From positions 1 to 61,906 of IMG/VR virus record IMGVR_UViG_3300033994_001593: DNA of 61,906 bases; one strand, written 5' to 3'. The position numbers and the translations under genes are program-made. The notes beneath the pieces were generated by a model, which had not been told where the DNA came from, did no database searches, and saw only the letters and a program-made list of their open reading frames with translations. Source of the DNA: a virus. Taxonomy: Duplodnaviria > Caudoviricetes. Position 1 is the first letter of the stretch; each line of letters starts with the position of its first letter. This document shows, one piece after another, positions 1 through 61,906 of this stretch.

Positions 1-186
1 CAGGAGCGGGCCATATAGACATACGGGGGTCTGGTGGGGGGTGACGGGGTGTGTGTGTTGTCGTAACTCGTTTGCCCGTCTGGGTTTCCGTCGTGTCTGT
101 TGGAACCAACAGACCAACAAGCACGGCAATCGCTAGGGTATGGGGTGCCGACCGCCACGGCGACAAGCGCGGCCGCCACCTTCGAG

Positions 187-235
187 TCAACTAAGTTGAG
201 AGAGTCAACTAAGTGGATCGGCTCAACTTATTTGA
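187..235. repeat. Three imperfect 13-bp palindromes at 18-bp period
   Basis: TCAACTAAGTTGA (187), TCAACTAAGTGGA (205), TCAACTTATTTGA (223). Confidence 0.85.
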
Positions 236-251
236 TTGCCACGGCCAGCGC

Positions 252-290
252 AAAAAGAAAGCCGCGGCGCCGTTGCCAGCGCCGCGGCTT
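252..290 (-). terminator. Rho-independent terminator
   Basis: 12-bp stem AAGCCGCGGCGC/GCGCCGCGGCTT followed on - strand by a T-rich tract, just downstream of ORF 308..1177. Confidence 0.8.
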
Positions 291-307
291 GCGAGTGTCA
301 CCCGCGC

Positions 308-1177
308 CTAGTGTGCAGGGTAGACAACGTCGATATGAGCCAGGGCGCACGCCGTGCAGGAGCCACACTTCGCCCGCTGGCGCCACGCTTCAACGTCCGC
401 GGCCGACCGCCCCGCTTTCCCGGCTTTCGTGCGGGAGATGAAAGACACGCGAACCGCGGGGCATACGATCGTCTTTCGCCCGGTACGCTTCGCCCACGCG
501 GCCGCTGCCGCTGCCGCCGCTTCAAGAATGCGGCGGCGCTTGTGCGCCCCCTTCCCGACACGCTCGCCAGCGGTGAAAGAACACGCCCCCGCGGGGATAG
601 GATGCGCGGCGATGGTGTCGGGATTCATGTCGGGCGTCTGGATCGATTCGCGAACGACTACAAGCCCGTTCAACTGCTCACGATAGAAAGCCGCTTTCTC
701 TGCGCTCTCTACCGGAAGGTGGCAGGGAGTTCCGGCATTCTTCAAGAAAGAAAGCAGAGCGCGAACGCGCGGAATGAAAAGACGATCGGCCAGCGCGGCC
801 GCCGGTTTGGGCAGCGCGCCGTTGGTGGAGAATCGAAACCACGGGCGCGGCGGTCGGCCGTGCATTTTCTCGCGCTCTAGTTCGTGCAGCGCTTTCGCGA
901 CGATGGCAGAAGCGGGCGCGGCTTCGTGCCGATCTAGTTTGTCTTTCAACTGCACGCGATCATGTCGGTTTTCGACCACGATCGCATAGCAGATACCATC
1001 GCGATCGGCACCGGCCGGGAAGTGTGCAGGATGGTGTCGGCAGCCTAGGTCACAGTTCGCGCCGCCGCTGCGCCCCATGTTCAAGCTGGCGGCGCCGGGA
1101 ACTCCCTTGGAAAAACTCCCAAGTACTGGCGCCCCGAACTGCTCGAGCGGCTGGAATGTTTCGGTCTGCATTGTCAT
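308..1177 (-). CDS. Cys-rich metal/Fe-S-binding protein, gp88-like
   Basis: ATG 1177 with GGGAGAG immediately upstream; CxxxC...CYA near N-terminus, CPA...CGSCTAC near C-terminus; followed by terminator. Confidence 0.6.
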   Translation of the reverse strand: MTMQTETFQPLEQFGAPVLGSFSKGVPGAASLNMGRSGGANCDLGCRHHPAHFPAGADRDGICYAIVVENRHDRVQLKDKLDRHEAAPASAIVAKALHELEREKMHGRPPRPWFRFSTNGALPKPAAALADRLFIPRVRALLSFLKNAGTPCHLPVESAEKAAFYREQLNGLVVVRESIQTPDMNPDTIAAHPIPAGACSFTAGERVGKGAHKRRRILEAAAAAAAAWAKRTGRKTIVCPAVRVSFISRTKAGKAGRSAADVEAWRQRAKCGSCTACALAHIDVVYPAH

Positions 1178-1329
1178 CTCTCCCGATAGGTATGTCGGCC
1201 GGTCACAGTTGCCGATCGACAACAGAAGTATATTCGATATCGGCCAACGCAACAGCCGTACACAAGGGAAAACACACTCGCACCAGGCCACCGCCAGGGC
1301 GCCGTCTCGCGCACGACGAGCCGTCATGG

Positions 1330-1380
1330 TCGGAGTCGGGGTCGGGGTCGTGATGGAGTCGTGGTCGTGATGGAGTCGGG
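1330..1380. repeat. Short tandem repeats
   Basis: GGTCGTGATGGAGTCG at 1346-1361 and 1363-1378, preceded by GTCGGR hexamers; intergenic. Confidence 0.7.
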
Positions 1381-1391
1381 CCGCGACACAC

Positions 1392-1595
1392 TCACGCGCG
1401 CTGCACAACCTGGGCGGCGATGTCGCCGGCGGTGTTGGTGATCGTGTCGCCCGACATGAAGCGAGCGATGGCGATTGCCGCGGCAGCGCTGCTCGCCTGC
1501 TCCCCTTGCGCAACCGCAAGCGCAGCCGCCGGATACTCCCGCTCCAAGTACCAGCCAACGGCCTTGGTGAATTCAGCGTAGGTCTGCGGTTTCAC
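1392..1595 (-). CDS. Hypothetical protein
   Basis: GTG 1595 with GGAGAA RBS; 67 aa, Ala-rich. Confidence 0.55.
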   Translation of the reverse strand: MKPQTYAEFTKAVGWYLEREYPAAALAVAQGEQASSAAAAIAIARFMSGDTITNTAGDIAAQVVQRA

Positions 1596-1633
1596 GGGGG
1601 TTTCTCCGGTGTTTTGGAATAAGTGAACGGACG

Positions 1634-1662
1634 TTGATCGAATATTCGATAACGGGTATAAA
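1634..1662 (+). promoter_or_regulatory. sigma70-like early promoter with overlapping palindromic operator
   Basis: TTGATC-N17-TATAAA; perfect palindrome ATCGAATATTCGAT at 1637-1650; AT-rich divergent gap. Confidence 0.7.
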
Positions 1663-1704
1663 TGAGGGGGTTCCTTTGAGTCCATCCCAAACAGGAGACA
1701 TGAG

Positions 1705-2169
1705 ATGACGTTTGAAGAGTGGAAGAGCGGCCGGACGAGCGATGTGAATCACGACGCGATCTTTGAGATTGGCGAGGCGCACCTTTGCGGTGACTTCGCC
1801 GCCGCCGAAGCGGTCGAAGTGTTCATCTACGATGACGCTGCCGTGTTCAAGTTGAGGGACGGCACCTACTACAACACCGCGGACGATGGACTCTCTCTCA
1901 CGCTGGAGGCTGCGGAGTGCGCGGCGTTCGCGGGGCTGGAGCGCGAGCGGGCGCGGAGGAGTCAGCCCAAGGCAAAGACCACCGACGCCTACACGGTCGG
2001 CAAGTACACGACCGAAGGGGGCGGCGTGACCGTGACGCTGCGGTTCAACGGCCACGGGGGCGTGTTGCTTCGCCACTTCTCAGGCAACCAGGGCGCAACC
2101 AAGGCAGAAGCGTATGCCGCCACGCTCCAGAGGGTGGCCGATGTTCTGAACGGCGCCAGCGAAGAGTGA
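1705..2169 (+). CDS. Hypothetical early protein (paralogue of 3164..3643)
   Basis: AGGAG RBS; shares MTFEEW...LxDGTY...TLE with 3164..3643. Confidence 0.8.
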   Translation: MTFEEWKSGRTSDVNHDAIFEIGEAHLCGDFAAAEAVEVFIYDDAAVFKLRDGTYYNTADDGLSLTLEAAECAAFAGLERERARRSQPKAKTTDAYTVGKYTTEGGGVTVTLRFNGHGGVLLRHFSGNQGATKAEAYAATLQRVADVLNGASEE

Positions 2170-2240
2170 GATTGAGCGACCGCGGAATGGCCGCGGTCAG
2201 GATCGATACTACTAGACCTACCCAAAGGGAGAAGAAAGCA

Positions 2241-2885
2241 ATGACCACTGCAACGACAAGCGGCTGGAAGGTTCAAGAGGGATTCGGCCCGCTCACCGAT
2301 GACATCACGAAGTGCTGGGGGATGCGAAGCACAAAGCGCACGTTCACCTGCATGATCGAAGCCGAAGCGTACAGCGAGCAACTGTACGAGCGCCGCGTTC
2401 GACAGGTGATGAAGAGCGACCCCGACGATTGGCAATCCTACTGGACGCGCGTCATCCAGGTCGGGACGCCTACGCCCGAAGCGGTGATCTATTACGCGGT
2501 TTACGAGTCCGACAATGCGAAGGGATACGATGCGGATTACGAACCCTGCGAGTCGAAGGAGGAGGCCATTCGCGAGGCAACCGGCTACCTGAGTTTCGCG
2601 AGCGGCCGGAACGATGTCGTGTATGTGGTCGCCGTACCGGAGTCGATGTGCGTGACCGACAACGAGGAGTGGTCGCTCTGGGATTGCTTGGGTGAGATCG
2701 AAGCCGACCCCGCTTCGGAGTTCATCTACCTCCACCGCGGCCGCGAGCGACTGTCCGATATCCAAGACACCGACATCGTGGCCGACTTGCGGAGCCTGGC
2801 CGACGATGAAGATGACACGCTGGGGCTGCTGCTCAAGCGGGCGGCCGACGAGATTGAGCGGCTGCGTGGCACCACCAAGAAGTGA
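2241..2885 (+). CDS. Hypothetical acidic early protein
   Basis: ATG 2241 after AAAGGGAGA; ends ...AADEIERLR. Confidence 0.8.
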   Translation: MTTATTSGWKVQEGFGPLTDDITKCWGMRSTKRTFTCMIEAEAYSEQLYERRVRQVMKSDPDDWQSYWTRVIQVGTPTPEAVIYYAVYESDNAKGYDADYEPCESKEEAIREATGYLSFASGRNDVVYVVAVPESMCVTDNEEWSLWDCLGEIEADPASEFIYLHRGRERLSDIQDTDIVADLRSLADDEDDTLGLLLKRAADEIERLRGTTKK

Positions 2886-2904
2886 TGCTGGTGTGATCGA
2901 TAGA

Positions 2905-2926
2905 ACCAACCCGAAGGGAGACTGAC
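2905..2926 (+). repeat. 22-bp start-associated direct repeat, copy 1
   Basis: ACCAACCCGAAGGGAGACTGAC, identical to 3141-3162. Confidence 0.95.
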
Positions 2927-2927
2927 C

Positions 2928-3137
2928 GTGACTGAAAAGAAATTCCTGGTGCGCTGGGCCAATGGCGAGGCCACCACCCTAACCCTTACCCATATCCAAG
3001 AGCGATGGGATATGGACTACACCAACGACGAGGATGACGAATACGAAGAGACTCTGGGCGAGTGGCTCGACGCCGCCGATGTCGGTGACGAGTTCGTCCA
3101 CCAAGATGACCGTGAAGTTTTTATCCGAACTGAGTAG
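2928..3137 (+). CDS. Small very acidic protein
   Basis: GTG after GAAGGGAGA; D/E-rich 69 aa. Confidence 0.8.
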   Translation: MTEKKFLVRWANGEATTLTLTHIQERWDMDYTNDEDDEYEETLGEWLDAADVGDEFVHQDDREVFIRTE

Positions 3138-3140
3138 ACC

Positions 3141-3162
3141 ACCAACCCGAAGGGAGACTGAC
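3141..3162 (+). repeat. 22-bp start-associated direct repeat, copy 2
   Basis: Identical to 2905-2926. Confidence 0.95.
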
Positions 3163-3163
3163 G

Positions 3164-3643
3164 ATGACGTTTGAAGAATGGCAGAAGACGGCCCAGCGTA
3201 TTGTGAATGACTTTGATTTGAGCAATGCGTCTGAGGGTTTTGGATTGAGCAACGTGGTCGCCGTCGTGCGACACCAGCCCGGTGACATCGCGGAGCTGGC
3301 AGACGGCACCTACTTCACGGTGTTCGACCGCGACGAGGCGAGCGGCACCCTAGAGGAAGTGCAGCGCGCCCTATGGGCGGGGTGGGCTGAGTGGGAGACG
3401 CGAGTCCTGCTGGCGCCGCCGCCCATGCACGCGCGGGAGATGTATGCTCGCCTCGCGATGGCGCTGCAACGGATCGATGCCATCACCGATGGCAGCGAGT
3501 GGCTGGCACAGCGTCACATTCGCCGCGTGATGGATGCGATGGCCGACGAGTTCCTCGACCGGACGGGCGGCGACCTGGCGTTTCAGTCCAAGACCATCGA
3601 AATCCCTCGCGAGGTGTTCAACACGAAGGGGGAGGAGCGATGA
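3164..3643 (+). CDS. Hypothetical early protein (paralogue of 1705..2169)
   Basis: ATG after GAAGGGAGA; MTFEEW N-terminus. Confidence 0.8.
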   Translation: MTFEEWQKTAQRIVNDFDLSNASEGFGLSNVVAVVRHQPGDIAELADGTYFTVFDRDEASGTLEEVQRALWAGWAEWETRVLLAPPPMHAREMYARLAMALQRIDAITDGSEWLAQRHIRRVMDAMADEFLDRTGGDLAFQSKTIEIPREVFNTKGEER

Positions 3644-4008
3644 GGGCGACGATGGGCGTCAACATCAACGACGGCGAAGCCCCGTTCACCCAGATGATTC
3701 TGGACGGGGAGAAGACGGTGGAGACTCGCCGTTCGCGGTCGCTTGATAGCGTGGTCGGCAAGCGGGTGGGCCTGGTTCGCACGGGCTGCGGGCCGGCCAC
3801 GCTCGTCGGCTACGCCACGGTGGGCGAGCCGATCCGATACTCGAACACCGACGAGTTTCGCTCGGAGTACCACCGCCATCGTGTGCCGAAGGGCAGCAGC
3901 CACGACTGCGACGGCGCCGGGAAGTGGGGCTACCCGCTGCTCAACGTGGAGCGGGCCGAAGCGAGGGTCATTGAGAGTCGCGGCATCGTGCTGCGGCGGC
4001 TGCGGTAG
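3640..4008 (+). CDS. ASCH domain protein
   Basis: PF...ILDGEKTVETR matches the ASCH GxKxxExR motif; ATGA overlap with upstream gene. Confidence 0.85.
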   Translation: MRATMGVNINDGEAPFTQMILDGEKTVETRRSRSLDSVVGKRVGLVRTGCGPATLVGYATVGEPIRYSNTDEFRSEYHRHRVPKGSSHDCDGAGKWGYPLLNVERAEARVIESRGIVLRRLR

Positions 4009-4028
4009 TGTACGGTTGTTTGTGTGTC

Positions 4029-4037
4029 TGGTATACT
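4029..4037 (+). promoter_or_regulatory. Extended -10 promoter candidate
   Basis: TGgTATACT in intergenic gap, followed by TATCGATC. Confidence 0.5.
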
Positions 4038-4087
4038 CGTTATCGATCTAGCCAATCGGGCTGGGTCACAACCCCGAAGGGAGAAGG

Positions 4088-4411
4088 ATGATGAAGAAGA
4101 GGCTCGACAAGTTGACCGCGCAGCGGCAGAAGAGGCAGAAGGAAGTGTTGACGAAGGTGGGCCATCGCGTGGCTTGGCTGGCCGCCATGCGGCTGAAGGA
4201 GCGTGGGTGGGAGGATGATGAGATCGGTGACTTGCTGGCCGATGCCATCCATGCAGCAATGACGGCGATCGTGAAAGACCTTGGCACCAAAGGGGAGGTC
4301 GATCCGGCCACCGGCTGGTGGACTGAGGGCAGCGTTCGTCGGGCTGTCAATGTGCGCGAGTACGCCGGTCACTTGGCAGACGCCTACGACGGCGAGCGGC
4401 AGACGGCCTGA
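4088..4411 (+). CDS. Hypothetical protein
   Basis: ATG after GAAGGGAGA; GC-rich hairpin follows at ~4418-4442. Confidence 0.8.
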   Translation: MMKKRLDKLTAQRQKRQKEVLTKVGHRVAWLAAMRLKERGWEDDEIGDLLADAIHAAMTAIVKDLGTKGEVDPATGWWTEGSVRRAVNVREYAGHLADAYDGERQTA

Positions 4412-4492
4412 CGCGAACCCCCTGTCGCCCGCGGGCAGGGGGCTGCGACAGGCCGCCACGTTGGCGGCATTAACCACGAAGGGAGAAGGACG

Positions 4493-4768
4493 ATGACACC
4501 CGAAGACCTGTGCCAGCGATTCACTGGCGTTCATTACCGCGATTCAGCGTTTCGCCGCGCGGCCGACACGATGGATTGGAACAACCGCTGGCCGCTCATC
4601 GATCGCGATGGCTACCTGACAGGGGCCGTCACCGAGGGGGATGACTGCCTCAACGTCAACAACGAGGTGATGATCCTGCCGTGGGTGGCGAAGGCTGGAT
4701 GCTGGTCGATTGACTTTGAGGAAGGCACGGCCACCCCCACGCAGCCGGCAATTGCGGAGGGCGAGTGA
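4493..4768 (+). CDS. Hypothetical protein
   Basis: ATG after GAAGGGAGAAGG. Confidence 0.75.
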   Translation: MTPEDLCQRFTGVHYRDSAFRRAADTMDWNNRWPLIDRDGYLTGAVTEGDDCLNVNNEVMILPWVAKAGCWSIDFEEGTATPTQPAIAEGE

Positions 4769-4842
4769 TGACCGGACATGACTGGCTGATCGTGATGGTG
4801 ACGGGTTTGTTTTTCTTTTGGGCCGCAAGCCGCGGCGAGTGA
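4768..4842 (+). CDS. Putative 24-aa membrane peptide
   Basis: TGATG coupling, GGAGG upstream; MTGHDWLIVMVTGLFFFWAASRGE; fills the gap. Confidence 0.4.
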   Translation: MTGHDWLIVMVTGLFFFWAASRGE

Positions 4843-4866
4843 TCTTCAACACAGAAGGGATGCACG

Positions 4867-5121
4867 ATGAGAGCGAGTGACTCAATCAAGTTGGCGATGG
4901 TGAAGAAGGCGGCGAGCCGCCTGGTGGATGCGATCATGCAGGACGAGGGCGGCTTCAGCCTCGACACCCTGCACCGCATGACTGAGTTGGGCAAGGTCGC
5001 AAGCCTGCCCGATGACGAGTCGGTCGTGGCCGTGACCAAGTGGCACATGAAGTCCACGGGCGAGGAGCCGCGGTTCTGGGGCGGCGGCGTGGCTGAACAG
5101 ATCGGGATCAAGAGCGAGTGA
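4867..5121 (+). CDS. Hypothetical protein
   Basis: ATG after GAAGGGA. Confidence 0.75.
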   Translation: MRASDSIKLAMVKKAASRLVDAIMQDEGGFSLDTLHRMTELGKVASLPDDESVVAVTKWHMKSTGEEPRFWGGGVAEQIGIKSE

Positions 5122-5188
5122 TGCCAGGGTTCTCGCCCACCTGGGCGGGCTGGCAGGATCGATTGGTTTCTAGATGAAAGGGTTCGAC

Positions 5189-5440
5189 ATGAAGACGGTT
5201 GAGAAGACGGCGGCGAAGAAGCCGGAGCTGATTGAGACTGAGCGGAAGATGCTGGAGTTCATCGCCCAGACCATCGACCGCCACGGCTATCAACCCAGCA
5301 TGAGAGAGATCGCGAAGGAGTTGGGATACGCCAGCCCCGGCTACATCCCGAAGTTGGTCGAGTCGGTGGAGCGGAAGGGCTATGTGTCGGCACAGCGTGG
5401 CGCTCGAGCCATCGTCTTCAACTGGAGGGAGTTCGTATGA
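5189..5440 (+). CDS. LexA-like winged-HTH DNA-binding protein without peptidase domain
   Basis: E..MLEFI...HGYQPSMREIAKELG...ERKGY resembles LexA N-terminal domain; start could be 5174. Confidence 0.85.
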   Translation: MKTVEKTAAKKPELIETERKMLEFIAQTIDRHGYQPSMREIAKELGYASPGYIPKLVESVERKGYVSAQRGARAIVFNWREFV

Positions 5441-5856
5441 TCCACGTTGCAGCACACAAGGACGGAGACGTTGAGGCGATTGTGCATCGACTCCATTTCC
5501 CCGGAAAGAACACCGGCTGGCTGGGGGTTGGTGAACACGACAACGTCTGGCTGGTCATCCGCGGATGGGGGTACTGGATCACGCATCTGCCGCGGCTAGC
5601 CGACGATCTCACTGATGGGCAGCGAAGAGCATCGCTCATTCGTGAGGTGCAGCAGATTGCCGATGGTGTGATGGCTACCGAAGGCTCAATGGATGAAGCG
5701 TTTCGTCATGCAGCCGATGGGCTGCGCGATGGAAGGGCGGGGTACAAGATCTTTTACATCGGCGGCCAGCCTGCCGGCGTGGACTTGGACTTGGCTAGAG
5801 AGGCGGCGAAGAACTGCGTGAGGAGACACCTGAGAACGGAGGGAGAAGAGCGATGA
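5437..5856 (+). CDS. Hypothetical protein
   Basis: ATGA overlaps on both sides, GGAGG RBS. Confidence 0.75.
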   Translation: MIHVAAHKDGDVEAIVHRLHFPGKNTGWLGVGEHDNVWLVIRGWGYWITHLPRLADDLTDGQRRASLIREVQQIADGVMATEGSMDEAFRHAADGLRDGRAGYKIFYIGGQPAGVDLDLAREAAKNCVRRHLRTEGEER

Positions 5857-6626
5857 GCATCTGCTACGGATACGGCCGGCATTCCACGAAGAAGCAGAGC
5901 ATGACCCGTGAGGTGCAGGAGTCGAGGACTCACGACCACTGGCAGCGCGTGCTGCGGCCAGAGGGCGTGGCGTGGGGCGGGTTCATGTACGATCCCGCCA
6001 CCTCTGCGGGGAAGCCGTTCTCCGAGCGGGAGGCGGGCCGGCAGTTGTTCTTGATGGCACGGCCTGGTGATCACATCGTGGTGACCAAGTTGGATCGACT
6101 GTTCCGCAAGTTGCTCGACGGTGTCAGCACCATCGAACAACTGGAGAAGCGAGGCGTGAACGTCCACGCCCTCGACTATCCCATCGCAGCGAACGATGCT
6201 ATCGGCAGGCTGATCCGCAACCTGTTGATCAGCATGGCTGAACTGGAACGCGAGTTGGCGAAAGAGCGCACTGAAGCGGTGTACCAACACCGCTTGGAGC
6301 GTGGCCTGCCAGCGAGCAAGGGGTGTGCGGTCGGGTGGAAGGTGATGTCGCGGTCAGACGAGGGCGGCAAGGCTCATCGATACTACCGCGTGGACGAGGA
6401 CGAGAGAGCGATGGTCGAGAAGATGATTGAACTGCGGGATGCCGGTGAGTCCTACGATGACATCGCCCTCTGGACGATGCGTCAGCGTGGGGCGAAGCGG
6501 ACATTCCCGACAGGGATCATGGCGAAGTGGGCGATTGAGGCGGGCCTCGCCGGCTGGCCGAAGATCGGTGGGTATCGTTCGTTCTTTAGACTCCAGCAGA
6601 CCGGCGAGCTGCTGGCCTATTGCTAA
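5853..6626 (+). CDS. Serine recombinase (resolvase/invertase family)
   Basis: YGRHST catalytic motif, GDHIVVTKLDRLFR, AELERE...ER helix E. Confidence 0.92.
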   Translation: MSICYGYGRHSTKKQSMTREVQESRTHDHWQRVLRPEGVAWGGFMYDPATSAGKPFSEREAGRQLFLMARPGDHIVVTKLDRLFRKLLDGVSTIEQLEKRGVNVHALDYPIAANDAIGRLIRNLLISMAELERELAKERTEAVYQHRLERGLPASKGCAVGWKVMSRSDEGGKAHRYYRVDEDERAMVEKMIELRDAGESYDDIALWTMRQRGAKRTFPTGIMAKWAIEAGLAGWPKIGGYRSFFRLQQTGELLAYC

Positions 6627-6638
6627 GAAGGGGGATAA

Positions 6639-6980
6639 GTGATGGCACGAAGGAAGAAGTACAAGCTCGACACCTGGGCGCCAGCGTTCGGGTGCTGGAA
6701 CGAAACGGAGAGCGAGGCGCCGCCGGCGGCGTCCACGTTCCTCGCAATGTGGACTGACAAGGGCAAGTTCGGAACCCTTGGTGATTGCTGCTGCTACTAC
6801 TACGATGCCGATGGCAAGAAGGTGGATCCCGACGAGAAGCCCCACGCCACCATCCGCTACTGGCAGTTGCGTGGGGATAGGTTCGTGGAGGTGCCGACTC
6901 CCGACCTCTGGTGCGAGGCGCGGTTCGTCATCCCCATTGGCAAGGCATGGGCGAAAGCCCACGGCCTCGACCACGCCTAG
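6639..6980 (+). CDS. Hypothetical protein
   Basis: Start after GAAGGGGGA; last + strand early gene. Confidence 0.7.
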   Translation: MMARRKKYKLDTWAPAFGCWNETESEAPPAASTFLAMWTDKGKFGTLGDCCCYYYDADGKKVDPDEKPHATIRYWQLRGDRFVEVPTPDLWCEARFVIPIGKAWAKAHGLDHA

Positions 6981-7498
6981 GGTAGATCACTCTCTGCCTG
7001 CCGCAGGGCAGCGACGGCCCGACGCACCCGTTTACTGATGGTGCGTGGATCGCAACGCTGCTCGAGGGCGAGCTGCTCGAGCGTCACTTGCTCGACTAGC
7101 CGATCCTCGAGCAGCGTTCGATCGTTTATGGAGAGCATCCGCAGCGCCTTGAGCGCCCGCATCTCCTGCCTGGTGCGGTGCAGTGCGGGCTGCGGGTCGA
7201 GGATGTTGGCGGTCGGGACATAGCGGCCGTCGATCCGCTGCTGCTTCAGCACCTCACGGTAGAGGGCATGGCGGATGGCGCTGCCGAAGTAGGTGGTGGG
7301 CAGCGACTTCTCTTTCTTATAGGTCAGAGCCGCAACGCACACGGCCTGCAAGGCCACGCTCTCCAGATCAATCCTGCGGGCAGACACCCGTAGGTCTGGG
7401 TTGCGACGAATGAACACGGCAATGGACGGCTGAACAAACCTCATGGCCTGCTCTGCTATCCGCTGCTGCCGCGCGTTGAGTTGCCGCTGCTTCTTCAT
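6977..7498 (-). CDS. Phage sigma70-family (ECF-like) sigma factor
   Basis: Region 2-like DLESVA...TTYF..AIR and region 4 HTH (TLEQLA...TISKRVRRA). Confidence 0.8.
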   Translation of the reverse strand: MKKQRQLNARQQRIAEQAMRFVQPSIAVFIRRNPDLRVSARRIDLESVALQAVCVAALTYKKEKSLPTTYFGSAIRHALYREVLKQQRIDGRYVPTANILDPQPALHRTRQEMRALKALRMLSINDRTLLEDRLVEQVTLEQLALEQRCDPRTISKRVRRAVAALRQAESDLP

Positions 7499-7779
7499 CT
7501 GGGGGAGGATTTCTCGAGGCTAATCAGCTCATCGAGTTTCCTCCCCAGATTCTCAATGGACTCGGTGTGCTTCTCTTGCCCATCCACAATGGCATGGATG
7601 GCTTGGAAGTGAGCCGTCATCAGCGGCGCCACGATGTCAGTCCTCGCCCACCATAGGACTAATAGCAGGATCACCACCGGAAGACCGAAGCGTTCGGCTA
7701 CCCGGTAGAGGAACTCACTGGTGTGTGGCGTGTCGGCTACCTTGACGGTATCGACTGCGACTTCTGCGGCGGGGGGCAT
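7495..7779 (-). CDS. Single-pass membrane protein, holin-like candidate
   Basis: RFGLPVVILLLVLWW helix then coiled coil; start uncertain. Confidence 0.55.
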   Translation of the reverse strand: MPPAAEVAVDTVKVADTPHTSEFLYRVAERFGLPVVILLLVLWWARTDIVAPLMTAHFQAIHAIVDGQEKHTESIENLGRKLDELISLEKSSPR

Positions 7780-7964
7780 CGGCCTGTCTCGCAACTGGGG
7801 AGGTGTGGCTGCTGGCGAATGATTACCTGACGAGCGTCCGGTGGAGTGGGGGCCGGCGGTGCGACAGGGCGAGCTGCTGCGGGGCGCTGGGATGTTGCGA
7901 TCCCGCACTGCACCGCCAGTTCGATCTGCCACAACGCAACCGCCACCATCACCAGGCGTCTCAT
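7737..7964 (-). CDS. Small secreted Pro-rich protein
   Basis: Signal-peptide-like N-terminus, C-terminal CETGRCP; ATGA overlap. Confidence 0.55.
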   Translation of the reverse strand: MRRLVMVAVALWQIELAVQCGIATSQRPAAARPVAPPAPTPPDARQVIIRQQPHLPSCETGRCPPPQKSQSIPSR

Positions 7965-8953
7965 ATCACTCCTCCCAATCCCCAATCGGGCAGCTTGGCC
8001 GCGGGCCATCCCTTGGATGGGCCGAGCGCCACGCAGTACCGATCCTTCACATCGTCCCACCTCGCCCAGAAACTCCCGACCGGGATCTTGAAGCCCGTCC
8101 CTTGGATGATGTCAGGGCCGACCAAGTAGCTTCCCCAGGAATTCTGGGTCAGCACCAAGCCGCAGCCGTACCGCTGATGGATGTCGGGGCGATCGTCCGC
8201 TGCGATGAATGCCATCGCGTGCGCCCACCCCTCGGGCGTTCGCTTGCACACACCGAACGCATCGCGCTGGCGAGAGAACGATTCGCCGCCGCACGTTGAG
8301 AGTGCGAAGCCGTTGGCGAGCATGTCTCGAACTTGCTCCCACCCCTTGGCTACCGTGGCCGATCCGACGAGATGCTGCGCGCAGATCTTTCGCACATCCT
8401 CGGGCGGGACAGTAAGCCCCCACTTCCCCTCGGTTGCGGCAGAGTATTCGGTGAGGTCGAGGTTCACCTCGGGATACTTCTGCCGCAGCAGCAGGCCGCA
8501 TTCCTTGATTGCCACCTCGGCCGCAGCAGAACATGTCCACCCGTCCATCGCCCGACGACGATGCCAGTAGATCCCTTCAGTCGAGAAGACCCCGTTAGCC
8601 TGGGCGACGGGCGACACCAAGGGCGGCCGATACTTCTCGGAGTTCGGCCCGTACATCAGATAGGCACAGTAACTGACGAGAGCTGCGTTGCGTGTAGACC
8701 ATGCCACGCATGAGCCGCGGCCCTGCGCCCCACCGGGCAGGCAGTTCGGATAGAAGGTCATCGCCGCTATGAACGGCAGCGACAGCTTCCCCTTGCCCGT
8801 GTCTTGGAGCGAGTAGTCATCGATGGCATCGCCGGCGCTGGCGTATCCGCCATGCTCCTTGAGGTATACCTCGAGGTCGGCGTCGGCCTGGGGATCCGGA
8901 ACGAATCCCTTGAACCCGCTCTCATAGCTCTTGATGATCTCTTCTGTGTTCAT
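7961..8953 (-). CDS. Papain-like (C1 family) cysteine protease
   Basis: QGRGSCVAW (Gln/Cys), WAHAM (His), QNSWG (Asn) catalytic motifs. Confidence 0.88.
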   Translation of the reverse strand: MNTEEIIKSYESGFKGFVPDPQADADLEVYLKEHGGYASAGDAIDDYSLQDTGKGKLSLPFIAAMTFYPNCLPGGAQGRGSCVAWSTRNAALVSYCAYLMYGPNSEKYRPPLVSPVAQANGVFSTEGIYWHRRRAMDGWTCSAAAEVAIKECGLLLRQKYPEVNLDLTEYSAATEGKWGLTVPPEDVRKICAQHLVGSATVAKGWEQVRDMLANGFALSTCGGESFSRQRDAFGVCKRTPEGWAHAMAFIAADDRPDIHQRYGCGLVLTQNSWGSYLVGPDIIQGTGFKIPVGSFWARWDDVKDRYCVALGPSKGWPAAKLPDWGLGGVI

Positions 8954-9387
8954 CGCAGCGAGGCAGCTAGGTCAGCGAATGCCTGGGCCGTGTCGGCCTG
9001 AAGGGCGGGGTTGAGTGGCACATCTTCAGTGCCGATCCGGCTGGCGAGCGATTGCTCGAGCGCCTCCCGCAGCCCAGGCACATCACCGGCACGGTTGCCC
9101 AGGACGGCGGCCCAGACATAGAGGAGGGCGGCGCGGTGCGCCCGACGCACGGCGCCCGTGTCGGGGAACACTGGCTCGAGGGTCGGGTTGGCTGCGACCG
9201 ACCGGGAGAGGATGAGGTAGGCGTCAGCCAGGGCGGCGCGGTCGCTGGCCTGCATCTTGGCTGCGACGGCGGCCACCTCTGGGAACGTGGCGGTCGGGGC
9301 CGGGGTCGGGGATGGCAGGGCCAAGCCGCCCATGCGGAAGATCAGATAGGCGATACCGATCGCGGCGATGGCGAGGATGCGTTTCAT
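8950..9387 (-). CDS. Membrane-anchored/secreted protein
   Basis: N-terminal hydrophobic helix plus Pro/Thr linker; ATGA overlaps. Confidence 0.75.
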   Translation of the reverse strand: MKRILAIAAIGIAYLIFRMGGLALPSPTPAPTATFPEVAAVAAKMQASDRAALADAYLILSRSVAANPTLEPVFPDTGAVRRAHRAALLYVWAAVLGNRAGDVPGLREALEQSLASRIGTEDVPLNPALQADTAQAFADLAASLR

Positions 9388-9656
9388 TTCTTCCCCCCCT
9401 GGTCGCCGCCGAGGATCTCCCACATCAGCTCACGGCAGAGCGTGGCCCCCTGCTTCATGCCCCCCTTGTCGAGGTCGGCAAGCAGATCGATGAGGGTGTG
9501 CGTCCACCGCTGCTGCCACCGCTCCTTGGTCACCTCGGCCGGCGGCCGGGAGAACCAGGCCGACAGATTGCCAGCCACATGCAGGGTGGAAAGGATGGCT
9601 GGGTAGCAGATTGCTATCCCAATCGCACTAAGCACCAGGATATCGAGCTTGTTCAT
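9384..9656 (-). CDS. Small membrane protein
   Basis: N-terminal TM helix; GGAG RBS. Confidence 0.7.
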   Translation of the reverse strand: MNKLDILVLSAIGIAICYPAILSTLHVAGNLSAWFSRPPAEVTKERWQQRWTHTLIDLLADLDKGGMKQGATLCRELMWEILGGDQGGKK

Positions 9657-9924
9657 ACGCGATCACTCCGCTGATGAGGCCCGCGATGTAGTCTGCCAGT
9701 TCAGTACCGGGCTTCGTCAGCAGGATTTCCCGCACCATCCGCAGGATCTCGTCATCGATCTGGACATCGCTCTTCGATGCCAAGAACTCGAGCAGCCGCA
9801 CGATCTCAACAGCCCGAGCCTGGCCGGCTGGGGCAGATGCGATGGCTGGGAGAATGTGCAGGGCTGGCGCCCACTCGAGGAGCAGGCGAATCTGACTTGG
9901 GAGTGACAGTACTGGGCCTGGCAT
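9628..9924 (-). CDS. Hypothetical protein
   Basis: ATG 9924 with AGGAGAG RBS. Confidence 0.7.
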   Translation of the reverse strand: MPGPVLSLPSQIRLLLEWAPALHILPAIASAPAGQARAVEIVRLLEFLASKSDVQIDDEILRMVREILLTKPGTELADYIAGLISGVIAYEQARYPGA

Positions 9925-10279
9925 TTGCCGCTCTCCTGCCGAAGACATAGTGGTTCCGAGGCCGACGCCTCCTCCTGCTTATGGCTTCCTTGCTGTCCGG
10001 ATCGGCATACACCGCGATCCGCTTTCTGGCTGAGTCAGGGTCGAGGGAGACGGCCATGCAAGCCTCTGGGAAACTGATCACGCCCTGCTCGCCGGCCAGC
10101 CACTGCTTGGCTATGGCCTTGGCTTCGATCTCCTGACGCCGGGGCGGGGCCGGGGTGCTGGCGACCACGGCGGTGCGGCACAGCACCATCGCACAGATAG
10201 CCCGATACCCACCGGCCAACTCGCCGGGAGACAGAGCCTCAAGTTCGTCATCGACTATCCCGTCAAGTCCGCTTGCCAT
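9806..10279 (-). CDS. Hypothetical protein
   Basis: ATG 10279 with AAGGA RBS; SFPEAC motif. Confidence 0.7.
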   Translation of the reverse strand: MASGLDGIVDDELEALSPGELAGGYRAICAMVLCRTAVVASTPAPPRRQEIEAKAIAKQWLAGEQGVISFPEACMAVSLDPDSARKRIAVYADPDSKEAISRRRRRPRNHYVFGRRAANARPSTVTPKSDSPAPRVGASPAHSPSHRICPSRPGSGC

Positions 10280-10580
10280 TCGATTCCTTTCTGCGGGCGA
10301 TCTCACGGTCGATATACCAGCGAGCCTTCTCCAGATCCTCAATCGGCCGGCCCTTCAGTTCGCATCGTGCGATGTACTTGAGGGCGTTACCAAGGTGGAA
10401 GCCGAGGCCCCACGCTTCGATCACATCGATCGGCTCGACGGCCGTGGCGGTGTAGTGCGGAGGGTGGTTGATCGCGTCAGCCTTCTCAACCTTCATCGGC
10501 GGCAGATCCTTGATCGGTTCGTGCGGCGCCGTCACCAGATGCATTCTCAGCTTGTGCAACTTCTCCATCGACATTGACAT
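10263..10580 (-). CDS. DUF3310 family protein
   Basis: INHPPHY...IDVIE...GFHLGNALKYIAR...EDLEKARWYI. Confidence 0.9.
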   Translation of the reverse strand: MSMSMEKLHKLRMHLVTAPHEPIKDLPPMKVEKADAINHPPHYTATAVEPIDVIEAWGLGFHLGNALKYIARCELKGRPIEDLEKARWYIDREIARRKESNGKRT

Positions 10581-10815
10581 CTCCCTCTCCCTTCATGCTT
10601 GGGGCCGGCGGTATTGTGAACCACTGGTTGCCCGTTACTCCCATCGATACCTTGAGTCGTGACCGCAGCTCATTGATCTCCGCGGCCGCAGCCTGGGCAG
10701 ATGCGGCGTAGGATTGAATGATGATGTAGAGCCGCTCAATCTCGTCGGCACCACGCAGCAGCATCGCGCGGGTGGCCGCGGCGTGCGAGTCGGCCAGCAT
10801 CCGCATGTGTTCCAC
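10486..10815 (-). CDS. Hypothetical protein
   Basis: ADEIERL coiled coil; start uncertain. Confidence 0.5.
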   Translation of the reverse strand: MEHMRMLADSHAAATRAMLLRGADEIERLYIIIQSYAASAQAAAAEINELRSRLKVSMGVTGNQWFTIPPAPSMKGEGDVNVDGEVAQAENASGDGAARTDQGSAADEG

Positions 10816-10820
10816 TACCG

Positions 10821-11009
10821 CTAGTCGGCATGACCCTTTGGCGGGTGCTTCCTCTTGCGGGGCGGGGCGACCGGCTTCCTGCTGCATATCGCTTTCCATC
10901 TCCCGACCTCCCTGTCGAGTTCTTCTTTCGTGATTGGCTTGTAGGTTCCCATGCGGATGCATTCCTCCCGGTATCTCCGGTGAATGCGAGCCAGTGGATC
11001 CTCGGTCAT
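10821..11009 (-). CDS. Small basic hypothetical protein
   Basis: ATGA overlap with upstream ORF. Confidence 0.55.
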   Translation of the reverse strand: MTEDPLARIHRRYREECIRMGTYKPITKEELDREVGRWKAICSRKPVAPPRKRKHPPKGHAD

Positions 11010-11149
11010 TTGCTTGCCAAGCCCAGGCCCAGGTTGCCAATGCTGTATCCCACCCAAGCGATGCCCATGCCGACCTCACCCTTGCGGAACTGATCGATCG
11101 CCACGCACAGGTAGACCACGCCAACGCACCAGATCAGCGGTGTACTCAT
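11006..11149 (-). CDS. Small two-helix membrane protein
   Basis: MSTPLIWCVGVVYL...WVGYSIGNLGL. Confidence 0.65.
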   Translation of the reverse strand: MSTPLIWCVGVVYLCVAIDQFRKGEVGMGIAWVGYSIGNLGLGLASK

Positions 11150-11287
11150 TGATCGTATGGGTAACCATCCTCCGGATCCTCGGAGTACACACCCTCCGAC
11201 TCGTTGTCCCACCAGGCCGGCCCGACATCGGGCAGGCTTAGTCCTCCCACTCCACATCCCCGAAGAGGAAGTCGAACATGGAGTCCA

Positions 11288-11584
11288 TCACTCACCTCGC
11301 CAAGTGGTGGTGACTTCTCCAAGGATGGCCCAGAACAGAGCATCGTGATCTTCCTTCGCCGGCAGCGGGCAGTCGTGTCGCAGAACGTGGCAGTATTCCT
11401 CGAGCAGCGTGTCGAGCATCATGCTCTCACTCGCCGCTGTGATTCGGATTAACGCTCGGCCCTCACCGAGGATGCACAGGCCGTGAAGCCCCGGCTGTCG
11501 CTTGACAACCCTGACCACGATCGGCGTCCTGGCTGGGTAGTGGCGACGAAGCCACCTCAACATTTTGCGCAGACTCGAAGGCAT
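11288..11584 (-). CDS. Zincin-like protein with degenerate HExxH
   Basis: DTLLEEYCH...HDALF pattern. Confidence 0.5.
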   Translation of the reverse strand: MPSSLRKMLRWLRRHYPARTPIVVRVVKRQPGLHGLCILGEGRALIRITAASESMMLDTLLEEYCHVLRHDCPLPAKEDHDALFWAILGEVTTTWRGE

Positions 11585-11903
11585 GGCAGAGGAGGGGTAG
11601 GTCGGTGAGTCGGATCGTGATCAGCCACCCGTGTGGGCTGCGGCTGGTGCGATGCATCACGACCGGGGTCTTGCGCCCAGCCTGCTTCACTGCCAGCCCC
11701 ATTGCTCTTGGTAGGTTGAGCCGCTCGACCCACTTCACCTCCCAAAAAAGGCTAGGCGTCTGGTCTACAAGGATGTCCGGTGAGTCCGGATGCCAGCCTG
11801 AGAACTGCTGCGACCGCCGGCAGGCCCAGCCAAACAGATCTCGGAGAGTCTGGCAGGCGGCCAACTCTGCGCGCTTGCCTTTGGCTCGGCTATTCAGGGC
11901 CAC
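11463..11903 (-). CDS. Holliday junction resolvase (PD-(D/E)xK)
   Basis: NSRAKGKRAE...SPDI...EVK motifs. Confidence 0.82.
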   Translation of the reverse strand: MALNSRAKGKRAELAACQTLRDLFGWACRRSQQFSGWHPDSPDILVDQTPSLFWEVKWVERLNLPRAMGLAVKQAGRKTPVVMHRTSRSPHGWLITIRLTDLPLLCHAFESAQNVEVASSPLPSQDADRGQGCQATAGASRPVHPR

Positions 11904-12319
11904 GGGTCACCCCCTCTCCTGGTTCGATCCTCCAAGAATTTCTTGGGGATGGGTTCCTTTTCGTAGGGCAAAGCCTTTCGTCGCTTGAGGGCGGCGAGTT
12001 TCTCGACATCGACATATCCATCTTCTTCTTCCTTGGCCGCCAAGATTGAACCTTTCGGCAGCTCCCCGTACCCCGGCAACCTGTCATGCACCGCGTGGTG
12101 GCACCGGCAGCAGAGCGAGATCCACGACTCCCCGTTCGGAAGATCCTTCCGACCAGGGCCAGCAACGATGTGATGCAGCTCAAGCCATCGACCCTTTCGT
12201 TCAGCCGGCCAATGGCAGACGGCACAACGACCATGCATCATCATGTAGTCGTTGGCCGTCAGGCCCTTGTCCGCAGCTTCGCCTTTGAGTTTCTTCAAAA
12301 CGAGATGCTCGTCATTCAT
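11894..12319 (-). CDS. HNH endonuclease
   Basis: CAVC...LELHHI...LCCRCHHAVH. Confidence 0.85.
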   Translation of the reverse strand: MNDEHLVLKKLKGEAADKGLTANDYMMMHGRCAVCHWPAERKGRWLELHHIVAGPGRKDLPNGESWISLCCRCHHAVHDRLPGYGELPKGSILAAKEEEDGYVDVEKLAALKRRKALPYEKEPIPKKFLEDRTRRGGDPWP

Positions 12320-12330
12320 GGATGGAGTTC

Positions 12331-12352
12331 ATCGTAAGGGCGTGTCAAGCGC
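12331..12352 (-). promoter_or_regulatory. Conserved promoter motif, copy 1
   Basis: GCGCTTGACACGCCC-T-TACGAT; recurs at 56521 and 59977. Confidence 0.7.
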
Positions 12353-12355
12353 GAC

Positions 12356-12691
12356 CTAGATGAAGTCATCGGCGGCTTCCACCCGCTTGAACTTGACCCA
12401 GCCCGAACCGTCGAGCCAGTTGCCGTTCTTGTCCTTCCGCTTGGGGAACAGGGTGCCGTCGTTTTTCTTCTGGCCGAAGGCGAGGCAGGCGCCGCAGCTC
12501 TGGCACCGCATCTCGTAGAACGTGTTGCCTTGGTTCTCACGCACAACTGGTGCGGTGTTCTTCGAGCCGCAGGCTCCGCAGGTCGAGTGGCTGAAAACCT
12601 CGACGGCCCCGGCGAGCTGGCCGAACACATCCTTCACATCCTTGCCGTCCACCTCCACCTCAACCCGCTCATTCTTGAACCGTACCTTCAT
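12356..12691 (-). CDS. Zinc-ribbon protein in replication cluster
   Basis: CGAC and CQSC pairs; acidic C-terminal tip DDFI; AGGAG RBS. Confidence 0.8.
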   Translation of the reverse strand: MKVRFKNERVEVEVDGKDVKDVFGQLAGAVEVFSHSTCGACGSKNTAPVVRENQGNTFYEMRCQSCGACLAFGQKKNDGTLFPKRKDKNGNWLDGSGWVKFKRVEAADDFI

Positions 12692-13082
12692 CGCAGCATC
12701 TCCTAATTAAGGGAATCAACTCTGAAATCAACGTCTTCTGAATGTCTTGGGTAGTGTCTGCCTCTTTAGGAAACGGAGAGTGAGTGCGCAGGGAGAGCCG
12801 ACATGGGGGATACCCATGTGACCCTCGCCTCCGCGATCTCCGTCTGCCTCTTTGAGGTAACCGTGTCGCTTCGTGCGGCCCAGGTTCATGCGTGACCAGG
12901 GCTTGCAGCTTCTTTCGCGGACGCATCCGCTTCGGCTTGGGCTATCTGCTTTCGGGCTTGCCCTGCGTGTGTTTGCCGACCGCCACCATCCAGCTCGGCT
13001 TCGACCAGAGGGGGATTCCCTCGAGGCCGCCGATCAACTGGCTCCGCTAATGGAACACGCTCTGCCTCACGACCCATCAGTC

Positions 13083-14672
13083 CTATCGTGAGCGTTGTTT
13101 CTGCAAATCTCTCCTTGCTACCTCTCTCCGTATTGCCTCGACATGAATGCGGTTCTTGCAGTTGGATTCGTTGACCACCCACCGGAGATATCCGGTATCG
13201 ACGGTGCGAATCTTCTGCCCTTTGAACTTGCCGAACAGCATGTGATTTTCTATGTACCAAGTGCGGCGTGGGTTCTCGGGCCGCTCCGCTTCGGCAAAGA
13301 CATCCCTTTCGTATATCGCGAACCGCCCCTGCGCTGTCAGCCGTTTTCTCTGCTCGACCTCGAGGGCGTGACGGGCGGCCTCCTCGCGGGCGATCGCAGC
13401 CCGCTCGGCTTCGATGACGGGATCGAGGGCGACGGCCTCCTTGCGGCCCTCGGTGGCCTTCTTGACCCGCTTCAGCAGCTCGCCCTCCAGCTCGGGGGCT
13501 AGGACATCCACGGCCGAGCGGAGGTCGCAGTGCCTCGAGGTGTCGGTAAAATCGAACACCTCGGTGAACGGCTTGGCCGACGCGGCGATCGCAGCTCGAC
13601 GCTCCTCGGCGGTGTGCAGGCCGTCGATCACACCAGGCAGGGTGCGGGTGCCGCGGCCGAACATCTGGATGTAGAGCGCCTTGCTCTTCGTCGGGCGGGC
13701 GATGAACAGCTTTGCCAGTGGCGGGAAATCCCAGCCCGTGGTCAAGCAGCCGACGTTCAAGATCACGTTGTTGTCGCCCTGCTCAAAGTCCCGCAGATGC
13801 TGGCGGCGCTCGAGCGGATCCATCCTTGAGTGGACGATCGAGGCGAAGATGCCCCATCGGGCCAGCACCTCGCGAAGCATTTCCGCATGCTTGATGCTTT
13901 GGCAGAAGACCACGCTCGGCTTGCCGTCATGGTGCTGCACGATCAGAGAAGCCACGGCCTGGACGTTCGACTCCGACCGAAGCAGGGCATCTACCTTGTC
14001 CTGGTCGAAGTCACCGAATCGCCCCTTGAATGCCGAGAGGTCGAAGTCCTCGAGCAGAACCGTCCAGAGCTTGGTCGGGTTCAGATAGCCGTCGCTCACC
14101 GCGGCCTGGTACGGGTAGTCAAAGGCCACGGGGCCGTACCACTTCGTGAGAGGATCTCCCGTCCCACGCTGCGGGCTGGCCGTCATCCCCACGATCTTCG
14201 TGCCTGCCTCGCGGAAGTAGCCCAGCATCTTGAGAGCGGCGGGCGTGTAGTTGAGGTGCGACTCATCGATGACCAGCAGCTTGGTCTTGCCAAGGAACTG
14301 CTCATATCGCTTGCGAGAGAGGAGGCTGGCGTAGCAGGCAGATGTCACCCGCTCACCGCTCTTCAGCGCCCCCTGCTCAATACCGCACGGGATCCCTCTC
14401 GATCTGAATCGGGCGGCCGTCTGCCCGACCAGATCGATAAAGGGGCCGCAGATGATCGCACCATCATGCGCGTCCATCGCATCGATGAGAGCGATCGCCA
14501 CCTCGGTCTTACCCGTCCCAGTAGCCTGGGTGATCAGACATGAATCGTGCGAACGAAGCATGTCCACCACCGCATCGACGGCCTGCCGCTGGTACGGGCG
14601 AAGGTGAAAGCCAGCCGTCTTGGCCGGCTCACCCTCCAACCGAAATAGCATGTTGTCATCCATGACGATCAT
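13083..14672 (-). CDS. Superfamily 2 (DEAD/DEAH-like) helicase
   Basis: LRPYQ, ATGTGKT, DESH, TAS, TGWD, QMFGRGTR; C-terminal FGKFKG...YLRW module. Confidence 0.93.
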   Translation of the reverse strand: MIVMDDNMLFRLEGEPAKTAGFHLRPYQRQAVDAVVDMLRSHDSCLITQATGTGKTEVAIALIDAMDAHDGAIICGPFIDLVGQTAARFRSRGIPCGIEQGALKSGERVTSACYASLLSRKRYEQFLGKTKLLVIDESHLNYTPAALKMLGYFREAGTKIVGMTASPQRGTGDPLTKWYGPVAFDYPYQAAVSDGYLNPTKLWTVLLEDFDLSAFKGRFGDFDQDKVDALLRSESNVQAVASLIVQHHDGKPSVVFCQSIKHAEMLREVLARWGIFASIVHSRMDPLERRQHLRDFEQGDNNVILNVGCLTTGWDFPPLAKLFIARPTKSKALYIQMFGRGTRTLPGVIDGLHTAEERRAAIAASAKPFTEVFDFTDTSRHCDLRSAVDVLAPELEGELLKRVKKATEGRKEAVALDPVIEAERAAIAREEAARHALEVEQRKRLTAQGRFAIYERDVFAEAERPENPRRTWYIENHMLFGKFKGQKIRTVDTGYLRWVVNESNCKNRIHVEAIRREVARRDLQKQRSR

Positions 14673-14920
14673 CTCCAGTGGTCGGCCCTACTCCCTACCC
14701 ACCGGGACTTCTCCGTCTCCTCGCTCCAACTCGACCGCAGCCTCTGCGTTGCTGCTGCTATCTCGTCGGGGCTTGGATCGTCGAGTTCGTTTCCGAGCAG
14801 GCGATGCTCGAAGAACAGGCCCAGGAGCGTCTGGTGGCTCATCCCGTGGCGCTTCGCCACGATCCCCACCTTCGTCTCCCGGCACTCTTGGAACAGCCTC
14901 TGCACCTCCTGTGCTTCCAT
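14669..14920 (-). CDS. Hypothetical HTH-like protein
   Basis: GGAGGG RBS; DPSPDEI...WSEE motif. Confidence 0.65.
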   Translation of the reverse strand: MEAQEVQRLFQECRETKVGIVAKRHGMSHQTLLGLFFEHRLLGNELDDPSPDEIAAATQRLRSSWSEETEKSRWVGSRADHWR

Positions 14921-15161
14921 CTGCCAATCCCTCCATGAAGAAAGCGGACATCCTTTCCGCGAACATCCCACGCAGGATGTCGTGTTCTGCGAGCAACCGA
15001 CGAGCGTCTGCCTTGAGCGAAAGCAGGGCCGTCATCACCAGCTCGAACTGCTCTGGGTCATGCATCACGAACTGGTCGGCCGACGAGGCGATCTTGTAGG
15101 CCGCGTCACCAGCGATGAGCATCCTTTGCTTCAACGCCAAGAGTTCTTGTGGGGCGATCAA
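14688..15161 (-). CDS. Hypothetical protein
   Basis: TTG start overlapping ERF stop, GGAGG RBS; C-terminus overlaps next gene. Confidence 0.6.
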   Translation of the reverse strand: MIAPQELLALKQRMLIAGDAAYKIASSADQFVMHDPEQFELVMTALLSLKADARRLLAEHDILRGMFAERMSAFFMEGLADGSTGGAEAVPRVPGDEGGDRGEAPRDEPPDAPGPVLRASPARKRTRRSKPRRDSSSNAEAAVELERGDGEVPVGRE

Positions 15162-15850
15162 GCAGCACCTCCCGTCTTGGCGGGCTTCGCACCGGCCTTC
15201 TCCACCGCCGCCGTGATCTCTGCGATCCGCTTCTCTGCCAGCTCGACCAGCTCGGGAAGGTCGGCGGGGTTCAGCTCCCCGGCCTCCACCTTCTCACGAA
15301 CCTTCTCAAGCTTGGCCTCGACGGTCTTCACGTTGGCCGCCGCGGTGATGGCATCCTTCGCCATCCGCTTCATGTCGGCCCAGGCCACGGCCTTGGTGTT
15401 GTCCACCGCAGGCTCGGCCTCCATCGCCGGCCCATCGGTATCAGTCTCCGCGGCCAGCCCAAGCAGGGCTTCGATGGCGGCTCGACGCATCAGCGTCATC
15501 GCAGCCTTCCGCTTGTGGATGCTCTGGTACTGGGGGATCGGCAGCGTCGAGGTGACGAACTCCCCAGACCCATGCTCCAGCACCGCCACGGCGTAGACGC
15601 CCGTCTCGTCATAGCCGTAATCACAGTGCAGCCAGAGGCCGTTCTGCGACAGGGCCTCCTTGGTTGCCGTGTTGATTGCCGTGAGGCTGGCGTAGCGGTA
15701 CTTGCGGCCATCCTCATCGACGCCGGTGCTGTCCAGCTTTACCGTCTGGAACTCGGCCGTGGCTTTCGCCATAGCCTTCGTGATCTCGCCGGTTGTTGGA
15801 CTCTTCTCGCGATAGACGCACATATGCGTCGGCTTCTGGATTACTCCCAT
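15158..15850 (-). CDS. erf: ERF family ssDNA-annealing protein
   Basis: YRYASL...L..NGL...HGSGE...RR...LLGLA..DTDG; TAATG coupling to exonuclease. Confidence 0.85.
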   Translation of the reverse strand: MGVIQKPTHMCVYREKSPTTGEITKAMAKATAEFQTVKLDSTGVDEDGRKYRYASLTAINTATKEALSQNGLWLHCDYGYDETGVYAVAVLEHGSGEFVTSTLPIPQYQSIHKRKAAMTLMRRAAIEALLGLAAETDTDGPAMEAEPAVDNTKAVAWADMKRMAKDAITAAANVKTVEAKLEKVREKVEAGELNPADLPELVELAEKRIAEITAAVEKAGAKPAKTGGAA

Positions 15851-16797
15851 TACCAATCACTCCCTTCTTCGAGCATGTAACGCGGACAATACAGCTCATG
15901 GATTTGCCCGTAGTCCTCGGGCGTCCAACAGTCCCACTCCTTGCGGCGTTGGATTTCGTTAAGCAGGGCGAGGCAGCGGCGCCGGCCCCTGGCGACGATA
16001 ACGTCGGGCAGTCGTGCCACATGGCAGTGGTACGGCTCGACCGTCGAGCAGATGATGAACACCATCGAGTGCGGTTCCCACCCAGCGGCAACCGCAGCCT
16101 CGCCGTAGAACGCGGCCTGGATGTCATAGCGCCACTTGCGGACGCTTGAGTGAAACGTCCACCGCGGATCTACATCGGAGGTGGTCTTGAAGTCATAGAT
16201 GAACTTCTCGGTCGCACCGTCGCACCGAACGCGACAGTCGTGGCCGTGCCACTTCCACGCGATGTTGAACTCGCGATCAACCGTGTCATCAAGGATGCGA
16301 CGAGCGGCGCCGTTGTTCAGAATCTGCCGCGTCTGATTCCACAATTTGTTGTGGTCAGAAGGCGAGATAGCCATCACGCCTGGAGGCAGAGTCTTTATGT
16401 ACTCCTTCGCCTCTTTGCCAACCTGTCCGGTGACCGTCAGCTTCTCGACGGGGATCGGCTTGACGTTTTGCCAGAACAGGCCGTCGCCAAGTTCACCCCA
16501 TTGGTGGAGCAGCGTCCCGAATGAGAGGGCTTCGCTACTTTTGGGGGGGGCTATCCCCTTAACGTACCTGCGGTAGAATGCCGCTGGAGAGAGCGCAAGC
16601 TCTTTGAGTTGGGAGGACGAGATTCCTGGTCGAGCGTGGTATTCCTCGTTCGAGCAGTGATCGATGACGCAATCAGAGTATTCAATAGCAGCGGCCGGAC
16701 TTGAACCGGCGACACCCGGCTTATGAAGCCGGGTGTCGATCTCGACTGCTATCGCTTCCTCTGTTGCGTCAGGCTGGGAAGCCCTGACGCTAGGCAT
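15850..16797 (-). CDS. Exonuclease VIII-like PD-(D/E)xK nuclease (DUF3799-like)
   Basis: YHA..GISSSQLK, FGTLLH, RCD...DFKTT, YDIQAAFY; TAAGGAG RBS at ATG 16797. Confidence 0.9.
   Translation of the reverse strand: MPSVRASQPDATEEAIAVEIDTRLHKPGVAGSSPAAAIEYSDCVIDHCSNEEYHARPGISSSQLKELALSPAAFYRRYVKGIAPPKSSEALSFGTLLHQWGELGDGLFWQNVKPIPVEKLTVTGQVGKEAKEYIKTLPPGVMAISPSDHNKLWNQTRQILNNGAARRILDDTVDREFNIAWKWHGHDCRVRCDGATEKFIYDFKTTSDVDPRWTFHSSVRKWRYDIQAAFYGEAAVAAGWEPHSMVFIICSTVEPYHCHVARLPDVIVARGRRRCLALLNEIQRRKEWDCWTPEDYGQIHELYCPRYMLEEGSDW
16685..16752 (-). other. Truncated tRNA(CAT)-like element lacking a D-arm; candidate attP core
   Basis: Anticodon arm CCGGC-TTCATAA-GCCGG, T-arm GCCGG-TTCAAGT-CCGGC, acceptor-like ATAGCAG/CTGCTAT; ~200 bp from the integrase. 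Confidence 0.75.
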
Positions 16798-16945
16798 TAT
16801 CCGCTCCTTACTGGGGTGGTTCTACTAGTGAGGGGGCGAACCGCTCGCCGTTATCCCCTCAAGGTGCCGGTGCTTTCCTGTGTGACCGACAGGATTGTCA
16901 GCCACGCTACCTAGTTGCATGGACGCCCACGCGGGAGTCGAAGAA

Positions 16946-17821
16946 ATGATCGCAACCAGAACGGCACAATCTTTTACCAACGAGATGACCCTCCTTGATT
17001 TACTAGACCGCTATATGGCGGCCGTCGAAGTCAGTCCGCGGTATCGAGAATCCCTTCTCCGGACGGTTCGACGGGCCAAAAATAGCGGCCTCAAAGAAAC
17101 CTGTCAACTAACGACAGAAGAAGTGAACAAGTTTCTCGCGGGCCTGAGTGTCGGCCAGACAACAAGGCACAATATCCGCCGGGAACTACTGACACTTTGG
17201 CGGTTCGCCCACGACCGGGGGTTCGTTGAGGAGTACCCGACCCGCATCCGGAAGATACGGGCGACGTTCGCCACCCCGGTGACATGGGAGCTGACGCGGC
17301 TCTCCCAAATCATTGAGGCGGCAGAGGGCGACGAGACGCCCATCAGCTCAAGGATTCGCCTTGGGCGGTGCGATGTGATCCCAGCCTGGGCTGGCTTGGC
17401 CTATGACTCTGGGATGAGATTCAGCGACATTCACAACCTGACGAAACGCAGCTTCCGAAATGACTGCGTTGCTGTCACAGCATCGAAGACCGGCAAGCCG
17501 CTGGTGCGTGTGCTTTCGGAGCGGACGCAGCATGACGTTGCCAAGCTCTTCATGCATAGTCCTGACGGGACGCTCTTCAAGTGGCTGCTGCCCAGGCGGC
17601 GAGCCTTCCACATGTGGCGGGCGTTCTTGGACGAGCATGGGTTCGGTGGATCCACGAAGTGGTTCAGACGAGCTGCCGCCACCGCGATCGAGCAGCTCAA
17701 GCCTGGAGCCGCCACCGACTTCCTTCAGCACTCGCATCCATCGTTAGTGAGGCGCCATTACCTTGACGCCACCCAGGCTGCGATCCCGATGTCGCCGCCC
17801 CCGATCCGGAAGCCGAGGTGA
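16946..17821 (+). CDS. int: Tyrosine recombinase / integrase
   Basis: GMRFSDI (R), KTG (K), KWFRR (R), LQHS (H), RHY (Y); start uncertain (16946 or 16985). Confidence 0.88.
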   Translation: MIATRTAQSFTNEMTLLDLLDRYMAAVEVSPRYRESLLRTVRRAKNSGLKETCQLTTEEVNKFLAGLSVGQTTRHNIRRELLTLWRFAHDRGFVEEYPTRIRKIRATFATPVTWELTRLSQIIEAAEGDETPISSRIRLGRCDVIPAWAGLAYDSGMRFSDIHNLTKRSFRNDCVAVTASKTGKPLVRVLSERTQHDVAKLFMHSPDGTLFKWLLPRRRAFHMWRAFLDEHGFGGSTKWFRRAAATAIEQLKPGAATDFLQHSHPSLVRRHYLDATQAAIPMSPPPIRKPR

Positions 17822-18073
17822 CTACCGCTTGAGAACGGACTTCACCGGCTTGGGCGGGGCCGGCCGCGGCGGATGGGCCACTTGCCGTGGCTGGCCGGGG
17901 ATGATCGGGAAGTCAGCCTCGACAGGGCCAGCCGGCCTTTCGCGAGGGGCGAGCAGGCCGTCGAGCAGCTTCCGCGGAGGGAGCATCCCGTCGAGCCACT
18001 CAAGGTTCTCCATGTTCTGGTCGGTCGGCTCACGGCGAAGGCCGCTACGCATTGCTTCAATCGGGTCTTGCAT
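17822..18073 (-). CDS. Hypothetical Pro-rich protein
   Basis: Last ORF of the late operon. Confidence 0.6.
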   Translation of the reverse strand: MQDPIEAMRSGLRREPTDQNMENLEWLDGMLPPRKLLDGLLAPRERPAGPVEADFPIIPGQPRQVAHPPRPAPPKPVKSVLKR

Positions 18074-18076
18074 GGT

Positions 18077-18343
18077 TCACCACTTGCTGCGCTGGCCCCA
18101 GTAGCGGGCCGTAAAGAAATCGGGGTTCGGGTTCACGGCGTTGTTTCGAGCGTAGTACGCTTTGCGCCGCTTCTGATCTTTGGTCGATATGGGATTCGGC
18201 CCAGCTCCCTCCGCACCCTGCTCACCAAAGCGGATGATCTTCTCCTGCCCGTCCTTGCAGGCTTTGACCACATGCGAGTACCGCTTGTGGTCGGGCGTCT
18301 TCTTCGGCTGGTTGCACACCAGCTCGCGGATGATGTCGCTCAT
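18077..18343 (-). CDS. Small basic phage protein (DUF5754-like)
   Basis: IIRFG...RRKAYYARN...ARYW...KW; N-terminus MSDIIR. Confidence 0.7.
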   Translation of the reverse strand: MSDIIRELVCNQPKKTPDHKRYSHVVKACKDGQEKIIRFGEQGAEGAGPNPISTKDQKRRKAYYARNNAVNPNPDFFTARYWGQRSKW

Positions 18344-18546
18344 GGGAACCTCGGAGCGATGACCGATACCGTGACGCCAGCAGGGATATTGACGCTCGAG
18401 GTGGGAGAGACAGGGGAGGGGCGATACCCACCGACAGGAGCGAAGCTCTGCTCGCGAACCGCCCGCATCGTCCGGTTCATCTGACGCTGGACGGCGAACG
18501 ACTCACGCTCTGTGTCTCGCGAGAGTTTCCGGATGATGTCGCTCAT
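18340..18546 (-). CDS. Hypothetical protein
   Basis: ATGA overlaps; N-terminus MSDIIR. Confidence 0.7.
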   Translation of the reverse strand: MSDIIRKLSRDTERESFAVQRQMNRTMRAVREQSFAPVGGYRPSPVSPTSSVNIPAGVTVSVIAPRFP

Positions 18547-18935
18547 CGAATCACCTTGACCACTTGGCCGGCAGGGTCGCGGCCGATTGCAAATCCCTTG
18601 CCGGTTTCGTTGTCTTTCCCGCTGCTGACGGTGTTGATCCCCTTGTTCATGGCCTCGGTGACCGCGGGAACCGCTCGGGGTTCAATGAGGCCAGCGGTCA
18701 AAGCCATCTCCGTTGGGACATACGGGCCTGCCACTGAGCCGTCGCCACGCTGGGAGGCTCCGTTCAAGGCATCCGGCCCCTGCTCGAACATGGCTGCGAT
18801 TCGCTCGGGGGAGTAGACATCCTCGGGGCGGCCGCCACCGGCCACATACTCGGCCTTGATCTGGCCGGCCTCCTCGAGCATCTGGTCATAGGCTGGGCCG
18901 TAGGTGGCGCGGGCCTGGCGGATGATGTCGGTCAT
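18543..18935 (-). CDS. Hypothetical protein
   Basis: AGGAG RBS; N-terminus MTDIIR. Confidence 0.75.
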   Translation of the reverse strand: MTDIIRQARATYGPAYDQMLEEAGQIKAEYVAGGGRPEDVYSPERIAAMFEQGPDALNGASQRGDGSVAGPYVPTEMALTAGLIEPRAVPAVTEAMNKGINTVSSGKDNETGKGFAIGRDPAGQVVKVIR

Positions 18936-21900
18936 TGCTTCTCCTTCTCCTTGTTGAGCAGCTTCTGCCGGCGGGCCAGCTCCTGCTCAAGGGCGAATGC
19001 CTTCTTGATATGCTCCGGTACGTTCTCACGCTGATCCTTGGGGAGGAAGAAGAAGCTGCCCTTCTTCGCATACCCCTTCATCCGTTCGGCATTCTTGCGG
19101 CGGGCCTCTGCGATCCAGTAGTTCGGGTCAACGTCTTGCAGCTTGACGCCAAGGGTGGCGTTGATGGCTTGCTTCCTCCATCGCTGATCCCACGGGATGC
19201 GCTGATCGGACAAGCCGCCGGCCAATCCGATGATTCGCTGCGGGCCGGGGATGTTGTTGATGACGGCCTTGAGTGTCGGGTTCACGCCGGTCTGCGATCC
19301 GGACATTCTCATCCAGAGCCTGTCGATCGGGGCCACGGCCTCATCCAGCGGACGCTTGGAGAAGAGGTCTTGATTGGTCGCCAGCTCTGCGAACGTGCGG
19401 ATGGCCGGGTGCATCTGGTTGGCGACGTTGCCGATAGTCCCGCGGAGATCGCCTGGCGAGAGCAATGAGAGAACGTCGATGCCTGGGAGATCGATGTCCT
19501 TCAAGTAGGTGTCGGTCTGCGAGTCTTCTGGAATCGCCAAGATGCGACGAACAATATCCGATACCGGGTCGCCTTGGCCGATGCGAATGCCGAGCTGCTG
19601 ACGCAACGCTTCGGGAACGTAGTGCTTCTCGTCCGACCGCTGGAGCGTGTTCATGCCGCGGATGGTCTGCGCGTAGCGACCACCGGGATTGTTGTAGAGA
19701 CTCTGCACTGCGTACTTGCCAATGCGTGACGAGTATGACCACCAAATAAACACATTGCGGATCGTGTGCCTCTCCACGGGAGTGAGGCTCGAGTAGTCCA
19801 CCAACGCATCACGCATCCGGCGGGCTGCTTCGCTTGGCGAGACGCCCTGCCGCAGGAGAGCGAGGTAGCCGCCCAGGCGGCCCACGCTGTCGTTCCAATC
19901 TCCGTACCTCTGCGAGGCATTGAGCAGCGGGTTCAGCGTCTTGTACTTATCGGTGACGTTGCGGATCGTGGCGAAGTCCTTCGCCATCTGCAAAGGATTG
20001 CGGCTTCCATCCGGCATCAAGTCCTTCCAGAAGAAGTCACTTCGACGCATCGGCGTGGAGCCGGGAACGAGCTGGTCGAGGTCGCCGGCCCTCGTCGTGG
20101 TGAGAAGGTCAGAGGTGGAGAGAGTGGTCAGCACACCCTCGCCGCCAACGTCCCGCATGAAGGCTTGCCTCAAAGCATCGCGATTGGCGATTCCTTGGTA
20201 CTGCGGCAGCTTGGCAATCTCGCCAGCCACCTCATCGAAGCCGCCGGCCACGATCTTCTTGGCGAGCTGGATTCCAGCCAGCGTGTCGGGGGCGCTTCCC
20301 GTTTCCAAGAAAATCGAAAAGACGTTTGAGTAGGCGTCCCTCAAATGCCTACTCGGCCAAGCCAAAAGGAAGCCTTTCGTGATAGAGGTGAACCTATTCC
20401 AAAGGTTGCCGACCTCGTCTAGTGCGGCTGGCTGAGAGTAGAAGTCTTGGAGTTTGGTGAGCCGGTTGTGTACGGCCTCGGGGATGGCGATCTTCGACAG
20501 GTCAATCGAGTCGGGAGACACGCCACGCTTGGCTGCGATCCTCTCAATCACGTTCCGCTGCACAGAGCCGGCCGCCTCGCCCCCGCTGACACGCAGGCCG
20601 GTCTTGCCAGCGATGTCGTTCAGTGCCGTATTGAGCGGGCGGAACCGGCCGCCAGCCAGCGTGTTAGCCTCGGCGTCGATGGCGGCATCAGCGAGCGACT
20701 CATAGATGAACTTCGCATTCGACCGCGCCATCTCTTGGTTGACGATGTTGCGGGCCTGGGCGTTGAGCGGGTGCTGTGCGAAGGCCGGGATGTCGGCTGG
20801 CAAATCCTTGTTGAGACGCATCATCGTGCGGGCGATGGCCTCGCCCTGCTCGTTCGTGATGGCGTCATAGCCATGCTTCGTGTTGAGGAACTGAGCGATC
20901 TCTTCACCGAGCTGCTTATTGGCGAGCGGCGAATCGATGCCAGACTTGGCGTGAGTGCGGACGTTCGGCAGCATGGAGATCTCGCGGAGGTCGGCCGTGC
21001 CGCCAGGCGTGATCAGATGCAGGCGGCGGCTATAGCCCTCGGCACTCGAGGTCGAGAACAGCGACCGGCTGATGCCCTGCTGGAAGTCCTCAAAGTCGAA
21101 CTCGGTTCCAGACCTGGGCGAGTAGAGGACACCGAACCGATCGCCATAGGGATTGATCCGCATGCCCAGCTTGCGGGCCTCATCGACGTTGAATTTCCGG
21201 ATGTCATCCCACGACTGATATGCCCTGTCCACGCCGGGGAGGAGCGACTTGAGTTGGAGGTCTTGCTTGGTCGGGACGTTCTCAAAGATGCGTGTCAGGA
21301 AGTCGTTGCCCTGCGGAGAGAGCAGTGTGTCCGATCCAAGGATGGCGGCGGCCTGCGGAGTGACCTCAATGTCCTTCAAGGTCAGGGCGTGATCGACGGC
21401 CTTCTGCCTGCCGACACGCTCTGCGGATTTCCGCATCTCAAAGTTGCGCATAGCCGAGAGCTGGTCTGCCGCTCCGGTCTGGCCGGCCACCCGCTGATCC
21501 ACGAACGAGGCGGCATACCGCATTGGTGCCGACCACTTCGTTGCCTGCCCCACCGCATCCAAGGCGTCGAGCGCCTTCAAACTCCCTGGCGGGGTGAACG
21601 TGGCCCAAGGTGACATGAAGCCGAACCCAACCGCACCGCCCAGCTTCTCGTGCTTGATGTCATCGTAGTTGATGCCGTACTTATTCAAGTACTTCACAAC
21701 ATCGTCCATCGCCCGAATCGGATCCTTGGACGACTTGATTGTTTCCTCGAGAGTGGTGGTGGCCTGCGAGTACCGTGGGCCGACGAGCGGTCGCATCCGG
21801 TACATGTCATCCGACCGAGCGATGCCCTGCTTCTCAAGTGCGGTGAATGCATTGTCGGCCATGCTGCCGGCGAGAGTCTTGGTGACATCCTGCCCCATAC

Positions 21901-22348
21901 GCTTCTGTGCGGCGAGCGGAGCGGAGTCGAGGATCCCGGCGGCCTTCGCAGCCTTGCCTGCCTTCCCCAAGGCAGATGCACCAAACGTGAACCAAGCGCT
22001 CGGATCCAAAGCGACCTCGGCGGCGAACCCGGCCCCTGCCCTCGCGTATGGGTTGTCATCTTTGTTGAGGATGCCGTAAGACTCAAGCAGCTCCTCGCCA
22101 GAGACACGCCGATCCCAATCCCATGAGAAGCCCGATGCTGGGTCGCCGGCCAAGACGCCTCGAGCTATGGCACCGGGGTAGTCGAGGATGCGGCCAGCGA
22201 CATCGACGGCGCCCCACGCCGACTTCCCCAGCTCATCCAGCATGGAGTCGGCTTCTTCGGGCGGAAGGTATTCCTTCTGCTTGCGGCCAGATTTCTTGGT
22301 GGCCGATGGCTGCTCGTTCAGCAGTGGCGGCATGAAGAAGTCAGCCAC
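18932..22348 (-). CDS. Large internal virion / DNA ejection protein
   Basis: 1138 aa, Ala/Gly-rich N-terminus, helical; end of podovirus-like structural operon. Confidence 0.7.
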   Translation of the reverse strand: MADFFMPPLLNEQPSATKKSGRKQKEYLPPEEADSMLDELGKSAWGAVDVAGRILDYPGAIARGVLAGDPASGFSWDWDRRVSGEELLESYGILNKDDNPYARAGAGFAAEVALDPSAWFTFGASALGKAGKAAKAAGILDSAPLAAQKRMGQDVTKTLAGSMADNAFTALEKQGIARSDDMYRMRPLVGPRYSQATTTLEETIKSSKDPIRAMDDVVKYLNKYGINYDDIKHEKLGGAVGFGFMSPWATFTPPGSLKALDALDAVGQATKWSAPMRYAASFVDQRVAGQTGAADQLSAMRNFEMRKSAERVGRQKAVDHALTLKDIEVTPQAAAILGSDTLLSPQGNDFLTRIFENVPTKQDLQLKSLLPGVDRAYQSWDDIRKFNVDEARKLGMRINPYGDRFGVLYSPRSGTEFDFEDFQQGISRSLFSTSSAEGYSRRLHLITPGGTADLREISMLPNVRTHAKSGIDSPLANKQLGEEIAQFLNTKHGYDAITNEQGEAIARTMMRLNKDLPADIPAFAQHPLNAQARNIVNQEMARSNAKFIYESLADAAIDAEANTLAGGRFRPLNTALNDIAGKTGLRVSGGEAAGSVQRNVIERIAAKRGVSPDSIDLSKIAIPEAVHNRLTKLQDFYSQPAALDEVGNLWNRFTSITKGFLLAWPSRHLRDAYSNVFSIFLETGSAPDTLAGIQLAKKIVAGGFDEVAGEIAKLPQYQGIANRDALRQAFMRDVGGEGVLTTLSTSDLLTTTRAGDLDQLVPGSTPMRRSDFFWKDLMPDGSRNPLQMAKDFATIRNVTDKYKTLNPLLNASQRYGDWNDSVGRLGGYLALLRQGVSPSEAARRMRDALVDYSSLTPVERHTIRNVFIWWSYSSRIGKYAVQSLYNNPGGRYAQTIRGMNTLQRSDEKHYVPEALRQQLGIRIGQGDPVSDIVRRILAIPEDSQTDTYLKDIDLPGIDVLSLLSPGDLRGTIGNVANQMHPAIRTFAELATNQDLFSKRPLDEAVAPIDRLWMRMSGSQTGVNPTLKAVINNIPGPQRIIGLAGGLSDQRIPWDQRWRKQAINATLGVKLQDVDPNYWIAEARRKNAERMKGYAKKGSFFFLPKDQRENVPEHIKKAFALEQELARRQKLLNKEKEKQ

Positions 22349-22350
22349 GG

Positions 22351-23070
22351 CTACCTCCGAAGATAAGAGAACTGCGGGGCGGCGGCGGCTGGCGTGGTCA
22401 TACCCAAAGTGGAATAGCCTGGGCTGGCGTTATTGACCTTGGTCGAGGTATCGATGGGCTTCGACGGGTTAGCGTCTGGCGCGATGAACGTGGTTCTCGG
22501 GGGGAGCTGGCCGGTTCTGTTGGGCAGGAATGAGGCGGCCACGCCAGGAGAGTTGGGGAACGTATCACCGAGCGGCGTTGCCGTGGGCTGGGCGCCTTCG
22601 TCCTGAGACACGACAGACTGCGGCTCATCGATCTTGGTGCCTGCCACCGGCTGCGGCGGTGCCGGGGCCGCGGGCGTGTCGAGCAGCCCCTCCAGTGGCT
22701 TGATCGGCGTCGTGGGGTTGGAGGGCTGGGGGTTCTGATCTTGCAGCGTAGGACGCTCTTGGAGGCCCGCGGAAACCTGTTCGACCACGGGCTTGGCCTC
22801 GGGCTGCTGGGGCGTCTCGGGCTTCGCCTGGGCCTGTGCTTGGGCCGGGGCGGGAGCCTCTGCCTGCCCGCCCTCCTTGATGGTCATAGGCTGATCGGCT
22901 GGGCCTGGTGAGCTGGAGCCACCCACCGATCCACCAGGGGAGCCGCCGCCTCCACGCCTCGACATCAGACCGCCAAGCAGCGGGCGAGCCACCGCGCGAC
23001 GGGCTGCGGCGCCGGCCGCGGCACCGGCAGCCGCTCGCCCCATAAGACCACCGAGGAGAAGTCCGAACAC
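22351..23070 (-). CDS. Pro/Gln-rich putative pilot/ejection protein
   Basis: Hydrophobic Gly-rich N-terminus (LLGGLMG), disordered body; GAGGAG RBS. Confidence 0.65.
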   Translation of the reverse strand: MFGLLLGGLMGRAAAGAAAGAAARRAVARPLLGGLMSRRGGGGSPGGSVGGSSSPGPADQPMTIKEGGQAEAPAPAQAQAQAKPETPQQPEAKPVVEQVSAGLQERPTLQDQNPQPSNPTTPIKPLEGLLDTPAAPAPPQPVAGTKIDEPQSVVSQDEGAQPTATPLGDTFPNSPGVAASFLPNRTGQLPPRTTFIAPDANPSKPIDTSTKVNNASPGYSTLGMTTPAAAAPQFSYLRR

Positions 23071-23076
23071 TGGCTG

Positions 23077-23451
23077 CTACTCCTCTTCCTCGTCATAGAT
23101 ATCGTCTGGGATTTCCGGCTCTGGGTATTCCATCTCGCCGCCGAGTTGTCTGTAGATGCTGTTCCAAGACGCCTCGTCATCTCGCGAGTAAATCGCGCTT
23201 TCGTTGAACGGATTCTTGCCGCCGCCCACAAGGAATTGGCTGGCCTTCTTGTCGAGATCGGCTGCTGGGTCATACGGCTTTCGGCCGCCACCGCTGCGGC
23301 CGCTGCGGCCGCCGCCGCCGCGGCCATAGCCGCTGCGGCCACGACCACCACCGCCACCACCGCCGCCGCGCCGGCCGCCACCACCACCACCGCCACCACC
23401 GCCGCGGCCCGACATGAAGAGATTGATGAGTGCTGGGATCAGTGCTGACAT
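23077..23451 (-). CDS. Gly/Arg-rich putative virion protein
   Basis: TAATG coupling; poly-G/RGG tract, acidic tail. Confidence 0.65.
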   Translation of the reverse strand: MSALIPALINLFMSGRGGGGGGGGGGRRGGGGGGGGRGRSGYGRGGGGRSGRSGGGRKPYDPAADLDKKASQFLVGGGKNPFNESAIYSRDDEASWNSIYRQLGGEMEYPEPEIPDDIYDEEEE

Positions 23452-24926
23452 TATCCACCCCAAAGTGACGGCGAGTGTCCAAAGAAGCCGCCAGTGCCAC
23501 CAGCAGTTGGCCTCTGAGGTGCTGGCTGCGGCGGTGCCGGCGGCTGCTGCGGCGTAGGCTGCTCCATAGCCGGCGCCTCCTGCCCGAGGTTCGGGTCTTT
23601 TTCGTAGGCCAATTCGGAGTACAGAGCCTGCGAGTGAACCTGGGCATCGTTGCGCAATTGGCCTTCATCTCGCCGCTGATCTGGCGGCAGCGACTCGTTT
23701 CTCTCGACAAGCGCCTTGAGGTATGCGGGCTTGAAGTGCGACTCAATCTCCGCAGCAGCTTGGTCGATGCTCATCGATCCGTAGTAGTTTCGGGCAGCGC
23801 TCCACGCCGAGCTGGCGTTTTCTGCTCGGGATTCGTCCGTACCCCACGGGTAGCCGCTTTCTTCGCTGGCCGCAGCCAAGGCGGCCCCGTGTGCGATCTC
23901 GCCCGCGTGGGCAATGCGTCGGTAGTGGGCGTAGGCAGGCGAGGCTTCAATCTCCTCGGGTGTCATCTTGGGGTTTGCCAACCGAGCGAGGGCCGCGGCC
24001 CTGTCATCCGGTCGGATGCTCATGTTCGGCGTCGTGAGGAAGCGGTCGGCGTCCTCATACTGCGATTGGATCGACCCCTTGTTCATCGCCCGCTCTGCCA
24101 TCTGCTGGCGCGGGCCGAGGTTCTGGGCGAGAACGTGCGCCTTCACGGCACTGAAAGCCTCTCGATCCCAGTAGGCACCTTGGTTGCCGTAGAACACTTT
24201 CCATCGCAGATCCGGATTTGTGTCACGCAGCTTGTTAAATGAATCCGCCTTCGCCTTGGCGGCTTGCGCTGCCGCAAGCCAATCGACACTCCTTGGGTTC
24301 GCGGCTCCGCGGGAAAGTAAATCACCCCAAGCGTCAAAGTCGGAGGCGGGAGCTGCCTGTCCCGCAGGCAGGCCGGCCGCTTGCTGTTGCGGAGCCGCCT
24401 GCCCCATCGGCTGCGGTGAGCTGGGCATGGCTTGGGCCGGGACACCCGCGGAGCGGCTGACCTCTGGGCCTACACTGAGCAGCGTCTGCCCAGGCTCAAG
24501 AGTGATGCCGTATCGGGCAGCGTCCAAGCCCTGCGACGGCCCCACCCCGCACCCACCAGGCCCGCACTGGCTGCTGCTGACGGGATCGGGCCTCGCATTG
24601 CTGCCGGCCGCCGTCATAAACGGCCCGCGGCGTTCGGGCTGCGGGAGCTGGGCCTCGGGGGAGGCGACGGTCGAGGTGGCCGCCGGCTGCGGGAGCTGGG
24701 AGGTGACGAACGACTCGGCCATCGGCTCCGAGATCCGCGTCTCGAGCCTGGTGGAGGGCATGGCCGAGCTGATGTCCACGCCCTGCGCCCGGTCGGCCAT
24801 GTCCTGGGAGTCGAGCGGATTGATGATGTTTCGCATGCCTGGGGCTTCGCCGCCGCCCCAGCCGGAAAGCCGACGCTGCCGCCTCGAGCGCAGCCCCTGC
24901 AACATTTGGATAAGTGGCCCTGCCAT
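23451..24926 (-). CDS. Putative internal virion protein
   Basis: 491 aa, AGGAG RBS, low-complexity ends. Confidence 0.7.
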   Translation of the reverse strand: MAGPLIQMLQGLRSRRQRRLSGWGGGEAPGMRNIINPLDSQDMADRAQGVDISSAMPSTRLETRISEPMAESFVTSQLPQPAATSTVASPEAQLPQPERRGPFMTAAGSNARPDPVSSSQCGPGGCGVGPSQGLDAARYGITLEPGQTLLSVGPEVSRSAGVPAQAMPSSPQPMGQAAPQQQAAGLPAGQAAPASDFDAWGDLLSRGAANPRSVDWLAAAQAAKAKADSFNKLRDTNPDLRWKVFYGNQGAYWDREAFSAVKAHVLAQNLGPRQQMAERAMNKGSIQSQYEDADRFLTTPNMSIRPDDRAAALARLANPKMTPEEIEASPAYAHYRRIAHAGEIAHGAALAAASEESGYPWGTDESRAENASSAWSAARNYYGSMSIDQAAAEIESHFKPAYLKALVERNESLPPDQRRDEGQLRNDAQVHSQALYSELAYEKDPNLGQEAPAMEQPTPQQPPAPPQPAPQRPTAGGTGGFFGHSPSLWGG

Positions 24927-24974
24927 GTCTGTTCTCCTACCCCGATTTATGGTGCCTTTGCCCCCGGAAGCGGC

Positions 24975-25853
24975 CTAGCGGAAGACGGCAGCCTGCACGA
25001 TGCCGGAGTCATAGGTTGCGGAGCCGGGGCCATTTACTGCCAGAACGCGAAGCTGGCCGACTGCCCATGGCACGCACTCCAGGCGACCGCCAAAGGTGGT
25101 GCCAGCGATGCCGGAGCAACCGCCGACCCCGGCGAAATTCGTATCCGGCATTGCTGTCGAAAAGTTGATCATGTAGTCGCCTGTCGCCACGCGAGAGACA
25201 GAAGTGACGTTTCCGCTCGCGCGAATAGCAGGAGTCCCGGTTCCGTTGAAATTCACCCAAGCCCTGCACTGAAACTGCGGCAGGAGCGTCGAGCCGCCGG
25301 GGATCACCGACTGCGTTGCCCCGTCCGCACCAACCCGCCAACGCTCAACGCCGTTGGTCGCCACGCTCAAGGTGTTCGGGCTACTCGCCGCCTGCATGAT
25401 GCCGGTGTCAGTGTCGCCAGAGATCGCCACCCCCGGCGCACCGGCATTGCCTGCAAGTGCAACCAACTGCCCGGTCATCGTACCGCCCGCCCGCGCGAGG
25501 TAGTCGGTGGCAGTGGCCTGCGCCATCGTGCCAAGGCCCAGCGAGGTGCGCTGTGCTGCGGCATCCGCCCCCGTCATCAGCGCGCGCCCCGCACTGGTGG
25601 AGTCGCTGATCTCTGCCGATGGGTGGGCGTGGCTGGCCGGGGCCGCACCAATGTCCGCTGGCGCAAGCGCGACCTTCGATGCGGTCACGGCACCGCTGGC
25701 GATCTTGGAGGTCGTGACGCTTGAGTCCGCGAGGTCTGCCTCGACCACGGCACCGGGAGCGATCTTCGCCGTGGTGATAGACGAGTCAGCGATCTTCGGC
25801 GTCGTGACGCTGGAGTCGGCAAGCCCGTCAGTCGTGATGCGTGTGCGTGTCAT
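24975..25853 (-). CDS. Tail fibre protein
   Basis: ADSSVTTxK repeats, GGTMTG, GDTDTG, C-terminal RAWVNFNG domain. Confidence 0.8.
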   Translation of the reverse strand: MTRTRITTDGLADSSVTTPKIADSSITTAKIAPGAVVEADLADSSVTTSKIASGAVTASKVALAPADIGAAPASHAHPSAEISDSTSAGRALMTGADAAAQRTSLGLGTMAQATATDYLARAGGTMTGQLVALAGNAGAPGVAISGDTDTGIMQAASSPNTLSVATNGVERWRVGADGATQSVIPGGSTLLPQFQCRAWVNFNGTGTPAIRASGNVTSVSRVATGDYMINFSTAMPDTNFAGVGGCSGIAGTTFGGRLECVPWAVGQLRVLAVNGPGSATYDSGIVQAAVFR

Positions 25854-25866
25854 GTGTCTGTCGCTT

Positions 25867-26055
25867 TCATTCGGCGGGCGGCGTCAGCCCCAGCCGCTCG
25901 CATTCCGCCTGCCATTCCGCCTTGTTTATGGTCTGCAACAGGAGAGTCCACTGCGGCCCAGCCGAAGTCACCTCGTCGGGCATGGTCACGCCAGCGACCG
26001 GCTGACCGCCCGCCGTGATGATCCAATAGGTCGGCTTTGCCGGATACTCAATCAC
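25867..26055 (-). CDS. Small tail-associated protein
   Basis: GTGA overlap with the DUF285 gene. Confidence 0.6.
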   Translation of the reverse strand: MIEYPAKPTYWIITAGGQPVAGVTMPDEVTSAGPQWTLLLQTINKAEWQAECERLGLTPPAE

Positions 26056-27404
26056 GCTGGCCCCCCGTCCGTAATCACCCAGCCGTAGGTGTTGATGAGC
26101 GTGTCGCGGGCCGCAGCCGCTTCGGGCAAATATTTCACGCTCGCGCCGGGATCAAGAACGACGTTCCGGCTGCGTCGGTGCCGCATGGTTCCGGTGGCTT
26201 CGTTTGCCACAAACGGAACGGCGATGTCAAAGACGTTGGTGGCGGCAACAGCCAGCACGTTGTAATCGCCGTTGTAGTTTGTTGTGCCGTCGATACGCAC
26301 GCGCGAGCCGACTGCGAGTCCGTGCGCAGAAACGGTAACGCGAGTATTCGCCCCTTGCGCCGAGTAGGCCAAGATCGGCAGATTGCGCAGGTCTTCGTCG
26401 GGAAGCGCGGCCCACGCAATCAGTGCTGCACTGTAGTTCGCGTTGCCCCACTGCGACGTAAATGACGAGGAGAGTGTAATCACGCGGCGAATGTCCCAGT
26501 TGGAAACGTCTTGGTTGTAATTACTGTTGACGAACATCTGATCCATCGAAACGACGTTCGATAGGTTCCAGCCGTGAAGCGTCTGGCGGAATGATGTTGC
26601 GCCGGAAAACATGGTGCGCATATTGGTGGCGCTAGAAGTGTTCCAGCCGCCGATCTGCTGATTAAATGAAGTGGCGCTGACGAACACCCCGTTCAACAAT
26701 GCCACGCCTTTCGTGTCCCAGTTGCCGATAGGTTGATTAAAGGCGGTGCAGCCTTGGAATACGTTTTGCAAAGAGCCGACGCGGCTTATATTCCAGTTGC
26801 CGATTGGTTGATTGAACGCAGTGCAACCAAGGAAAATGCCGTTTATCGCGTTTAGGTTCGATGTGTCCCAAAGGCAAACATTTGGGTCGTTGAACGCGGC
26901 GCAGCCTCCAAACGCAAAGGCTAGAGAGGAAACACTGGGCGGGAGTGTGGGTGGGCATTCCACAAAATTCACGCAATTTCGGAAGGCATCCTGACAACTG
27001 ACTAAACCAATGACGCCAAACGACAGGCATCGCACCAACTTTGATCGGTTGTTGGTGGTGCTTGCGCTGTTGCCATAGTTCAGTGTTCCCATATTTCCGC
27101 TAATCTGCACCACATAGATGCCCGGCGCAGCGTAGGTGTGCGTCTTGAATCCAGTGGTGGTGTGAGCCTCGCTGGAACCGTCGCCCCAATCGATGACTAC
27201 GTTTGGCGAGGTGCCAGAGATTGGCACTGAAATCTGTAGGCTCGCCGGTTCAAGCGAAGTGTCATAGACCAGCGTGAGATTGCTGGGGTCGTAACTGAAC
27301 CGCTGCTTCTTCCCTCGCGGCGTCGTAACGGGCGCGGGCTTTCCCAGCAATCCTCGCGGCATTGCGGGCGGCGCGTATTGCGATGATTGAATGCCGTTGT
27401 TCAC
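26052..27404 (-). CDS. PKD-like plus BspA/DUF285 repeat protein, putative receptor-binding
   Basis: IDWGDG...HTY...G.Y.V.I.G; repeats FxxxxxFNQPIGNWD/N; GTGA coupling. Confidence 0.85.
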   Translation of the reverse strand: MNNGIQSSQYAPPAMPRGLLGKPAPVTTPRGKKQRFSYDPSNLTLVYDTSLEPASLQISVPISGTSPNVVIDWGDGSSEAHTTTGFKTHTYAAPGIYVVQISGNMGTLNYGNSASTTNNRSKLVRCLSFGVIGLVSCQDAFRNCVNFVECPPTLPPSVSSLAFAFGGCAAFNDPNVCLWDTSNLNAINGIFLGCTAFNQPIGNWNISRVGSLQNVFQGCTAFNQPIGNWDTKGVALLNGVFVSATSFNQQIGGWNTSSATNMRTMFSGATSFRQTLHGWNLSNVVSMDQMFVNSNYNQDVSNWDIRRVITLSSSFTSQWGNANYSAALIAWAALPDEDLRNLPILAYSAQGANTRVTVSAHGLAVGSRVRIDGTTNYNGDYNVLAVAATNVFDIAVPFVANEATGTMRHRRSRNVVLDPGASVKYLPEAAAARDTLINTYGWVITDGGPA

Positions 27405-27784
27405 AGGTCGGCGGCGAGTGCCGTTACATGCGTGGCCTGCGCGATGGATGTGGTCACGCGAACAGACCATGACGAGGATGGAAGGATCAGATTGTCATAG
27501 GTGCGGGTGACGCGAGTAGTCGCGACCGTATTTGACGAGGTGGCAGCGGAGATCGTCACCTCGTCAAACAGGAATGTGCTGGTGCCGTCATGCAGAAAGA
27601 CGCGCACGATTGCGGCAACAGAGGTGGCGGCGCACTTCACGACCAATTCCGCCACGCGAGTTCCGGCGGCAACTCCGGTGATGACGGTTCCGAAGTTGGT
27701 CGGGGCCGTGAGGCTTGTGTCCTGAGTGCTGATTGAAACGCTGCCGATACGCGGCGTGACTGCAAACGAAGGGGAGGTAGCCAT
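27401..27784 (-). CDS. Tail-associated beta-rich protein
   Basis: Ser/Thr-rich, TAATG coupling within the fibre cluster. Confidence 0.7.
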   Translation of the reverse strand: MATSPSFAVTPRIGSVSISTQDTSLTAPTNFGTVITGVAAGTRVAELVVKCAATSVAAIVRVFLHDGTSTFLFDEVTISAATSSNTVATTRVTRTYDNLILPSSSWSVRVTTSIAQATHVTALAADL

Positions 27785-29757
27785 TAGCGGAAGGTACTCC
27801 AGAGATAGAGGTTGACGGCGGCGCGTGCGTTGTCCGAAAGGCGCGAATCAGAGAGTGTGCCAGAGGTCAGATCGCTGGCGTTGGTGCTTCCGCTGGTGAC
27901 GGTTTTCCAAGTTTGATCGCCAGCGAGGAACGTGGTGGAGGTGGCCGAGCCGCTGCCGAGCCGGGCCGTGGCGATTACACCGCTCTGAATCGCACTTGCG
28001 TCATGCGTATGAGAGAGAGGCGTGCGAGCATCCGACAGGCGGGCATCATTGCCGATGCAGACGCTACTGGCATCGCTGCCAGTTGGAATTCGGGAAATGT
28101 CTAACTCCCCCGAAACAATGTCCATCGCGTTATGCGCATGTCCGGAGGCGGCTTTCTCTGACAGTTGCACCTCCAAGCCCGTCACTTCGCTGATCATGTG
28201 ACCGTGGACGGCGGCGGCGTATGAGCCGCTTGGCTGCTTGGAATTCAGCGCGGCCTGCAAGCCAGTGGTGTCGGCAATCACATGCTGATGCGAGGTCGCG
28301 GCCTTGGCATCGAGCAACGATTGCACCGCAGACACGGCGCGGGTGTTCGTGAAATAGAGATTGGTGCTGCCTTCGGCAATCGCGTCGGTCGAGCCGGGGG
28401 AGGCGACGATCTCGACATACTGCGTTCCTGCCCACCGATAAATCTTGCCGTTGTTGATCGTGAGGTACAGTTTCCCCTCTTCACCGCTTGTGGGCAGAAG
28501 GGATGCGTTGTCCACTTCGATCACATCATCAACGTAGGACGGCAGTTGCGTGGCTGGCACCTTGCCGCCGACGAGCGTGGCGTAATCACCAGCGGTCTGC
28601 TTGTTGTCGAGGGCCGCTTGCAAGCCAATGATCGCGGAGATGCCGTGATTGTGGACTGACTGTGCGTAGGAACCGGAGGGCTGCTTGGAATCTAAAGCCG
28701 CCTGCAACCCAGTGGTGTCGGCAATCACATGGGAATGGACGGTCGCAGCGTAGGAACCGGCGACTTGCTTCCCGTCCAACGCTGCCTGCAAGCCATCGAC
28801 GGCACTGATTATGTGGGTGTGTACCGCATTAGCGTATGAGCCAGTGGGCTGCTTGCCGTCGAGTGCGGTCTGTAGCCCGTTGACCGTCGAGATCGCTTGC
28901 TGCCCAGTGTGCGTTGCGCGATCCCGCAGTTGAGCGTCGGTCGCGTTGGCCGTCGCCCCGCTCGCGATGCCGTCGAGTTTCGTCTTGTCGGAAGACGCAC
29001 CCCACCATGCCTCGATTGCGGATCGCACCACCGCATAGGCCAGCCACCGCGAGGCGGTTGGATCGTAAGTGATCTGGATCGCGCTGTTGACCGGGATCAC
29101 AACATCGCCCCCGGTGGGCGAGATCACGCGATTGGGTGCCGCCGACAGGGTGGATTGGTGTGCGATGGTGATGGGGAACGAGCCGACGTTATGCAGCGTG
29201 ACCGACGAGCCTGCCGATGCGACGAAGCCGGTGATCGTGCGCGGCGCATCCGACGAGAGGCGGGCGTTGTTCGCGCCCACCGACAGAGCGTAGTTGTTCT
29301 GGTCGGAAGTGATCGTGGTCGGTGAGTGGAAGGCCGCAGCGGAACCCGCGAGGTACACACCGAAGAATGCGTCAGTCGCCGCCGGGGCCGCGGCAAACGT
29401 GATCTGCGAGCCACTCACCGTGTAGGCCACTTCCGGCTGTTGCGTCACGCCGTTGAGCATGACGAGCAGCGAGGCTGCGGTGGCGGGCGTGACCGAAGTT
29501 GTGCCGATGACGAGATCAAACGTCGTGGTCGAGCCATTGAACGTGAGCGAGTTGAGAGTTCGGTTGAGGGCCGACGCGCCGCCAGAGCCGCCCACGCCAC
29601 CCACGATGTACGGCAGCGAGTTGTATGCAGTGGTGCCGTCACCAACCTTCAACTTGTTCGTGTCCGTTTCAAATACGATCTGCCCCGCCAACGGGACTTC
29701 GTTGGCTGCGGTCAGGGCGGCAAGGGTGCCGCGTCGTTGTTGGACAATGGGGGGCAT
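27784..29757 (-). CDS. Long tail fibre protein
   Basis: Mtd/hyaluronidase-like N-terminus (RRGT...ETDT..LKVGDG); HxH...GLQxALDxKQ repeats; 23-bp DNA repeat at 28262 and 28709. Confidence 0.85.
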   Translation of the reverse strand: MPPIVQQRRGTLAALTAANEVPLAGQIVFETDTNKLKVGDGTTAYNSLPYIVGGVGGSGGASALNRTLNSLTFNGSTTTFDLVIGTTSVTPATAASLLVMLNGVTQQPEVAYTVSGSQITFAAAPAATDAFFGVYLAGSAAAFHSPTTITSDQNNYALSVGANNARLSSDAPRTITGFVASAGSSVTLHNVGSFPITIAHQSTLSAAPNRVISPTGGDVVIPVNSAIQITYDPTASRWLAYAVVRSAIEAWWGASSDKTKLDGIASGATANATDAQLRDRATHTGQQAISTVNGLQTALDGKQPTGSYANAVHTHIISAVDGLQAALDGKQVAGSYAATVHSHVIADTTGLQAALDSKQPSGSYAQSVHNHGISAIIGLQAALDNKQTAGDYATLVGGKVPATQLPSYVDDVIEVDNASLLPTSGEEGKLYLTINNGKIYRWAGTQYVEIVASPGSTDAIAEGSTNLYFTNTRAVSAVQSLLDAKAATSHQHVIADTTGLQAALNSKQPSGSYAAAVHGHMISEVTGLEVQLSEKAASGHAHNAMDIVSGELDISRIPTGSDASSVCIGNDARLSDARTPLSHTHDASAIQSGVIATARLGSGSATSTTFLAGDQTWKTVTSGSTNASDLTSGTLSDSRLSDNARAAVNLYLWSTFR

Positions 29758-30326
29758 TAGAGCGAGCCGCAGTCGATGACGATGTTGCTGTTGAGTTTCG
29801 CCGCCGTAACGCTGCCGTCAGTCGGGGTGCGTTGATCGGAGAGCCGCGTGTCCGATCCGATCACCACCTGTGTGCTTGTGGCATTGCCCACCGCAGGAAC
29901 GTCACGGGTGGCGGCGGTGCCAGCGTCGGTGATCGCTGAAACGGTGTGCTGGTGAACGAGAGCCGCCTTGCCGTCGAGGGCCGACTGCAATCCATCGACC
30001 GCGCTGATCGTGTGCTGATGGACGAGCGGGGCGTAAGCGGCAGCGAGGGTGCTGTTGAGATCAGTGATCGCGGCGACGGTGTGGGTGTGGACGAGTTGAG
30101 CGTATGACCCAGCCGACTGCTTCCCTGCGAGTGCTTCGGTCAAGCCCGCCACATCCGCGATGGCGATGTCGTTGTTGATGTACCCCAGTGAATTCCACGG
30201 GGTAATGCCGTCGCCAACCTTCAATCGGCTGGTGTCGGTTTCAAAGACAATCTGCCCAGCCGCTGGCGTCTCGTTCGCAGCGGCGAGGGCGGCGGCGGTG
30301 CCGCGGCGCTGCTTAAAGACGGCCAT
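29757..30326 (-). CDS. Short tail fibre protein (paralogue of 27784..29757)
   Basis: Same N-terminal module and HxH repeats. Confidence 0.8.
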   Translation of the reverse strand: MAVFKQRRGTAAALAAANETPAAGQIVFETDTSRLKVGDGITPWNSLGYINNDIAIADVAGLTEALAGKQSAGSYAQLVHTHTVAAITDLNSTLAAAYAPLVHQHTISAVDGLQSALDGKAALVHQHTVSAITDAGTAATRDVPAVGNATSTQVVIGSDTRLSDQRTPTDGSVTAAKLNSNIVIDCGSL

Positions 30327-30329
30327 TGG

Positions 30330-30677
30330 CTACTCCTCGATGGCGGCTTTCCGCACGGCGTATTCGGTCGAAAGGGCGGCTCGATGCGCACCGTATGCCA
30401 GCATCAACGCGGTCAGCTCCGCGAGCGTAAGCGTGTGAGGAACGCCGGCCGTGTCGATCACGGGCGGGAGCGGTAGGTCGGCGGCAGAGGCTTCCTTGGC
30501 GAGAACGAACTGCCCGGTGAGCAGCGTCACATCGCTCTCTGCGAGGCCCATCTTCCACCCGCTCGCTGTCGTGAAGCCCTTGGCGACTTCACTTCGGAAC
30601 CACGCATCCACGGCTGCAAGTGCCTTAACGCGGTCGATAGCGGCCTTCTTGGCGGGGTCAACGGTGACAAGTCCCAT
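30330..30677 (-). CDS. Tail fibre assembly-like protein (DUF4376-like)
   Basis: AGGAG RBS, TAATG coupling; H.LTLAEL..L pattern. Confidence 0.6.
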   Translation of the reverse strand: MGLVTVDPAKKAAIDRVKALAAVDAWFRSEVAKGFTTASGWKMGLAESDVTLLTGQFVLAKEASAADLPLPPVIDTAGVPHTLTLAELTALMLAYGAHRAALSTEYAVRKAAIEE

Positions 30678-30940
30678 TACTGATTCTCCTGTGCGGCGCG
30701 TTCTGCAAACCAAGCGTCCGGCCCGATTCCGTAGCCATCCGGCTCGGAGAAGTCAGCAACCCATGCGTCGATATAGGCACGGTCTGCGGGAAGGTCGGCG
30801 TTGTTCGCGATGATGTATGGCTTGCCAGCCGGAACGTCCTTGCGAGCAATCTCTTCGACGGGGATGCCGCAGTCGGCGGGAATGACCATCACCAAGCCGC
30901 CATTGTCGTTCGGGTAGAAGATCGTCTTGTCCACTGTCAC
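30677..30940 (-). CDS. Tail fibre-associated small protein
   Basis: IARKDVP.G.PY...LP.DR...AW motif. Confidence 0.7.
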   Translation of the reverse strand: MTVDKTIFYPNDNGGLVMVIPADCGIPVEEIARKDVPAGKPYIIANNADLPADRAYIDAWVADFSEPDGYGIGPDAWFAERAAQENQ

Positions 30941-30941
30941 C

Positions 30942-31889
30942 TCACATGAAGACTGCGGCAGTCCATCGGTAAGCGTCTAGGAAATCGCCGCCAGCGAGGA
31001 AATTTCCGCCAGCATTGAACGAGTAGGTGGTGCATTGCACCCAGTTGGCATCTAGGCTGCCGAATCGGAAAATAAGGTCTGCCTGACTGTTAGTGCTTCC
31101 CACTACAGAGTAGGCAGTGGTAGGGGAGCCGCCTCGCTGCATCGGAACGATAAAGTTCATTAAATAAACGCCAGCGGACTGCCGTGTAATTGACGTTACG
31201 TTGGCAGACGCATGCATGAAGTTGGACTCGGCCTGCACCCACGCCCTGCACATGAAGGCAGGCAGCAATCCAGAGTTCGCGTAACTCGACGCGATGACGG
31301 CAGTGGTCTGAGGCTGCGACCCTATGTGACCATCCGCGAGAACGCGAAGCCGCTCCGTTCCGTTGGTCACCAGCGACAGTGTGTCGGCACCACCCAGCCT
31401 CGCGATGCCGGTGTTCGTGTCGCCGCTAAACGAATAAGAGGGCGCGGTCGCCGTGCCGTCGCCCGTCAGCACTTGACCGGCAGCGGTCACGGTGCCGGTG
31501 ACAACCACGTTGCCATTCGCCGTGACGGTGCCGGTGAACGTCGGCGTGTCGTTGATCAAGCCACGGGCAGCGTTGCCGTCAGCCGCCGCCAGAAGGCTGC
31601 GAGCAAACGAGGTGCAGGGGATTTCCTGCACCGTGCCGCTTGAGCCTGACGAGCGACCTAGCACCCGGTCGCCTGTGACGTTTTGGATTTTGGGATAGGT
31701 GACCGCACCGGACGCGATCTTCCCCTCGGTGACAGTCCCGTCGCCGGGAGGCCCGCCCCCAATCGCCGCGATCTGCGCGGCGGTGGCCTTGCTCGTCTGC
31801 GTCAGCGCCGCATCCACGATCGGGATGATGTCGTTCGGCTGGACGCTCGAGATCGCGGGCAGCTCGGAAATCTTGACGGGATCGGCCAT
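30942..31889 (-). CDS. Tail fibre protein
   Basis: VKISELP N-terminus, APSYSFSGDTNTG, C-terminal RAWV domain paralogous to 24975..25853. Confidence 0.8.
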   Translation of the reverse strand: MADPVKISELPAISSVQPNDIIPIVDAALTQTSKATAAQIAAIGGGPPGDGTVTEGKIASGAVTYPKIQNVTGDRVLGRSSGSSGTVQEIPCTSFARSLLAAADGNAARGLINDTPTFTGTVTANGNVVVTGTVTAAGQVLTGDGTATAPSYSFSGDTNTGIARLGGADTLSLVTNGTERLRVLADGHIGSQPQTTAVIASSYANSGLLPAFMCRAWVQAESNFMHASANVTSITRQSAGVYLMNFIVPMQRGGSPTTAYSVVGSTNSQADLIFRFGSLDANWVQCTTYSFNAGGNFLAGGDFLDAYRWTAAVFM

Positions 31890-31961
31890 CAGCTCACCTT
31901 GTGAAGGGACATTGTGTCGCCGGCACCCCTGCCTTCGTCAGCAGGATTTGGGGCGGTAGGG

Positions 31962-33290
31962 TTACGCCATTCTCCCGGCGAGCTGGCGGATGATGTCAGT
32001 CGTTTGACCAGGCTGCGCCTGCGGCTGGGGCTGCTGCATCGGGGGCTGGGCGGGGGGCATTGGGGCGGGCTGCTGCACCGGCGGCCGCTGCAACTCACGC
32101 AGCCTCTCGCGGGAGAGGATGTTGATCTGGACGGGCTGGCCGCCTTGGCCCTGCTGAGAAGGCTGGCTTGGTGCCGGCTGCTGCGGCTGGGCCTCACCAA
32201 AGGCGGCCCCATACAGATTAGATAGGCCCCGGTAGGCCATCGGAATGCCGTAGCGAGCCGTGAGGCCAGCAACCGGAAGGCCGACAACAGTAGCAGCCGT
32301 TGACACTCCTGGGTACTTCCGGAAGGCTCCCGCCACGGCAGAAGGCGCCGCTGCGACCGCCCTGACGATTGGATCTGTCTTGGACACAGAAGCCGCCCAG
32401 TTCTGGGCCTTCTGGTCTGCCGCGCCATCCACCTTTTGTGCGACCTCATCCTTAGTGGCTGGCTGAATGCCAGGGCTGGCTGGCTTCGCTGGCTCGGCCG
32501 GCTGCGACTTAAAGACCGGCCCCCGCTCGCCTGTCATGTCTTCGGCGGTGAGTTTCGACCAATCGCCCTTGCTGGCGTCCTTGCCAACGATCATCGGATC
32601 GCGGTTCGCCCCATTCCACTCAATGCCCTCCAGGCTGCCGGTTTCCTTGACCTTCGCGACGTTGGCCTTGGACGCCTCCGAAGCTTTGAGGCGGGCGGCC
32701 TTCTCTGCGGAGATCTTCCTCTGTGAGGGCTGCGGCACGACCGGAGGCACCTCCCCAGGCGTGGCTCCCATCGGAGCGTCAGCCCTGGCGGTTTCTTCGC
32801 CTGGGACTCGAGACTCGACGGCATCGCTGGCATTGGGATCCTTGCCGCGGATTCGGCTCGGCCTGCTGGCGCCTTCCTTGATGCTCGAGTCAGTCTCTCG
32901 GAGCTGCTTGAGGCTCATCCCCAGCATCTGATCCGGCGTGTAGCCGTAGTTCGACGCGCCGATGGACTCCATCAGCTTCAGTTTTTCGTCATCGATGAAC
33001 TGCTTTGCGGTCGAGTGCGGGTCTTCGGCAAGAAAGATCGACTTGATCTGGCTGTTGGAGTAGCCGGCATCTTGGAGCTGCGGGATGTACTCTTCATCCA
33101 GTTGCCTTGCGGCAACGGAATCGACGCCGAGCTGGTTGCCACGCTCCACCCAATCGACCGCTTTGGCCTTGTCTGGAGCGCCACCACCGCCGACCGAACG
33201 AGCCTTTGGCGCGTCGGCCTTGGAGGCGGCCTTACCTGCGTTGGCTGCTGCCTTTTGCGCGTTCTTCGCTGCTGCACCGGGATTAGCCAC
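31962..33290 (-). CDS. Putative internal virion protein
   Basis: GAGG RBS; Ala/Lys-rich N-terminus, hydrophobic segment, Pro/Gln tail ending TDIIRQLAGRMA. Confidence 0.7.
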   Translation of the reverse strand: MANPGAAAKNAQKAAANAGKAASKADAPKARSVGGGGAPDKAKAVDWVERGNQLGVDSVAARQLDEEYIPQLQDAGYSNSQIKSIFLAEDPHSTAKQFIDDEKLKLMESIGASNYGYTPDQMLGMSLKQLRETDSSIKEGASRPSRIRGKDPNASDAVESRVPGEETARADAPMGATPGEVPPVVPQPSQRKISAEKAARLKASEASKANVAKVKETGSLEGIEWNGANRDPMIVGKDASKGDWSKLTAEDMTGERGPVFKSQPAEPAKPASPGIQPATKDEVAQKVDGAADQKAQNWAASVSKTDPIVRAVAAAPSAVAGAFRKYPGVSTAATVVGLPVAGLTARYGIPMAYRGLSNLYGAAFGEAQPQQPAPSQPSQQGQGGQPVQINILSRERLRELQRPPVQQPAPMPPAQPPMQQPQPQAQPGQTTDIIRQLAGRMA

Positions 33291-33300
33291 TGAATACCTC

Positions 33301-33894
33301 CTAGCCCATCAAGCCGCCGAGAAAACGCTGGCCGCTCTCCATGTTCATGGACTGCTGCGGCATGTTCCCTCCACCGAGGAGGGCCATCAGATCGACGTTT
33401 TGCTGCTGCCCCATCGGCATGTCCTGCTGCCGAGCCATGTAGGCCGGGATGCTGTCGGACTGCCCGTTGGGGAGCTGGCCGTCAGGAATCGCCTCGGGCA
33501 TTTCATTGGGCATTCCCTGCGACGGTGGTTCGTACCGCGAGCCGTCATCGGGCATCGGCTCGTCGCCCATGAGCATGGGGAGGCCGCCGGCCATCTGCAT
33601 GTACTCGTCGCGAGCCTCGGCCGGGAGCTGCGAGAGGGCGTCCATGAACGGCTGCGTCATGGTCGGGTCGGCACCAGGCTTGGTTGGATCGGCCTCGGAG
33701 TTGACCCTAGAGAGCAGTTCGGCAATCTGGGCCTTCTCCTCTGGAGAGGCAGACTGCATCCGCATGAGCAGCTCCTGTGTGATCTGCTCGACCTCCTTGG
33801 CATTGCGGGCCGGGATCATGTCTGCCGGCGGATCCTCGAGGAGCTGGCCCTCAAGGTCTTCGGTCGGCATGGCGGGCTTGCGGGGAGGAAGCAT
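33301..33894 (-). CDS. Met/Pro/Gln-rich putative virion protein
   Basis: ATG 33894 with GAGG; ends FLGGLMG. Confidence 0.65.
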   Translation of the reverse strand: MLPPRKPAMPTEDLEGQLLEDPPADMIPARNAKEVEQITQELLMRMQSASPEEKAQIAELLSRVNSEADPTKPGADPTMTQPFMDALSQLPAEARDEYMQMAGGLPMLMGDEPMPDDGSRYEPPSQGMPNEMPEAIPDGQLPNGQSDSIPAYMARQQDMPMGQQQNVDLMALLGGGNMPQQSMNMESGQRFLGGLMG

Positions 33895-33901
33895 TGGAAC
33901 C

Positions 33902-34234
33902 TCAAGAAGGGGTGTAGGGCTTACCGAGCTTGCCAGCCACCTTCTTGGCGGCGGGCTTCTTTGGCGGGGCAAGCTTGTCGCCGGCCTCCTCCGAAACGTC
34001 TTCGTTGGTCATGGGGATGTCGGCCGGCTTGCCATTCTCCTCGGCCAGCTCAACGAGTTTCTGGTTCTCGTCATCGGCATCCTCGGTCGCCTCGTCCTCG
34101 GCTTCCACCTCGAGTTGCTTCTTGCCACGCCGGTGCATCGGCAGCGACCGCTCATGCTCGGTGGTGATGGCATCGCGGAGCATCCGCCGCACCGCCGACT
34201 CCTTGAGATCCGAAAGGTCAATCTTCCATTCCAT
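33902..34234 (-). CDS. Acidic hypothetical protein
   Basis: AGGAG RBS before ATG 34234. Confidence 0.7.
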   Translation of the reverse strand: MEWKIDLSDLKESAVRRMLRDAITTEHERSLPMHRRGKKQLEVEAEDEATEDADDENQKLVELAEENGKPADIPMTNEDVSEEAGDKLAPPKKPAAKKVAGKLGKPYTPS

Positions 34235-34244
34235 CGCAGTTCTC

Positions 34245-34757
34245 CTACATGAGGGCGCCGGCAATAGTCGCGGCATTTTCCCAGCTCTGCTGGGCATCGA
34301 GCATCGTCCGGTCATAACGCTGCATATCCACATCGGCCTTCCGCTTGTAGGCCGCCATCCGCTCGCGGTTGCGAACATCGTCGCGGTCGAGCAGGAGGTC
34401 GCGGAGCCAGCCCTGCTCGCCCGAGAGCCGTTCTTGGAACTCCAGCTCGGGAGCCTTCTGGCCGGCATACATATTGAGCATGTCTTGCTGGGCTTGGGCG
34501 TAGCCCTTCCCGGCTTCCGCATCTGCAAGCAGACCCGCGCGGAAGTCAGACATCTTGGAGCCAGCCTGGACTCCCTTGCCCATCTGGCCGCTGTACTGCC
34601 GCATATCGCCGCCGAATGCGGCCTTCGCCATCGACTCATTGCGAGCCGACCGTGCGTAGTCTTGATTAGGCTTGATCGGCCCAGAGAACGTAGTGGCGTA
34701 GTTCTGCTGCGTTTGGAACTTGGTCGGCAGAAACCCGGCACCTGACTGCGAGAACAT
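34245..34757 (-). CDS. Putative pilot/ejection protein
   Basis: Gln/Ala-rich helical; ends IAGALM. Confidence 0.65.
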   Translation of the reverse strand: MFSQSGAGFLPTKFQTQQNYATTFSGPIKPNQDYARSARNESMAKAAFGGDMRQYSGQMGKGVQAGSKMSDFRAGLLADAEAGKGYAQAQQDMLNMYAGQKAPELEFQERLSGEQGWLRDLLLDRDDVRNRERMAAYKRKADVDMQRYDRTMLDAQQSWENAATIAGALM

Positions 34758-34758
34758 A

Positions 34759-35289
34759 CTAGATCAAGCCTCCTAGCATGCGGAGCGCCGCGGCCGTGAT
34801 CTGGGCTTGGGCAGCAGACCTCGCTCGCTTGCCGCGGGCGTAGATGTCCTCGATGCCCTCCGAGAAACGGATGTTCGTGTCCGTATCGAAGGTGGCCTTG
34901 GAGGAGTCCATACGGAAACGATCCTGTGCGTTCTGCCGCTGCGACAGGATGTCCTGCGCGCGGGCCTGCTCGGCTTGGGAGCGGTACTTGGTGTTGAACT
35001 CGTCCGCAGACCGCAGCATCGCGTTGCGGCTGGTGTTGGCCGTGGCCTGTGCAAACGCAGTTCGCGACCTATCCCCCGATGAGCGAGACAGTGAGAGGTC
35101 TGATAGTCGTGGAGTCTTGACCGCGGCGATGGTGTTTCGGACTGACTGCCCCAGCGGCTCCTTGGTGTCGATGTGCGACCGGAAAAATCCGGTAGCCTCG
35201 GTTGGGCCTATGACCGGGAAACGCCCGCTGTCAAACCCAGGCTGCGGGGCGCGGCCGATCGGAGGTGGTCTTTTTGGTACTGGACGCAT
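34759..35289 (-). CDS. Putative pilot/ejection protein
   Basis: Helical; ends MLGGLI. Confidence 0.65.
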   Translation of the reverse strand: MRPVPKRPPPIGRAPQPGFDSGRFPVIGPTEATGFFRSHIDTKEPLGQSVRNTIAAVKTPRLSDLSLSRSSGDRSRTAFAQATANTSRNAMLRSADEFNTKYRSQAEQARAQDILSQRQNAQDRFRMDSSKATFDTDTNIRFSEGIEDIYARGKRARSAAQAQITAAALRMLGGLI

Positions 35290-35291
35290 GG

Positions 35292-35849
35292 CTACATCAA
35301 GCCGCGGAGGGCGTTGCTGATGGCACGGATCTTGATCACAGTCCTGCCGGCCTCTTCGACAACCTCGGCCTCTAACAATCCTTTTGGTTCAAACTCGACA
35401 GAAATCGGCACGGCCTCAATCGCCCCCGTGGCATGGTTGAGCCGCGCGTGCTGCCCTCCCATCTGCTTGACGTTGAGGGAAACCGTCGCCTGGGCCACCG
35501 CGTTCTCGGCTCCGGTGTCTACGGAAACGAACGATCCGGCCTTCACGCCGGGGGTATTGATCGTGGGATTGGCCGAGGCTGGCTGGCTGTTGTCATACGG
35601 ATGCCGACCGCCCTTGGGGGCAGGAACACCCAAGGGATCCTTCTTGGATGGGTAGTCCAGATTGGTCAGGACATATCGCCTGGTGTCGCCGTCGATCATC
35701 CGCATGGCCTTAGTCGGGGTGGCGTCCGCGAGCTGGCGTCCGATGTTCGTCCTGCCAGTGGCGACGTTGCCAATGGCGTTGCTGATCACCTTCGCTGCGG
35801 CGGGGGAGATTCCGCCCTCAACCAGACTCCCCTCTAGGTCACTCGGCAT
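35292..35849 (-). CDS. Hypothetical structural-operon protein
   Basis: Follows nozzle-like gene; ends ALRGLM. Confidence 0.7.
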   Translation of the reverse strand: MPSDLEGSLVEGGISPAAAKVISNAIGNVATGRTNIGRQLADATPTKAMRMIDGDTRRYVLTNLDYPSKKDPLGVPAPKGGRHPYDNSQPASANPTINTPGVKAGSFVSVDTGAENAVAQATVSLNVKQMGGQHARLNHATGAIEAVPISVEFEPKGLLEAEVVEEAGRTVIKIRAISNALRGLM

Positions 35850-38800
35850 TTTCTGCCACTCCGTTGACGGTCAGGCTATGCAGGACGAACGGCTGCTCGG
35901 TCTTGATGCCGGGATCCGGAACCCAAAAGTTTGACCGCTTCCACGGGCTGGACTGCTCAGGGCGGGCATACAGCTCCACTTGGAGGTGCTGGTCTTCCCC
36001 TGTCAGGTCGGTGTGGACGCGGCTGGCGAACTTGGCCTTGGCAACGCCCGTCGCGAAGCCGAGGGCCGACGCGAGCCGGTTGGTATTGAGGACGGTGCTG
36101 GCGCTGTCCTGGCGGTGGGAAAATCCCCCTGGCCCACCAACTGATCGGCGGGCCACGTTGGGCCGCATCTCGACGCGGCCATTGAACCGCTCGATCAGCT
36201 CGACATCCTTGTCGCCAGCGGTCGGGGTGTAGACCACCGTAACCGAGCGGTCGATGAGCATGTCGCCGCCCTTTACGTTCTCCTCGTTGGCGAGCTGCAT
36301 GTATCCCGTCGCCATCCGGAACGGGATGTGGATGCGGTAGGGCTTGCGGAACGTGACATCCATCACGGTGCCGCCCAGCTCAAGGTAGTTCGTGGACGTT
36401 CCAGGCTCGTTGGTACGGGCCGCGCCGAAGAGCATCGACACCGGGGTGCCATCGGGATGCTCGAGGTGGATGTCCTTGCCGTCGATGCGGGACACGAATG
36501 CGTTGAGCGGGATGAAGTCGCCAATGGCCTCCATGCCGATCTCGACCGGGGGCGGCTCGTTGGTGATCGGGCGAAGGCTCTGAGTAAACAGGGAACCGCC
36601 GGCCTCGGTCATCAGCGGGGAGTTGGCCTCTCGCTGGAGCTGTGCCGTGCGAGCCGGGTCGAGCCGCACAAACGATTCACCCTGCGATACGGTGCAACCG
36701 CGAACCACCCGCGGCGTCACCGAGAAGTTCGCGAAGGCCACCGCTTGAACGCCACCAGGCTCGGGCGGGCCGATGGTCAGCTTGATCGGGTAGTACTCGA
36801 CGCCGCCGAGAACACGGCCGTCGTGCGATGCGAGAAGCAGGCCGCTTTCCGTGGTCAGCTCCAGACCGCCCCTGGCCCGCCAGCCGGGGTTCTGGATTAC
36901 CACATCCACCAGCCGACCCTCGCTCACGACGCCCTGGACGGTGGCCCCCTCGCAATTTGGAACCGTGATGGTCGGAGCCTCGCGGTATCCCGACCCGCCT
37001 TCGGTCACAAAGCAATCGGTGATCGTGTCGTTCGCGTGGTCGCTGTCGCCCGAGATTTCGTAGAGGTTGCCGTCCACCGCCCCGAGCAGGATGGTGTTGA
37101 TCCGCGAGTCACCGGGGCGGCCCGTGCAGGCGGCCGCGAGGGAATTGGGGTAGCTCTCTGTCCACCATGTCTTCGCTTGGATGTCGAAGCACATGGCGAT
37201 CGAGGGCGTGTCGGTGGGGTTGGACTTCAAGCAGCAGAAGAACCGCAGGATGTGTGTCCGCGGATCAGACTGAAGGAAGAAGGTTTCCCGCTTTCCGAAG
37301 TCGATCAGCTCGCTCACGAAGAAATCGCGGATCGGGGTGCTGATGTCTGCGACCTCACCGTTGCGACTCATCGCATAGATGCCAGACTCGTCGGCTGCGT
37401 AGAGGACATTCTCATGGATGTCCCAGCACCTTTGATGCAGGCACCCGCGGTGCGACATCATCTGAATGGAGGCGTCGATGGCTGGGTCGGTGTTGTAGGC
37501 GACTGCATAGGTGTGCGTGTGTTGCATCGCCAGCAGCATTGAGCCGAACGGAACAAGCGAGGTGAGAACGTCGGTCGATTTTTGATTGTTCTGGATCGGC
37601 AGCTCGTTCACATCCGGCATCGACTCAAACTCATCGAACTCGGAGTAGTAGAGAGTGTTGGCTCCCTCGCCGCTGGTGGATACGCCCATCCACAAGCGAT
37701 CTTGGAACGCCACGGCTACCGACATATCACTCCGCGGCTTGCCGAACCGATAGGCATTGACGCTGCCGTTGGGCAGGACAATCGGCATCGCGGCGTAGTT
37801 AGCCCGCTCTGGATCAAACAGCGACTCATCTGTAAGCGTATCGGTGCCAACGATCTGCACTCCGTTGCTGGACGGCAGGCCATAGGCTTCGAGTCGATAA
37901 AAGATGAGCGACTGATCGGCGCTCGTCCTCCATAGCTCCACCATGTCTGCCCGAGCAGGGGGCGTTACGCCGGGGAGCGACCACTCCATCTTGGAGGAGT
38001 GTGAGCGGTCATCATTGGGGCCGGCATCCACATCGGTGATGGGCGAGAGATCGCTGTAGGAGATCGGCTTCGACATGTCCCGCACCAAGGCGGTCGTGGA
38101 CTGCCCCTGCGTGAGCGCCGTGATCTCCCGGTCGATCTCCACTTGAGTGTTCGCGATGCTCTTTACCCTTGAGCCGAAGGGAAGGGCTGACGAGTCCAGC
38201 ACCATCCCAGGCTCAATGCCCGAAACGTCGGAGAGCGTAAGCGTTGTGGCCGACTCTCCACGGGTTGCCGTGACCGTCTTGATCACAGTTTCCGAGCGAT
38301 CTACGAACCGATACGCGCACCGATACTTGCCCCGCATGGTCGGCCGCATGACGGGCGTGAGCTGGGCGGCGCGGGCCGGGGTGAACAGCTCGGGGGCCAC
38401 CGTGTAGCCCAGGCCGGGGTCGATGATACGCACCGACTCAATGCGGCCGTTCTCCACCCGCGGCTCGACCGACAGGCCGTACCCCTGCCCACCACCTCGC
38501 ACCTCAATGGTGGGCGGCGAGAAGTAGTTCCTGCCCTTGTTGCGGATGACCACCTGAGAGATGTGGCCCTGCGCGGTGGCCGAGAGCGTTTGAAGGGTGG
38601 TTGCCGTCCACGTTATCGTCTGGGCCGGCGTGGCCTGGGCGACCGTCTGGGTGAGTCCACGCCTATAGAGCGTGAGCGAACCCGTCTGTCCGTTGGAGTA
38701 CCCGTCGCCGGGGATGGTGACTTGAACGGGAGTGATCAGCGTGTTCGGCGGCCCATGCGGCGTCAGGTTGTCGGGCGTGTTCGCCGTGAGGCGATACTCA

Positions 38801-40866
38801 ATGAAGCGGCCATTGGGGTTGTACGGGCCATGCCCCACCCGCACCGTATCCCTGACGGTGGACGTGTTGTAGTCCACATGCTGGGCATACGGATTGGCTT
38901 GATAGATGCGGAACGCGAACAAGGCGCCGTTCTGCCACCCGCGGCCGGCGTCGGTGATCGTGATTGAGCTGGCGGTGGCCGCTGCCCCGTCTGGCGTGAT
39001 GCCAACGATCGGTCGGCTGGCTGGCGTTGCGGGCGACCACCACGACAGTCGATTGGTCTGGGCCTCCTTCACGCTTGTCGGACGGCATTGACCGTCGCTG
39101 ACCACCCACGACTCGGGGCATTCGGTGAGCGGGATCCTGACCTCGGGAGCCACGGCATCCGGAAACTCATCAAAGGCTTCGAGCCTGGTGGCGATGGCCG
39201 CACCGCCCAGGCTCTTGATCGACTTTGCTCGAGCAGAAGGCCGAAGGCGAAACCGCAGATACTTGGCAGTGACGCCGCCAATTGTTTCCTGCGTGACATC
39301 GACATCGGCCCGCGTCCACTGACTCAAGTTATTGGAGTAGACTCCGGTGCAGAACCAGACGCTTATCTTGCTGTAGTCGGGGAAGTACACATCAGCTCGC
39401 CGGCCGTTCACCGATCCGGAGAAGCCGCGGACGAACTGACTCCCGCTGGCCTGCAAGCCGCCGTATCGCGAGTTCTCGGCGCTATTGGCACGATCCTCCA
39501 AGGAACCTTCCCAGTACTCTCCATAGAGGTAGCGGGCAAACGTGTCTGTGACCGCGACCGATGAGGTGCTGGCGGTGCTGAGTCCGTACCCCAATGCCTG
39601 GGGCGAGAACTCGACCGTCGCGTGCGCACCCTCGCCCGTCGTGGAAGACGAGGTCAGCGGGATGGTGGCGTAGAACCGGCGGAGGTCGGCATCGTACTCG
39701 GCCTTCGCTTCACTGATCTGCGTCGGCCGCGAGAAGGATGCCTCATAGGCCGTACCAGCCACCGGCGCCCACGTTGAATTGGAAATCGTGACCGTCGAGT
39801 TAGCGGTGTTTATCGCCGTGACCGTCACCGTCGAGGAGTTAAACGGGGCCATCGCGGGGTACATTCGCACGATGTCACCGACCGCGATGCCAGCCACGCT
39901 GTTCAGCGTCAGCACCGCACCACTGTTCGCCCGCACTTTCTCGGTGGCAACCCGCGGCGCCGACAGGTAGAGAATGCTGTTGCCGTCTGTGCCGTTGGTT
40001 GATCCGTAGGTTTCGGTTGAGGTGGCAGCGGTGCCGGTGACCGTGCCAGCCGCCGTCTCGCTGAACCCAGCCATCACGCGAGCCGTGGTGGAGATTTCGC
40101 CGTAGGCCCGGAAGCCCGTTCCGATCTTGTCGATGGCCGCCTTCAGCTCGGGCTGGCCCTGGTAGTTGGCGCCGCCGTCGAGGATATCGACTCCCACCAC
40201 GTTGCCGTTCTGGACAACCGACTTCAGCTTGGCTGGCCGGTCGGGGGTGCCGCCGATGATGGTGATCTCTGGCGGATCGTAGTAGGCACCACCGCCCTCC
40301 TTCACATCGATGCTTTCGATGTAGTAGCCCGACCCCGATGCCGTGACCGAGGGAGCTGAGAGCGGTGCGTCCAGCCCCATGTCGAGGGCCACGTTCCCCA
40401 GGTCGAACGGCCGGTACATCTTGGGCCTGGCACCGTGGCCGTAGACGATGAACATCCTGCCGTGGCGGTCTTCTGCTACACAGAAGTTGGCGATATTCGT
40501 CAGGTTGTTGGGAGAGAGCGGCTGGGTATCGATGACGCGAGCCTGGTTGCCATCGACCCGGCGGATCATCCAGACATACTCAAACGGATCCTCCAGGGCG
40601 TTCATCTGGGAGATCGTGAGTGATCGACGCACCCGAACCTTCTGAAACCAGAGGAAGTCAGATGGGCTTCCGAGGATGGACGCACGGCGGTAGAGGCCGT
40701 AGATAGTCTCATCGTCATACTTGCCGTAGATCTTCCGCAGCCCCTTGCGAGCGATCAGCATCCCCGGCCGGCGCGACTGAAGGTTGTTGAGGACGCGCAG
40801 CTCCCCCGGCCGCAGCAGATACTGCGAGGCGTCCTCGTTGTACCCAAGCCACTGCCTTATCTTCAT
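35839..40866 (-). CDS. Large tail nozzle / stabilisation-like protein with inserted beta-repeats
   Basis: 1675 aa; beta-propeller-like segments (FQDRLW...LYYSE); repeated I...GxGY..xP motifs; follows adaptor-like gene. Confidence 0.65.
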   Translation of the reverse strand: MKIRQWLGYNEDASQYLLRPGELRVLNNLQSRRPGMLIARKGLRKIYGKYDDETIYGLYRRASILGSPSDFLWFQKVRVRRSLTISQMNALEDPFEYVWMIRRVDGNQARVIDTQPLSPNNLTNIANFCVAEDRHGRMFIVYGHGARPKMYRPFDLGNVALDMGLDAPLSAPSVTASGSGYYIESIDVKEGGGAYYDPPEITIIGGTPDRPAKLKSVVQNGNVVGVDILDGGANYQGQPELKAAIDKIGTGFRAYGEISTTARVMAGFSETAAGTVTGTAATSTETYGSTNGTDGNSILYLSAPRVATEKVRANSGAVLTLNSVAGIAVGDIVRMYPAMAPFNSSTVTVTAINTANSTVTISNSTWAPVAGTAYEASFSRPTQISEAKAEYDADLRRFYATIPLTSSSTTGEGAHATVEFSPQALGYGLSTASTSSVAVTDTFARYLYGEYWEGSLEDRANSAENSRYGGLQASGSQFVRGFSGSVNGRRADVYFPDYSKISVWFCTGVYSNNLSQWTRADVDVTQETIGGVTAKYLRFRLRPSARAKSIKSLGGAAIATRLEAFDEFPDAVAPEVRIPLTECPESWVVSDGQCRPTSVKEAQTNRLSWWSPATPASRPIVGITPDGAAATASSITITDAGRGWQNGALFAFRIYQANPYAQHVDYNTSTVRDTVRVGHGPYNPNGRFIEYRLTANTPDNLTPHGPPNTLITPVQVTIPGDGYSNGQTGSLTLYRRGLTQTVAQATPAQTITWTATTLQTLSATAQGHISQVVIRNKGRNYFSPPTIEVRGGGQGYGLSVEPRVENGRIESVRIIDPGLGYTVAPELFTPARAAQLTPVMRPTMRGKYRCAYRFVDRSETVIKTVTATRGESATTLTLSDVSGIEPGMVLDSSALPFGSRVKSIANTQVEIDREITALTQGQSTTALVRDMSKPISYSDLSPITDVDAGPNDDRSHSSKMEWSLPGVTPPARADMVELWRTSADQSLIFYRLEAYGLPSSNGVQIVGTDTLTDESLFDPERANYAAMPIVLPNGSVNAYRFGKPRSDMSVAVAFQDRLWMGVSTSGEGANTLYYSEFDEFESMPDVNELPIQNNQKSTDVLTSLVPFGSMLLAMQHTHTYAVAYNTDPAIDASIQMMSHRGCLHQRCWDIHENVLYAADESGIYAMSRNGEVADISTPIRDFFVSELIDFGKRETFFLQSDPRTHILRFFCCLKSNPTDTPSIAMCFDIQAKTWWTESYPNSLAAACTGRPGDSRINTILLGAVDGNLYEISGDSDHANDTITDCFVTEGGSGYREAPTITVPNCEGATVQGVVSEGRLVDVVIQNPGWRARGGLELTTESGLLLASHDGRVLGGVEYYPIKLTIGPPEPGGVQAVAFANFSVTPRVVRGCTVSQGESFVRLDPARTAQLQREANSPLMTEAGGSLFTQSLRPITNEPPPVEIGMEAIGDFIPLNAFVSRIDGKDIHLEHPDGTPVSMLFGAARTNEPGTSTNYLELGGTVMDVTFRKPYRIHIPFRMATGYMQLANEENVKGGDMLIDRSVTVVYTPTAGDKDVELIERFNGRVEMRPNVARRSVGGPGGFSHRQDSASTVLNTNRLASALGFATGVAKAKFASRVHTDLTGEDQHLQVELYARPEQSSPWKRSNFWVPDPGIKTEQPFVLHSLTVNGVAENAE

Positions 40867-42116
40867 GTCACATCCGGCTGGATGGATGAGTACCAGCCCG
40901 CCGATCGGGCCGTTGAGAACGTGTAGCCGCTGGGCCGACCAGAGAGCGGGGCCACGTTGTCGAACTCCATTGCGAGGCGAAGGTCGCGGGTGAACACCAC
41001 CATCGCCTCATTGAACGGCTTGCCGGCCATGCGGGCATACCACATCTCGCAGGCACTCAAGATCGCCGTGTACATCTGCGGGCTGGCATCAATCACATCA
41101 GTGATCGAATACTTCGTGTTGGCCGGCAGCGTCACCGCTTCGCTCGAGTACAGAATGCTGGGGGATGGGGTGGTGTTGCCGACCACGCCGCCGTCATACT
41201 CGTCGGGGTTCGGGATCCCATACGGGCCTGGGCGGTTGTAGACCGTCTCGCTGCTCACATAGAGGCTGGTTGCGGAGTTCCATTTCTCGATCCGCCGCTC
41301 CATCACGAACGGCATGGTGGAGCCAGATGGGTCTGCCTCCATGCCCGCGGAGCCGAAGCGGATGTATGCCCCCGCACAATCCTGCGGAAATGCCGTACCC
41401 ACCCCGGTGACGGTCGGGACATTGATGGAGTTCGGGAGCGTCAGGCTCACGGTTCCCTGCCGGCAGAGCCTCTCATAGCCCATGTATTTGATTGGCTTGG
41501 GGGCAGCTCGGTAGGTGTAATGCACCACCGTTCCGGCCGCCGGGACGCCAACAAACCGCACTTGGTAGCGATCTGGTTCACTATCTGACCGCATTACGGT
41601 GTAGTAGTAGGGTTCACCGGAGCCGCGGGTGTTGACCTCGAGCCGCTGCCACTCTTGGGGAGTCAGGTAGCAGTGCAGCGTCCCGACCGTATTGGTCACC
41701 AGGGAGTCGATGTCTTTGAGGTCGGGCGGCAAATCGTAGTAGGTCTGCGGGTTGACCGTGACGCCGCTGCCCGTCTTGCTGGCCGCCACATCCACCGTGA
41801 CGATGTTGCCGTTGACGCCTTGGATGCGGATGGGGGTCGGGAAGTACTCGGCACTGACTTCCACCATCCGGCCGGGGATGAATCCCTTGGGGTCGGCCAC
41901 CGTGATGGTCTTGCTGCCTTGAGTGATCACCGCGGTGGTGGTGATCTGCTCGGTCGTGAACGATCCCGTGCGGGTGTGCCAGAGCCAGTTGCGGCACTGC
42001 ATCACCTCTCGAACACCGTGCGTGACGGCCTGCCGGATGGTCGCATGCTCCCCGTCCTGGGCGCCGCCGCCAGCACTGGAGAGCAGGAAGTAGACGAGGT
42101 CTTGGGCGGTGTTCAT
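40863..42116 (-). CDS. Head-tail adaptor / tail tubular protein A-like
   Basis: W.W...YDLPPD...GEPYYY...V.Y.Y pattern; position after portal. Confidence 0.6.
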   Translation of the reverse strand: MNTAQDLVYFLLSSAGGGAQDGEHATIRQAVTHGVREVMQCRNWLWHTRTGSFTTEQITTTAVITQGSKTITVADPKGFIPGRMVEVSAEYFPTPIRIQGVNGNIVTVDVAASKTGSGVTVNPQTYYDLPPDLKDIDSLVTNTVGTLHCYLTPQEWQRLEVNTRGSGEPYYYTVMRSDSEPDRYQVRFVGVPAAGTVVHYTYRAAPKPIKYMGYERLCRQGTVSLTLPNSINVPTVTGVGTAFPQDCAGAYIRFGSAGMEADPSGSTMPFVMERRIEKWNSATSLYVSSETVYNRPGPYGIPNPDEYDGGVVGNTTPSPSILYSSEAVTLPANTKYSITDVIDASPQMYTAILSACEMWYARMAGKPFNEAMVVFTRDLRLAMEFDNVAPLSGRPSGYTFSTARSAGWYSSIQPDVT

Positions 42117-42649
42117 TCCTTAACCTTCCTGCCGTACTTCTCCACGACCATCGCCCGAAGATCGCTGGTCTTCATTGAGGGATGGTTCTGCCGCTCGTGC
42201 CGCATCATCTCCTTGGTGAGACGCTCGCTGAGAGGCTTCGACTTGGGGCGATCGACCGGAGTTCCCTTATGCTCAACGGAACCCGACACGGTCAGATTCC
42301 GCTCCATCGCCACGCGGCGGATGTCATCCACCGAGGACACCCATGCCTTGGGGTCGGCCACGCCACGACTGTCAGCCAGCCCGCCTGCGTAGTACTTGCC
42401 GCTGACGCTGATCCCCGCTCGCTTTGCCAGAGTCACGATGTTTCGGGCGTGATCCTCTGGCATCTGGTCGAGCTGCTGGTTGTTCATCCGGCCCTCCATG
42501 AAGGCGCGGTCGGTTCCCTTCACCCCCGGCGGCCTCTGAAGGGCGCACATCTCGGCCCACCTTTCGGTCGCCCCTTCGGATCGCAACCTCACGAAGAACT
42601 CCTCCACGCTGCGGCCGGCGGCTCGGACTTCCGGAGGAACGTCGATCAT
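42113..42649 (-). CDS. Hypothetical protein
   Basis: ATG 42649 after AAAAGG; ATGA overlap with adaptor. Confidence 0.7.
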   Translation of the reverse strand: MIDVPPEVRAAGRSVEEFFVRLRSEGATERWAEMCALQRPPGVKGTDRAFMEGRMNNQQLDQMPEDHARNIVTLAKRAGISVSGKYYAGGLADSRGVADPKAWVSSVDDIRRVAMERNLTVSGSVEHKGTPVDRPKSKPLSERLTKEMMRHERQNHPSMKTSDLRAMVVEKYGRKVKE

Positions 42650-42905
42650 GCCTTTTGAGGTAGGCGAGGGCTTTCCCAACTCCATCAGAATCGTCTCCCA
42701 AGAGGGCTATGGCAGAGTTGCAGGCTTTGCACAGCAGCCCGCGGATGACATTCGTTTCATGGCAGTGATCTACGCACAGCAACTTTGCCTGGTCGCAGAT
42801 TTCGCACCTCCCCTTGTTTCTGGCCTCGAGGCGGCTAAATGCTGCCAGGGTGATTCCGTACCTCACCCATAGATTGGATTGGCGCTTTCGCAGAGCCTTG
42901 TCCAT
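42372..42905 (-). CDS. Endonuclease VII-type HNH nuclease (probable homing endonuclease)
   Basis: YGIT...CEIC...VDHCH...RGLLC..CN...AYL. Confidence 0.9.
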   Translation of the reverse strand: MDKALRKRQSNLWVRYGITLAAFSRLEARNKGRCEICDQAKLLCVDHCHETNVIRGLLCKACNSAIALLGDDSDGVGKALAYLKRHDRRSSGSPSRRPQRGGVLREVAIRRGDRKVGRDVRPSEAAGGEGNRPRLHGGPDEQPAARPDARGSRPKHRDSGKASGDQRQRQVLRRRAG

Positions 42906-42913
42906 CAGCTCAC

Positions 42914-44941
42914 TTAGGGCTGGAGTTCCTGCGGAATCTGAGGAGGCTCCTCCGGTGCCGGGAGGCCAGGAGGAGGATCCCCTGCCGCCGCAGCTCGGCC
43001 GTCAGTGGGAGGGAGTGGCGGCGGCGCGGCGGCAGGGGGGGCGGGTTGCGGAACCAGATACGGAGATGGGTCGATGTCGAGACTGTCGGCCCAATCCTTG
43101 ATGAGTGCGTTGAACGGATCCACCACGCCAGCCCCCACCAGGCCAGAGAGGATCGGCCCGAGCGTCTGCACGGCGAGCTGCATCTGCTCGACGCGGGTGG
43201 CCTTGTTCGGCTTCCTCGCACTGCCGGCCTCGACGCGATAGAGGAAGTCGCGAGTCAGGGCGACGATGTCACGCTGCATGACATGCTGCCCCCACGCCGC
43301 GGCCCCAAGCGGGCCAAGCACCGGCACGACATCCTGCGGCTCAAGCAGCCAGCGGGCGGCAAGGGCTTCGCGGCGAGACAGGAGGGACATGGTGTCCTCG
43401 AGTTCGTTCGCCATGTTGTCGGGCCGAACCGAGATGTTTTCGTTTTTGATGTTCGCTTCCGCAGCCGACCGGAACTGGTTTCTGGTGTAACCGTAGGCCA
43501 GCTCGGTGAGGCCGGTGCGCTGTGCGAACAGATCCGAAACCGCGCTGATGATATCCCAGAGATCCTTGGTGACTTGCGGGAACTGGAACACCGACATCAC
43601 ATCCTCAATGCGTCGGCCCAGCAACTCCGACAGTTCCACAATCTTGAAGCCACCCTCTGATGGAGAAAGGATCTGATCCTTGAGATCCTGGTCGGCCGCC
43701 TTCTGGACGGCCACCATCGTTTCGCATGACGTTGCGATGCGGGTTGCGAGGAACGACATCGCCCAGTTGAGCAGCCGCAGCTCACCGATCGCCGGCCGGA
43801 TGTGGCTGATGGGCCAGGCGTAACCAGGCTTCCAGTGGAAGGCCAGCGGCGTGAAGGGCCAGCCGTTCGGATCTGCATAGAAGGGGATAGGCCAAGAGGT
43901 GCGGGCCACCAGGCTCTGCGGGATGCCGAGCTGCGGATCGACTTCCTCGTCCATGACAGACGGCGGGATGTTCAAGGGGTATTGCACACCCTCGCACACC
44001 ACCAGATAGACATACTTGCCCAGGCTGTCGAAGACGCCCTTGTTTTCCTTGGGGGCGTCCTTGAAGCGGTCGCCCATCCCGCACTTGCTCCAGATCTTGT
44101 AGAAGGTCACCAGCTCGTTGGTGTTCTCGACCTTCTTCCTGCCCCGCGGCTCCCGGCCCAGCTTGGCTTCGTCCTTCTCGAGGTGCTTCTTCAGATCCTC
44201 GACGGGGATGCCGTAGGTGGCTGCGACCTCGAGCATCGGCCTGACGCACTTCTTGGCACACCAGAGCATGTCATCGGAGTTGTCGAAGTCGGGGTCGATT
44301 AGGAGGTTGTCCACCGAATCGTAGAACGAACCGACCATCCTCATGGGCGGCCGGCTGGAGTCGCCGCTGGTGTCGATGATGGTCATCTCTGTCCAGAAGA
44401 CGCCCATCCCCTTGACCATCGCCTCGTTGACCACGCGGCGGGCCTGCTTCTTCAAGTCCAGCTCAACCGGCGACCAGTTCAAATACGCTTCGATGAGCTT
44501 CGACGCGATGTCCCGCCCCTTCCGCTCCTGCTGTTCATGCATCGCGACTTGCATGACCTGTTGCTGCTCGGGCGTCAGGCCCATCGGGCCGGCCGGGGCG
44601 CTCATGCCGAACGCTTCTGGCGTGAGCTGCGGATGCCCCATCACCGTCACCGTTCGCACGGGATTGCGGTGATAGATGACTGAGCAAAAAATCTCCACCA
44701 GCTCGAACACCCGATTGAGCTGCATGCGGAAACTGGGCGGGGCGATGGACGAGTTGTACCCCCGCTCGCCGCGGGCGTAGCTGTCCTTCCACATCCAGTT
44801 ATGCTCGCCGTCGAAGAAGTTAGACGCTTCTTTCGCGTCATCATCGAACGGCTTCTTGTAGTCCTTCGCCGCCTTGAGCTTCTTCGTCCAAGTGCTGACG
44901 ATCTGGCGAAGCGGACTACTTGTTGGCAGCTTCTCGGCCAC
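42914..44941 (-). CDS. Portal protein
   Basis: 675 aa after TerL; LLIDPD, SAAEA, VEAGS, Pro-rich C-terminus like podoviral portals. Confidence 0.8.
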   Translation of the reverse strand: MAEKLPTSSPLRQIVSTWTKKLKAAKDYKKPFDDDAKEASNFFDGEHNWMWKDSYARGERGYNSSIAPPSFRMQLNRVFELVEIFCSVIYHRNPVRTVTVMGHPQLTPEAFGMSAPAGPMGLTPEQQQVMQVAMHEQQERKGRDIASKLIEAYLNWSPVELDLKKQARRVVNEAMVKGMGVFWTEMTIIDTSGDSSRPPMRMVGSFYDSVDNLLIDPDFDNSDDMLWCAKKCVRPMLEVAATYGIPVEDLKKHLEKDEAKLGREPRGRKKVENTNELVTFYKIWSKCGMGDRFKDAPKENKGVFDSLGKYVYLVVCEGVQYPLNIPPSVMDEEVDPQLGIPQSLVARTSWPIPFYADPNGWPFTPLAFHWKPGYAWPISHIRPAIGELRLLNWAMSFLATRIATSCETMVAVQKAADQDLKDQILSPSEGGFKIVELSELLGRRIEDVMSVFQFPQVTKDLWDIISAVSDLFAQRTGLTELAYGYTRNQFRSAAEANIKNENISVRPDNMANELEDTMSLLSRREALAARWLLEPQDVVPVLGPLGAAAWGQHVMQRDIVALTRDFLYRVEAGSARKPNKATRVEQMQLAVQTLGPILSGLVGAGVVDPFNALIKDWADSLDIDPSPYLVPQPAPPAAAPPPLPPTDGRAAAAGDPPPGLPAPEEPPQIPQELQP

Positions 44942-45245
44942 GTTGCTTCTCGCTCTTTTCTGGTGGTGCCATCAGCTCGCGAATCGCCTTGGCGCTGGAA
45001 GTGAAGTCCCAGACACCCAAGTCCTGCCAGCCGTGGTCGCCGTGGAGCGCCGGATCGTCCTTGTGATGGACGCTATTCCGCACCACGACATAGCCGGTTG
45101 GCGTGAACGTCAGGATGCTTATGGTCGAGTCGCCCGGTTCTGAGGCGACGAATCCCACGGTCGGGTCAGAAAAGGTGCGGTAGTCAGTGCTGAACAGCAC
45201 AAGGTCACCGATGTTCGGGATCGGCATCTGCCATTGATCACTCAT
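44916..45245 (-). CDS. Hypothetical protein
   Basis: GGAGG RBS; between TerL and portal. Confidence 0.7.
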   Translation of the reverse strand: MSDQWQMPIPNIGDLVLFSTDYRTFSDPTVGFVASEPGDSTISILTFTPTGYVVVRNSVHHKDDPALHGDHGWQDLGVWDFTSSAKAIRELMAPPEKSEKQRGREAANK

Positions 45246-46959
45246 TTCGTCCTCCGGATTGAGGCCCCAAGTAGACATAGGAACCCTCTTCGCTTGTCAG
45301 CCGTTTTTTTCGCTGGGCCAGCCACCTCACCCACCACGGGTCTGGCTCGGTCGATCGCTGCGGGGGCCGGTGGTAATGGGGGCGGTATGCGCAGATGTAC
45401 TCCAAGCACTGACAAAGATGTACTTCACCCTTGGTGTTGGGCCTGTCGGTGACGATGGCCGCGCCGGCAACGTGATTGACCTGTTTCCGGTAACGCTTGA
45501 TCTCCCGCTCGAGGTCGGGAACGGCACCCTCCAAGACCCGCAGGATCGGGGTTCCGATCGGCCGGATGTGGAGTGAGTTTCGGGTGGACTCGCAGCGGGC
45601 AAGGATGTCATCGCAGCCGGCCAGGAACGACGCCCCGGTGATCTGGCTGCGGATGTTTCGTTTGACGAGCTGCTCGGTGTACTGCTCGACCGGGAGGCGG
45701 CCCGAGCCGATGTCGCGAAGCCGACCACCGTGGGCGTCGATGATGAAGGCGTGGAAATGCCACCCCCGCACCTTCTTCTCGAAGTTCTCCCCGAAGATCT
45801 GGGCGTTGCATTGCCGCATGTAGAGCTGGTCATAGACCAGCCAGAACTCCTCGGTGGGAGGCACTGCCACGAAGAGGCAGGCAGTCACGGCGTGGCCTGG
45901 GTCGATCACGGCATAGCGGCACCAATCGTAGGGGATCTGCCCATCCTTCAGCTCCTCCCGCTTCATCCCGTGGATCCGCATATCAAAATTGGGATAGACG
46001 AGAACGGAGTCGGTGATGAAGTCACCCTCGGCTCGCATTCGCAGCACATCCTCGCCGGCCGCAGCCCACCGCTCGATGCTCTTCTTTTTCTCCTCATCAT
46101 CGATATGGGGGTTGTCCAAAAACCGCAGCTTGAACTGCCGGATCGGAGACTCTTCGCCTAGAGCTTGCTCGCTGGCATCAGCTCGCTCCTTGAGATTCAA
46201 GAGAGCGTTATTCGTGGAGTGCGGCATGGCCGACCAGCAAAAGACACCCTTGCGATCCGCGAGTCGTGCCTGGGCCTCGGGGATGTGCCGCTCGTCGTTT
46301 AAGTCCTCGTCAACGTGTATGCGTGTGGCACTGTACCCTTGCGCAGGCTCGCCTTCACTACTGAAGAAGTGAATAACCCAGCCATTAGTAAGGGTGCATT
46401 GCTGCATGTAGTTCGCACTCTTCAGCACCCAACTCGAGGCTTTGATCATGCGAGGAGGGATTAGCGGCGGCGCCGGCCTCGCCTCGGCCTTGCGATGAGC
46501 ATCAGCGACGGGGTTGTATGCCCGCCACTCACCCGTCGCCTCGTCCTTGATGATCTTGAAAGCGCCTGGGCCGAAGAGGTACGGCACCACGACCAATCCG
46601 ATGTGTTTCCAATCGCGGCCGATGATGACGAGGATCCCGTCCTTCTTGGGATACTTGTTGTAGGGATCCTGCCCCGTCACAGCTCGAGCATCTTCCACGA
46701 ACGTGCAAAGCGACTTGCCAGAGCGATTGCCGCCGATGACGAGGACTTCACTCGCTCGGCACTTGTGGATCTCCTCCTGCTGCGGGTTCGCCTTGTAGAG
46801 GCGCAGGGCCTCTGTCCTCCGCTCTCGCAGCTCGCTTTGCAGCTCTTTGAGGCTTTCTCGCTGGTACTCCGAGATCGTCGGGATGCTCGGCACTTGGGGC
46901 GGATTCACCTTCGGGTGCTTCTTCCTCCGGTTCGGGGAGGGCTTCTGCGGGTCGGACAT
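45238..46959 (-). CDS. terL: Terminase large subunit
   Basis: Walker A GGNRSGKS, Walker B IHVDE, nuclease IDPG; AAGGGAGA RBS. Confidence 0.92.
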   Translation of the reverse strand: MSDPQKPSPNRRKKHPKVNPPQVPSIPTISEYQRESLKELQSELRERRTEALRLYKANPQQEEIHKCRASEVLVIGGNRSGKSLCTFVEDARAVTGQDPYNKYPKKDGILVIIGRDWKHIGLVVVPYLFGPGAFKIIKDEATGEWRAYNPVADAHRKAEARPAPPLIPPRMIKASSWVLKSANYMQQCTLTNGWVIHFFSSEGEPAQGYSATRIHVDEDLNDERHIPEAQARLADRKGVFCWSAMPHSTNNALLNLKERADASEQALGEESPIRQFKLRFLDNPHIDDEEKKKSIERWAAAGEDVLRMRAEGDFITDSVLVYPNFDMRIHGMKREELKDGQIPYDWCRYAVIDPGHAVTACLFVAVPPTEEFWLVYDQLYMRQCNAQIFGENFEKKVRGWHFHAFIIDAHGGRLRDIGSGRLPVEQYTEQLVKRNIRSQITGASFLAGCDDILARCESTRNSLHIRPIGTPILRVLEGAVPDLEREIKRYRKQVNHVAGAAIVTDRPNTKGEVHLCQCLEYICAYRPHYHRPPQRSTEPDPWWVRWLAQRKKRLTSEEGSYVYLGPQSGGRNE

Positions 46960-47464
46960 CGATGGTTCTCCCTTGGAAGGCAGACAGGGCCTGCTCAAAT
47001 CTCTTGTTCAGCTCTTCCTCCAGCTCCTCCTCTGTCCAGAGCGTGAGAGGCTTCTTGGCGCCGCCGGAATCGACGTTCTTTGTGACCATCCGGCAGATCG
47101 TCTCGAGCAGCCGGTTGCGGGCTGACGAGCCAGGAGCAGAGTCCCAGTACTGCTTGACCAGCACGGCCGCCATGCCGCCCGTGCCGCCGAAGTACTGGAA
47201 GATCCGCTCAATCACCTCGGCGGTGTGCGGGATGTTGGAGCCGCCCTTGGAGGCAGAGCGAAGGAACAGATCGACGCCCGCCTCTTCGATCGCCTTGAGC
47301 GTTTCCTCCCGCTTGAGGGCCGCCCGATCCTTGCTCTCCTTCCGCTGCCTCGCCCGACAGTGGAGGCACTCGGCCGTGAAGATCTCGAGATCCTTCCGCC
47401 AACGGAAGTGCTGCTTATCCAGCGGGAAGGTGTTGCCGCAGACGTTGCACGTTCGCTCTTCCAT
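46748..47464 (-). CDS. Putative terminase small subunit with N-terminal zinc finger
   Basis: CNVC...CLHC; directly upstream of TerL; ATG 6 nt after a -10 box. Confidence 0.6.
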   Translation of the reverse strand: MEERTCNVCGNTFPLDKQHFRWRKDLEIFTAECLHCRARQRKESKDRAALKREETLKAIEEAGVDLFLRSASKGGSNIPHTAEVIERIFQYFGGTGGMAAVLVKQYWDSAPGSSARNRLLETICRMVTKNVDSGGAKKPLTLWTEEELEEELNKRFEQALSAFQGRTIDVRPAEALPEPEEEAPEGESAPSAEHPDDLGVPARKPQRAAKRAARAEDRGPAPLQGEPAAGGDPQVPSE

Positions 47465-47470
47465 GACCGG

Positions 47471-47500
47471 ATGATAAGCGGGGCTTTGCACGGTATGTCA
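47471..47500 (-). promoter_or_regulatory. Putative late promoter
   Basis: TGACAT-N18-TATCAT; same architecture at 50421 and 56235. Confidence 0.65.
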
Positions 47501-47507
47501 TCAAACG

Positions 47508-47542
47508 AAGCCGGCCCGAAGGTTCACCCCTCGGGCCGGCTT
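47508..47542 (-). terminator. Terminator after capsid genes
   Basis: 12-bp stem AAGCCGGCCCGA/TCGGGCCGGCTT, then CGTTTG on - strand. Confidence 0.7.
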
Positions 47543-47567
47543 ACTGGTTCTTGATGACCTCCAGCGG

Positions 47568-48143
47568 TCAGATCTGGCTGCTGTGGAGGTTGACGCGGGT
47601 CAGGCCGACCGAGGCGGCACTGTTCGCACCAGCGATCTGCTGGCCGATGACCGTGCCGGTCGTGGCGGCGACCGCCGAGCCAGCCGTCGAAGAAGCCTGG
47701 ACGGCGGCACCGGCGTTGATCGCGGCGGCCGTCTGCTTCACCTGCGTCGGCCCCTTGACCACCAGCCAGACGATGTCGTTCTGCCGCAGTTCGCCGGTCA
47801 GGTACTCATCGAGGACGCCGACAGAAGCCCCGGCCGCATGGGTCGAGGTGGTCAGCTTGCTGGTGACCTCCGACAGGGGCTTGCCCGCGTCGAAGAGGTA
47901 CAGCTCGCCAGCCACCGTCGAACCGTCCGACACGCTGGCACCCTTGTAGCGGGCGGCCACGCAGTAGACGAGCCGGTTGCTGTACCGCTCACCCGTCGAG
48001 GGGTGAACGTCTTGAAAGACCTTGACCTGACCGACGATCTCGCCACCGGCCACCGGGAGGCCAGCCGGATCGGTTTCGATGGCCTCACCGCCCAGGAGCG
48101 TCGTGCCACGACGGAAACTCGGATCGCTGAAGATGCTCGACAT
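47568..48143 (-). CDS. Capsid decoration/cement-like protein
   Basis: Immediately after the MCP; Ala/Gly-rich; GGAG RBS. Confidence 0.65.
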   Translation of the reverse strand: MSSIFSDPSFRRGTTLLGGEAIETDPAGLPVAGGEIVGQVKVFQDVHPSTGERYSNRLVYCVAARYKGASVSDGSTVAGELYLFDAGKPLSEVTSKLTTSTHAAGASVGVLDEYLTGELRQNDIVWLVVKGPTQVKQTAAAINAGAAVQASSTAGSAVAATTGTVIGQQIAGANSAASVGLTRVNLHSSQI

Positions 48144-48167
48144 GACTTCGTTTTCTCCGGAGAGGGA

Positions 48168-49316
48168 TTAAGCAGCCGCCGTGACCGGGGCGAGGAGGAA
48201 GAAATTCCGCGGCGAACGGAAACGGAGGTTGCCGAGAGATGAACAGGCGTACCTATATGCCTGCGTCTCCTCGTCGAAGAAGGGGCCTTCAGCCACGAAG
48301 AGCTGATTCTCAAGGCACCGCAGCTCCATGTTGCCGATCGACAGACCGTAGCCGCGTCCTGCTGGACAAGCGTACTCCGAGCAGACCTCGACGCCGTCGA
48401 GCTGGGTGACATCGGTGAAGCCCATCGACTTCAGACCGTTCTCCTTGCTCACAGCGATCCGTTCCTTGTCAGCGAACGTGTTGAGAAACTGGATGTAGAG
48501 CTGACGGTCGAGAACGACCATGTCGATCTGCGACTCCTTCGTGTCGTTCCGCTTGCACTGGTGGATGCCCTCGCGGATCGCGAACACGCAGTTCGACCGC
48601 CAGTTGCGGTTGCCCTGCGGGTTGAACGAACTCGCGTTGTAGTTGATGACCACAGGCGCGTAGAAGTCGAGTTCGCTGTCAACCGGCACGTTCGGCCAGG
48701 TGCCGGTCGGAGCATTGATCCGACCACCACCGTAGAAGCCGAGACGAGTCGAAAGACCCGCATAATTGTCATCCGGATAGCCGTAGCGGTCGGCCGTGTT
48801 GCCGGTCGTGCGCTTCGTCGCGACACCCGACGCGCTCTCATCGATGGTGCCGTCGTAGTGAAGAAACGAGTCCATGCCGTGGAAGTCGTTCTCTGCGCCG
48901 GCCGCATTGCCGTCCTTGTACGGCTGATACGAAAGGTGCATCTCGAGCGACTCTTGCAGACGGCTCGCCATCTTGCCGGCGACATCGACCAGAGCCTGCT
49001 GGCCGCGGTTCTCGAGCAGCTCTCGGCGGTACACCGCGTCAGTACTCGTAAAGCCACGCCAGGGCAGCTCGGCGCGCTTCCACATGTTGACGCGCGAGAA
49101 CGTCCGCGGAGTGTCGCCCGTGTTCCCGGTGACCGGGGCGTTGCGAAAACGGATGTTCCAATCGAAACCTCGGCCCGATTGGTTCATCACGACGTTGCCC
49201 GACTGCTCGAGCATGGCGAAGATCTTGAACTTCCGGAACGTCGCCAGCTCTTCTTCCCGAAGGTGCTGTACAATTGTCGTTCCGATGACCCGCGCCCAAT
49301 CAGTGGGACTCGCCAT
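48168..49316 (-). CDS. Major capsid protein
   Basis: 382 aa between scaffold-like and decoration-like genes; strong codon bias. Confidence 0.8.
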   Translation of the reverse strand: MASPTDWARVIGTTIVQHLREEELATFRKFKIFAMLEQSGNVVMNQSGRGFDWNIRFRNAPVTGNTGDTPRTFSRVNMWKRAELPWRGFTSTDAVYRRELLENRGQQALVDVAGKMASRLQESLEMHLSYQPYKDGNAAGAENDFHGMDSFLHYDGTIDESASGVATKRTTGNTADRYGYPDDNYAGLSTRLGFYGGGRINAPTGTWPNVPVDSELDFYAPVVINYNASSFNPQGNRNWRSNCVFAIREGIHQCKRNDTKESQIDMVVLDRQLYIQFLNTFADKERIAVSKENGLKSMGFTDVTQLDGVEVCSEYACPAGRGYGLSIGNMELRCLENQLFVAEGPFFDEETQAYRYACSSLGNLRFRSPRNFFLLAPVTAAA

Positions 49317-49340
49317 GTCTCTGTTTCCTCGTTAGGAGTG

Positions 49341-50399
49341 TCAGGCCAGACCTTGCTCTTGCAGTTGTGCCGCAAGTTTTTCAGCAAAGGTCATCGGCTT
49401 GGATGGAACTCTCGCGTCGGTTGTTGCCGCAGTCCGCTGGCTCGCAGTTCGCATGGCCTGCTGTCGCAGGAATTCCATGTTCTTTTGAGCAGCGGCATTG
49501 GCAGGATTCACGGGCTGCTGCGGTGCAGGCCGGGGGGCCTGTGCCGCAAGCTGCTGAACCTGTTGCGATCTCTGCATGTTCGCGAGGAGTAAATCTCTCT
49601 CGACCATGCGAGTCGCATACTCCCAACGGGCTTTCGCCCCTTGGATGCCCAGCGACCGTGCGTCCTGTATGTATTTTTGGGCGAGCAGACCCTCCGCAGA
49701 TGCATTGCCATTTTGATCGTAGAGCCAATCTGCGTTCTGCTGCTCTAAAGAGGACACAAACTGCTCCTCTTGCATCCTCCCCAATCGCTCTTGGACGATG
49801 CTTTCTGCCCGCTCGACGGCGACTTTCTCGACCATCGGGCCGAGGGCAGCCTGCGGATCCTCGAGGAACCTCTGAGCGAAGTTGGCCTTGTAAGCCTGGT
49901 ACTCGGAGAGGGCGTGGCGGGCGTCGAGCGGGGCATCGGGCGAGATCATCTCGCGACCGTTCTCGTCGCGGGTGAGGTACTGCTTGTAGGCATCCCGCAC
50001 CTTGGGCGGATTCCACCAGGGGGATTCCTGCGGCTGCGGAGCCTGGGGCTGGGCCGCCGGCTGGGCCTGCTGCTGCCGCGACTGCATCCACTCCTGGAAC
50101 GGCTCCTTGTACTGGAGATATTCCGACGCGACCGGGATGATGCTCTGGTACTGCTGGAGGGCGTGGGTCGCGGACTGCTCACGCTGGAGGGCTTCGTATA
50201 GCCGGGAGGCTATGGCCCGATCGTCCGACCCCTGGAACTGCGGGAGCTGGCGGAATGCGCCCCAGACTTCTCCGGTTCCTGCGGAGGACGCCGATCCCTC
50301 TGACGGCGACGGCGACGAATCAACCTCTGGTGACGAGGTGGACTCGACTGCGGATTCTTCGGAGCCAATGTCGGAGATTTCTTCTTCGGCCATGTTCAT
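49341..50399 (-). CDS. Capsid scaffolding protein
   Basis: Acidic Ser-rich N-terminus, Gln-rich coiled coils, C-terminal MTFAEKL helix; directly upstream of MCP. Confidence 0.75.
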   Translation of the reverse strand: MNMAEEEISDIGSEESAVESTSSPEVDSSPSPSEGSASSAGTGEVWGAFRQLPQFQGSDDRAIASRLYEALQREQSATHALQQYQSIIPVASEYLQYKEPFQEWMQSRQQQAQPAAQPQAPQPQESPWWNPPKVRDAYKQYLTRDENGREMISPDAPLDARHALSEYQAYKANFAQRFLEDPQAALGPMVEKVAVERAESIVQERLGRMQEEQFVSSLEQQNADWLYDQNGNASAEGLLAQKYIQDARSLGIQGAKARWEYATRMVERDLLLANMQRSQQVQQLAAQAPRPAPQQPVNPANAAAQKNMEFLRQQAMRTASQRTAATTDARVPSKPMTFAEKLAAQLQEQGLA

Positions 50400-50420
50400 G
50401 CCCTCCTGGGGATGAGGCCG

Positions 50421-50450
50421 ATTCTGCGGGCAGTGGTGCGGGGTATGTCA
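50421..50450 (-). promoter_or_regulatory. Putative late promoter
   Basis: TGACAT-N18-CAGAAT upstream of the scaffold gene. Confidence 0.65.
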
Positions 50451-50457
50451 GCAGTTT

Positions 50458-53400
50458 TTATTGACCCTGAGACTTCCTCCAGCGACTGTACTCTCGCTCT
50501 TGGGGCGTCATGTTCCAATCCGTCATGCCGCTAAACCACTCATCCTGCCGCTGCTGCTCGGCCTCTTCACGCTTCTGGTCAAGGTTCGGATCGTCTGGCT
50601 GGACATCGCCCATGAAAGCGTTGTCTGCATACGGAGTGGTCATCGCTCGCCAGTAGTCCGACCCGAGGATGCCAGCAGTCACGCCTTGGTCTGTGACAAG
50701 GTCGGACGGGATGTCACCGAACTGAACCTTGGCGGCACTTGCCGCCCCCTTCCCCAGCCCCTTGCCTGCCTCCTTCAAGGCTCCGATCAGACTCTTGGAG
50801 GTGGCGGCGGCCCCCAGCCCTCGGGCGATGTTGGCCCCGGCGAACGGAACAGATGCGGCCACGGCGATGGGGCTATCGACCGACTTTCGCGGGAATTGGG
50901 CCAGCATCTCAAATGCCGGCGTTCCCCAAGTGCGAGGCGTCTTGTCGCCCGTCACCCGATCCCACGCCCCCTGGAACTGCGGATAGAACGAAGACTCATA
51001 GGACTCCCGCTTCTCGGCGTCGGCCCTGTTGAGGGCGATGTGCTGGCGAAACTCCTCGGGCGTCATCCCGTCCTTGATGACTTGCTGCGTCCGCTCGATG
51101 TGCTGGTCGCGATCTTGGGTCGTGTTCCACGGCTCCATCAAGGCTTGGTAGTGGGCCGACAGGCTCCACGGCTTTCCGCCCGTTGCCTTGGCCCATTCAC
51201 TGTCGCTGTCGAGCTGGCCGACCATGCCAATGGGATTGCGGTTCCATTCCGAAGCGAAGCGATACATCGGCATCGTCATCTGCCCCTGCCACGACGAGGT
51301 GTCGCCGCCGGCCTTCATCAGACCAGTGAGGGTGCGGGCGTCCCAATCGGAGTAGAGCGGTTTGCCGTCCGCGTCTCGGAACGCTGGTGGGCGGTCGGCT
51401 GGCTGGGAGGTAGCGGCCGACCAGAACTGATTCGCCCGCTTTGCTCGAGTGGAGATCGCATCACCACCAAGAAGCTCGTCGGCACCGGCTGCGCCTCCAC
51501 CCGAGAGGAAGTTTGTAGCCACTGACATGGAGTTGGCGTAGGACGGGGCGTGTTCACCGTCCTGCATCGTGCGGAGCAGCTCATAGCCCGCCTGGGCTTG
51601 GAAGTCTTCGGCGCTGCCTGGGGAGAGCATCCAATCGGCCTGGTCGCCGTACTGCTGCCGCCACTCCGCGAGCTGCTGCTCGCTGATCGGCTCGGCCTTG
51701 GCGTACTTGCCGCCGGGGGCGCTGGCCTTGAGCGATGCCATCATCCTGCCGATCGCCTGCTCGGCCACTTGGCTGACCTGTCCAGTGCTGCCCTCAAGCC
51801 GAGCCACGACCTCGCCCATCACCTTGGCTCTCCCTTCCTCTGGGAGCCGCGGGGCAAACACATCGAGGTACTCACCGACGAACTGTGCAGGCGTGATCCG
51901 AGCGTTTCCATCGCCATCTCCAGCAAAGAGTCCGCGCTGGCCGTCGCCAGCAAGCGAGCCGTCGTTCGCCGCGCCGACGCGGATGATCGGCTGGTTCATC
52001 ACATCGGCCACGTTCTGCCTGAACTGCTGGTGGTCGGGGGAAACATCGCCGGCCTGCTGCCGCTGCTGATGGGCCTCCCACTCTGCTGGACTGATTGCCA
52101 TTGAGAAGTCGAAGTCACCCAACACCGGCCTGACGAGATCCGCAGTGGTTCCGCCGCTGCCGGTGGGGAGCTGGCGGGATTCATTGACGCTCTGGGCCTG
52201 GCCCATGATCGGGGCCGCCATGAGGCCGGCGGGCATGTCGCGGAGGCTGGCCTGCATGTCGCGAACACCGTCCTCGGGGGATCGCGATCGAACCTTGGCG
52301 AGGTGGGCCTGACGCTGGTCGAAGGCGGCCTTGGCCTCTTGGATGAGGTCTGCGTCGGAAGCGTGGCTGGCCTTCTCTGTGTCTGGGCCGACACCACGCA
52401 GGGCAGCAGCAAGCTCGGCCTCCGTCTCGAAGTGTGGGCCGCCGGCAACATAGCTGCCGTAGATGTCTCGAATCTGCTCTTCGTAGTTCTTGGCGGCCCC
52501 CTCATAGTCGTTCGGTTCCATGTCATCATCAACGGAACCCTGCGGATCGTCATCCTCAAAATCCACGTTCCCGTCGCCATCGTCCATCTGCTCAAACTTG
52601 TTGTCCCAATCTTCAACGAGCTGCTCCCGCTGGGCGTCGAGCTTCTCGGCCGTCTTGAAATCGCCGCTTTCGTAGGCCGCGTCCACTTGCTTCGTGAGGC
52701 GGGCGATCTTCCGCTGCGTCTGCCACGGCATGGCAGCTCGGAGAACATCGTCGGACAGGGGGAGGCGCGGGGCGGCGTTTGCCTCCCTATTGCTCCCGGG
52801 AGCGATGCCGGTTGCGGTGCCGAGCGTGATCGCGGCCGGGATGCCCTTGGTGATGATGTTCTTTCGCATCTCGTCGGAGATGACGCCTCGCCAGCCGGAT
52901 GAAGTGGCTTCCTTTTGGGTCGCCGCGACCTTGTCTTGCAGGGCCTGCAACCGCTCCATCGACTGCCGCATCTGGCCGTATTGCTCAATATCTCCCATGA
53001 TCTGCGGAATCAACTGCCCCGCGCGTTCTCTGCCAATCAATGGCTCTAGACGGTCATACAGCTCTTTGCCGGATGCTCGCTCTGCAACAATGGAGCGGGG
53101 GGCGATTTCTTGCGGGTTCCTGAGCCTCGCCGCCGCGGTGTTTTGCAATGTATGGGCAATGCCCCAGAGTCTGTCCGAAACATCCTTTTGTCGCTGGCTG
53201 GCAGCGAGAGGGGCTTTGCTGTTGGGGGCCGTTGCCTCCCAGACCGTGCGATCAGTGCCGTCCACCTCCTTCATAATCCTGCGCTGGATGCTGTTCAGAA
53301 TTTCTTCTGAAGAGTCGTCTAAGTTCCGCAGGGCAACCTCTGCGCTACCCATCTCGCCGCGCATGTTCGGATCAAACCCTGCACCGCCTTCAAGTCCAAG

Positions 53401-54672
53401 TTGGCCGCGAAGCCTCCCCACCCTAGCCGCATCCAGCGGGCTAAACCCGTGCTGCTGCCGCCAGTTAGGGTCTTGCAGCGCCTCTCTGGCGGAATAGAAA
53501 TCCTCCGCGCCGGTGTTATCCCAGATTGTGCCACGATGTTCGGCATAGGCTAAGTATTGCCGAATCTCTTGCTTTGCTTCGACTGGAAGCGAAGAAGTAT
53601 CAAGGATACTTGGGTTGGCTTGGAGCATCTCCTCTGCAATATGAATGTCATCCGTGCCGGCGATGCCTAAAATCCGGTCTTCGAGCGCTGCGGCCTTTTC
53701 TTGGTTTTCTCTGGAATTCAAGCCAGAGTAGTCTGGTGTGCTTTGCTCTGGTGTGCTTTGCGCGAGTGCCTCATCGTAGATGGCATCGTTTCTCGGCCGG
53801 CTGGTAGATTCCCATCCGCCCAGCTTCTTGCCTTGCCGCTCCAGCAACTGCGGGATCATGTTGCCGTAGAATTTTTCTGATTTTTCTAACGGGAAGCCTA
53901 CGGCCCGAGAGATGTCCTCGGGGTATGCGACTTCTACTGCGCGGTAGCCACCGCGAGCCGCATCGAGCAACGCTGATTTCAGTTGCAGCTCTTGCCAGAA
54001 ATCGCGTGCTGCAAAAGGAATTGACGATGGGTCTGCCATGCGTTGCGATTGATTTTGAACATCTGATTGCAGCTCAACGATCCGCAAGGCATCGTCGTTG
54101 CGATCGGTTCGCAGATGGGCAACGACGTTCCCGCCGCGATTTCCCGTGAAGTGGTTGCGGAGTCTATCGTCCTGCCAATTCTTGTTGGATTCTGGAAACG
54201 GATCCAATGGCTGGGTGAGAAGTCGCTCGCGGTAGTCCGGCCCGCCAAGCCCATGCTGATCCCATTTTGGCTGGACGCTATAGCCGCTCTGGCCCTCGCC
54301 GCCTATTGCCACTGGCGATGGGGTGGCCCCACCTTCGCCCAAGATCACATTCTTGTGCGTGAACACTGGACTGTTCTCACGCACGGCGGCCAGCAGCTCG
54401 TCGCGAGTGACGGTCGTGCGTCCATCCACGACAGAGTCGAGATCCACGGCCTTCAGCTCCCAGCCGGGGATCCCGTCCTTGTACCGCTTGAGCAGGCCGG
54501 GGAGTTCCTGCACCCTGACGTTCTCGGGGAGTCCCTGCACGGCTCGCTCAAGGCGGGAGTAGATCCCAGGCCCAGGCTTGTACTCGAGGTAGCCGGCGAC
54601 GTTGTCGCCCTGCTTGAGGGTTCGGATGAGGTTTTCGCCAGCCTTGGCTGCGACCTTGGGATTCGGTGCCAT
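50458..54672 (-). CDS. Giant modular (polyvalent-type) virion/ejection protein
   Basis: 1404 aa from ATG 54672 (TAATG coupling); N-terminal domain with YRExLL, HF, AHLR, ELQSD motifs. Confidence 0.7.
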   Translation of the reverse strand: MAPNPKVAAKAGENLIRTLKQGDNVAGYLEYKPGPGIYSRLERAVQGLPENVRVQELPGLLKRYKDGIPGWELKAVDLDSVVDGRTTVTRDELLAAVRENSPVFTHKNVILGEGGATPSPVAIGGEGQSGYSVQPKWDQHGLGGPDYRERLLTQPLDPFPESNKNWQDDRLRNHFTGNRGGNVVAHLRTDRNDDALRIVELQSDVQNQSQRMADPSSIPFAARDFWQELQLKSALLDAARGGYRAVEVAYPEDISRAVGFPLEKSEKFYGNMIPQLLERQGKKLGGWESTSRPRNDAIYDEALAQSTPEQSTPDYSGLNSRENQEKAAALEDRILGIAGTDDIHIAEEMLQANPSILDTSSLPVEAKQEIRQYLAYAEHRGTIWDNTGAEDFYSAREALQDPNWRQQHGFSPLDAARVGRLRGQLGLEGGAGFDPNMRGEMGSAEVALRNLDDSSEEILNSIQRRIMKEVDGTDRTVWEATAPNSKAPLAASQRQKDVSDRLWGIAHTLQNTAAARLRNPQEIAPRSIVAERASGKELYDRLEPLIGRERAGQLIPQIMGDIEQYGQMRQSMERLQALQDKVAATQKEATSSGWRGVISDEMRKNIITKGIPAAITLGTATGIAPGSNREANAAPRLPLSDDVLRAAMPWQTQRKIARLTKQVDAAYESGDFKTAEKLDAQREQLVEDWDNKFEQMDDGDGNVDFEDDDPQGSVDDDMEPNDYEGAAKNYEEQIRDIYGSYVAGGPHFETEAELAAALRGVGPDTEKASHASDADLIQEAKAAFDQRQAHLAKVRSRSPEDGVRDMQASLRDMPAGLMAAPIMGQAQSVNESRQLPTGSGGTTADLVRPVLGDFDFSMAISPAEWEAHQQRQQAGDVSPDHQQFRQNVADVMNQPIIRVGAANDGSLAGDGQRGLFAGDGDGNARITPAQFVGEYLDVFAPRLPEEGRAKVMGEVVARLEGSTGQVSQVAEQAIGRMMASLKASAPGGKYAKAEPISEQQLAEWRQQYGDQADWMLSPGSAEDFQAQAGYELLRTMQDGEHAPSYANSMSVATNFLSGGGAAGADELLGGDAISTRAKRANQFWSAATSQPADRPPAFRDADGKPLYSDWDARTLTGLMKAGGDTSSWQGQMTMPMYRFASEWNRNPIGMVGQLDSDSEWAKATGGKPWSLSAHYQALMEPWNTTQDRDQHIERTQQVIKDGMTPEEFRQHIALNRADAEKRESYESSFYPQFQGAWDRVTGDKTPRTWGTPAFEMLAQFPRKSVDSPIAVAASVPFAGANIARGLGAAATSKSLIGALKEAGKGLGKGAASAAKVQFGDIPSDLVTDQGVTAGILGSDYWRAMTTPYADNAFMGDVQPDDPNLDQKREEAEQQRQDEWFSGMTDWNMTPQEREYSRWRKSQGQ

Positions 54673-55583
54673 TACTGCGTGAGTCCTTTGAGGATGTGGC
54701 TGACGGTTGGGACGCTCCACGAATTGCCGAGCGCCTTATATCGCTGGTAGTCGGACACGCCTTCGGTGTACCCCTGCGGGAAGCCGAACAGGCCCTCAAT
54801 CTCCTGCGGCGTCATCCTGCGGAATGAGCCGTCCTCCAGTTGCAGGGCGTTGTACGGGACTCCCTTGCGAATCACGCTCGGGATGGTGCGGGCCTTGGGG
54901 TCATTGATGTGGAAGCCGTGCTTCTCAAAGTGCGTTCGGCCGTCTGGCGCTTGTCGGTTGAGGTAGGCCACGCCCTTCGGGGAGATCTGGTACTTGTCGG
55001 GTACGGAGCTGAGCAGGGCATCGCGGAAAATCGCCTGCGACGGCGAGTACTCACCAACCGGGATGTTCGTCCAGAACGCCCGCGGCCTCGCCATCGCCCC
55101 GAAGTCCTTGGCGTCGAGAAACACCGGATCGACACCGAGAGCCTTGGAGATGACCTCAATGTTCTTGTCGCCCTTCGACCCTCGCGGCACCACGTTCTCA
55201 ACTAGGAAGTGCTTGGGCTGGAATTCGTCCAGCATCCGCGGCACCTCCCAGAACAGGCTCGACCGCTCACCATCCAGACCCTTGCCCGTGACGTTCGCCC
55301 TGGAGAGGTCTTGGCAGGGAAAGCCAGCACAGAGCAAATCTGCGGATCCATCCGCTCGAGACGCCGACCGCACGTCGCCCAGGTGCTGAATGTCGGGATA
55401 GTTCTTGGCTGCGATGGCGGCGGCCTTGGGGTCGTTTTCGTAGGCGATGTACGAACCAACCGGGATGCCAGCCCCATCCAAGGCGGCCCTGGCACCGGCA
55501 ATTCCATCAAACCCAGATACAACCTTGATCGGCCGCTGGGCGTTCTTGGCCGCCTTGGCAATGCTATTCGGATTCGGAGCCAT
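54672..55583 (-). CDS. DNA cytosine-5 methyltransferase
   Basis: FDGIAG, GFPCQD, ENV, RPR, ALGNS. Confidence 0.93.
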   Translation of the reverse strand: MAPNPNSIAKAAKNAQRPIKVVSGFDGIAGARAALDGAGIPVGSYIAYENDPKAAAIAAKNYPDIQHLGDVRSASRADGSADLLCAGFPCQDLSRANVTGKGLDGERSSLFWEVPRMLDEFQPKHFLVENVVPRGSKGDKNIEVISKALGVDPVFLDAKDFGAMARPRAFWTNIPVGEYSPSQAIFRDALLSSVPDKYQISPKGVAYLNRQAPDGRTHFEKHGFHINDPKARTIPSVIRKGVPYNALQLEDGSFRRMTPQEIEGLFGFPQGYTEGVSDYQRYKALGNSWSVPTVSHILKGLTQ

Positions 55584-55950
55584 TAACCCACTTCCTTCTC
55601 CACATGCGGATCCGCGCGCGGTGTTCCTTGCGGCGGCGCCACCACTTCAAAATCAAGTCCACGATGAGGGGCAGGAGGATCTGGAGGGCGACGATCCAGA
55701 TGGAGCCGAATTGCTTTTCGCCATAGACGAGGGCCATGTGCCGCCTGACGCTCTTGCTGAGATCGAGCATCGCGGCCATCTCGCCGTCGCTGCCGGCCGG
55801 CGAAGCGGAGAGCAACTCATCGGGCCACTCATGGACGGCGGCTGAGACGGCATCGAATACCGCCTCCTTGCCGGCCAAGTTCTTGCGAACTGGTAGCTCC
55901 GACCAGACCCATTCCTGCAATTGCCCGAGCGTCCTGGTTGGCGATGGCAT
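55564..55950 (-). CDS. Hypothetical protein with C-terminal membrane helix
   Basis: IWIVALQILLPLIV followed by a basic tail. Confidence 0.7.
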   Translation of the reverse strand: MPSPTRTLGQLQEWVWSELPVRKNLAGKEAVFDAVSAAVHEWPDELLSASPAGSDGEMAAMLDLSKSVRRHMALVYGEKQFGSIWIVALQILLPLIVDLILKWWRRRKEHRARIRMWRRKWVNGSESE

Positions 55951-55953
55951 TGG

Positions 55954-56085
55954 TCATCGCTCGCAGTTGCATCCGTTCTTGCAGGACTTGCCCGCCTTCT
56001 CTTTCATGCGGCCGAGCTGCATCTTTTCGTAGCCGGCGTTGAGCCTGTCCTTGATGCTCTTTGAGGGTGCCTTCTTCTTCGCCAT
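55954..56085 (-). CDS. Small basic protein
   Basis: GAAGGGAGG RBS; MAKKKAPSK...CKNGCNC. Confidence 0.55.
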   Translation of the reverse strand: MAKKKAPSKSIKDRLNAGYEKMQLGRMKEKAGKSCKNGCNCER

Positions 56086-56148
56086 AGATGTGATCACCTC
56101 CCTTCCATTGGTTAGGGGCCACCGAACGTCTGCTGTGTTTATGGACAC

Positions 56149-56229
56149 AAAAGAACGCGGCCCGACGCGAAGGGAGAGCGTCGGGCCGCGTGGAGGTCGC
56201 ACTAGCTAGGTGCAACCGGCAAGGAGAGG
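56149..56229 (-). ncRNA. Predicted ~80-nt small RNA or leader with anti-RBS loop
   Basis: Promoter upstream; hairpin 56195-56217; 14-bp terminator stem 56155-56191 with loop TCTCCCTTC and a T tract. Confidence 0.55.
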
Positions 56230-56234
56230 CGAAC

Positions 56235-56264
56235 AGTCTCGCGCGGCGAGACGCCTCAATGTCA
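56235..56264 (-). promoter_or_regulatory. Putative late promoter
   Basis: TGACAT-N18-GAGACT; shares AAAACTGCTGACAT with 50445-50458. Confidence 0.6.
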
Positions 56265-56513
56265 GCAGTTTTCTTTGAACATCCGCCTGGGCGGGAGAAG
56301 AGTCGGCGGCGTGTCTGGGTCGAGCATCGTCCCGGCGTAGTGCCAGAACTTCGCCACGCGATTCAGCTCGTCGCGGACGATGCAAAGCCGGTAGTAGTGG
56401 GCCTCGCCGTCACGGCCAATCGTGCCGAATGCCTGAGACGCAGAGAGTCCAGGGAAGAGCGGGTACTTCTCTCCGCAGAGTGGGCCGCCGATGCATTCGT
56501 AGCGTCTTCGCAT
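56262..56513 (-). CDS. Hypothetical protein
   Basis: GGPLCG motif; ATG 7 nt after TAAACT (likely leaderless). Confidence 0.7.
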   Translation of the reverse strand: MRRRYECIGGPLCGEKYPLFPGLSASQAFGTIGRDGEAHYYRLCIVRDELNRVAKFWHYAGTMLDPDTPPTLLPPRRMFKENC

Positions 56514-56520
56514 GACGCCC

Positions 56521-56542
56521 AGTTTATGGGCGCGTCAAGCGC
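56521..56542 (-). promoter_or_regulatory. Conserved promoter motif, copy 2
   Basis: GCGCTTGACGCGCCC-A-TAAACT. Confidence 0.7.
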
Positions 56543-56549
56543 AACAAGG

Positions 56550-56774
56550 CTACTTCCTGACCTTGGGCCTTCCGCAGCCGGGAGACTTCTCAAAAGCGAG
56601 GGCCGACCGCTTGTTGACCAAGTAGTTTCGGCCGAACTTGAAGCCCGCGATCCTGCCCTTGCGGACGAGTTGGCGAACGTATGGCTCTGCGAAGTCAAGC
56701 AGCTTGGCTGCTTCGGGGAGGGTGATCATCTCCTCCAAGTCGATCGGCATCATCTTTCGCTTCTTCTTTGCCAT
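56550..56774 (-). CDS. Excisionase-like HTH DNA-binding protein
   Basis: ITLPEAAKLL...VRQLVRKGRI.G.K.GR.YLV. Confidence 0.85.
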   Translation of the reverse strand: MAKKKRKMMPIDLEEMITLPEAAKLLDFAEPYVRQLVRKGRIAGFKFGRNYLVNKRSALAFEKSPGCGRPKVRK

Positions 56775-56794
56775 GCGGCAAGTATAGGGAACGG

Positions 56795-57295
56795 CTAAAA
56801 CTCGCTGTCAATGTCTGCTTCTTTCAGCGTAGAAATCGGCCGCAAGTCCGACTGCGGGATGTAGTAGGCAGGCCCACGGCCAGACATGTCCCGCCAGTAC
56901 TTCCGCTGCTTCCCCTCCCTGGCGTAGAGCCAGCCGCGGATCTTGCCCACTCCATTGTTCACGCACACCAAGATGTACTTCTTGCTGTCATCGTCGTTGT
57001 TGTTCAGCACCAAATGCCCAGAGTCGTGGGTGGTGGTGCGGACTTGGTAGTCATCGACATCGCCGCCGCGGAACAAGCCTGCCCCGGCCCAGAACTTGTT
57101 GAGGTACTTCGCGACCACGCACTCCCCGACCGAGCCGACTATGTCGAGCTTCTCCGCATCGGCAGACTGCGCCCCGTAGAAGTTCTGCCGCCCCTTCGCT
57201 CGAGCGCTGGCCCGCCTCAAGCTGCCGGCTATGAGGGCGTGGAGGTACTCGGAGTTGTCGAGGGTGACGGTAATGGTGGTGGATGCGGCTTCCAT
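56795..57295 (-). CDS. Hypothetical protein, possible PD-(D/E)xK-like nuclease
   Basis: G..GE..VAKYL...DV...QVRT pattern. Confidence 0.6.
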   Translation of the reverse strand: MEAASTTITVTLDNSEYLHALIAGSLRRASARAKGRQNFYGAQSADAEKLDIVGSVGECVVAKYLNKFWAGAGLFRGGDVDDYQVRTTTHDSGHLVLNNNDDDSKKYILVCVNNGVGKIRGWLYAREGKQRKYWRDMSGRGPAYYIPQSDLRPISTLKEADIDSEF

Positions 57296-57325
57296 GCTTC
57301 CCTGCATTCGCTCAGTAGTGCCGTC

Positions 57326-57455
57326 CTACGCAATTCACTACGCAGTTCAGGCGACCCTACGCAGTTCCGTCCCTCTCTGCGGCGTGTTGTGCAACTATCC
57401 GGAAATTCCTCTGAGTTGCCGTAGAGCGACTTTCGCGATTCGCGATTCGCGAATC
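57326..57455. repeat. Direct repeats CTACGCARTTC x3 and TTCGCGA x3
   Basis: 11-mers at 57326, 57338, 57357; tandem 7-mers at 57432-57452. Confidence 0.8.
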
Positions 57456-57559
57456 TCTCGCACCGTGCCGGATCGTATTGGCAATCCAACAAAAAGCGCG
57501 TTGTTCCCGATATGTCGCGGGGCGAAACATATCGGAATTGATATGTTTCCAGAACGATC

Positions 57560-57778
57560 TCATTGCAACAGGTTGATCAATTCGTAAGGAATAAGATTGC
57601 GAATTTCTTCAACAATCCTCTCTGTCTCGGGCGACGGTTCGCCGTGCTTCAAGATCGCGCGGCAGCGATTGCCGATTAGCTCTAGCGAGATCAGAGCCTC
57701 TTTGGCGGCGAGGGCATATCGATGCTCTCGCTCGTCATCCGGATCGGAGAGGTTGAATTTCAGTGTGGCGTAGGCCAT
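57560..57778 (-). CDS. Hypothetical protein
   Basis: ATLKFNL.DPDD...LKHGE pattern. Confidence 0.7.
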   Translation of the reverse strand: MAYATLKFNLSDPDDEREHRYALAAKEALISLELIGNRCRAILKHGEPSPETERIVEEIRNLIPYELINLLQ

Positions 57779-57789
57779 GTATAGCGAAG

Positions 57790-57972
57790 TTACTGCGGTT
57801 TATCGGAAATCGATAAACCTGAGATGTGGATGAGAAACAGGATCCCGGCCATGAGGGCGACGAGCAGGATCATGCCCGTCTGCACCTTGGCCGCCCGCTC
57901 GAGCATCTCCCGCATGGCGGCCCGACGCTCCTCAATGTCGGCCAGCATCCTTGCCAGCTCACTGCTGTCCAT
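57790..57972 (-). CDS. Small membrane protein
   Basis: AGGAG RBS; C-terminal TM helix. Confidence 0.6.
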   Translation of the reverse strand: MDSSELARMLADIEERRAAMREMLERAAKVQTGMILLVALMAGILFLIHISGLSISDKPQ

Positions 57973-58126
57973 GACTCAACGCTCCTGGTAGTACCGCCGC
58001 AGCCTATAGTCGAGTGGCGACCATGCCTTCTTGATTCGCCGGCAGGCGATTCTGATCTGCAACCCTGTCGGATCGGGGGCGCGAACAGACACGCCGCCAC
58101 GCTTGCCAAGGTTTTCTGCCAGCGAG

Positions 58127-58981
58127 CTAGTTCCCGCAGTAGCCTTCACACTCATCTTGAAATCCACGAAATAGCATTTGGCCGGTACGTTCATGCTCGG
58201 GCCGAAGATCCACTTGCTCGAGCGGGACACACTGACGGTGGAGGAAACGCTGGGCATCTAGGCCGGTGCCGGTGCGGCACACATGGTCGATCTCCACGGC
58301 CCTGGCCCAGCCCTTGGGGTCGTGGTCGCGGAGCAGCCGCCACTCCTCGTCCTTCTTGAATGGGCAGAAGACGCAGGCCGACCGCGGCACGGGGTGCGGC
58401 ACTCGCTCTTTGAGGTAGGCCATGCAGTCGCCGCGGGTCATCTGCATGTCCCAGAGCGGGAATTCGACCTTCCAGTTCTTGGGTTTTGCCAGGAACCGCT
58501 CCTTGACTCGGATCACCCGCTTCGGCTCGTCAAACGACAGGCCCATGTACTGGACGCACACATCGTCCTTGGGGATGCCCTTGCCGGGGGCCGCGCCGAA
58601 GACCATCTGCCGGATAGCCTGCTCAATAGGAACGACCTTGAAGTCCTTCGTGCATTGCCGCTGCACCGCCCCCATTCGACCGTCAGGGTGCTTGGTGAAC
58701 GCCGGGATGGAGATGTAGTGACCGCCGTCACGGCGGGAATTGCCGCTGGCGTCCGTTCCCTTGTCGAGGGCATCGCCCAGCCTGCCGGCCGTCACTCGCA
58801 GGATCGGCGGGCCACCCAGCGAGTCCAGCCAATCAAGGTGCTTGTAAACGTCATCCGGCTCCTCCTGCGTGTCCGCGAAGATAGCCACATCGAACTTGTG
58901 AACCTCACCCTCAAGGGCCATGAGGAACAGGGTGGTCGATTGGACGCCAGCCCCCAGGTTTAAAACGTGCTTTTCAGTCAT
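58127..58981 (-). CDS. PAPS-reductase-like (PP-loop, adenine nucleotide alpha-hydrolase) protein
   Basis: LGAGVQS, FADT, RQCT..FK, SACVFCPF, ECEGYCG. Confidence 0.8.
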   Translation of the reverse strand: MTEKHVLNLGAGVQSTTLFLMALEGEVHKFDVAIFADTQEEPDDVYKHLDWLDSLGGPPILRVTAGRLGDALDKGTDASGNSRRDGGHYISIPAFTKHPDGRMGAVQRQCTKDFKVVPIEQAIRQMVFGAAPGKGIPKDDVCVQYMGLSFDEPKRVIRVKERFLAKPKNWKVEFPLWDMQMTRGDCMAYLKERVPHPVPRSACVFCPFKKDEEWRLLRDHDPKGWARAVEIDHVCRTGTGLDAQRFLHRQCVPLEQVDLRPEHERTGQMLFRGFQDECEGYCGN

Positions 58982-59400
58982 TCCGGCACCCGCAGAGAAT
59001 TGAGCATCGTTCCCATCGGAGAGACAACCATGAACGAGTCTTGCCCCAGCTCGTCCCGCAAGACCATTCCCAAGTGGCGGCCTTGCTCCTCAAGCGACGG
59101 GCCTTCGCTCGGGTGCTTGGGGTAGTTCCGGAAGGTCACCACAAACCCGTCCTCGGCGCCGCCGCGGTAGATGTAGGCCGTGGGCGTCACCGTCACGCAG
59201 CACGGCTGCGAACTGCAATACCGGCGAATGACTTGCTTGGCGTGTTCGATGTCGCCGGCCATGTAGACCGACACCTCAAACGTGTCGCAAAACATCCGCT
59301 GGGTCTTCGCAACCTTGGTGGCCTCGCCATAGACGGCTGGGCCTTTGCCATCGGCCGGTGGCGACTTGCCAACAGTGATGATCCGAGGTTCGTCGTCCAT
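58978..59400 (-). CDS. Hypothetical phage protein
   Basis: CVTVTPT.YIY.GG.E.G...NYP motif; ATGA overlap. Confidence 0.75.
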   Translation of the reverse strand: MDDEPRIITVGKSPPADGKGPAVYGEATKVAKTQRMFCDTFEVSVYMAGDIEHAKQVIRRYCSSQPCCVTVTPTAYIYRGGAEDGFVVTFRNYPKHPSEGPSLEEQGRHLGMVLRDELGQDSFMVVSPMGTMLNSLRVPE

Positions 59401-59402
59401 GC

Positions 59403-59606
59403 TTACCTCTCGAAAGTCATGGTGATTTCTGCCCCCCGGTGCATGAGCCGATCGGCGTCGAGGGTGGCATTGCAGTTCCTCAACGCTCGGATCAGCTCAT
59501 GCTGGACGGCAATGATCCGCTGAAGCCGGGACACCTCGAGCTGGAGCGGGTGGGGCTTCTTGGGCTTGGCCTTCCGGCGGGCCGGCTTCTTGGGAGGCTT
59601 CTTCAT
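59403..59606 (-). CDS. Small basic protein
   Basis: ATGA overlap; Lys-rich N-terminus. Confidence 0.6.
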   Translation of the reverse strand: MKKPPKKPARRKAKPKKPHPLQLEVSRLQRIIAVQHELIRALRNCNATLDADRLMHRGAEITMTFER

Positions 59607-59926
59607 CGGTATCTGACATCCATCCAGAACGTCGGGGCCATGCACCTCTTGCCGCGGAGCTTCAGCCCATTCTTGCCGCTCTTGTAGGAGTCAATGCGGT
59701 GCCACCCGTCATCCTCCGCATCCTCGTCAGTTTTCTCCCTATACGGCGGGGTCACTTCTGAGTACTCGCACAGATGGACTGTGCCGTGCATCATGCGGTT
59801 GACCGGATCCCAGTGCTGCCACAAGCCCAGCACTGTCGTGTTCGTTTCCGGCTTGGTGATCGATGGAATCCACTTGCCATCAAAAATCGGAATTTCAAAA
59901 TCGACCGAAAACTCATAGTCCTCCAT
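59603..59926 (-). CDS. Hypothetical protein
   Basis: ATG after GAAGGGAGAAGGG. Confidence 0.7.
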   Translation of the reverse strand: MEDYEFSVDFEIPIFDGKWIPSITKPETNTTVLGLWQHWDPVNRMMHGTVHLCEYSEVTPPYREKTDEDAEDDGWHRIDSYKSGKNGLKLRGKRCMAPTFWMDVRYR

Positions 59927-59971
59927 ACCCTTCTCCCTTCTTGAGAATAAACCGATTCGATATCGGCTTTC

Positions 59972-61543
59972 CTACCGTTTTACGGGCGTGTCAAGCGCAG
60001 CCACCAGATTTATCCGTTCACCGATCCACCGCATGACAGGAACCGCCATTGAATTGCCCAGAGCCTTGTACCGCGGCCCGTCTGCGGCGGGCTTCTTCCG
60101 GTACTCCACCAGCGTGTAATCGTCGGGGAAGCCCTGGAGACGCTCGCACTCGCGGGGCGTGAGGCGGCGAACGGCCATTGAGGACTCTATTGCGTGAACG
60201 TCGTGGCCGTGCATGGAGTTCAGCGTGTATGACGGCCCGCCAGCCTGGGCAACGGAGTTGCTCTTGCTGCCCTGCATATTGACCATTGGCACCTCGGCGC
60301 CGCAGGCCACCACCGTTGTGGCCCGAGTGTCGCCAGAGTCGAAGCAGCTCATCGTCGGGCTGACCTCACCAGGCACCCATGTCTCGTCATCGGTGTTGCT
60401 CTGGGCGCGTTTGGACTTAGTGAATGCGACCGCCGGAGGGGAGGGAATCCCCAAGCCGCTGCCCACTCGCACCGTTGGCGATGTGCCGTCCTCGAAAACG
60501 TCACCCCCGTGAGAGCCGAGATTGGACTGAAAGGCCACGGCGTCCTGTGCTGGCTGGGCCACCACGTTCGACGGCCTGCTGGGCCTGTTCTCGCCCTCTG
60601 CCCGCAGCGTCCCGGCGATATCGTCTTTCATCCAGAAGCCTGGGCCGCTCTCTCGCATTGAGAGAACCTCTGGGGCCGGCTGGGCCACCACGTTCCTCAA
60701 CTGGAACACGCTGCCCTCGTTGGTGTATGTCCGCTGCTCGTTGTGGCAGATGGCGTGGGCCGGATCGTTGCTGAGAATCAGATGGCCCGCATCTAGATCT
60801 GCGTTGCTCGACCCGCCGTTCTGGCCGGCTCGAGCGACCACCGCCCCGACTACTTCGCCGTTTTGGCCGAGGGCGTTGAGCGGCTGTCCATCGCCGCCGA
60901 CGAAGGTGTATTGCTGCTCCTTCGCACTTGCCCCTCCAGTGCTTGCGCTAAGCGCTCGGGCAACTTGCGCCCCCGGCGTTCCGCGCGACGGAGGATCCCC
61001 GAACACGCTTTCGCGCTCAAAAAGTACCGCTGCTGCACGGCGCCAGTCTCCAAGGTGTGCGACAACGAACACACGACGGCGTCTTTGGGCGACTCCAAAC
61101 CATTGAGCGTCAAGCGTCCGGTAGGCCCACCCGTACCCGAGTTGCTCCAACGCCCCGAGGAAGGTGCCAAAATCCCGTCCTTTTCCACTACTAAGGACGC
61201 CCGGCACGTTTTCCCATACGATCCATTGGGGGCGCATGACTGAAGCAAGCTGAACGAATCGGAGGGCCAAGTTACCACGCGGGTCATCCAAGCCCCCTCG
61301 GAGTCCTGCGACTGAGAAGGATTGGCAGGGCGTTCCTCCGACCAGAAGTTCAACTGCTCCCCGGCCATTGAGCATTTCCTCCGTGATCTTGGTCATGTCG
61401 CCAAGGTTGGGATACCCAAAGTGGTGATCCACAACAGCGATCGGGAACGGCTCGACCTCACTCGTCCATGCACATTCCCAGCCCAGGGGCTTCCAAGCCA
61501 CATGGGCGGCACCGATTCCATCGCATACGCTGGCGTACCTCAC
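59972..61543 (-). CDS. DNA cytosine-5 methyltransferase, alpha polypeptide with long modular variable region
   Basis: CDGIG, GGTPCQ, WENV, QRRRR, RRLTP.ECERLQGF, ALGNS; GTG start 61543. Confidence 0.93.
   Translation of the reverse strand: MRYASVCDGIGAAHVAWKPLGWECAWTSEVEPFPIAVVDHHFGYPNLGDMTKITEEMLNGRGAVELLVGGTPCQSFSVAGLRGGLDDPRGNLALRFVQLASVMRPQWIVWENVPGVLSSGKGRDFGTFLGALEQLGYGWAYRTLDAQWFGVAQRRRRVFVVAHLGDWRRAAAVLFERESVFGDPPSRGTPGAQVARALSASTGGASAKEQQYTFVGGDGQPLNALGQNGEVVGAVVARAGQNGGSSNADLDAGHLILSNDPAHAICHNEQRTYTNEGSVFQLRNVVAQPAPEVLSMRESGPGFWMKDDIAGTLRAEGENRPSRPSNVVAQPAQDAVAFQSNLGSHGGDVFEDGTSPTVRVGSGLGIPSPPAVAFTKSKRAQSNTDDETWVPGEVSPTMSCFDSGDTRATTVVACGAEVPMVNMQGSKSNSVAQAGGPSYTLNSMHGHDVHAIESSMAVRRLTPRECERLQGFPDDYTLVEYRKKPAADGPRYKALGNSMAVPVMRWIGERINLVAALDTPVKR
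59977..59998 (-). promoter_or_regulatory. Conserved promoter motif, copy 3
   Basis: GCGCTTGACACGCCC-G-TAAAAC. Confidence 0.65.
60850..61368 (-). CDS. Nested alternative-frame MTase subunit (M.EcoHK31I beta-like)
   Basis: GGAGG RBS before ATG 61368; SLS..LE...RYFLS.KAC.GILRRA..RG..LP motif; wholly inside the MTase gene. Confidence 0.75.
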   Translation of the reverse strand: MAGEQLNFWSEERPANPSQSQDSEGAWMTRVVTWPSDSFSLLQSCAPNGSYGKTCRASLVVEKDGILAPSSGRWSNSGTGGPTGRLTLNGLESPKDAVVCSLSHTLETGAVQQRYFLSAKACSGILRRAERRGRKLPERLAQALEGQVRRSSNTPSSAAMDSRSTPSAKTAK

Positions 61544-61906
61544 GCCTGTCCAGTATCCGGCTCTGTCAAATGCAACAACGAAAAAACTGGGTGGGCCGGC
61601 CAAAGCCTCCCCGCAGCTCGAGACTGAAGGGGAGGGAACCCGCGGAGATGGCGAGCCGGTTTATCAGTCCGGTGCCGGCCACGGGTACGGTCGCAAGCAT
61701 CCGACCGCAGCTCGCACCGAGGTAGCGATCCCCGGTGTGCCTACACCTACCAGCGGGCCTTGCATTGCCCAGAGTGGGTCTGCCGCAGGGGGTGCCTGTT
61801 CAAGCGTATAGGCTCGCCTCTGACGGGTCAACCGCGGCGGGGGTGTCGAGATAGCCTCGGGGGCCGAACGGGCGGCAGAGGGCCAGCCAGGAGGCCCATT
61901 TGCAAA

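Follow-up and report, generated by a model that had tools for sequence, protein, structure and literature searches.

What does a strong terminator do when it stands between two blocks of phage genes and displays, in its loop, the exact complement of the putative ribosome-binding sites before some of that phage's own genes? The question is raised by a 175-nt spacer between an 83-aa ORF and a 43-aa ORF (hereafter the small ORF) in the genome of a lake-water phage, a complete IMG/VR virus record (61,906 bp, 62% G+C), the whole of which is referred to here as the window. A preliminary description of this DNA had proposed that the spacer holds the gene of a separate, promoter-driven late small RNA (sRNA), whose terminator loop would silence a tagged set of genes. 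The reading that we prefer, with a probability of about 0.48, is that the hairpin is the terminator of the upstream operon and that its loop is a selected anti-SD sequence placed before the structural genes.

Gene starts were called with a rough GC3- and SD-based caller, and gene families were assigned by PHROG and Pfam scans. By these rough GC3-based calls nearly all genes from ~61.6 kb down to ~7 kb lie on the minus strand, and a divergent plus-strand block occupies ~1.7–7 kb; the two ends of the window are bridged by a related contig, G004. The presence of a tyrosine integrase and a serine recombinase suggests that the phage is temperate. On the minus strand, the genes upstream of the spacer encode a C5 methylase, a PAPS-reductase-like protein, a 170-aa ORF, an HTH/excisionase-like ORF and the 83-aa ORF, and those downstream are the small ORF, a 128-aa ORF, a second C5 methylase and a 1420-aa ORF, followed by capsid, portal and tail genes. 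The 83-aa ORF is kept in relatives, in one of them (L029) in an 85-aa form, has no Pfam or PHROG match and yields an AlphaFold model of low confidence (pLDDT 57). The small ORF is conserved among relatives, with indels, and an in-frame PHROG/Pfam query returned no family for it. The spacer between the two is 82% identical in close relatives, the same as coding DNA, and blastn of positions 54000–58000 against a phage GenBank collection gave no match. Features are listed in Table 1.

Table 1. Position of the spacer elements, the flanking ORFs and the loop-complementary sites in the window.
Feature	Position	Strand	Remarks
83-aa ORF	56262–56513	−	GC3-supported frame; stop codon TGA 56264–56262
Putative promoter TGACAT-N18-GAGACT	56264–56259 / 56240–56235	−	
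Hairpin H1 (GUCUCGC-CGC-GCGAGAC)	56236–56252	−	directly past stop codon; −17.9 kcal/mol, z −2.2
5' CU-rich tract CCUCUCCUU	56221–56229	−	
Hairpin H2 (GGUUGCAC-CUAGCUA-GUGCGACC)	56195–56217	−	one U-G pair
Terminator hairpin	56155–56191	−	perfect 14-bp stem, 56191–56178 / 56168–56155
Terminator loop UCUCCCUUC	56177–56169	−	9 nt; unpaired in minimum-energy fold
U-rich tail UCUUUUGUGU	56145–56154	−	kept in all terminator-bearing relatives
CCATAAAC box	56137–56144	−	CCATAA(A/G) invariant; CCATAAC in L048
Small-ORF SD region GGAAGGGAGGUGAUC	56092–56106	−	invariant in 6 close relatives
Small ORF	55954–56085	−	43 aa, Lys/Cys-rich (MAKKK...); ATG 56085; first gene past terminator
Four exact GAAGGGAGA sites	2913, 3149, 4076, 4478 (span 2913–4486)	+	divergent block
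6–7-nt versions of the site	before starts 4867, 5853, 6642	+	divergent block
GAAGGGAGA site	10586–10594	−	5 nt before ATG 10580; 105-aa product matches PHROG 'nucleotide kinase'
GAAGGGAGA site	51829–51837	−	6 nt before in-frame GTG 51822 inside the 1420-aa ORF
GAAGGGAGA site	59932–59940	−	5 nt before ATG 59926; 107-aa ORF, no family

The terminator and its surroundings

The perfect 14-bp stem and T tract described previously were borne out: 12 of the 14 pairs are G-C, the U-rich tract lies directly 3' of the stem, and the hairpin stands 70 nt past the stop codon of the 83-aa ORF on the same strand, within a 184-nt region that folds at −87 kcal/mol (z = −6.7). Read on the plus strand, the hairpin has an A-rich run before it and no T tract after it. 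A standard terminator scan takes loops of 3–8 nt only and hence missed this hairpin with its 9-nt loop, which our own scan found to be the strongest terminator-like one of the window. The other strong terminator in the window (290–259) has a 4-nt loop, a GCAA tetraloop, so a 9-nt loop is not the default of this phage. Two adjacent pairs of the stem have changed on both sides (GA to AG, UC to CU) in 4 of 6 aligned close sequences, and the stem of L029, followed 3' by a U tract, has only ~8 of 14 positions in common with that of the window yet is perfectly paired. From its sequence and that of its relatives, the hairpin is an intrinsic (Rho-independent) terminator acting at the RNA level on the minus strand, and the transcript that it ends is most likely that of the 83-aa ORF. 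Rfam gave no match at gathering score anywhere in the window, and at E ≤ 10 on 55900–56600 the best sub-threshold match scored 22 bits against a threshold of 88.

Upstream of the terminator, hairpin H1 overlaps the spacer and −10 of the putative promoter; its place is held by hairpins of different sequence in L006 (z −2.8) and in the L003 group (G4 44185–44206), and its counterpart in L002 is a weak hairpin. The 5' anti-SD-like tract CCUCUCCUU noted earlier is present, its UCCUUG is invariant in 6 close relatives, and L029 has no counterpart of it; the tract is paired with the downstream SD in the minimum-energy fold and unpaired with it in the consensus fold. The proposal that the wobble pair of H2 works on the minus strand only also holds, as U56214-G56198 would be a C-A mismatch on the plus strand: this column pair (55–71) is UG in the window and CG in the five other aligned sequences. 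A further internal anti-SD-like tract, ACCUCC (56197–56192), fared worse, as half of it lies within the H2 stem and it is not conserved among relatives. A pattern scan of IMG/VR for H2 recovered family members and 8 chance matches.

Directly past the terminator lies the CCATAA box. All family members examined have it 28–75 nt ahead of the ORF that opens the structural block, with or without a terminator, and always downstream of the terminator position. The window contains six matches to CCATAARC where 1.29 would be expected, and all six are on the minus strand. Judged by this placement, a late promoter or regulatory site is possible. The 83-aa ORF, whose ATG lacks an SD, has one CCATAARC copy 9 nt ahead of that ATG, and our own regex scan located a further box, CCATAAAT, at 24952, 18 nt before ATG 24926. 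Among the contigs of a relative in metatranscriptome X19, one covers 55619–56111 and none lies on 56112–56660; as contigs cannot show starts, ends or levels, this weighs neither way. The end of that contig, 56111, falls 26 nt before the ATG of the small ORF and 26 nt past the CCATAA box.

The loop in related phages

Protein-guided scans yielded 5 close IMG/VR relatives with 85–89% amino acid identity in the 128-aa ORF, and a metagenome scan with the 128-aa alignment yielded two loci, one duplicating G004. A capsid-guided scan of GTDB genomes led to L029, a 58-kb contig of a MAG titled uncultured Rubrivivax sp., with a capsid 79% identical to that of the window, and an alignment-guided scan added 13 further, more distant loci. 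In a tree of the 128-aa protein, the phages that bear the small ORF form an unresolved polytomy of four lineages, namely the window group, L029, L048 and L046 with L053 and L054. Because the feature is carried by only ~4 independent lineages, placed in this polytomy, the covariation rests on one or two events.

The loop reads UCUCCCUUC in the window, L002–L005 and L014, UCACCCUUC in L006, where an extra A-U pair lengthens the stem, and UCUCCUUUC in L029. It is 9 nt long in all three variants and identical at 8–9 of 9 positions across three lineages. Between the window and L029 it is more conserved than the stem arms, and the contrast is much greater with the remainder of the spacer, where the two cannot be aligned. 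An identity of at least 8/9 has a chance of ~1e-4 for unrelated sequence; between the window and L029, however, the stretch that runs from the 3' arm to the box is 80% identical, and on that background the same identity has p ~0.44. Since the p value depends on the background assumed, conservation of the loop is a suggestive argument and no proof. Identity of the loop within the close relatives carries little weight because the whole intergenic region is 82% identical there.

Two other arrangements occur in more distant lineages. The terminators that L048 and L053 carry at this place lack an anti-SD loop; such a loop is thus not needed for the arrangement of terminator and box. L046 and L054 have no terminator, and a linear CU tract stands just 5' of their box (GGCUCCUUCG and CUUCCUCCCCUUCUCU). 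Beyond the family, a pattern scan of IMG/VR with TTTTGTGTCCATAA matched at least 118 stretches, of which the 10 that passed the hairpin/ORF filter were all unrelated.

Ribosome-binding sites that match the loop

The sequence GAAGGGAGA has 8 exact matches in the window against 0.66 expected, a number reached by 0 of 100 shuffles, and one of the eight is the loop itself. Six of the others had been listed in the preliminary description as preceding start codons, and each does so at a distance of 3–6 nt; the seventh, at 51829(−), also precedes a GTG that is in frame by the coordinates of the 1420-aa ORF, so that every one of the 7 non-loop copies has the look of a translation start. The claim that the loop is the exact complement of a ribosome-binding motif thus stands, with 9/9 pairing to seven start-proximal sites, and the limits of the complementarity coincide exactly with the borders of the loop. 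GAAGGGAGA is at the same time the commonest 9-mer among 70 called upstream regions (5/70, with the 2928 gene added by hand), and a random 9-mer equals a given 9-mer with a probability of 4e-6. Within the plus-strand block, 7 of 8 genes are preceded by a match to the loop of at least 6 nt, compared with 6 of 63 genes elsewhere (Fisher p ~1e-5). The divergent block of G004 holds other genes with the same stereotyped sites.

Sites matching a loop by at least 7 nt were also counted across phages. The window has nine for its own loop, one for the L029 loop and one for a 16S-like probe, and the corresponding numbers in G004 (G4) are six, none and two. In the L029 contig, five sites match its own loop, one matches the window loop and five match the 16S-like probe, and by this count the loop of L029 cannot be told from a generic anti-SD. 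Within that contig the exact complement, GAAAGGAGA, was found only as the loop itself, the 9-mer targets not being kept, and the variant loop matches the commonest SD words of its own phage. Over four lineages the length of the G-run in the commonest SD word tracks that of the C-run in the CU element, a trend that comprises few independent events. All-against-all duplex energies between upstream elements and SD windows, calculated with intramolecular structure ignored, gave no diagonal signal. A compensatory change within one gene was considered for window gene 59926 and rejected, as it has no homology to the gene of G5 that carries a site matching the loop of L006.

A potential partner for the loop also lies in cis. 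The loop, as CUCCCUUC, faces GAAGGGAG at 56105–56098 in the SD region of the small ORF, where GAAGGGAG(G) gives 8 Watson-Crick pairs and one G-U pair, and the CU tract of L046, CGGCUCCU, is complementary to the SD AGGAGCCG. Partition-function folding of read-through RNA predicted lower SD accessibility with the CU tract in L046, where 1 of 30 shuffled-upstream controls was as low, and in L054, where 0 of 30 were. It predicted no masking of the SD in the window (6 of 30 shuffles as low), nor in G1, G2, G5, G6 and L029, all under nested folding, which cannot model kissing between loop and SD.

The loop is also similar to the 3' tail of 16S rRNA in relatives of the likely host. The 16S ends, read by means of RF00177 in 3 of 13 relatives of the Rubrivivax MAG, close with GATCACCTCCTTTC(T/A), and CUCCUUUC equals 8 of 9 nt of the L029 loop; from these relatives the loops are close copies of the 16S tail. 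Two pattern matches for the 3' end of the 16S gene of the Rubrivivax MAG itself were discarded as not being rRNA, and a longer 16S-end pattern had no match in 21 genomes. With its best sites the window loop has a predicted duplex energy of −15.4 kcal/mol, as against −12.6 kcal/mol for the 16S-like probe with its own best sites.

The terminator would close the upstream minus-strand operon (C5 methylase, PAPS-reductase-like protein, HTH protein and 83-aa ORF) and would insulate the CCATAA box against upstream transcription, with the box directly past it probably starting or controlling the structural-gene block. Any RNA that ends at the terminator would display an accessible UCUCCCUUC, which would form 9 Watson-Crick pairs with GAAGGGAGA ribosome-binding sites and so mask them; pairing in vivo, the carrier RNA and the timing are what we infer. 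The loop could act (i) in trans, on the stereotyped sites of the divergent plus-strand block, or (ii) in cis, where read-through transcripts carry the small-ORF SD ~65 nt further on, and we give the two roughly equal odds. The trans model predicts that sites in the divergent block approach GAAGGGUGA in phages of the L006 type and GAAAGGAGA in those of the L029 type. No independent promoter would be needed for any of this. Of the translational silencer proposed before, the part that stands is an anti-SD loop of selected appearance that matches clustered sites, and the part that is unsupported is its separate sRNA gene.

Parallels exist among known RNAs. In phages P1 and P7, the c4 antisense RNA, which lies upstream in the same transcription unit, masks a downstream ribosome-binding site in cis or trans; c4 is, however, processed from a longer transcript rather than being a terminator loop, and it has no sequence relation to the loop of the window. 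The terminator loop of OxyS kisses the translation-initiation region of fhlA (excerpts of PMC11979758), and the likeness to OxyS, SdsR, RseX and ArrS as treated there is that regulatory specificity resides in exposed nucleotides of the terminator loop. These are, in contrast, Hfq-dependent enterobacterial sRNAs, and in the same excerpts direct pairing is unsupported for SdsR, RseX and ArrS.

Alternative readings of the spacer

The alternative that survives best is a plain terminator with a functionless loop, its match to the sites being due to composition, shared ancestry or exchange as a module together with the box. L048 and L053 manage with other loops, the 80% local identity with L029 makes a loop identity of 8/9 unremarkable (p ~0.44), and SD-like words are so common before genes that any CU-rich loop finds partners. 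Against this, 9 nt is large for a terminator loop and the length is fixed in three variants, the loop is better conserved than stem arms that share ~8/14 positions, and CU tracts occupy the same place in relatives that lack the terminator. The loop moreover exactly complements the commonest upstream 9-mer, for which the chance is 4e-6, and the complementarity ends exactly at the loop borders. On the comparisons described here the terminator loop looks like a selected anti-SD sequence and probably has a function, and we regard an inert loop as a serious but somewhat unlikely account.

In a bolder version of the terminator-loop reading, which we consider unlikely, the terminator of the pre-late operon would display an imitation of the 16S tail and out-compete ribosomes for a GAAGGGAGA-tagged regulon comprising the divergent plus-strand block and a few other genes. 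As the operon is transcribed and terminator stem-loops accumulate, translation in this family of temperate, Burkholderiales-type phages would be switched at the early/late boundary by RNA only, with loop and tag co-evolving as CCC/GGG in the lineage of the window and CC/GG in that of the Rubrivivax MAG.

More doubtful still is an independent sRNA of ~85 nt, transcribed from TGACAT-N18-GAGACT and silencing GAAGGGAGA-tagged genes in trans through three CU-rich seeds. The motif does exist where it was first reported and is weak as a promoter: the sigma-70 scan found nothing at this site, and GAGACT matches TATAAT at 3 of 6 positions. Bases A2 and T6 of the −10 and a spacing of 17–18 nt are kept in 4 close lineages while the spacer has diverged, and the whole 175-nt intergenic region is conserved like coding DNA (82%). 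The −35, however, is made up of the codons that end the 83-aa ORF, the stop codon included, and conservation of TGACAT is explained by coding because the motif contains the stop codon TGA. Promoter spacer and −10 together form H1, a fold that recurs with different sequence, as would be expected of a transcribed 3' UTR more than of a promoter. The promoter motif is found only in close relatives and is absent from both L029, in which the 5' part of the putative RNA is replaced by an extra 79-aa ORF, and L048, in which the terminator stands ~20 nt past the upstream ORF. The linker ACCUCC is unconserved and no Rfam family reaches threshold. The evidence linking loop to sites is shared with the terminator-loop explanation, and the separate late sRNA gene of the preliminary description is unsupported, its promoter motif being weak and confined to close relatives and its 5' part missing in L029 and L048.

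The layout of such an RNA nevertheless has precedents. S. aureus RNAIII carries a C-rich seed in the loop of its hairpin-14 terminator. UCCC seeds in RNAIII, RsaE and others are cited alongside LhrC of Listeria monocytogenes in excerpts of PMC4132741, and the resemblance lies in C-rich hairpin loops that pair with SD sequences; RNAIII and RsaE are host regulators, whereas the element of the window is phage-borne and has no sequence or Rfam relation to them. In LhrC itself, unpaired CUCCC motifs, situated in a loop, in a linker and in the terminator loop, bind a GGGAG SD and block translation (excerpts of PMC4132741), and the predicted RNA of the window, with single-stranded CCUCUCCUU, H2 and the terminator loop, would have three similar CU-rich sites. 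According to those excerpts, LhrC is a chromosomal sRNA of a low-GC Gram-positive, present in several copies and proven to be transcribed separately. The element of the window, by contrast, is phage-borne at 62% G+C, has a putative promoter, is conserved at a distance in its loop only, and has the phage's own genes as putative targets.

It is very improbable that the late operon has an attenuator leader, the alternative offered with the original sRNA proposal, or a leader controlled by antitermination. In phage lambda, transcription of the PR'-6S RNA-tR' segment is terminated early and yields a short RNA at the early/late boundary, just ahead of the first late genes; this late leader needs a conserved upstream promoter and Q. 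A phage factor, perhaps the 83-aa protein, would by analogy allow read-through of the terminator. The order of a small regulator-like ORF, ~100 nt, a strong terminator and the first late genes does resemble lambda Q-PR'-tR'-S, and in the window group as well as in L029, L048 and L054 the 83-aa ORF is linked to this junction. The window, however, has neither a conserved promoter upstream of the terminator nor a Q-family protein that we could find, the 83-aa protein has no family and a low-confidence model, L046 and L054 lack the terminator, the invariant box lies downstream of it, and a leader gives no reason for an anti-SD loop.

Least probable of all is a loop that is no pairing seed but binds a protein, of the phage or of the host, with an effect on termination or on the stability of the RNA: the loop sequence is kept over changing stems, and bases in the terminator loops of E. 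coli SdsR, RseX and ArrS matter, apparently without target pairing in excerpts of PMC11979758, but no candidate protein was identified and RNA pairing is the simpler explanation of the 16S-tail likeness and the exact complementarity to the sites.

Several further candidates were rejected. As a plus-strand ribosome-binding site for GTG 56190 of a 202-aa ORF, the loop would serve an ORF antisense to conserved high-GC3 minus-strand genes, and L029 has no start codon after the loop on that strand. A boxA-like CGCUCU at the border of stem and loop is not kept in L006 or L029; a CsrA-type GGA loop on the plus strand is not kept in L006, and that strand has no terminator; and a palindromic DNA operator centred ~42 bp before the presumed start does not fit a palindrome in which the centre is conserved and the arms vary.

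Should the loop prove inert, this would be an ordinary terminator-promoter junction, and the CCATAA box would still be useful as a candidate late-promoter signature. If the terminator loop does mask ribosome-binding sites, these phages would time the translation of a set of genes in a compact way, by means of a structure that they need in any case as a terminator. The principle of a CU-rich loop set against an SD, known from Gram-positive sRNAs, would then reach the phages of high-GC Gram-negative hosts, and annotation would call for caution, since conserved terminator loops can carry information.

Initiation regions of the divergent and early blocks and the 1420-aa ORF

In the window and in two related contigs (G004 and G030), the initiation regions of the divergent block are stereotyped, with a CA-rich run followed by (G)AAGGGAG(A), a spacer of 5-6 nt and ATG; the genes themselves are non-homologous from phage to phage, and it is the initiation regions that are alike. 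A GCGGATTTCCGGCAAC...GGGAGGACGAGTG-ATG unit also recurs before at least six early-block genes (600-7500, + strand) of a complete relative, G029 (L073).

Elsewhere in the window, inside the 1420-aa ORF downstream of the anti-Shine-Dalgarno terminator, an in-frame GTG-ATG lies 6 nt after an exact GAAGGGAGA, the 9-mer complementary to the terminator loop (51817-51837, - strand). This arrangement suggests internal initiation, which would yield a nested 454-aa C-terminal product; no Pfam family was found in this 454-aa part.

Positions of the recurring sequence features and of two other strong hairpins
Feature	Sequence	Position	Strand	Context
Stereotyped initiation regions	window	2900-7000	+	divergent block
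Stereotyped initiation regions	G004	33500-38300	-	divergent block
Stereotyped initiation regions	G030	100-4100	-	divergent block
CCATAA(A/G) box	window	56137-56144	-	before structural block
CCATAA(A/G) box	window	56522-56529	-	before 83-aa ORF
CCATAA(A/G) box	window	24945-24952	-	before 491-aa tail-region gene (24926)
CCATAA(A/G) box	L029 (58-kb contig in a MAG titled uncultured Rubrivivax sp.)	2802
Hairpin, classic terminator with GCAA tetraloop	window	259-290	-	3' of gene 308-1159 (-)
Hairpin, 12-bp stem and 11-nt loop	window	47508-47542		between capsid-region genes

Flanking genes, genome ends and integration

C5 cytosine methylase genes lie on both sides of the terminator locus (54672-55583 and 59972-61603, both - strand), and a PAPS-reductase-like gene is found at 58127-58981. 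The window record is circularly permuted or circular, because G004 spans its end-to-start junction (G004 38562-40014). ARAGORN predicted a tRNA-Met at 16686-16759 (- strand), overlapping an exonuclease-like ORF at its annotated 5' end; the gene for the tyrosine integrase (16895-17821, + strand) is ~135 nt away. This tRNA may represent an attP or tRNA integration-site copy.

Sequences preceding the structural block and the 83-aa ORF

Upstream of the terminator, the 83-aa ORF (56262-56513, - strand) has no Shine-Dalgarno sequence in its start region (56514-56535), and a CCATAAAC box, kept in relatives, ends 9 nt 5' of its ATG; its mRNA may therefore be leaderless or nearly so. Throughout the phage family, in all family loci compared, the first ORF of the structural block is preceded by an invariant CCATAA(A/G) box, a candidate late-promoter or activator signature.
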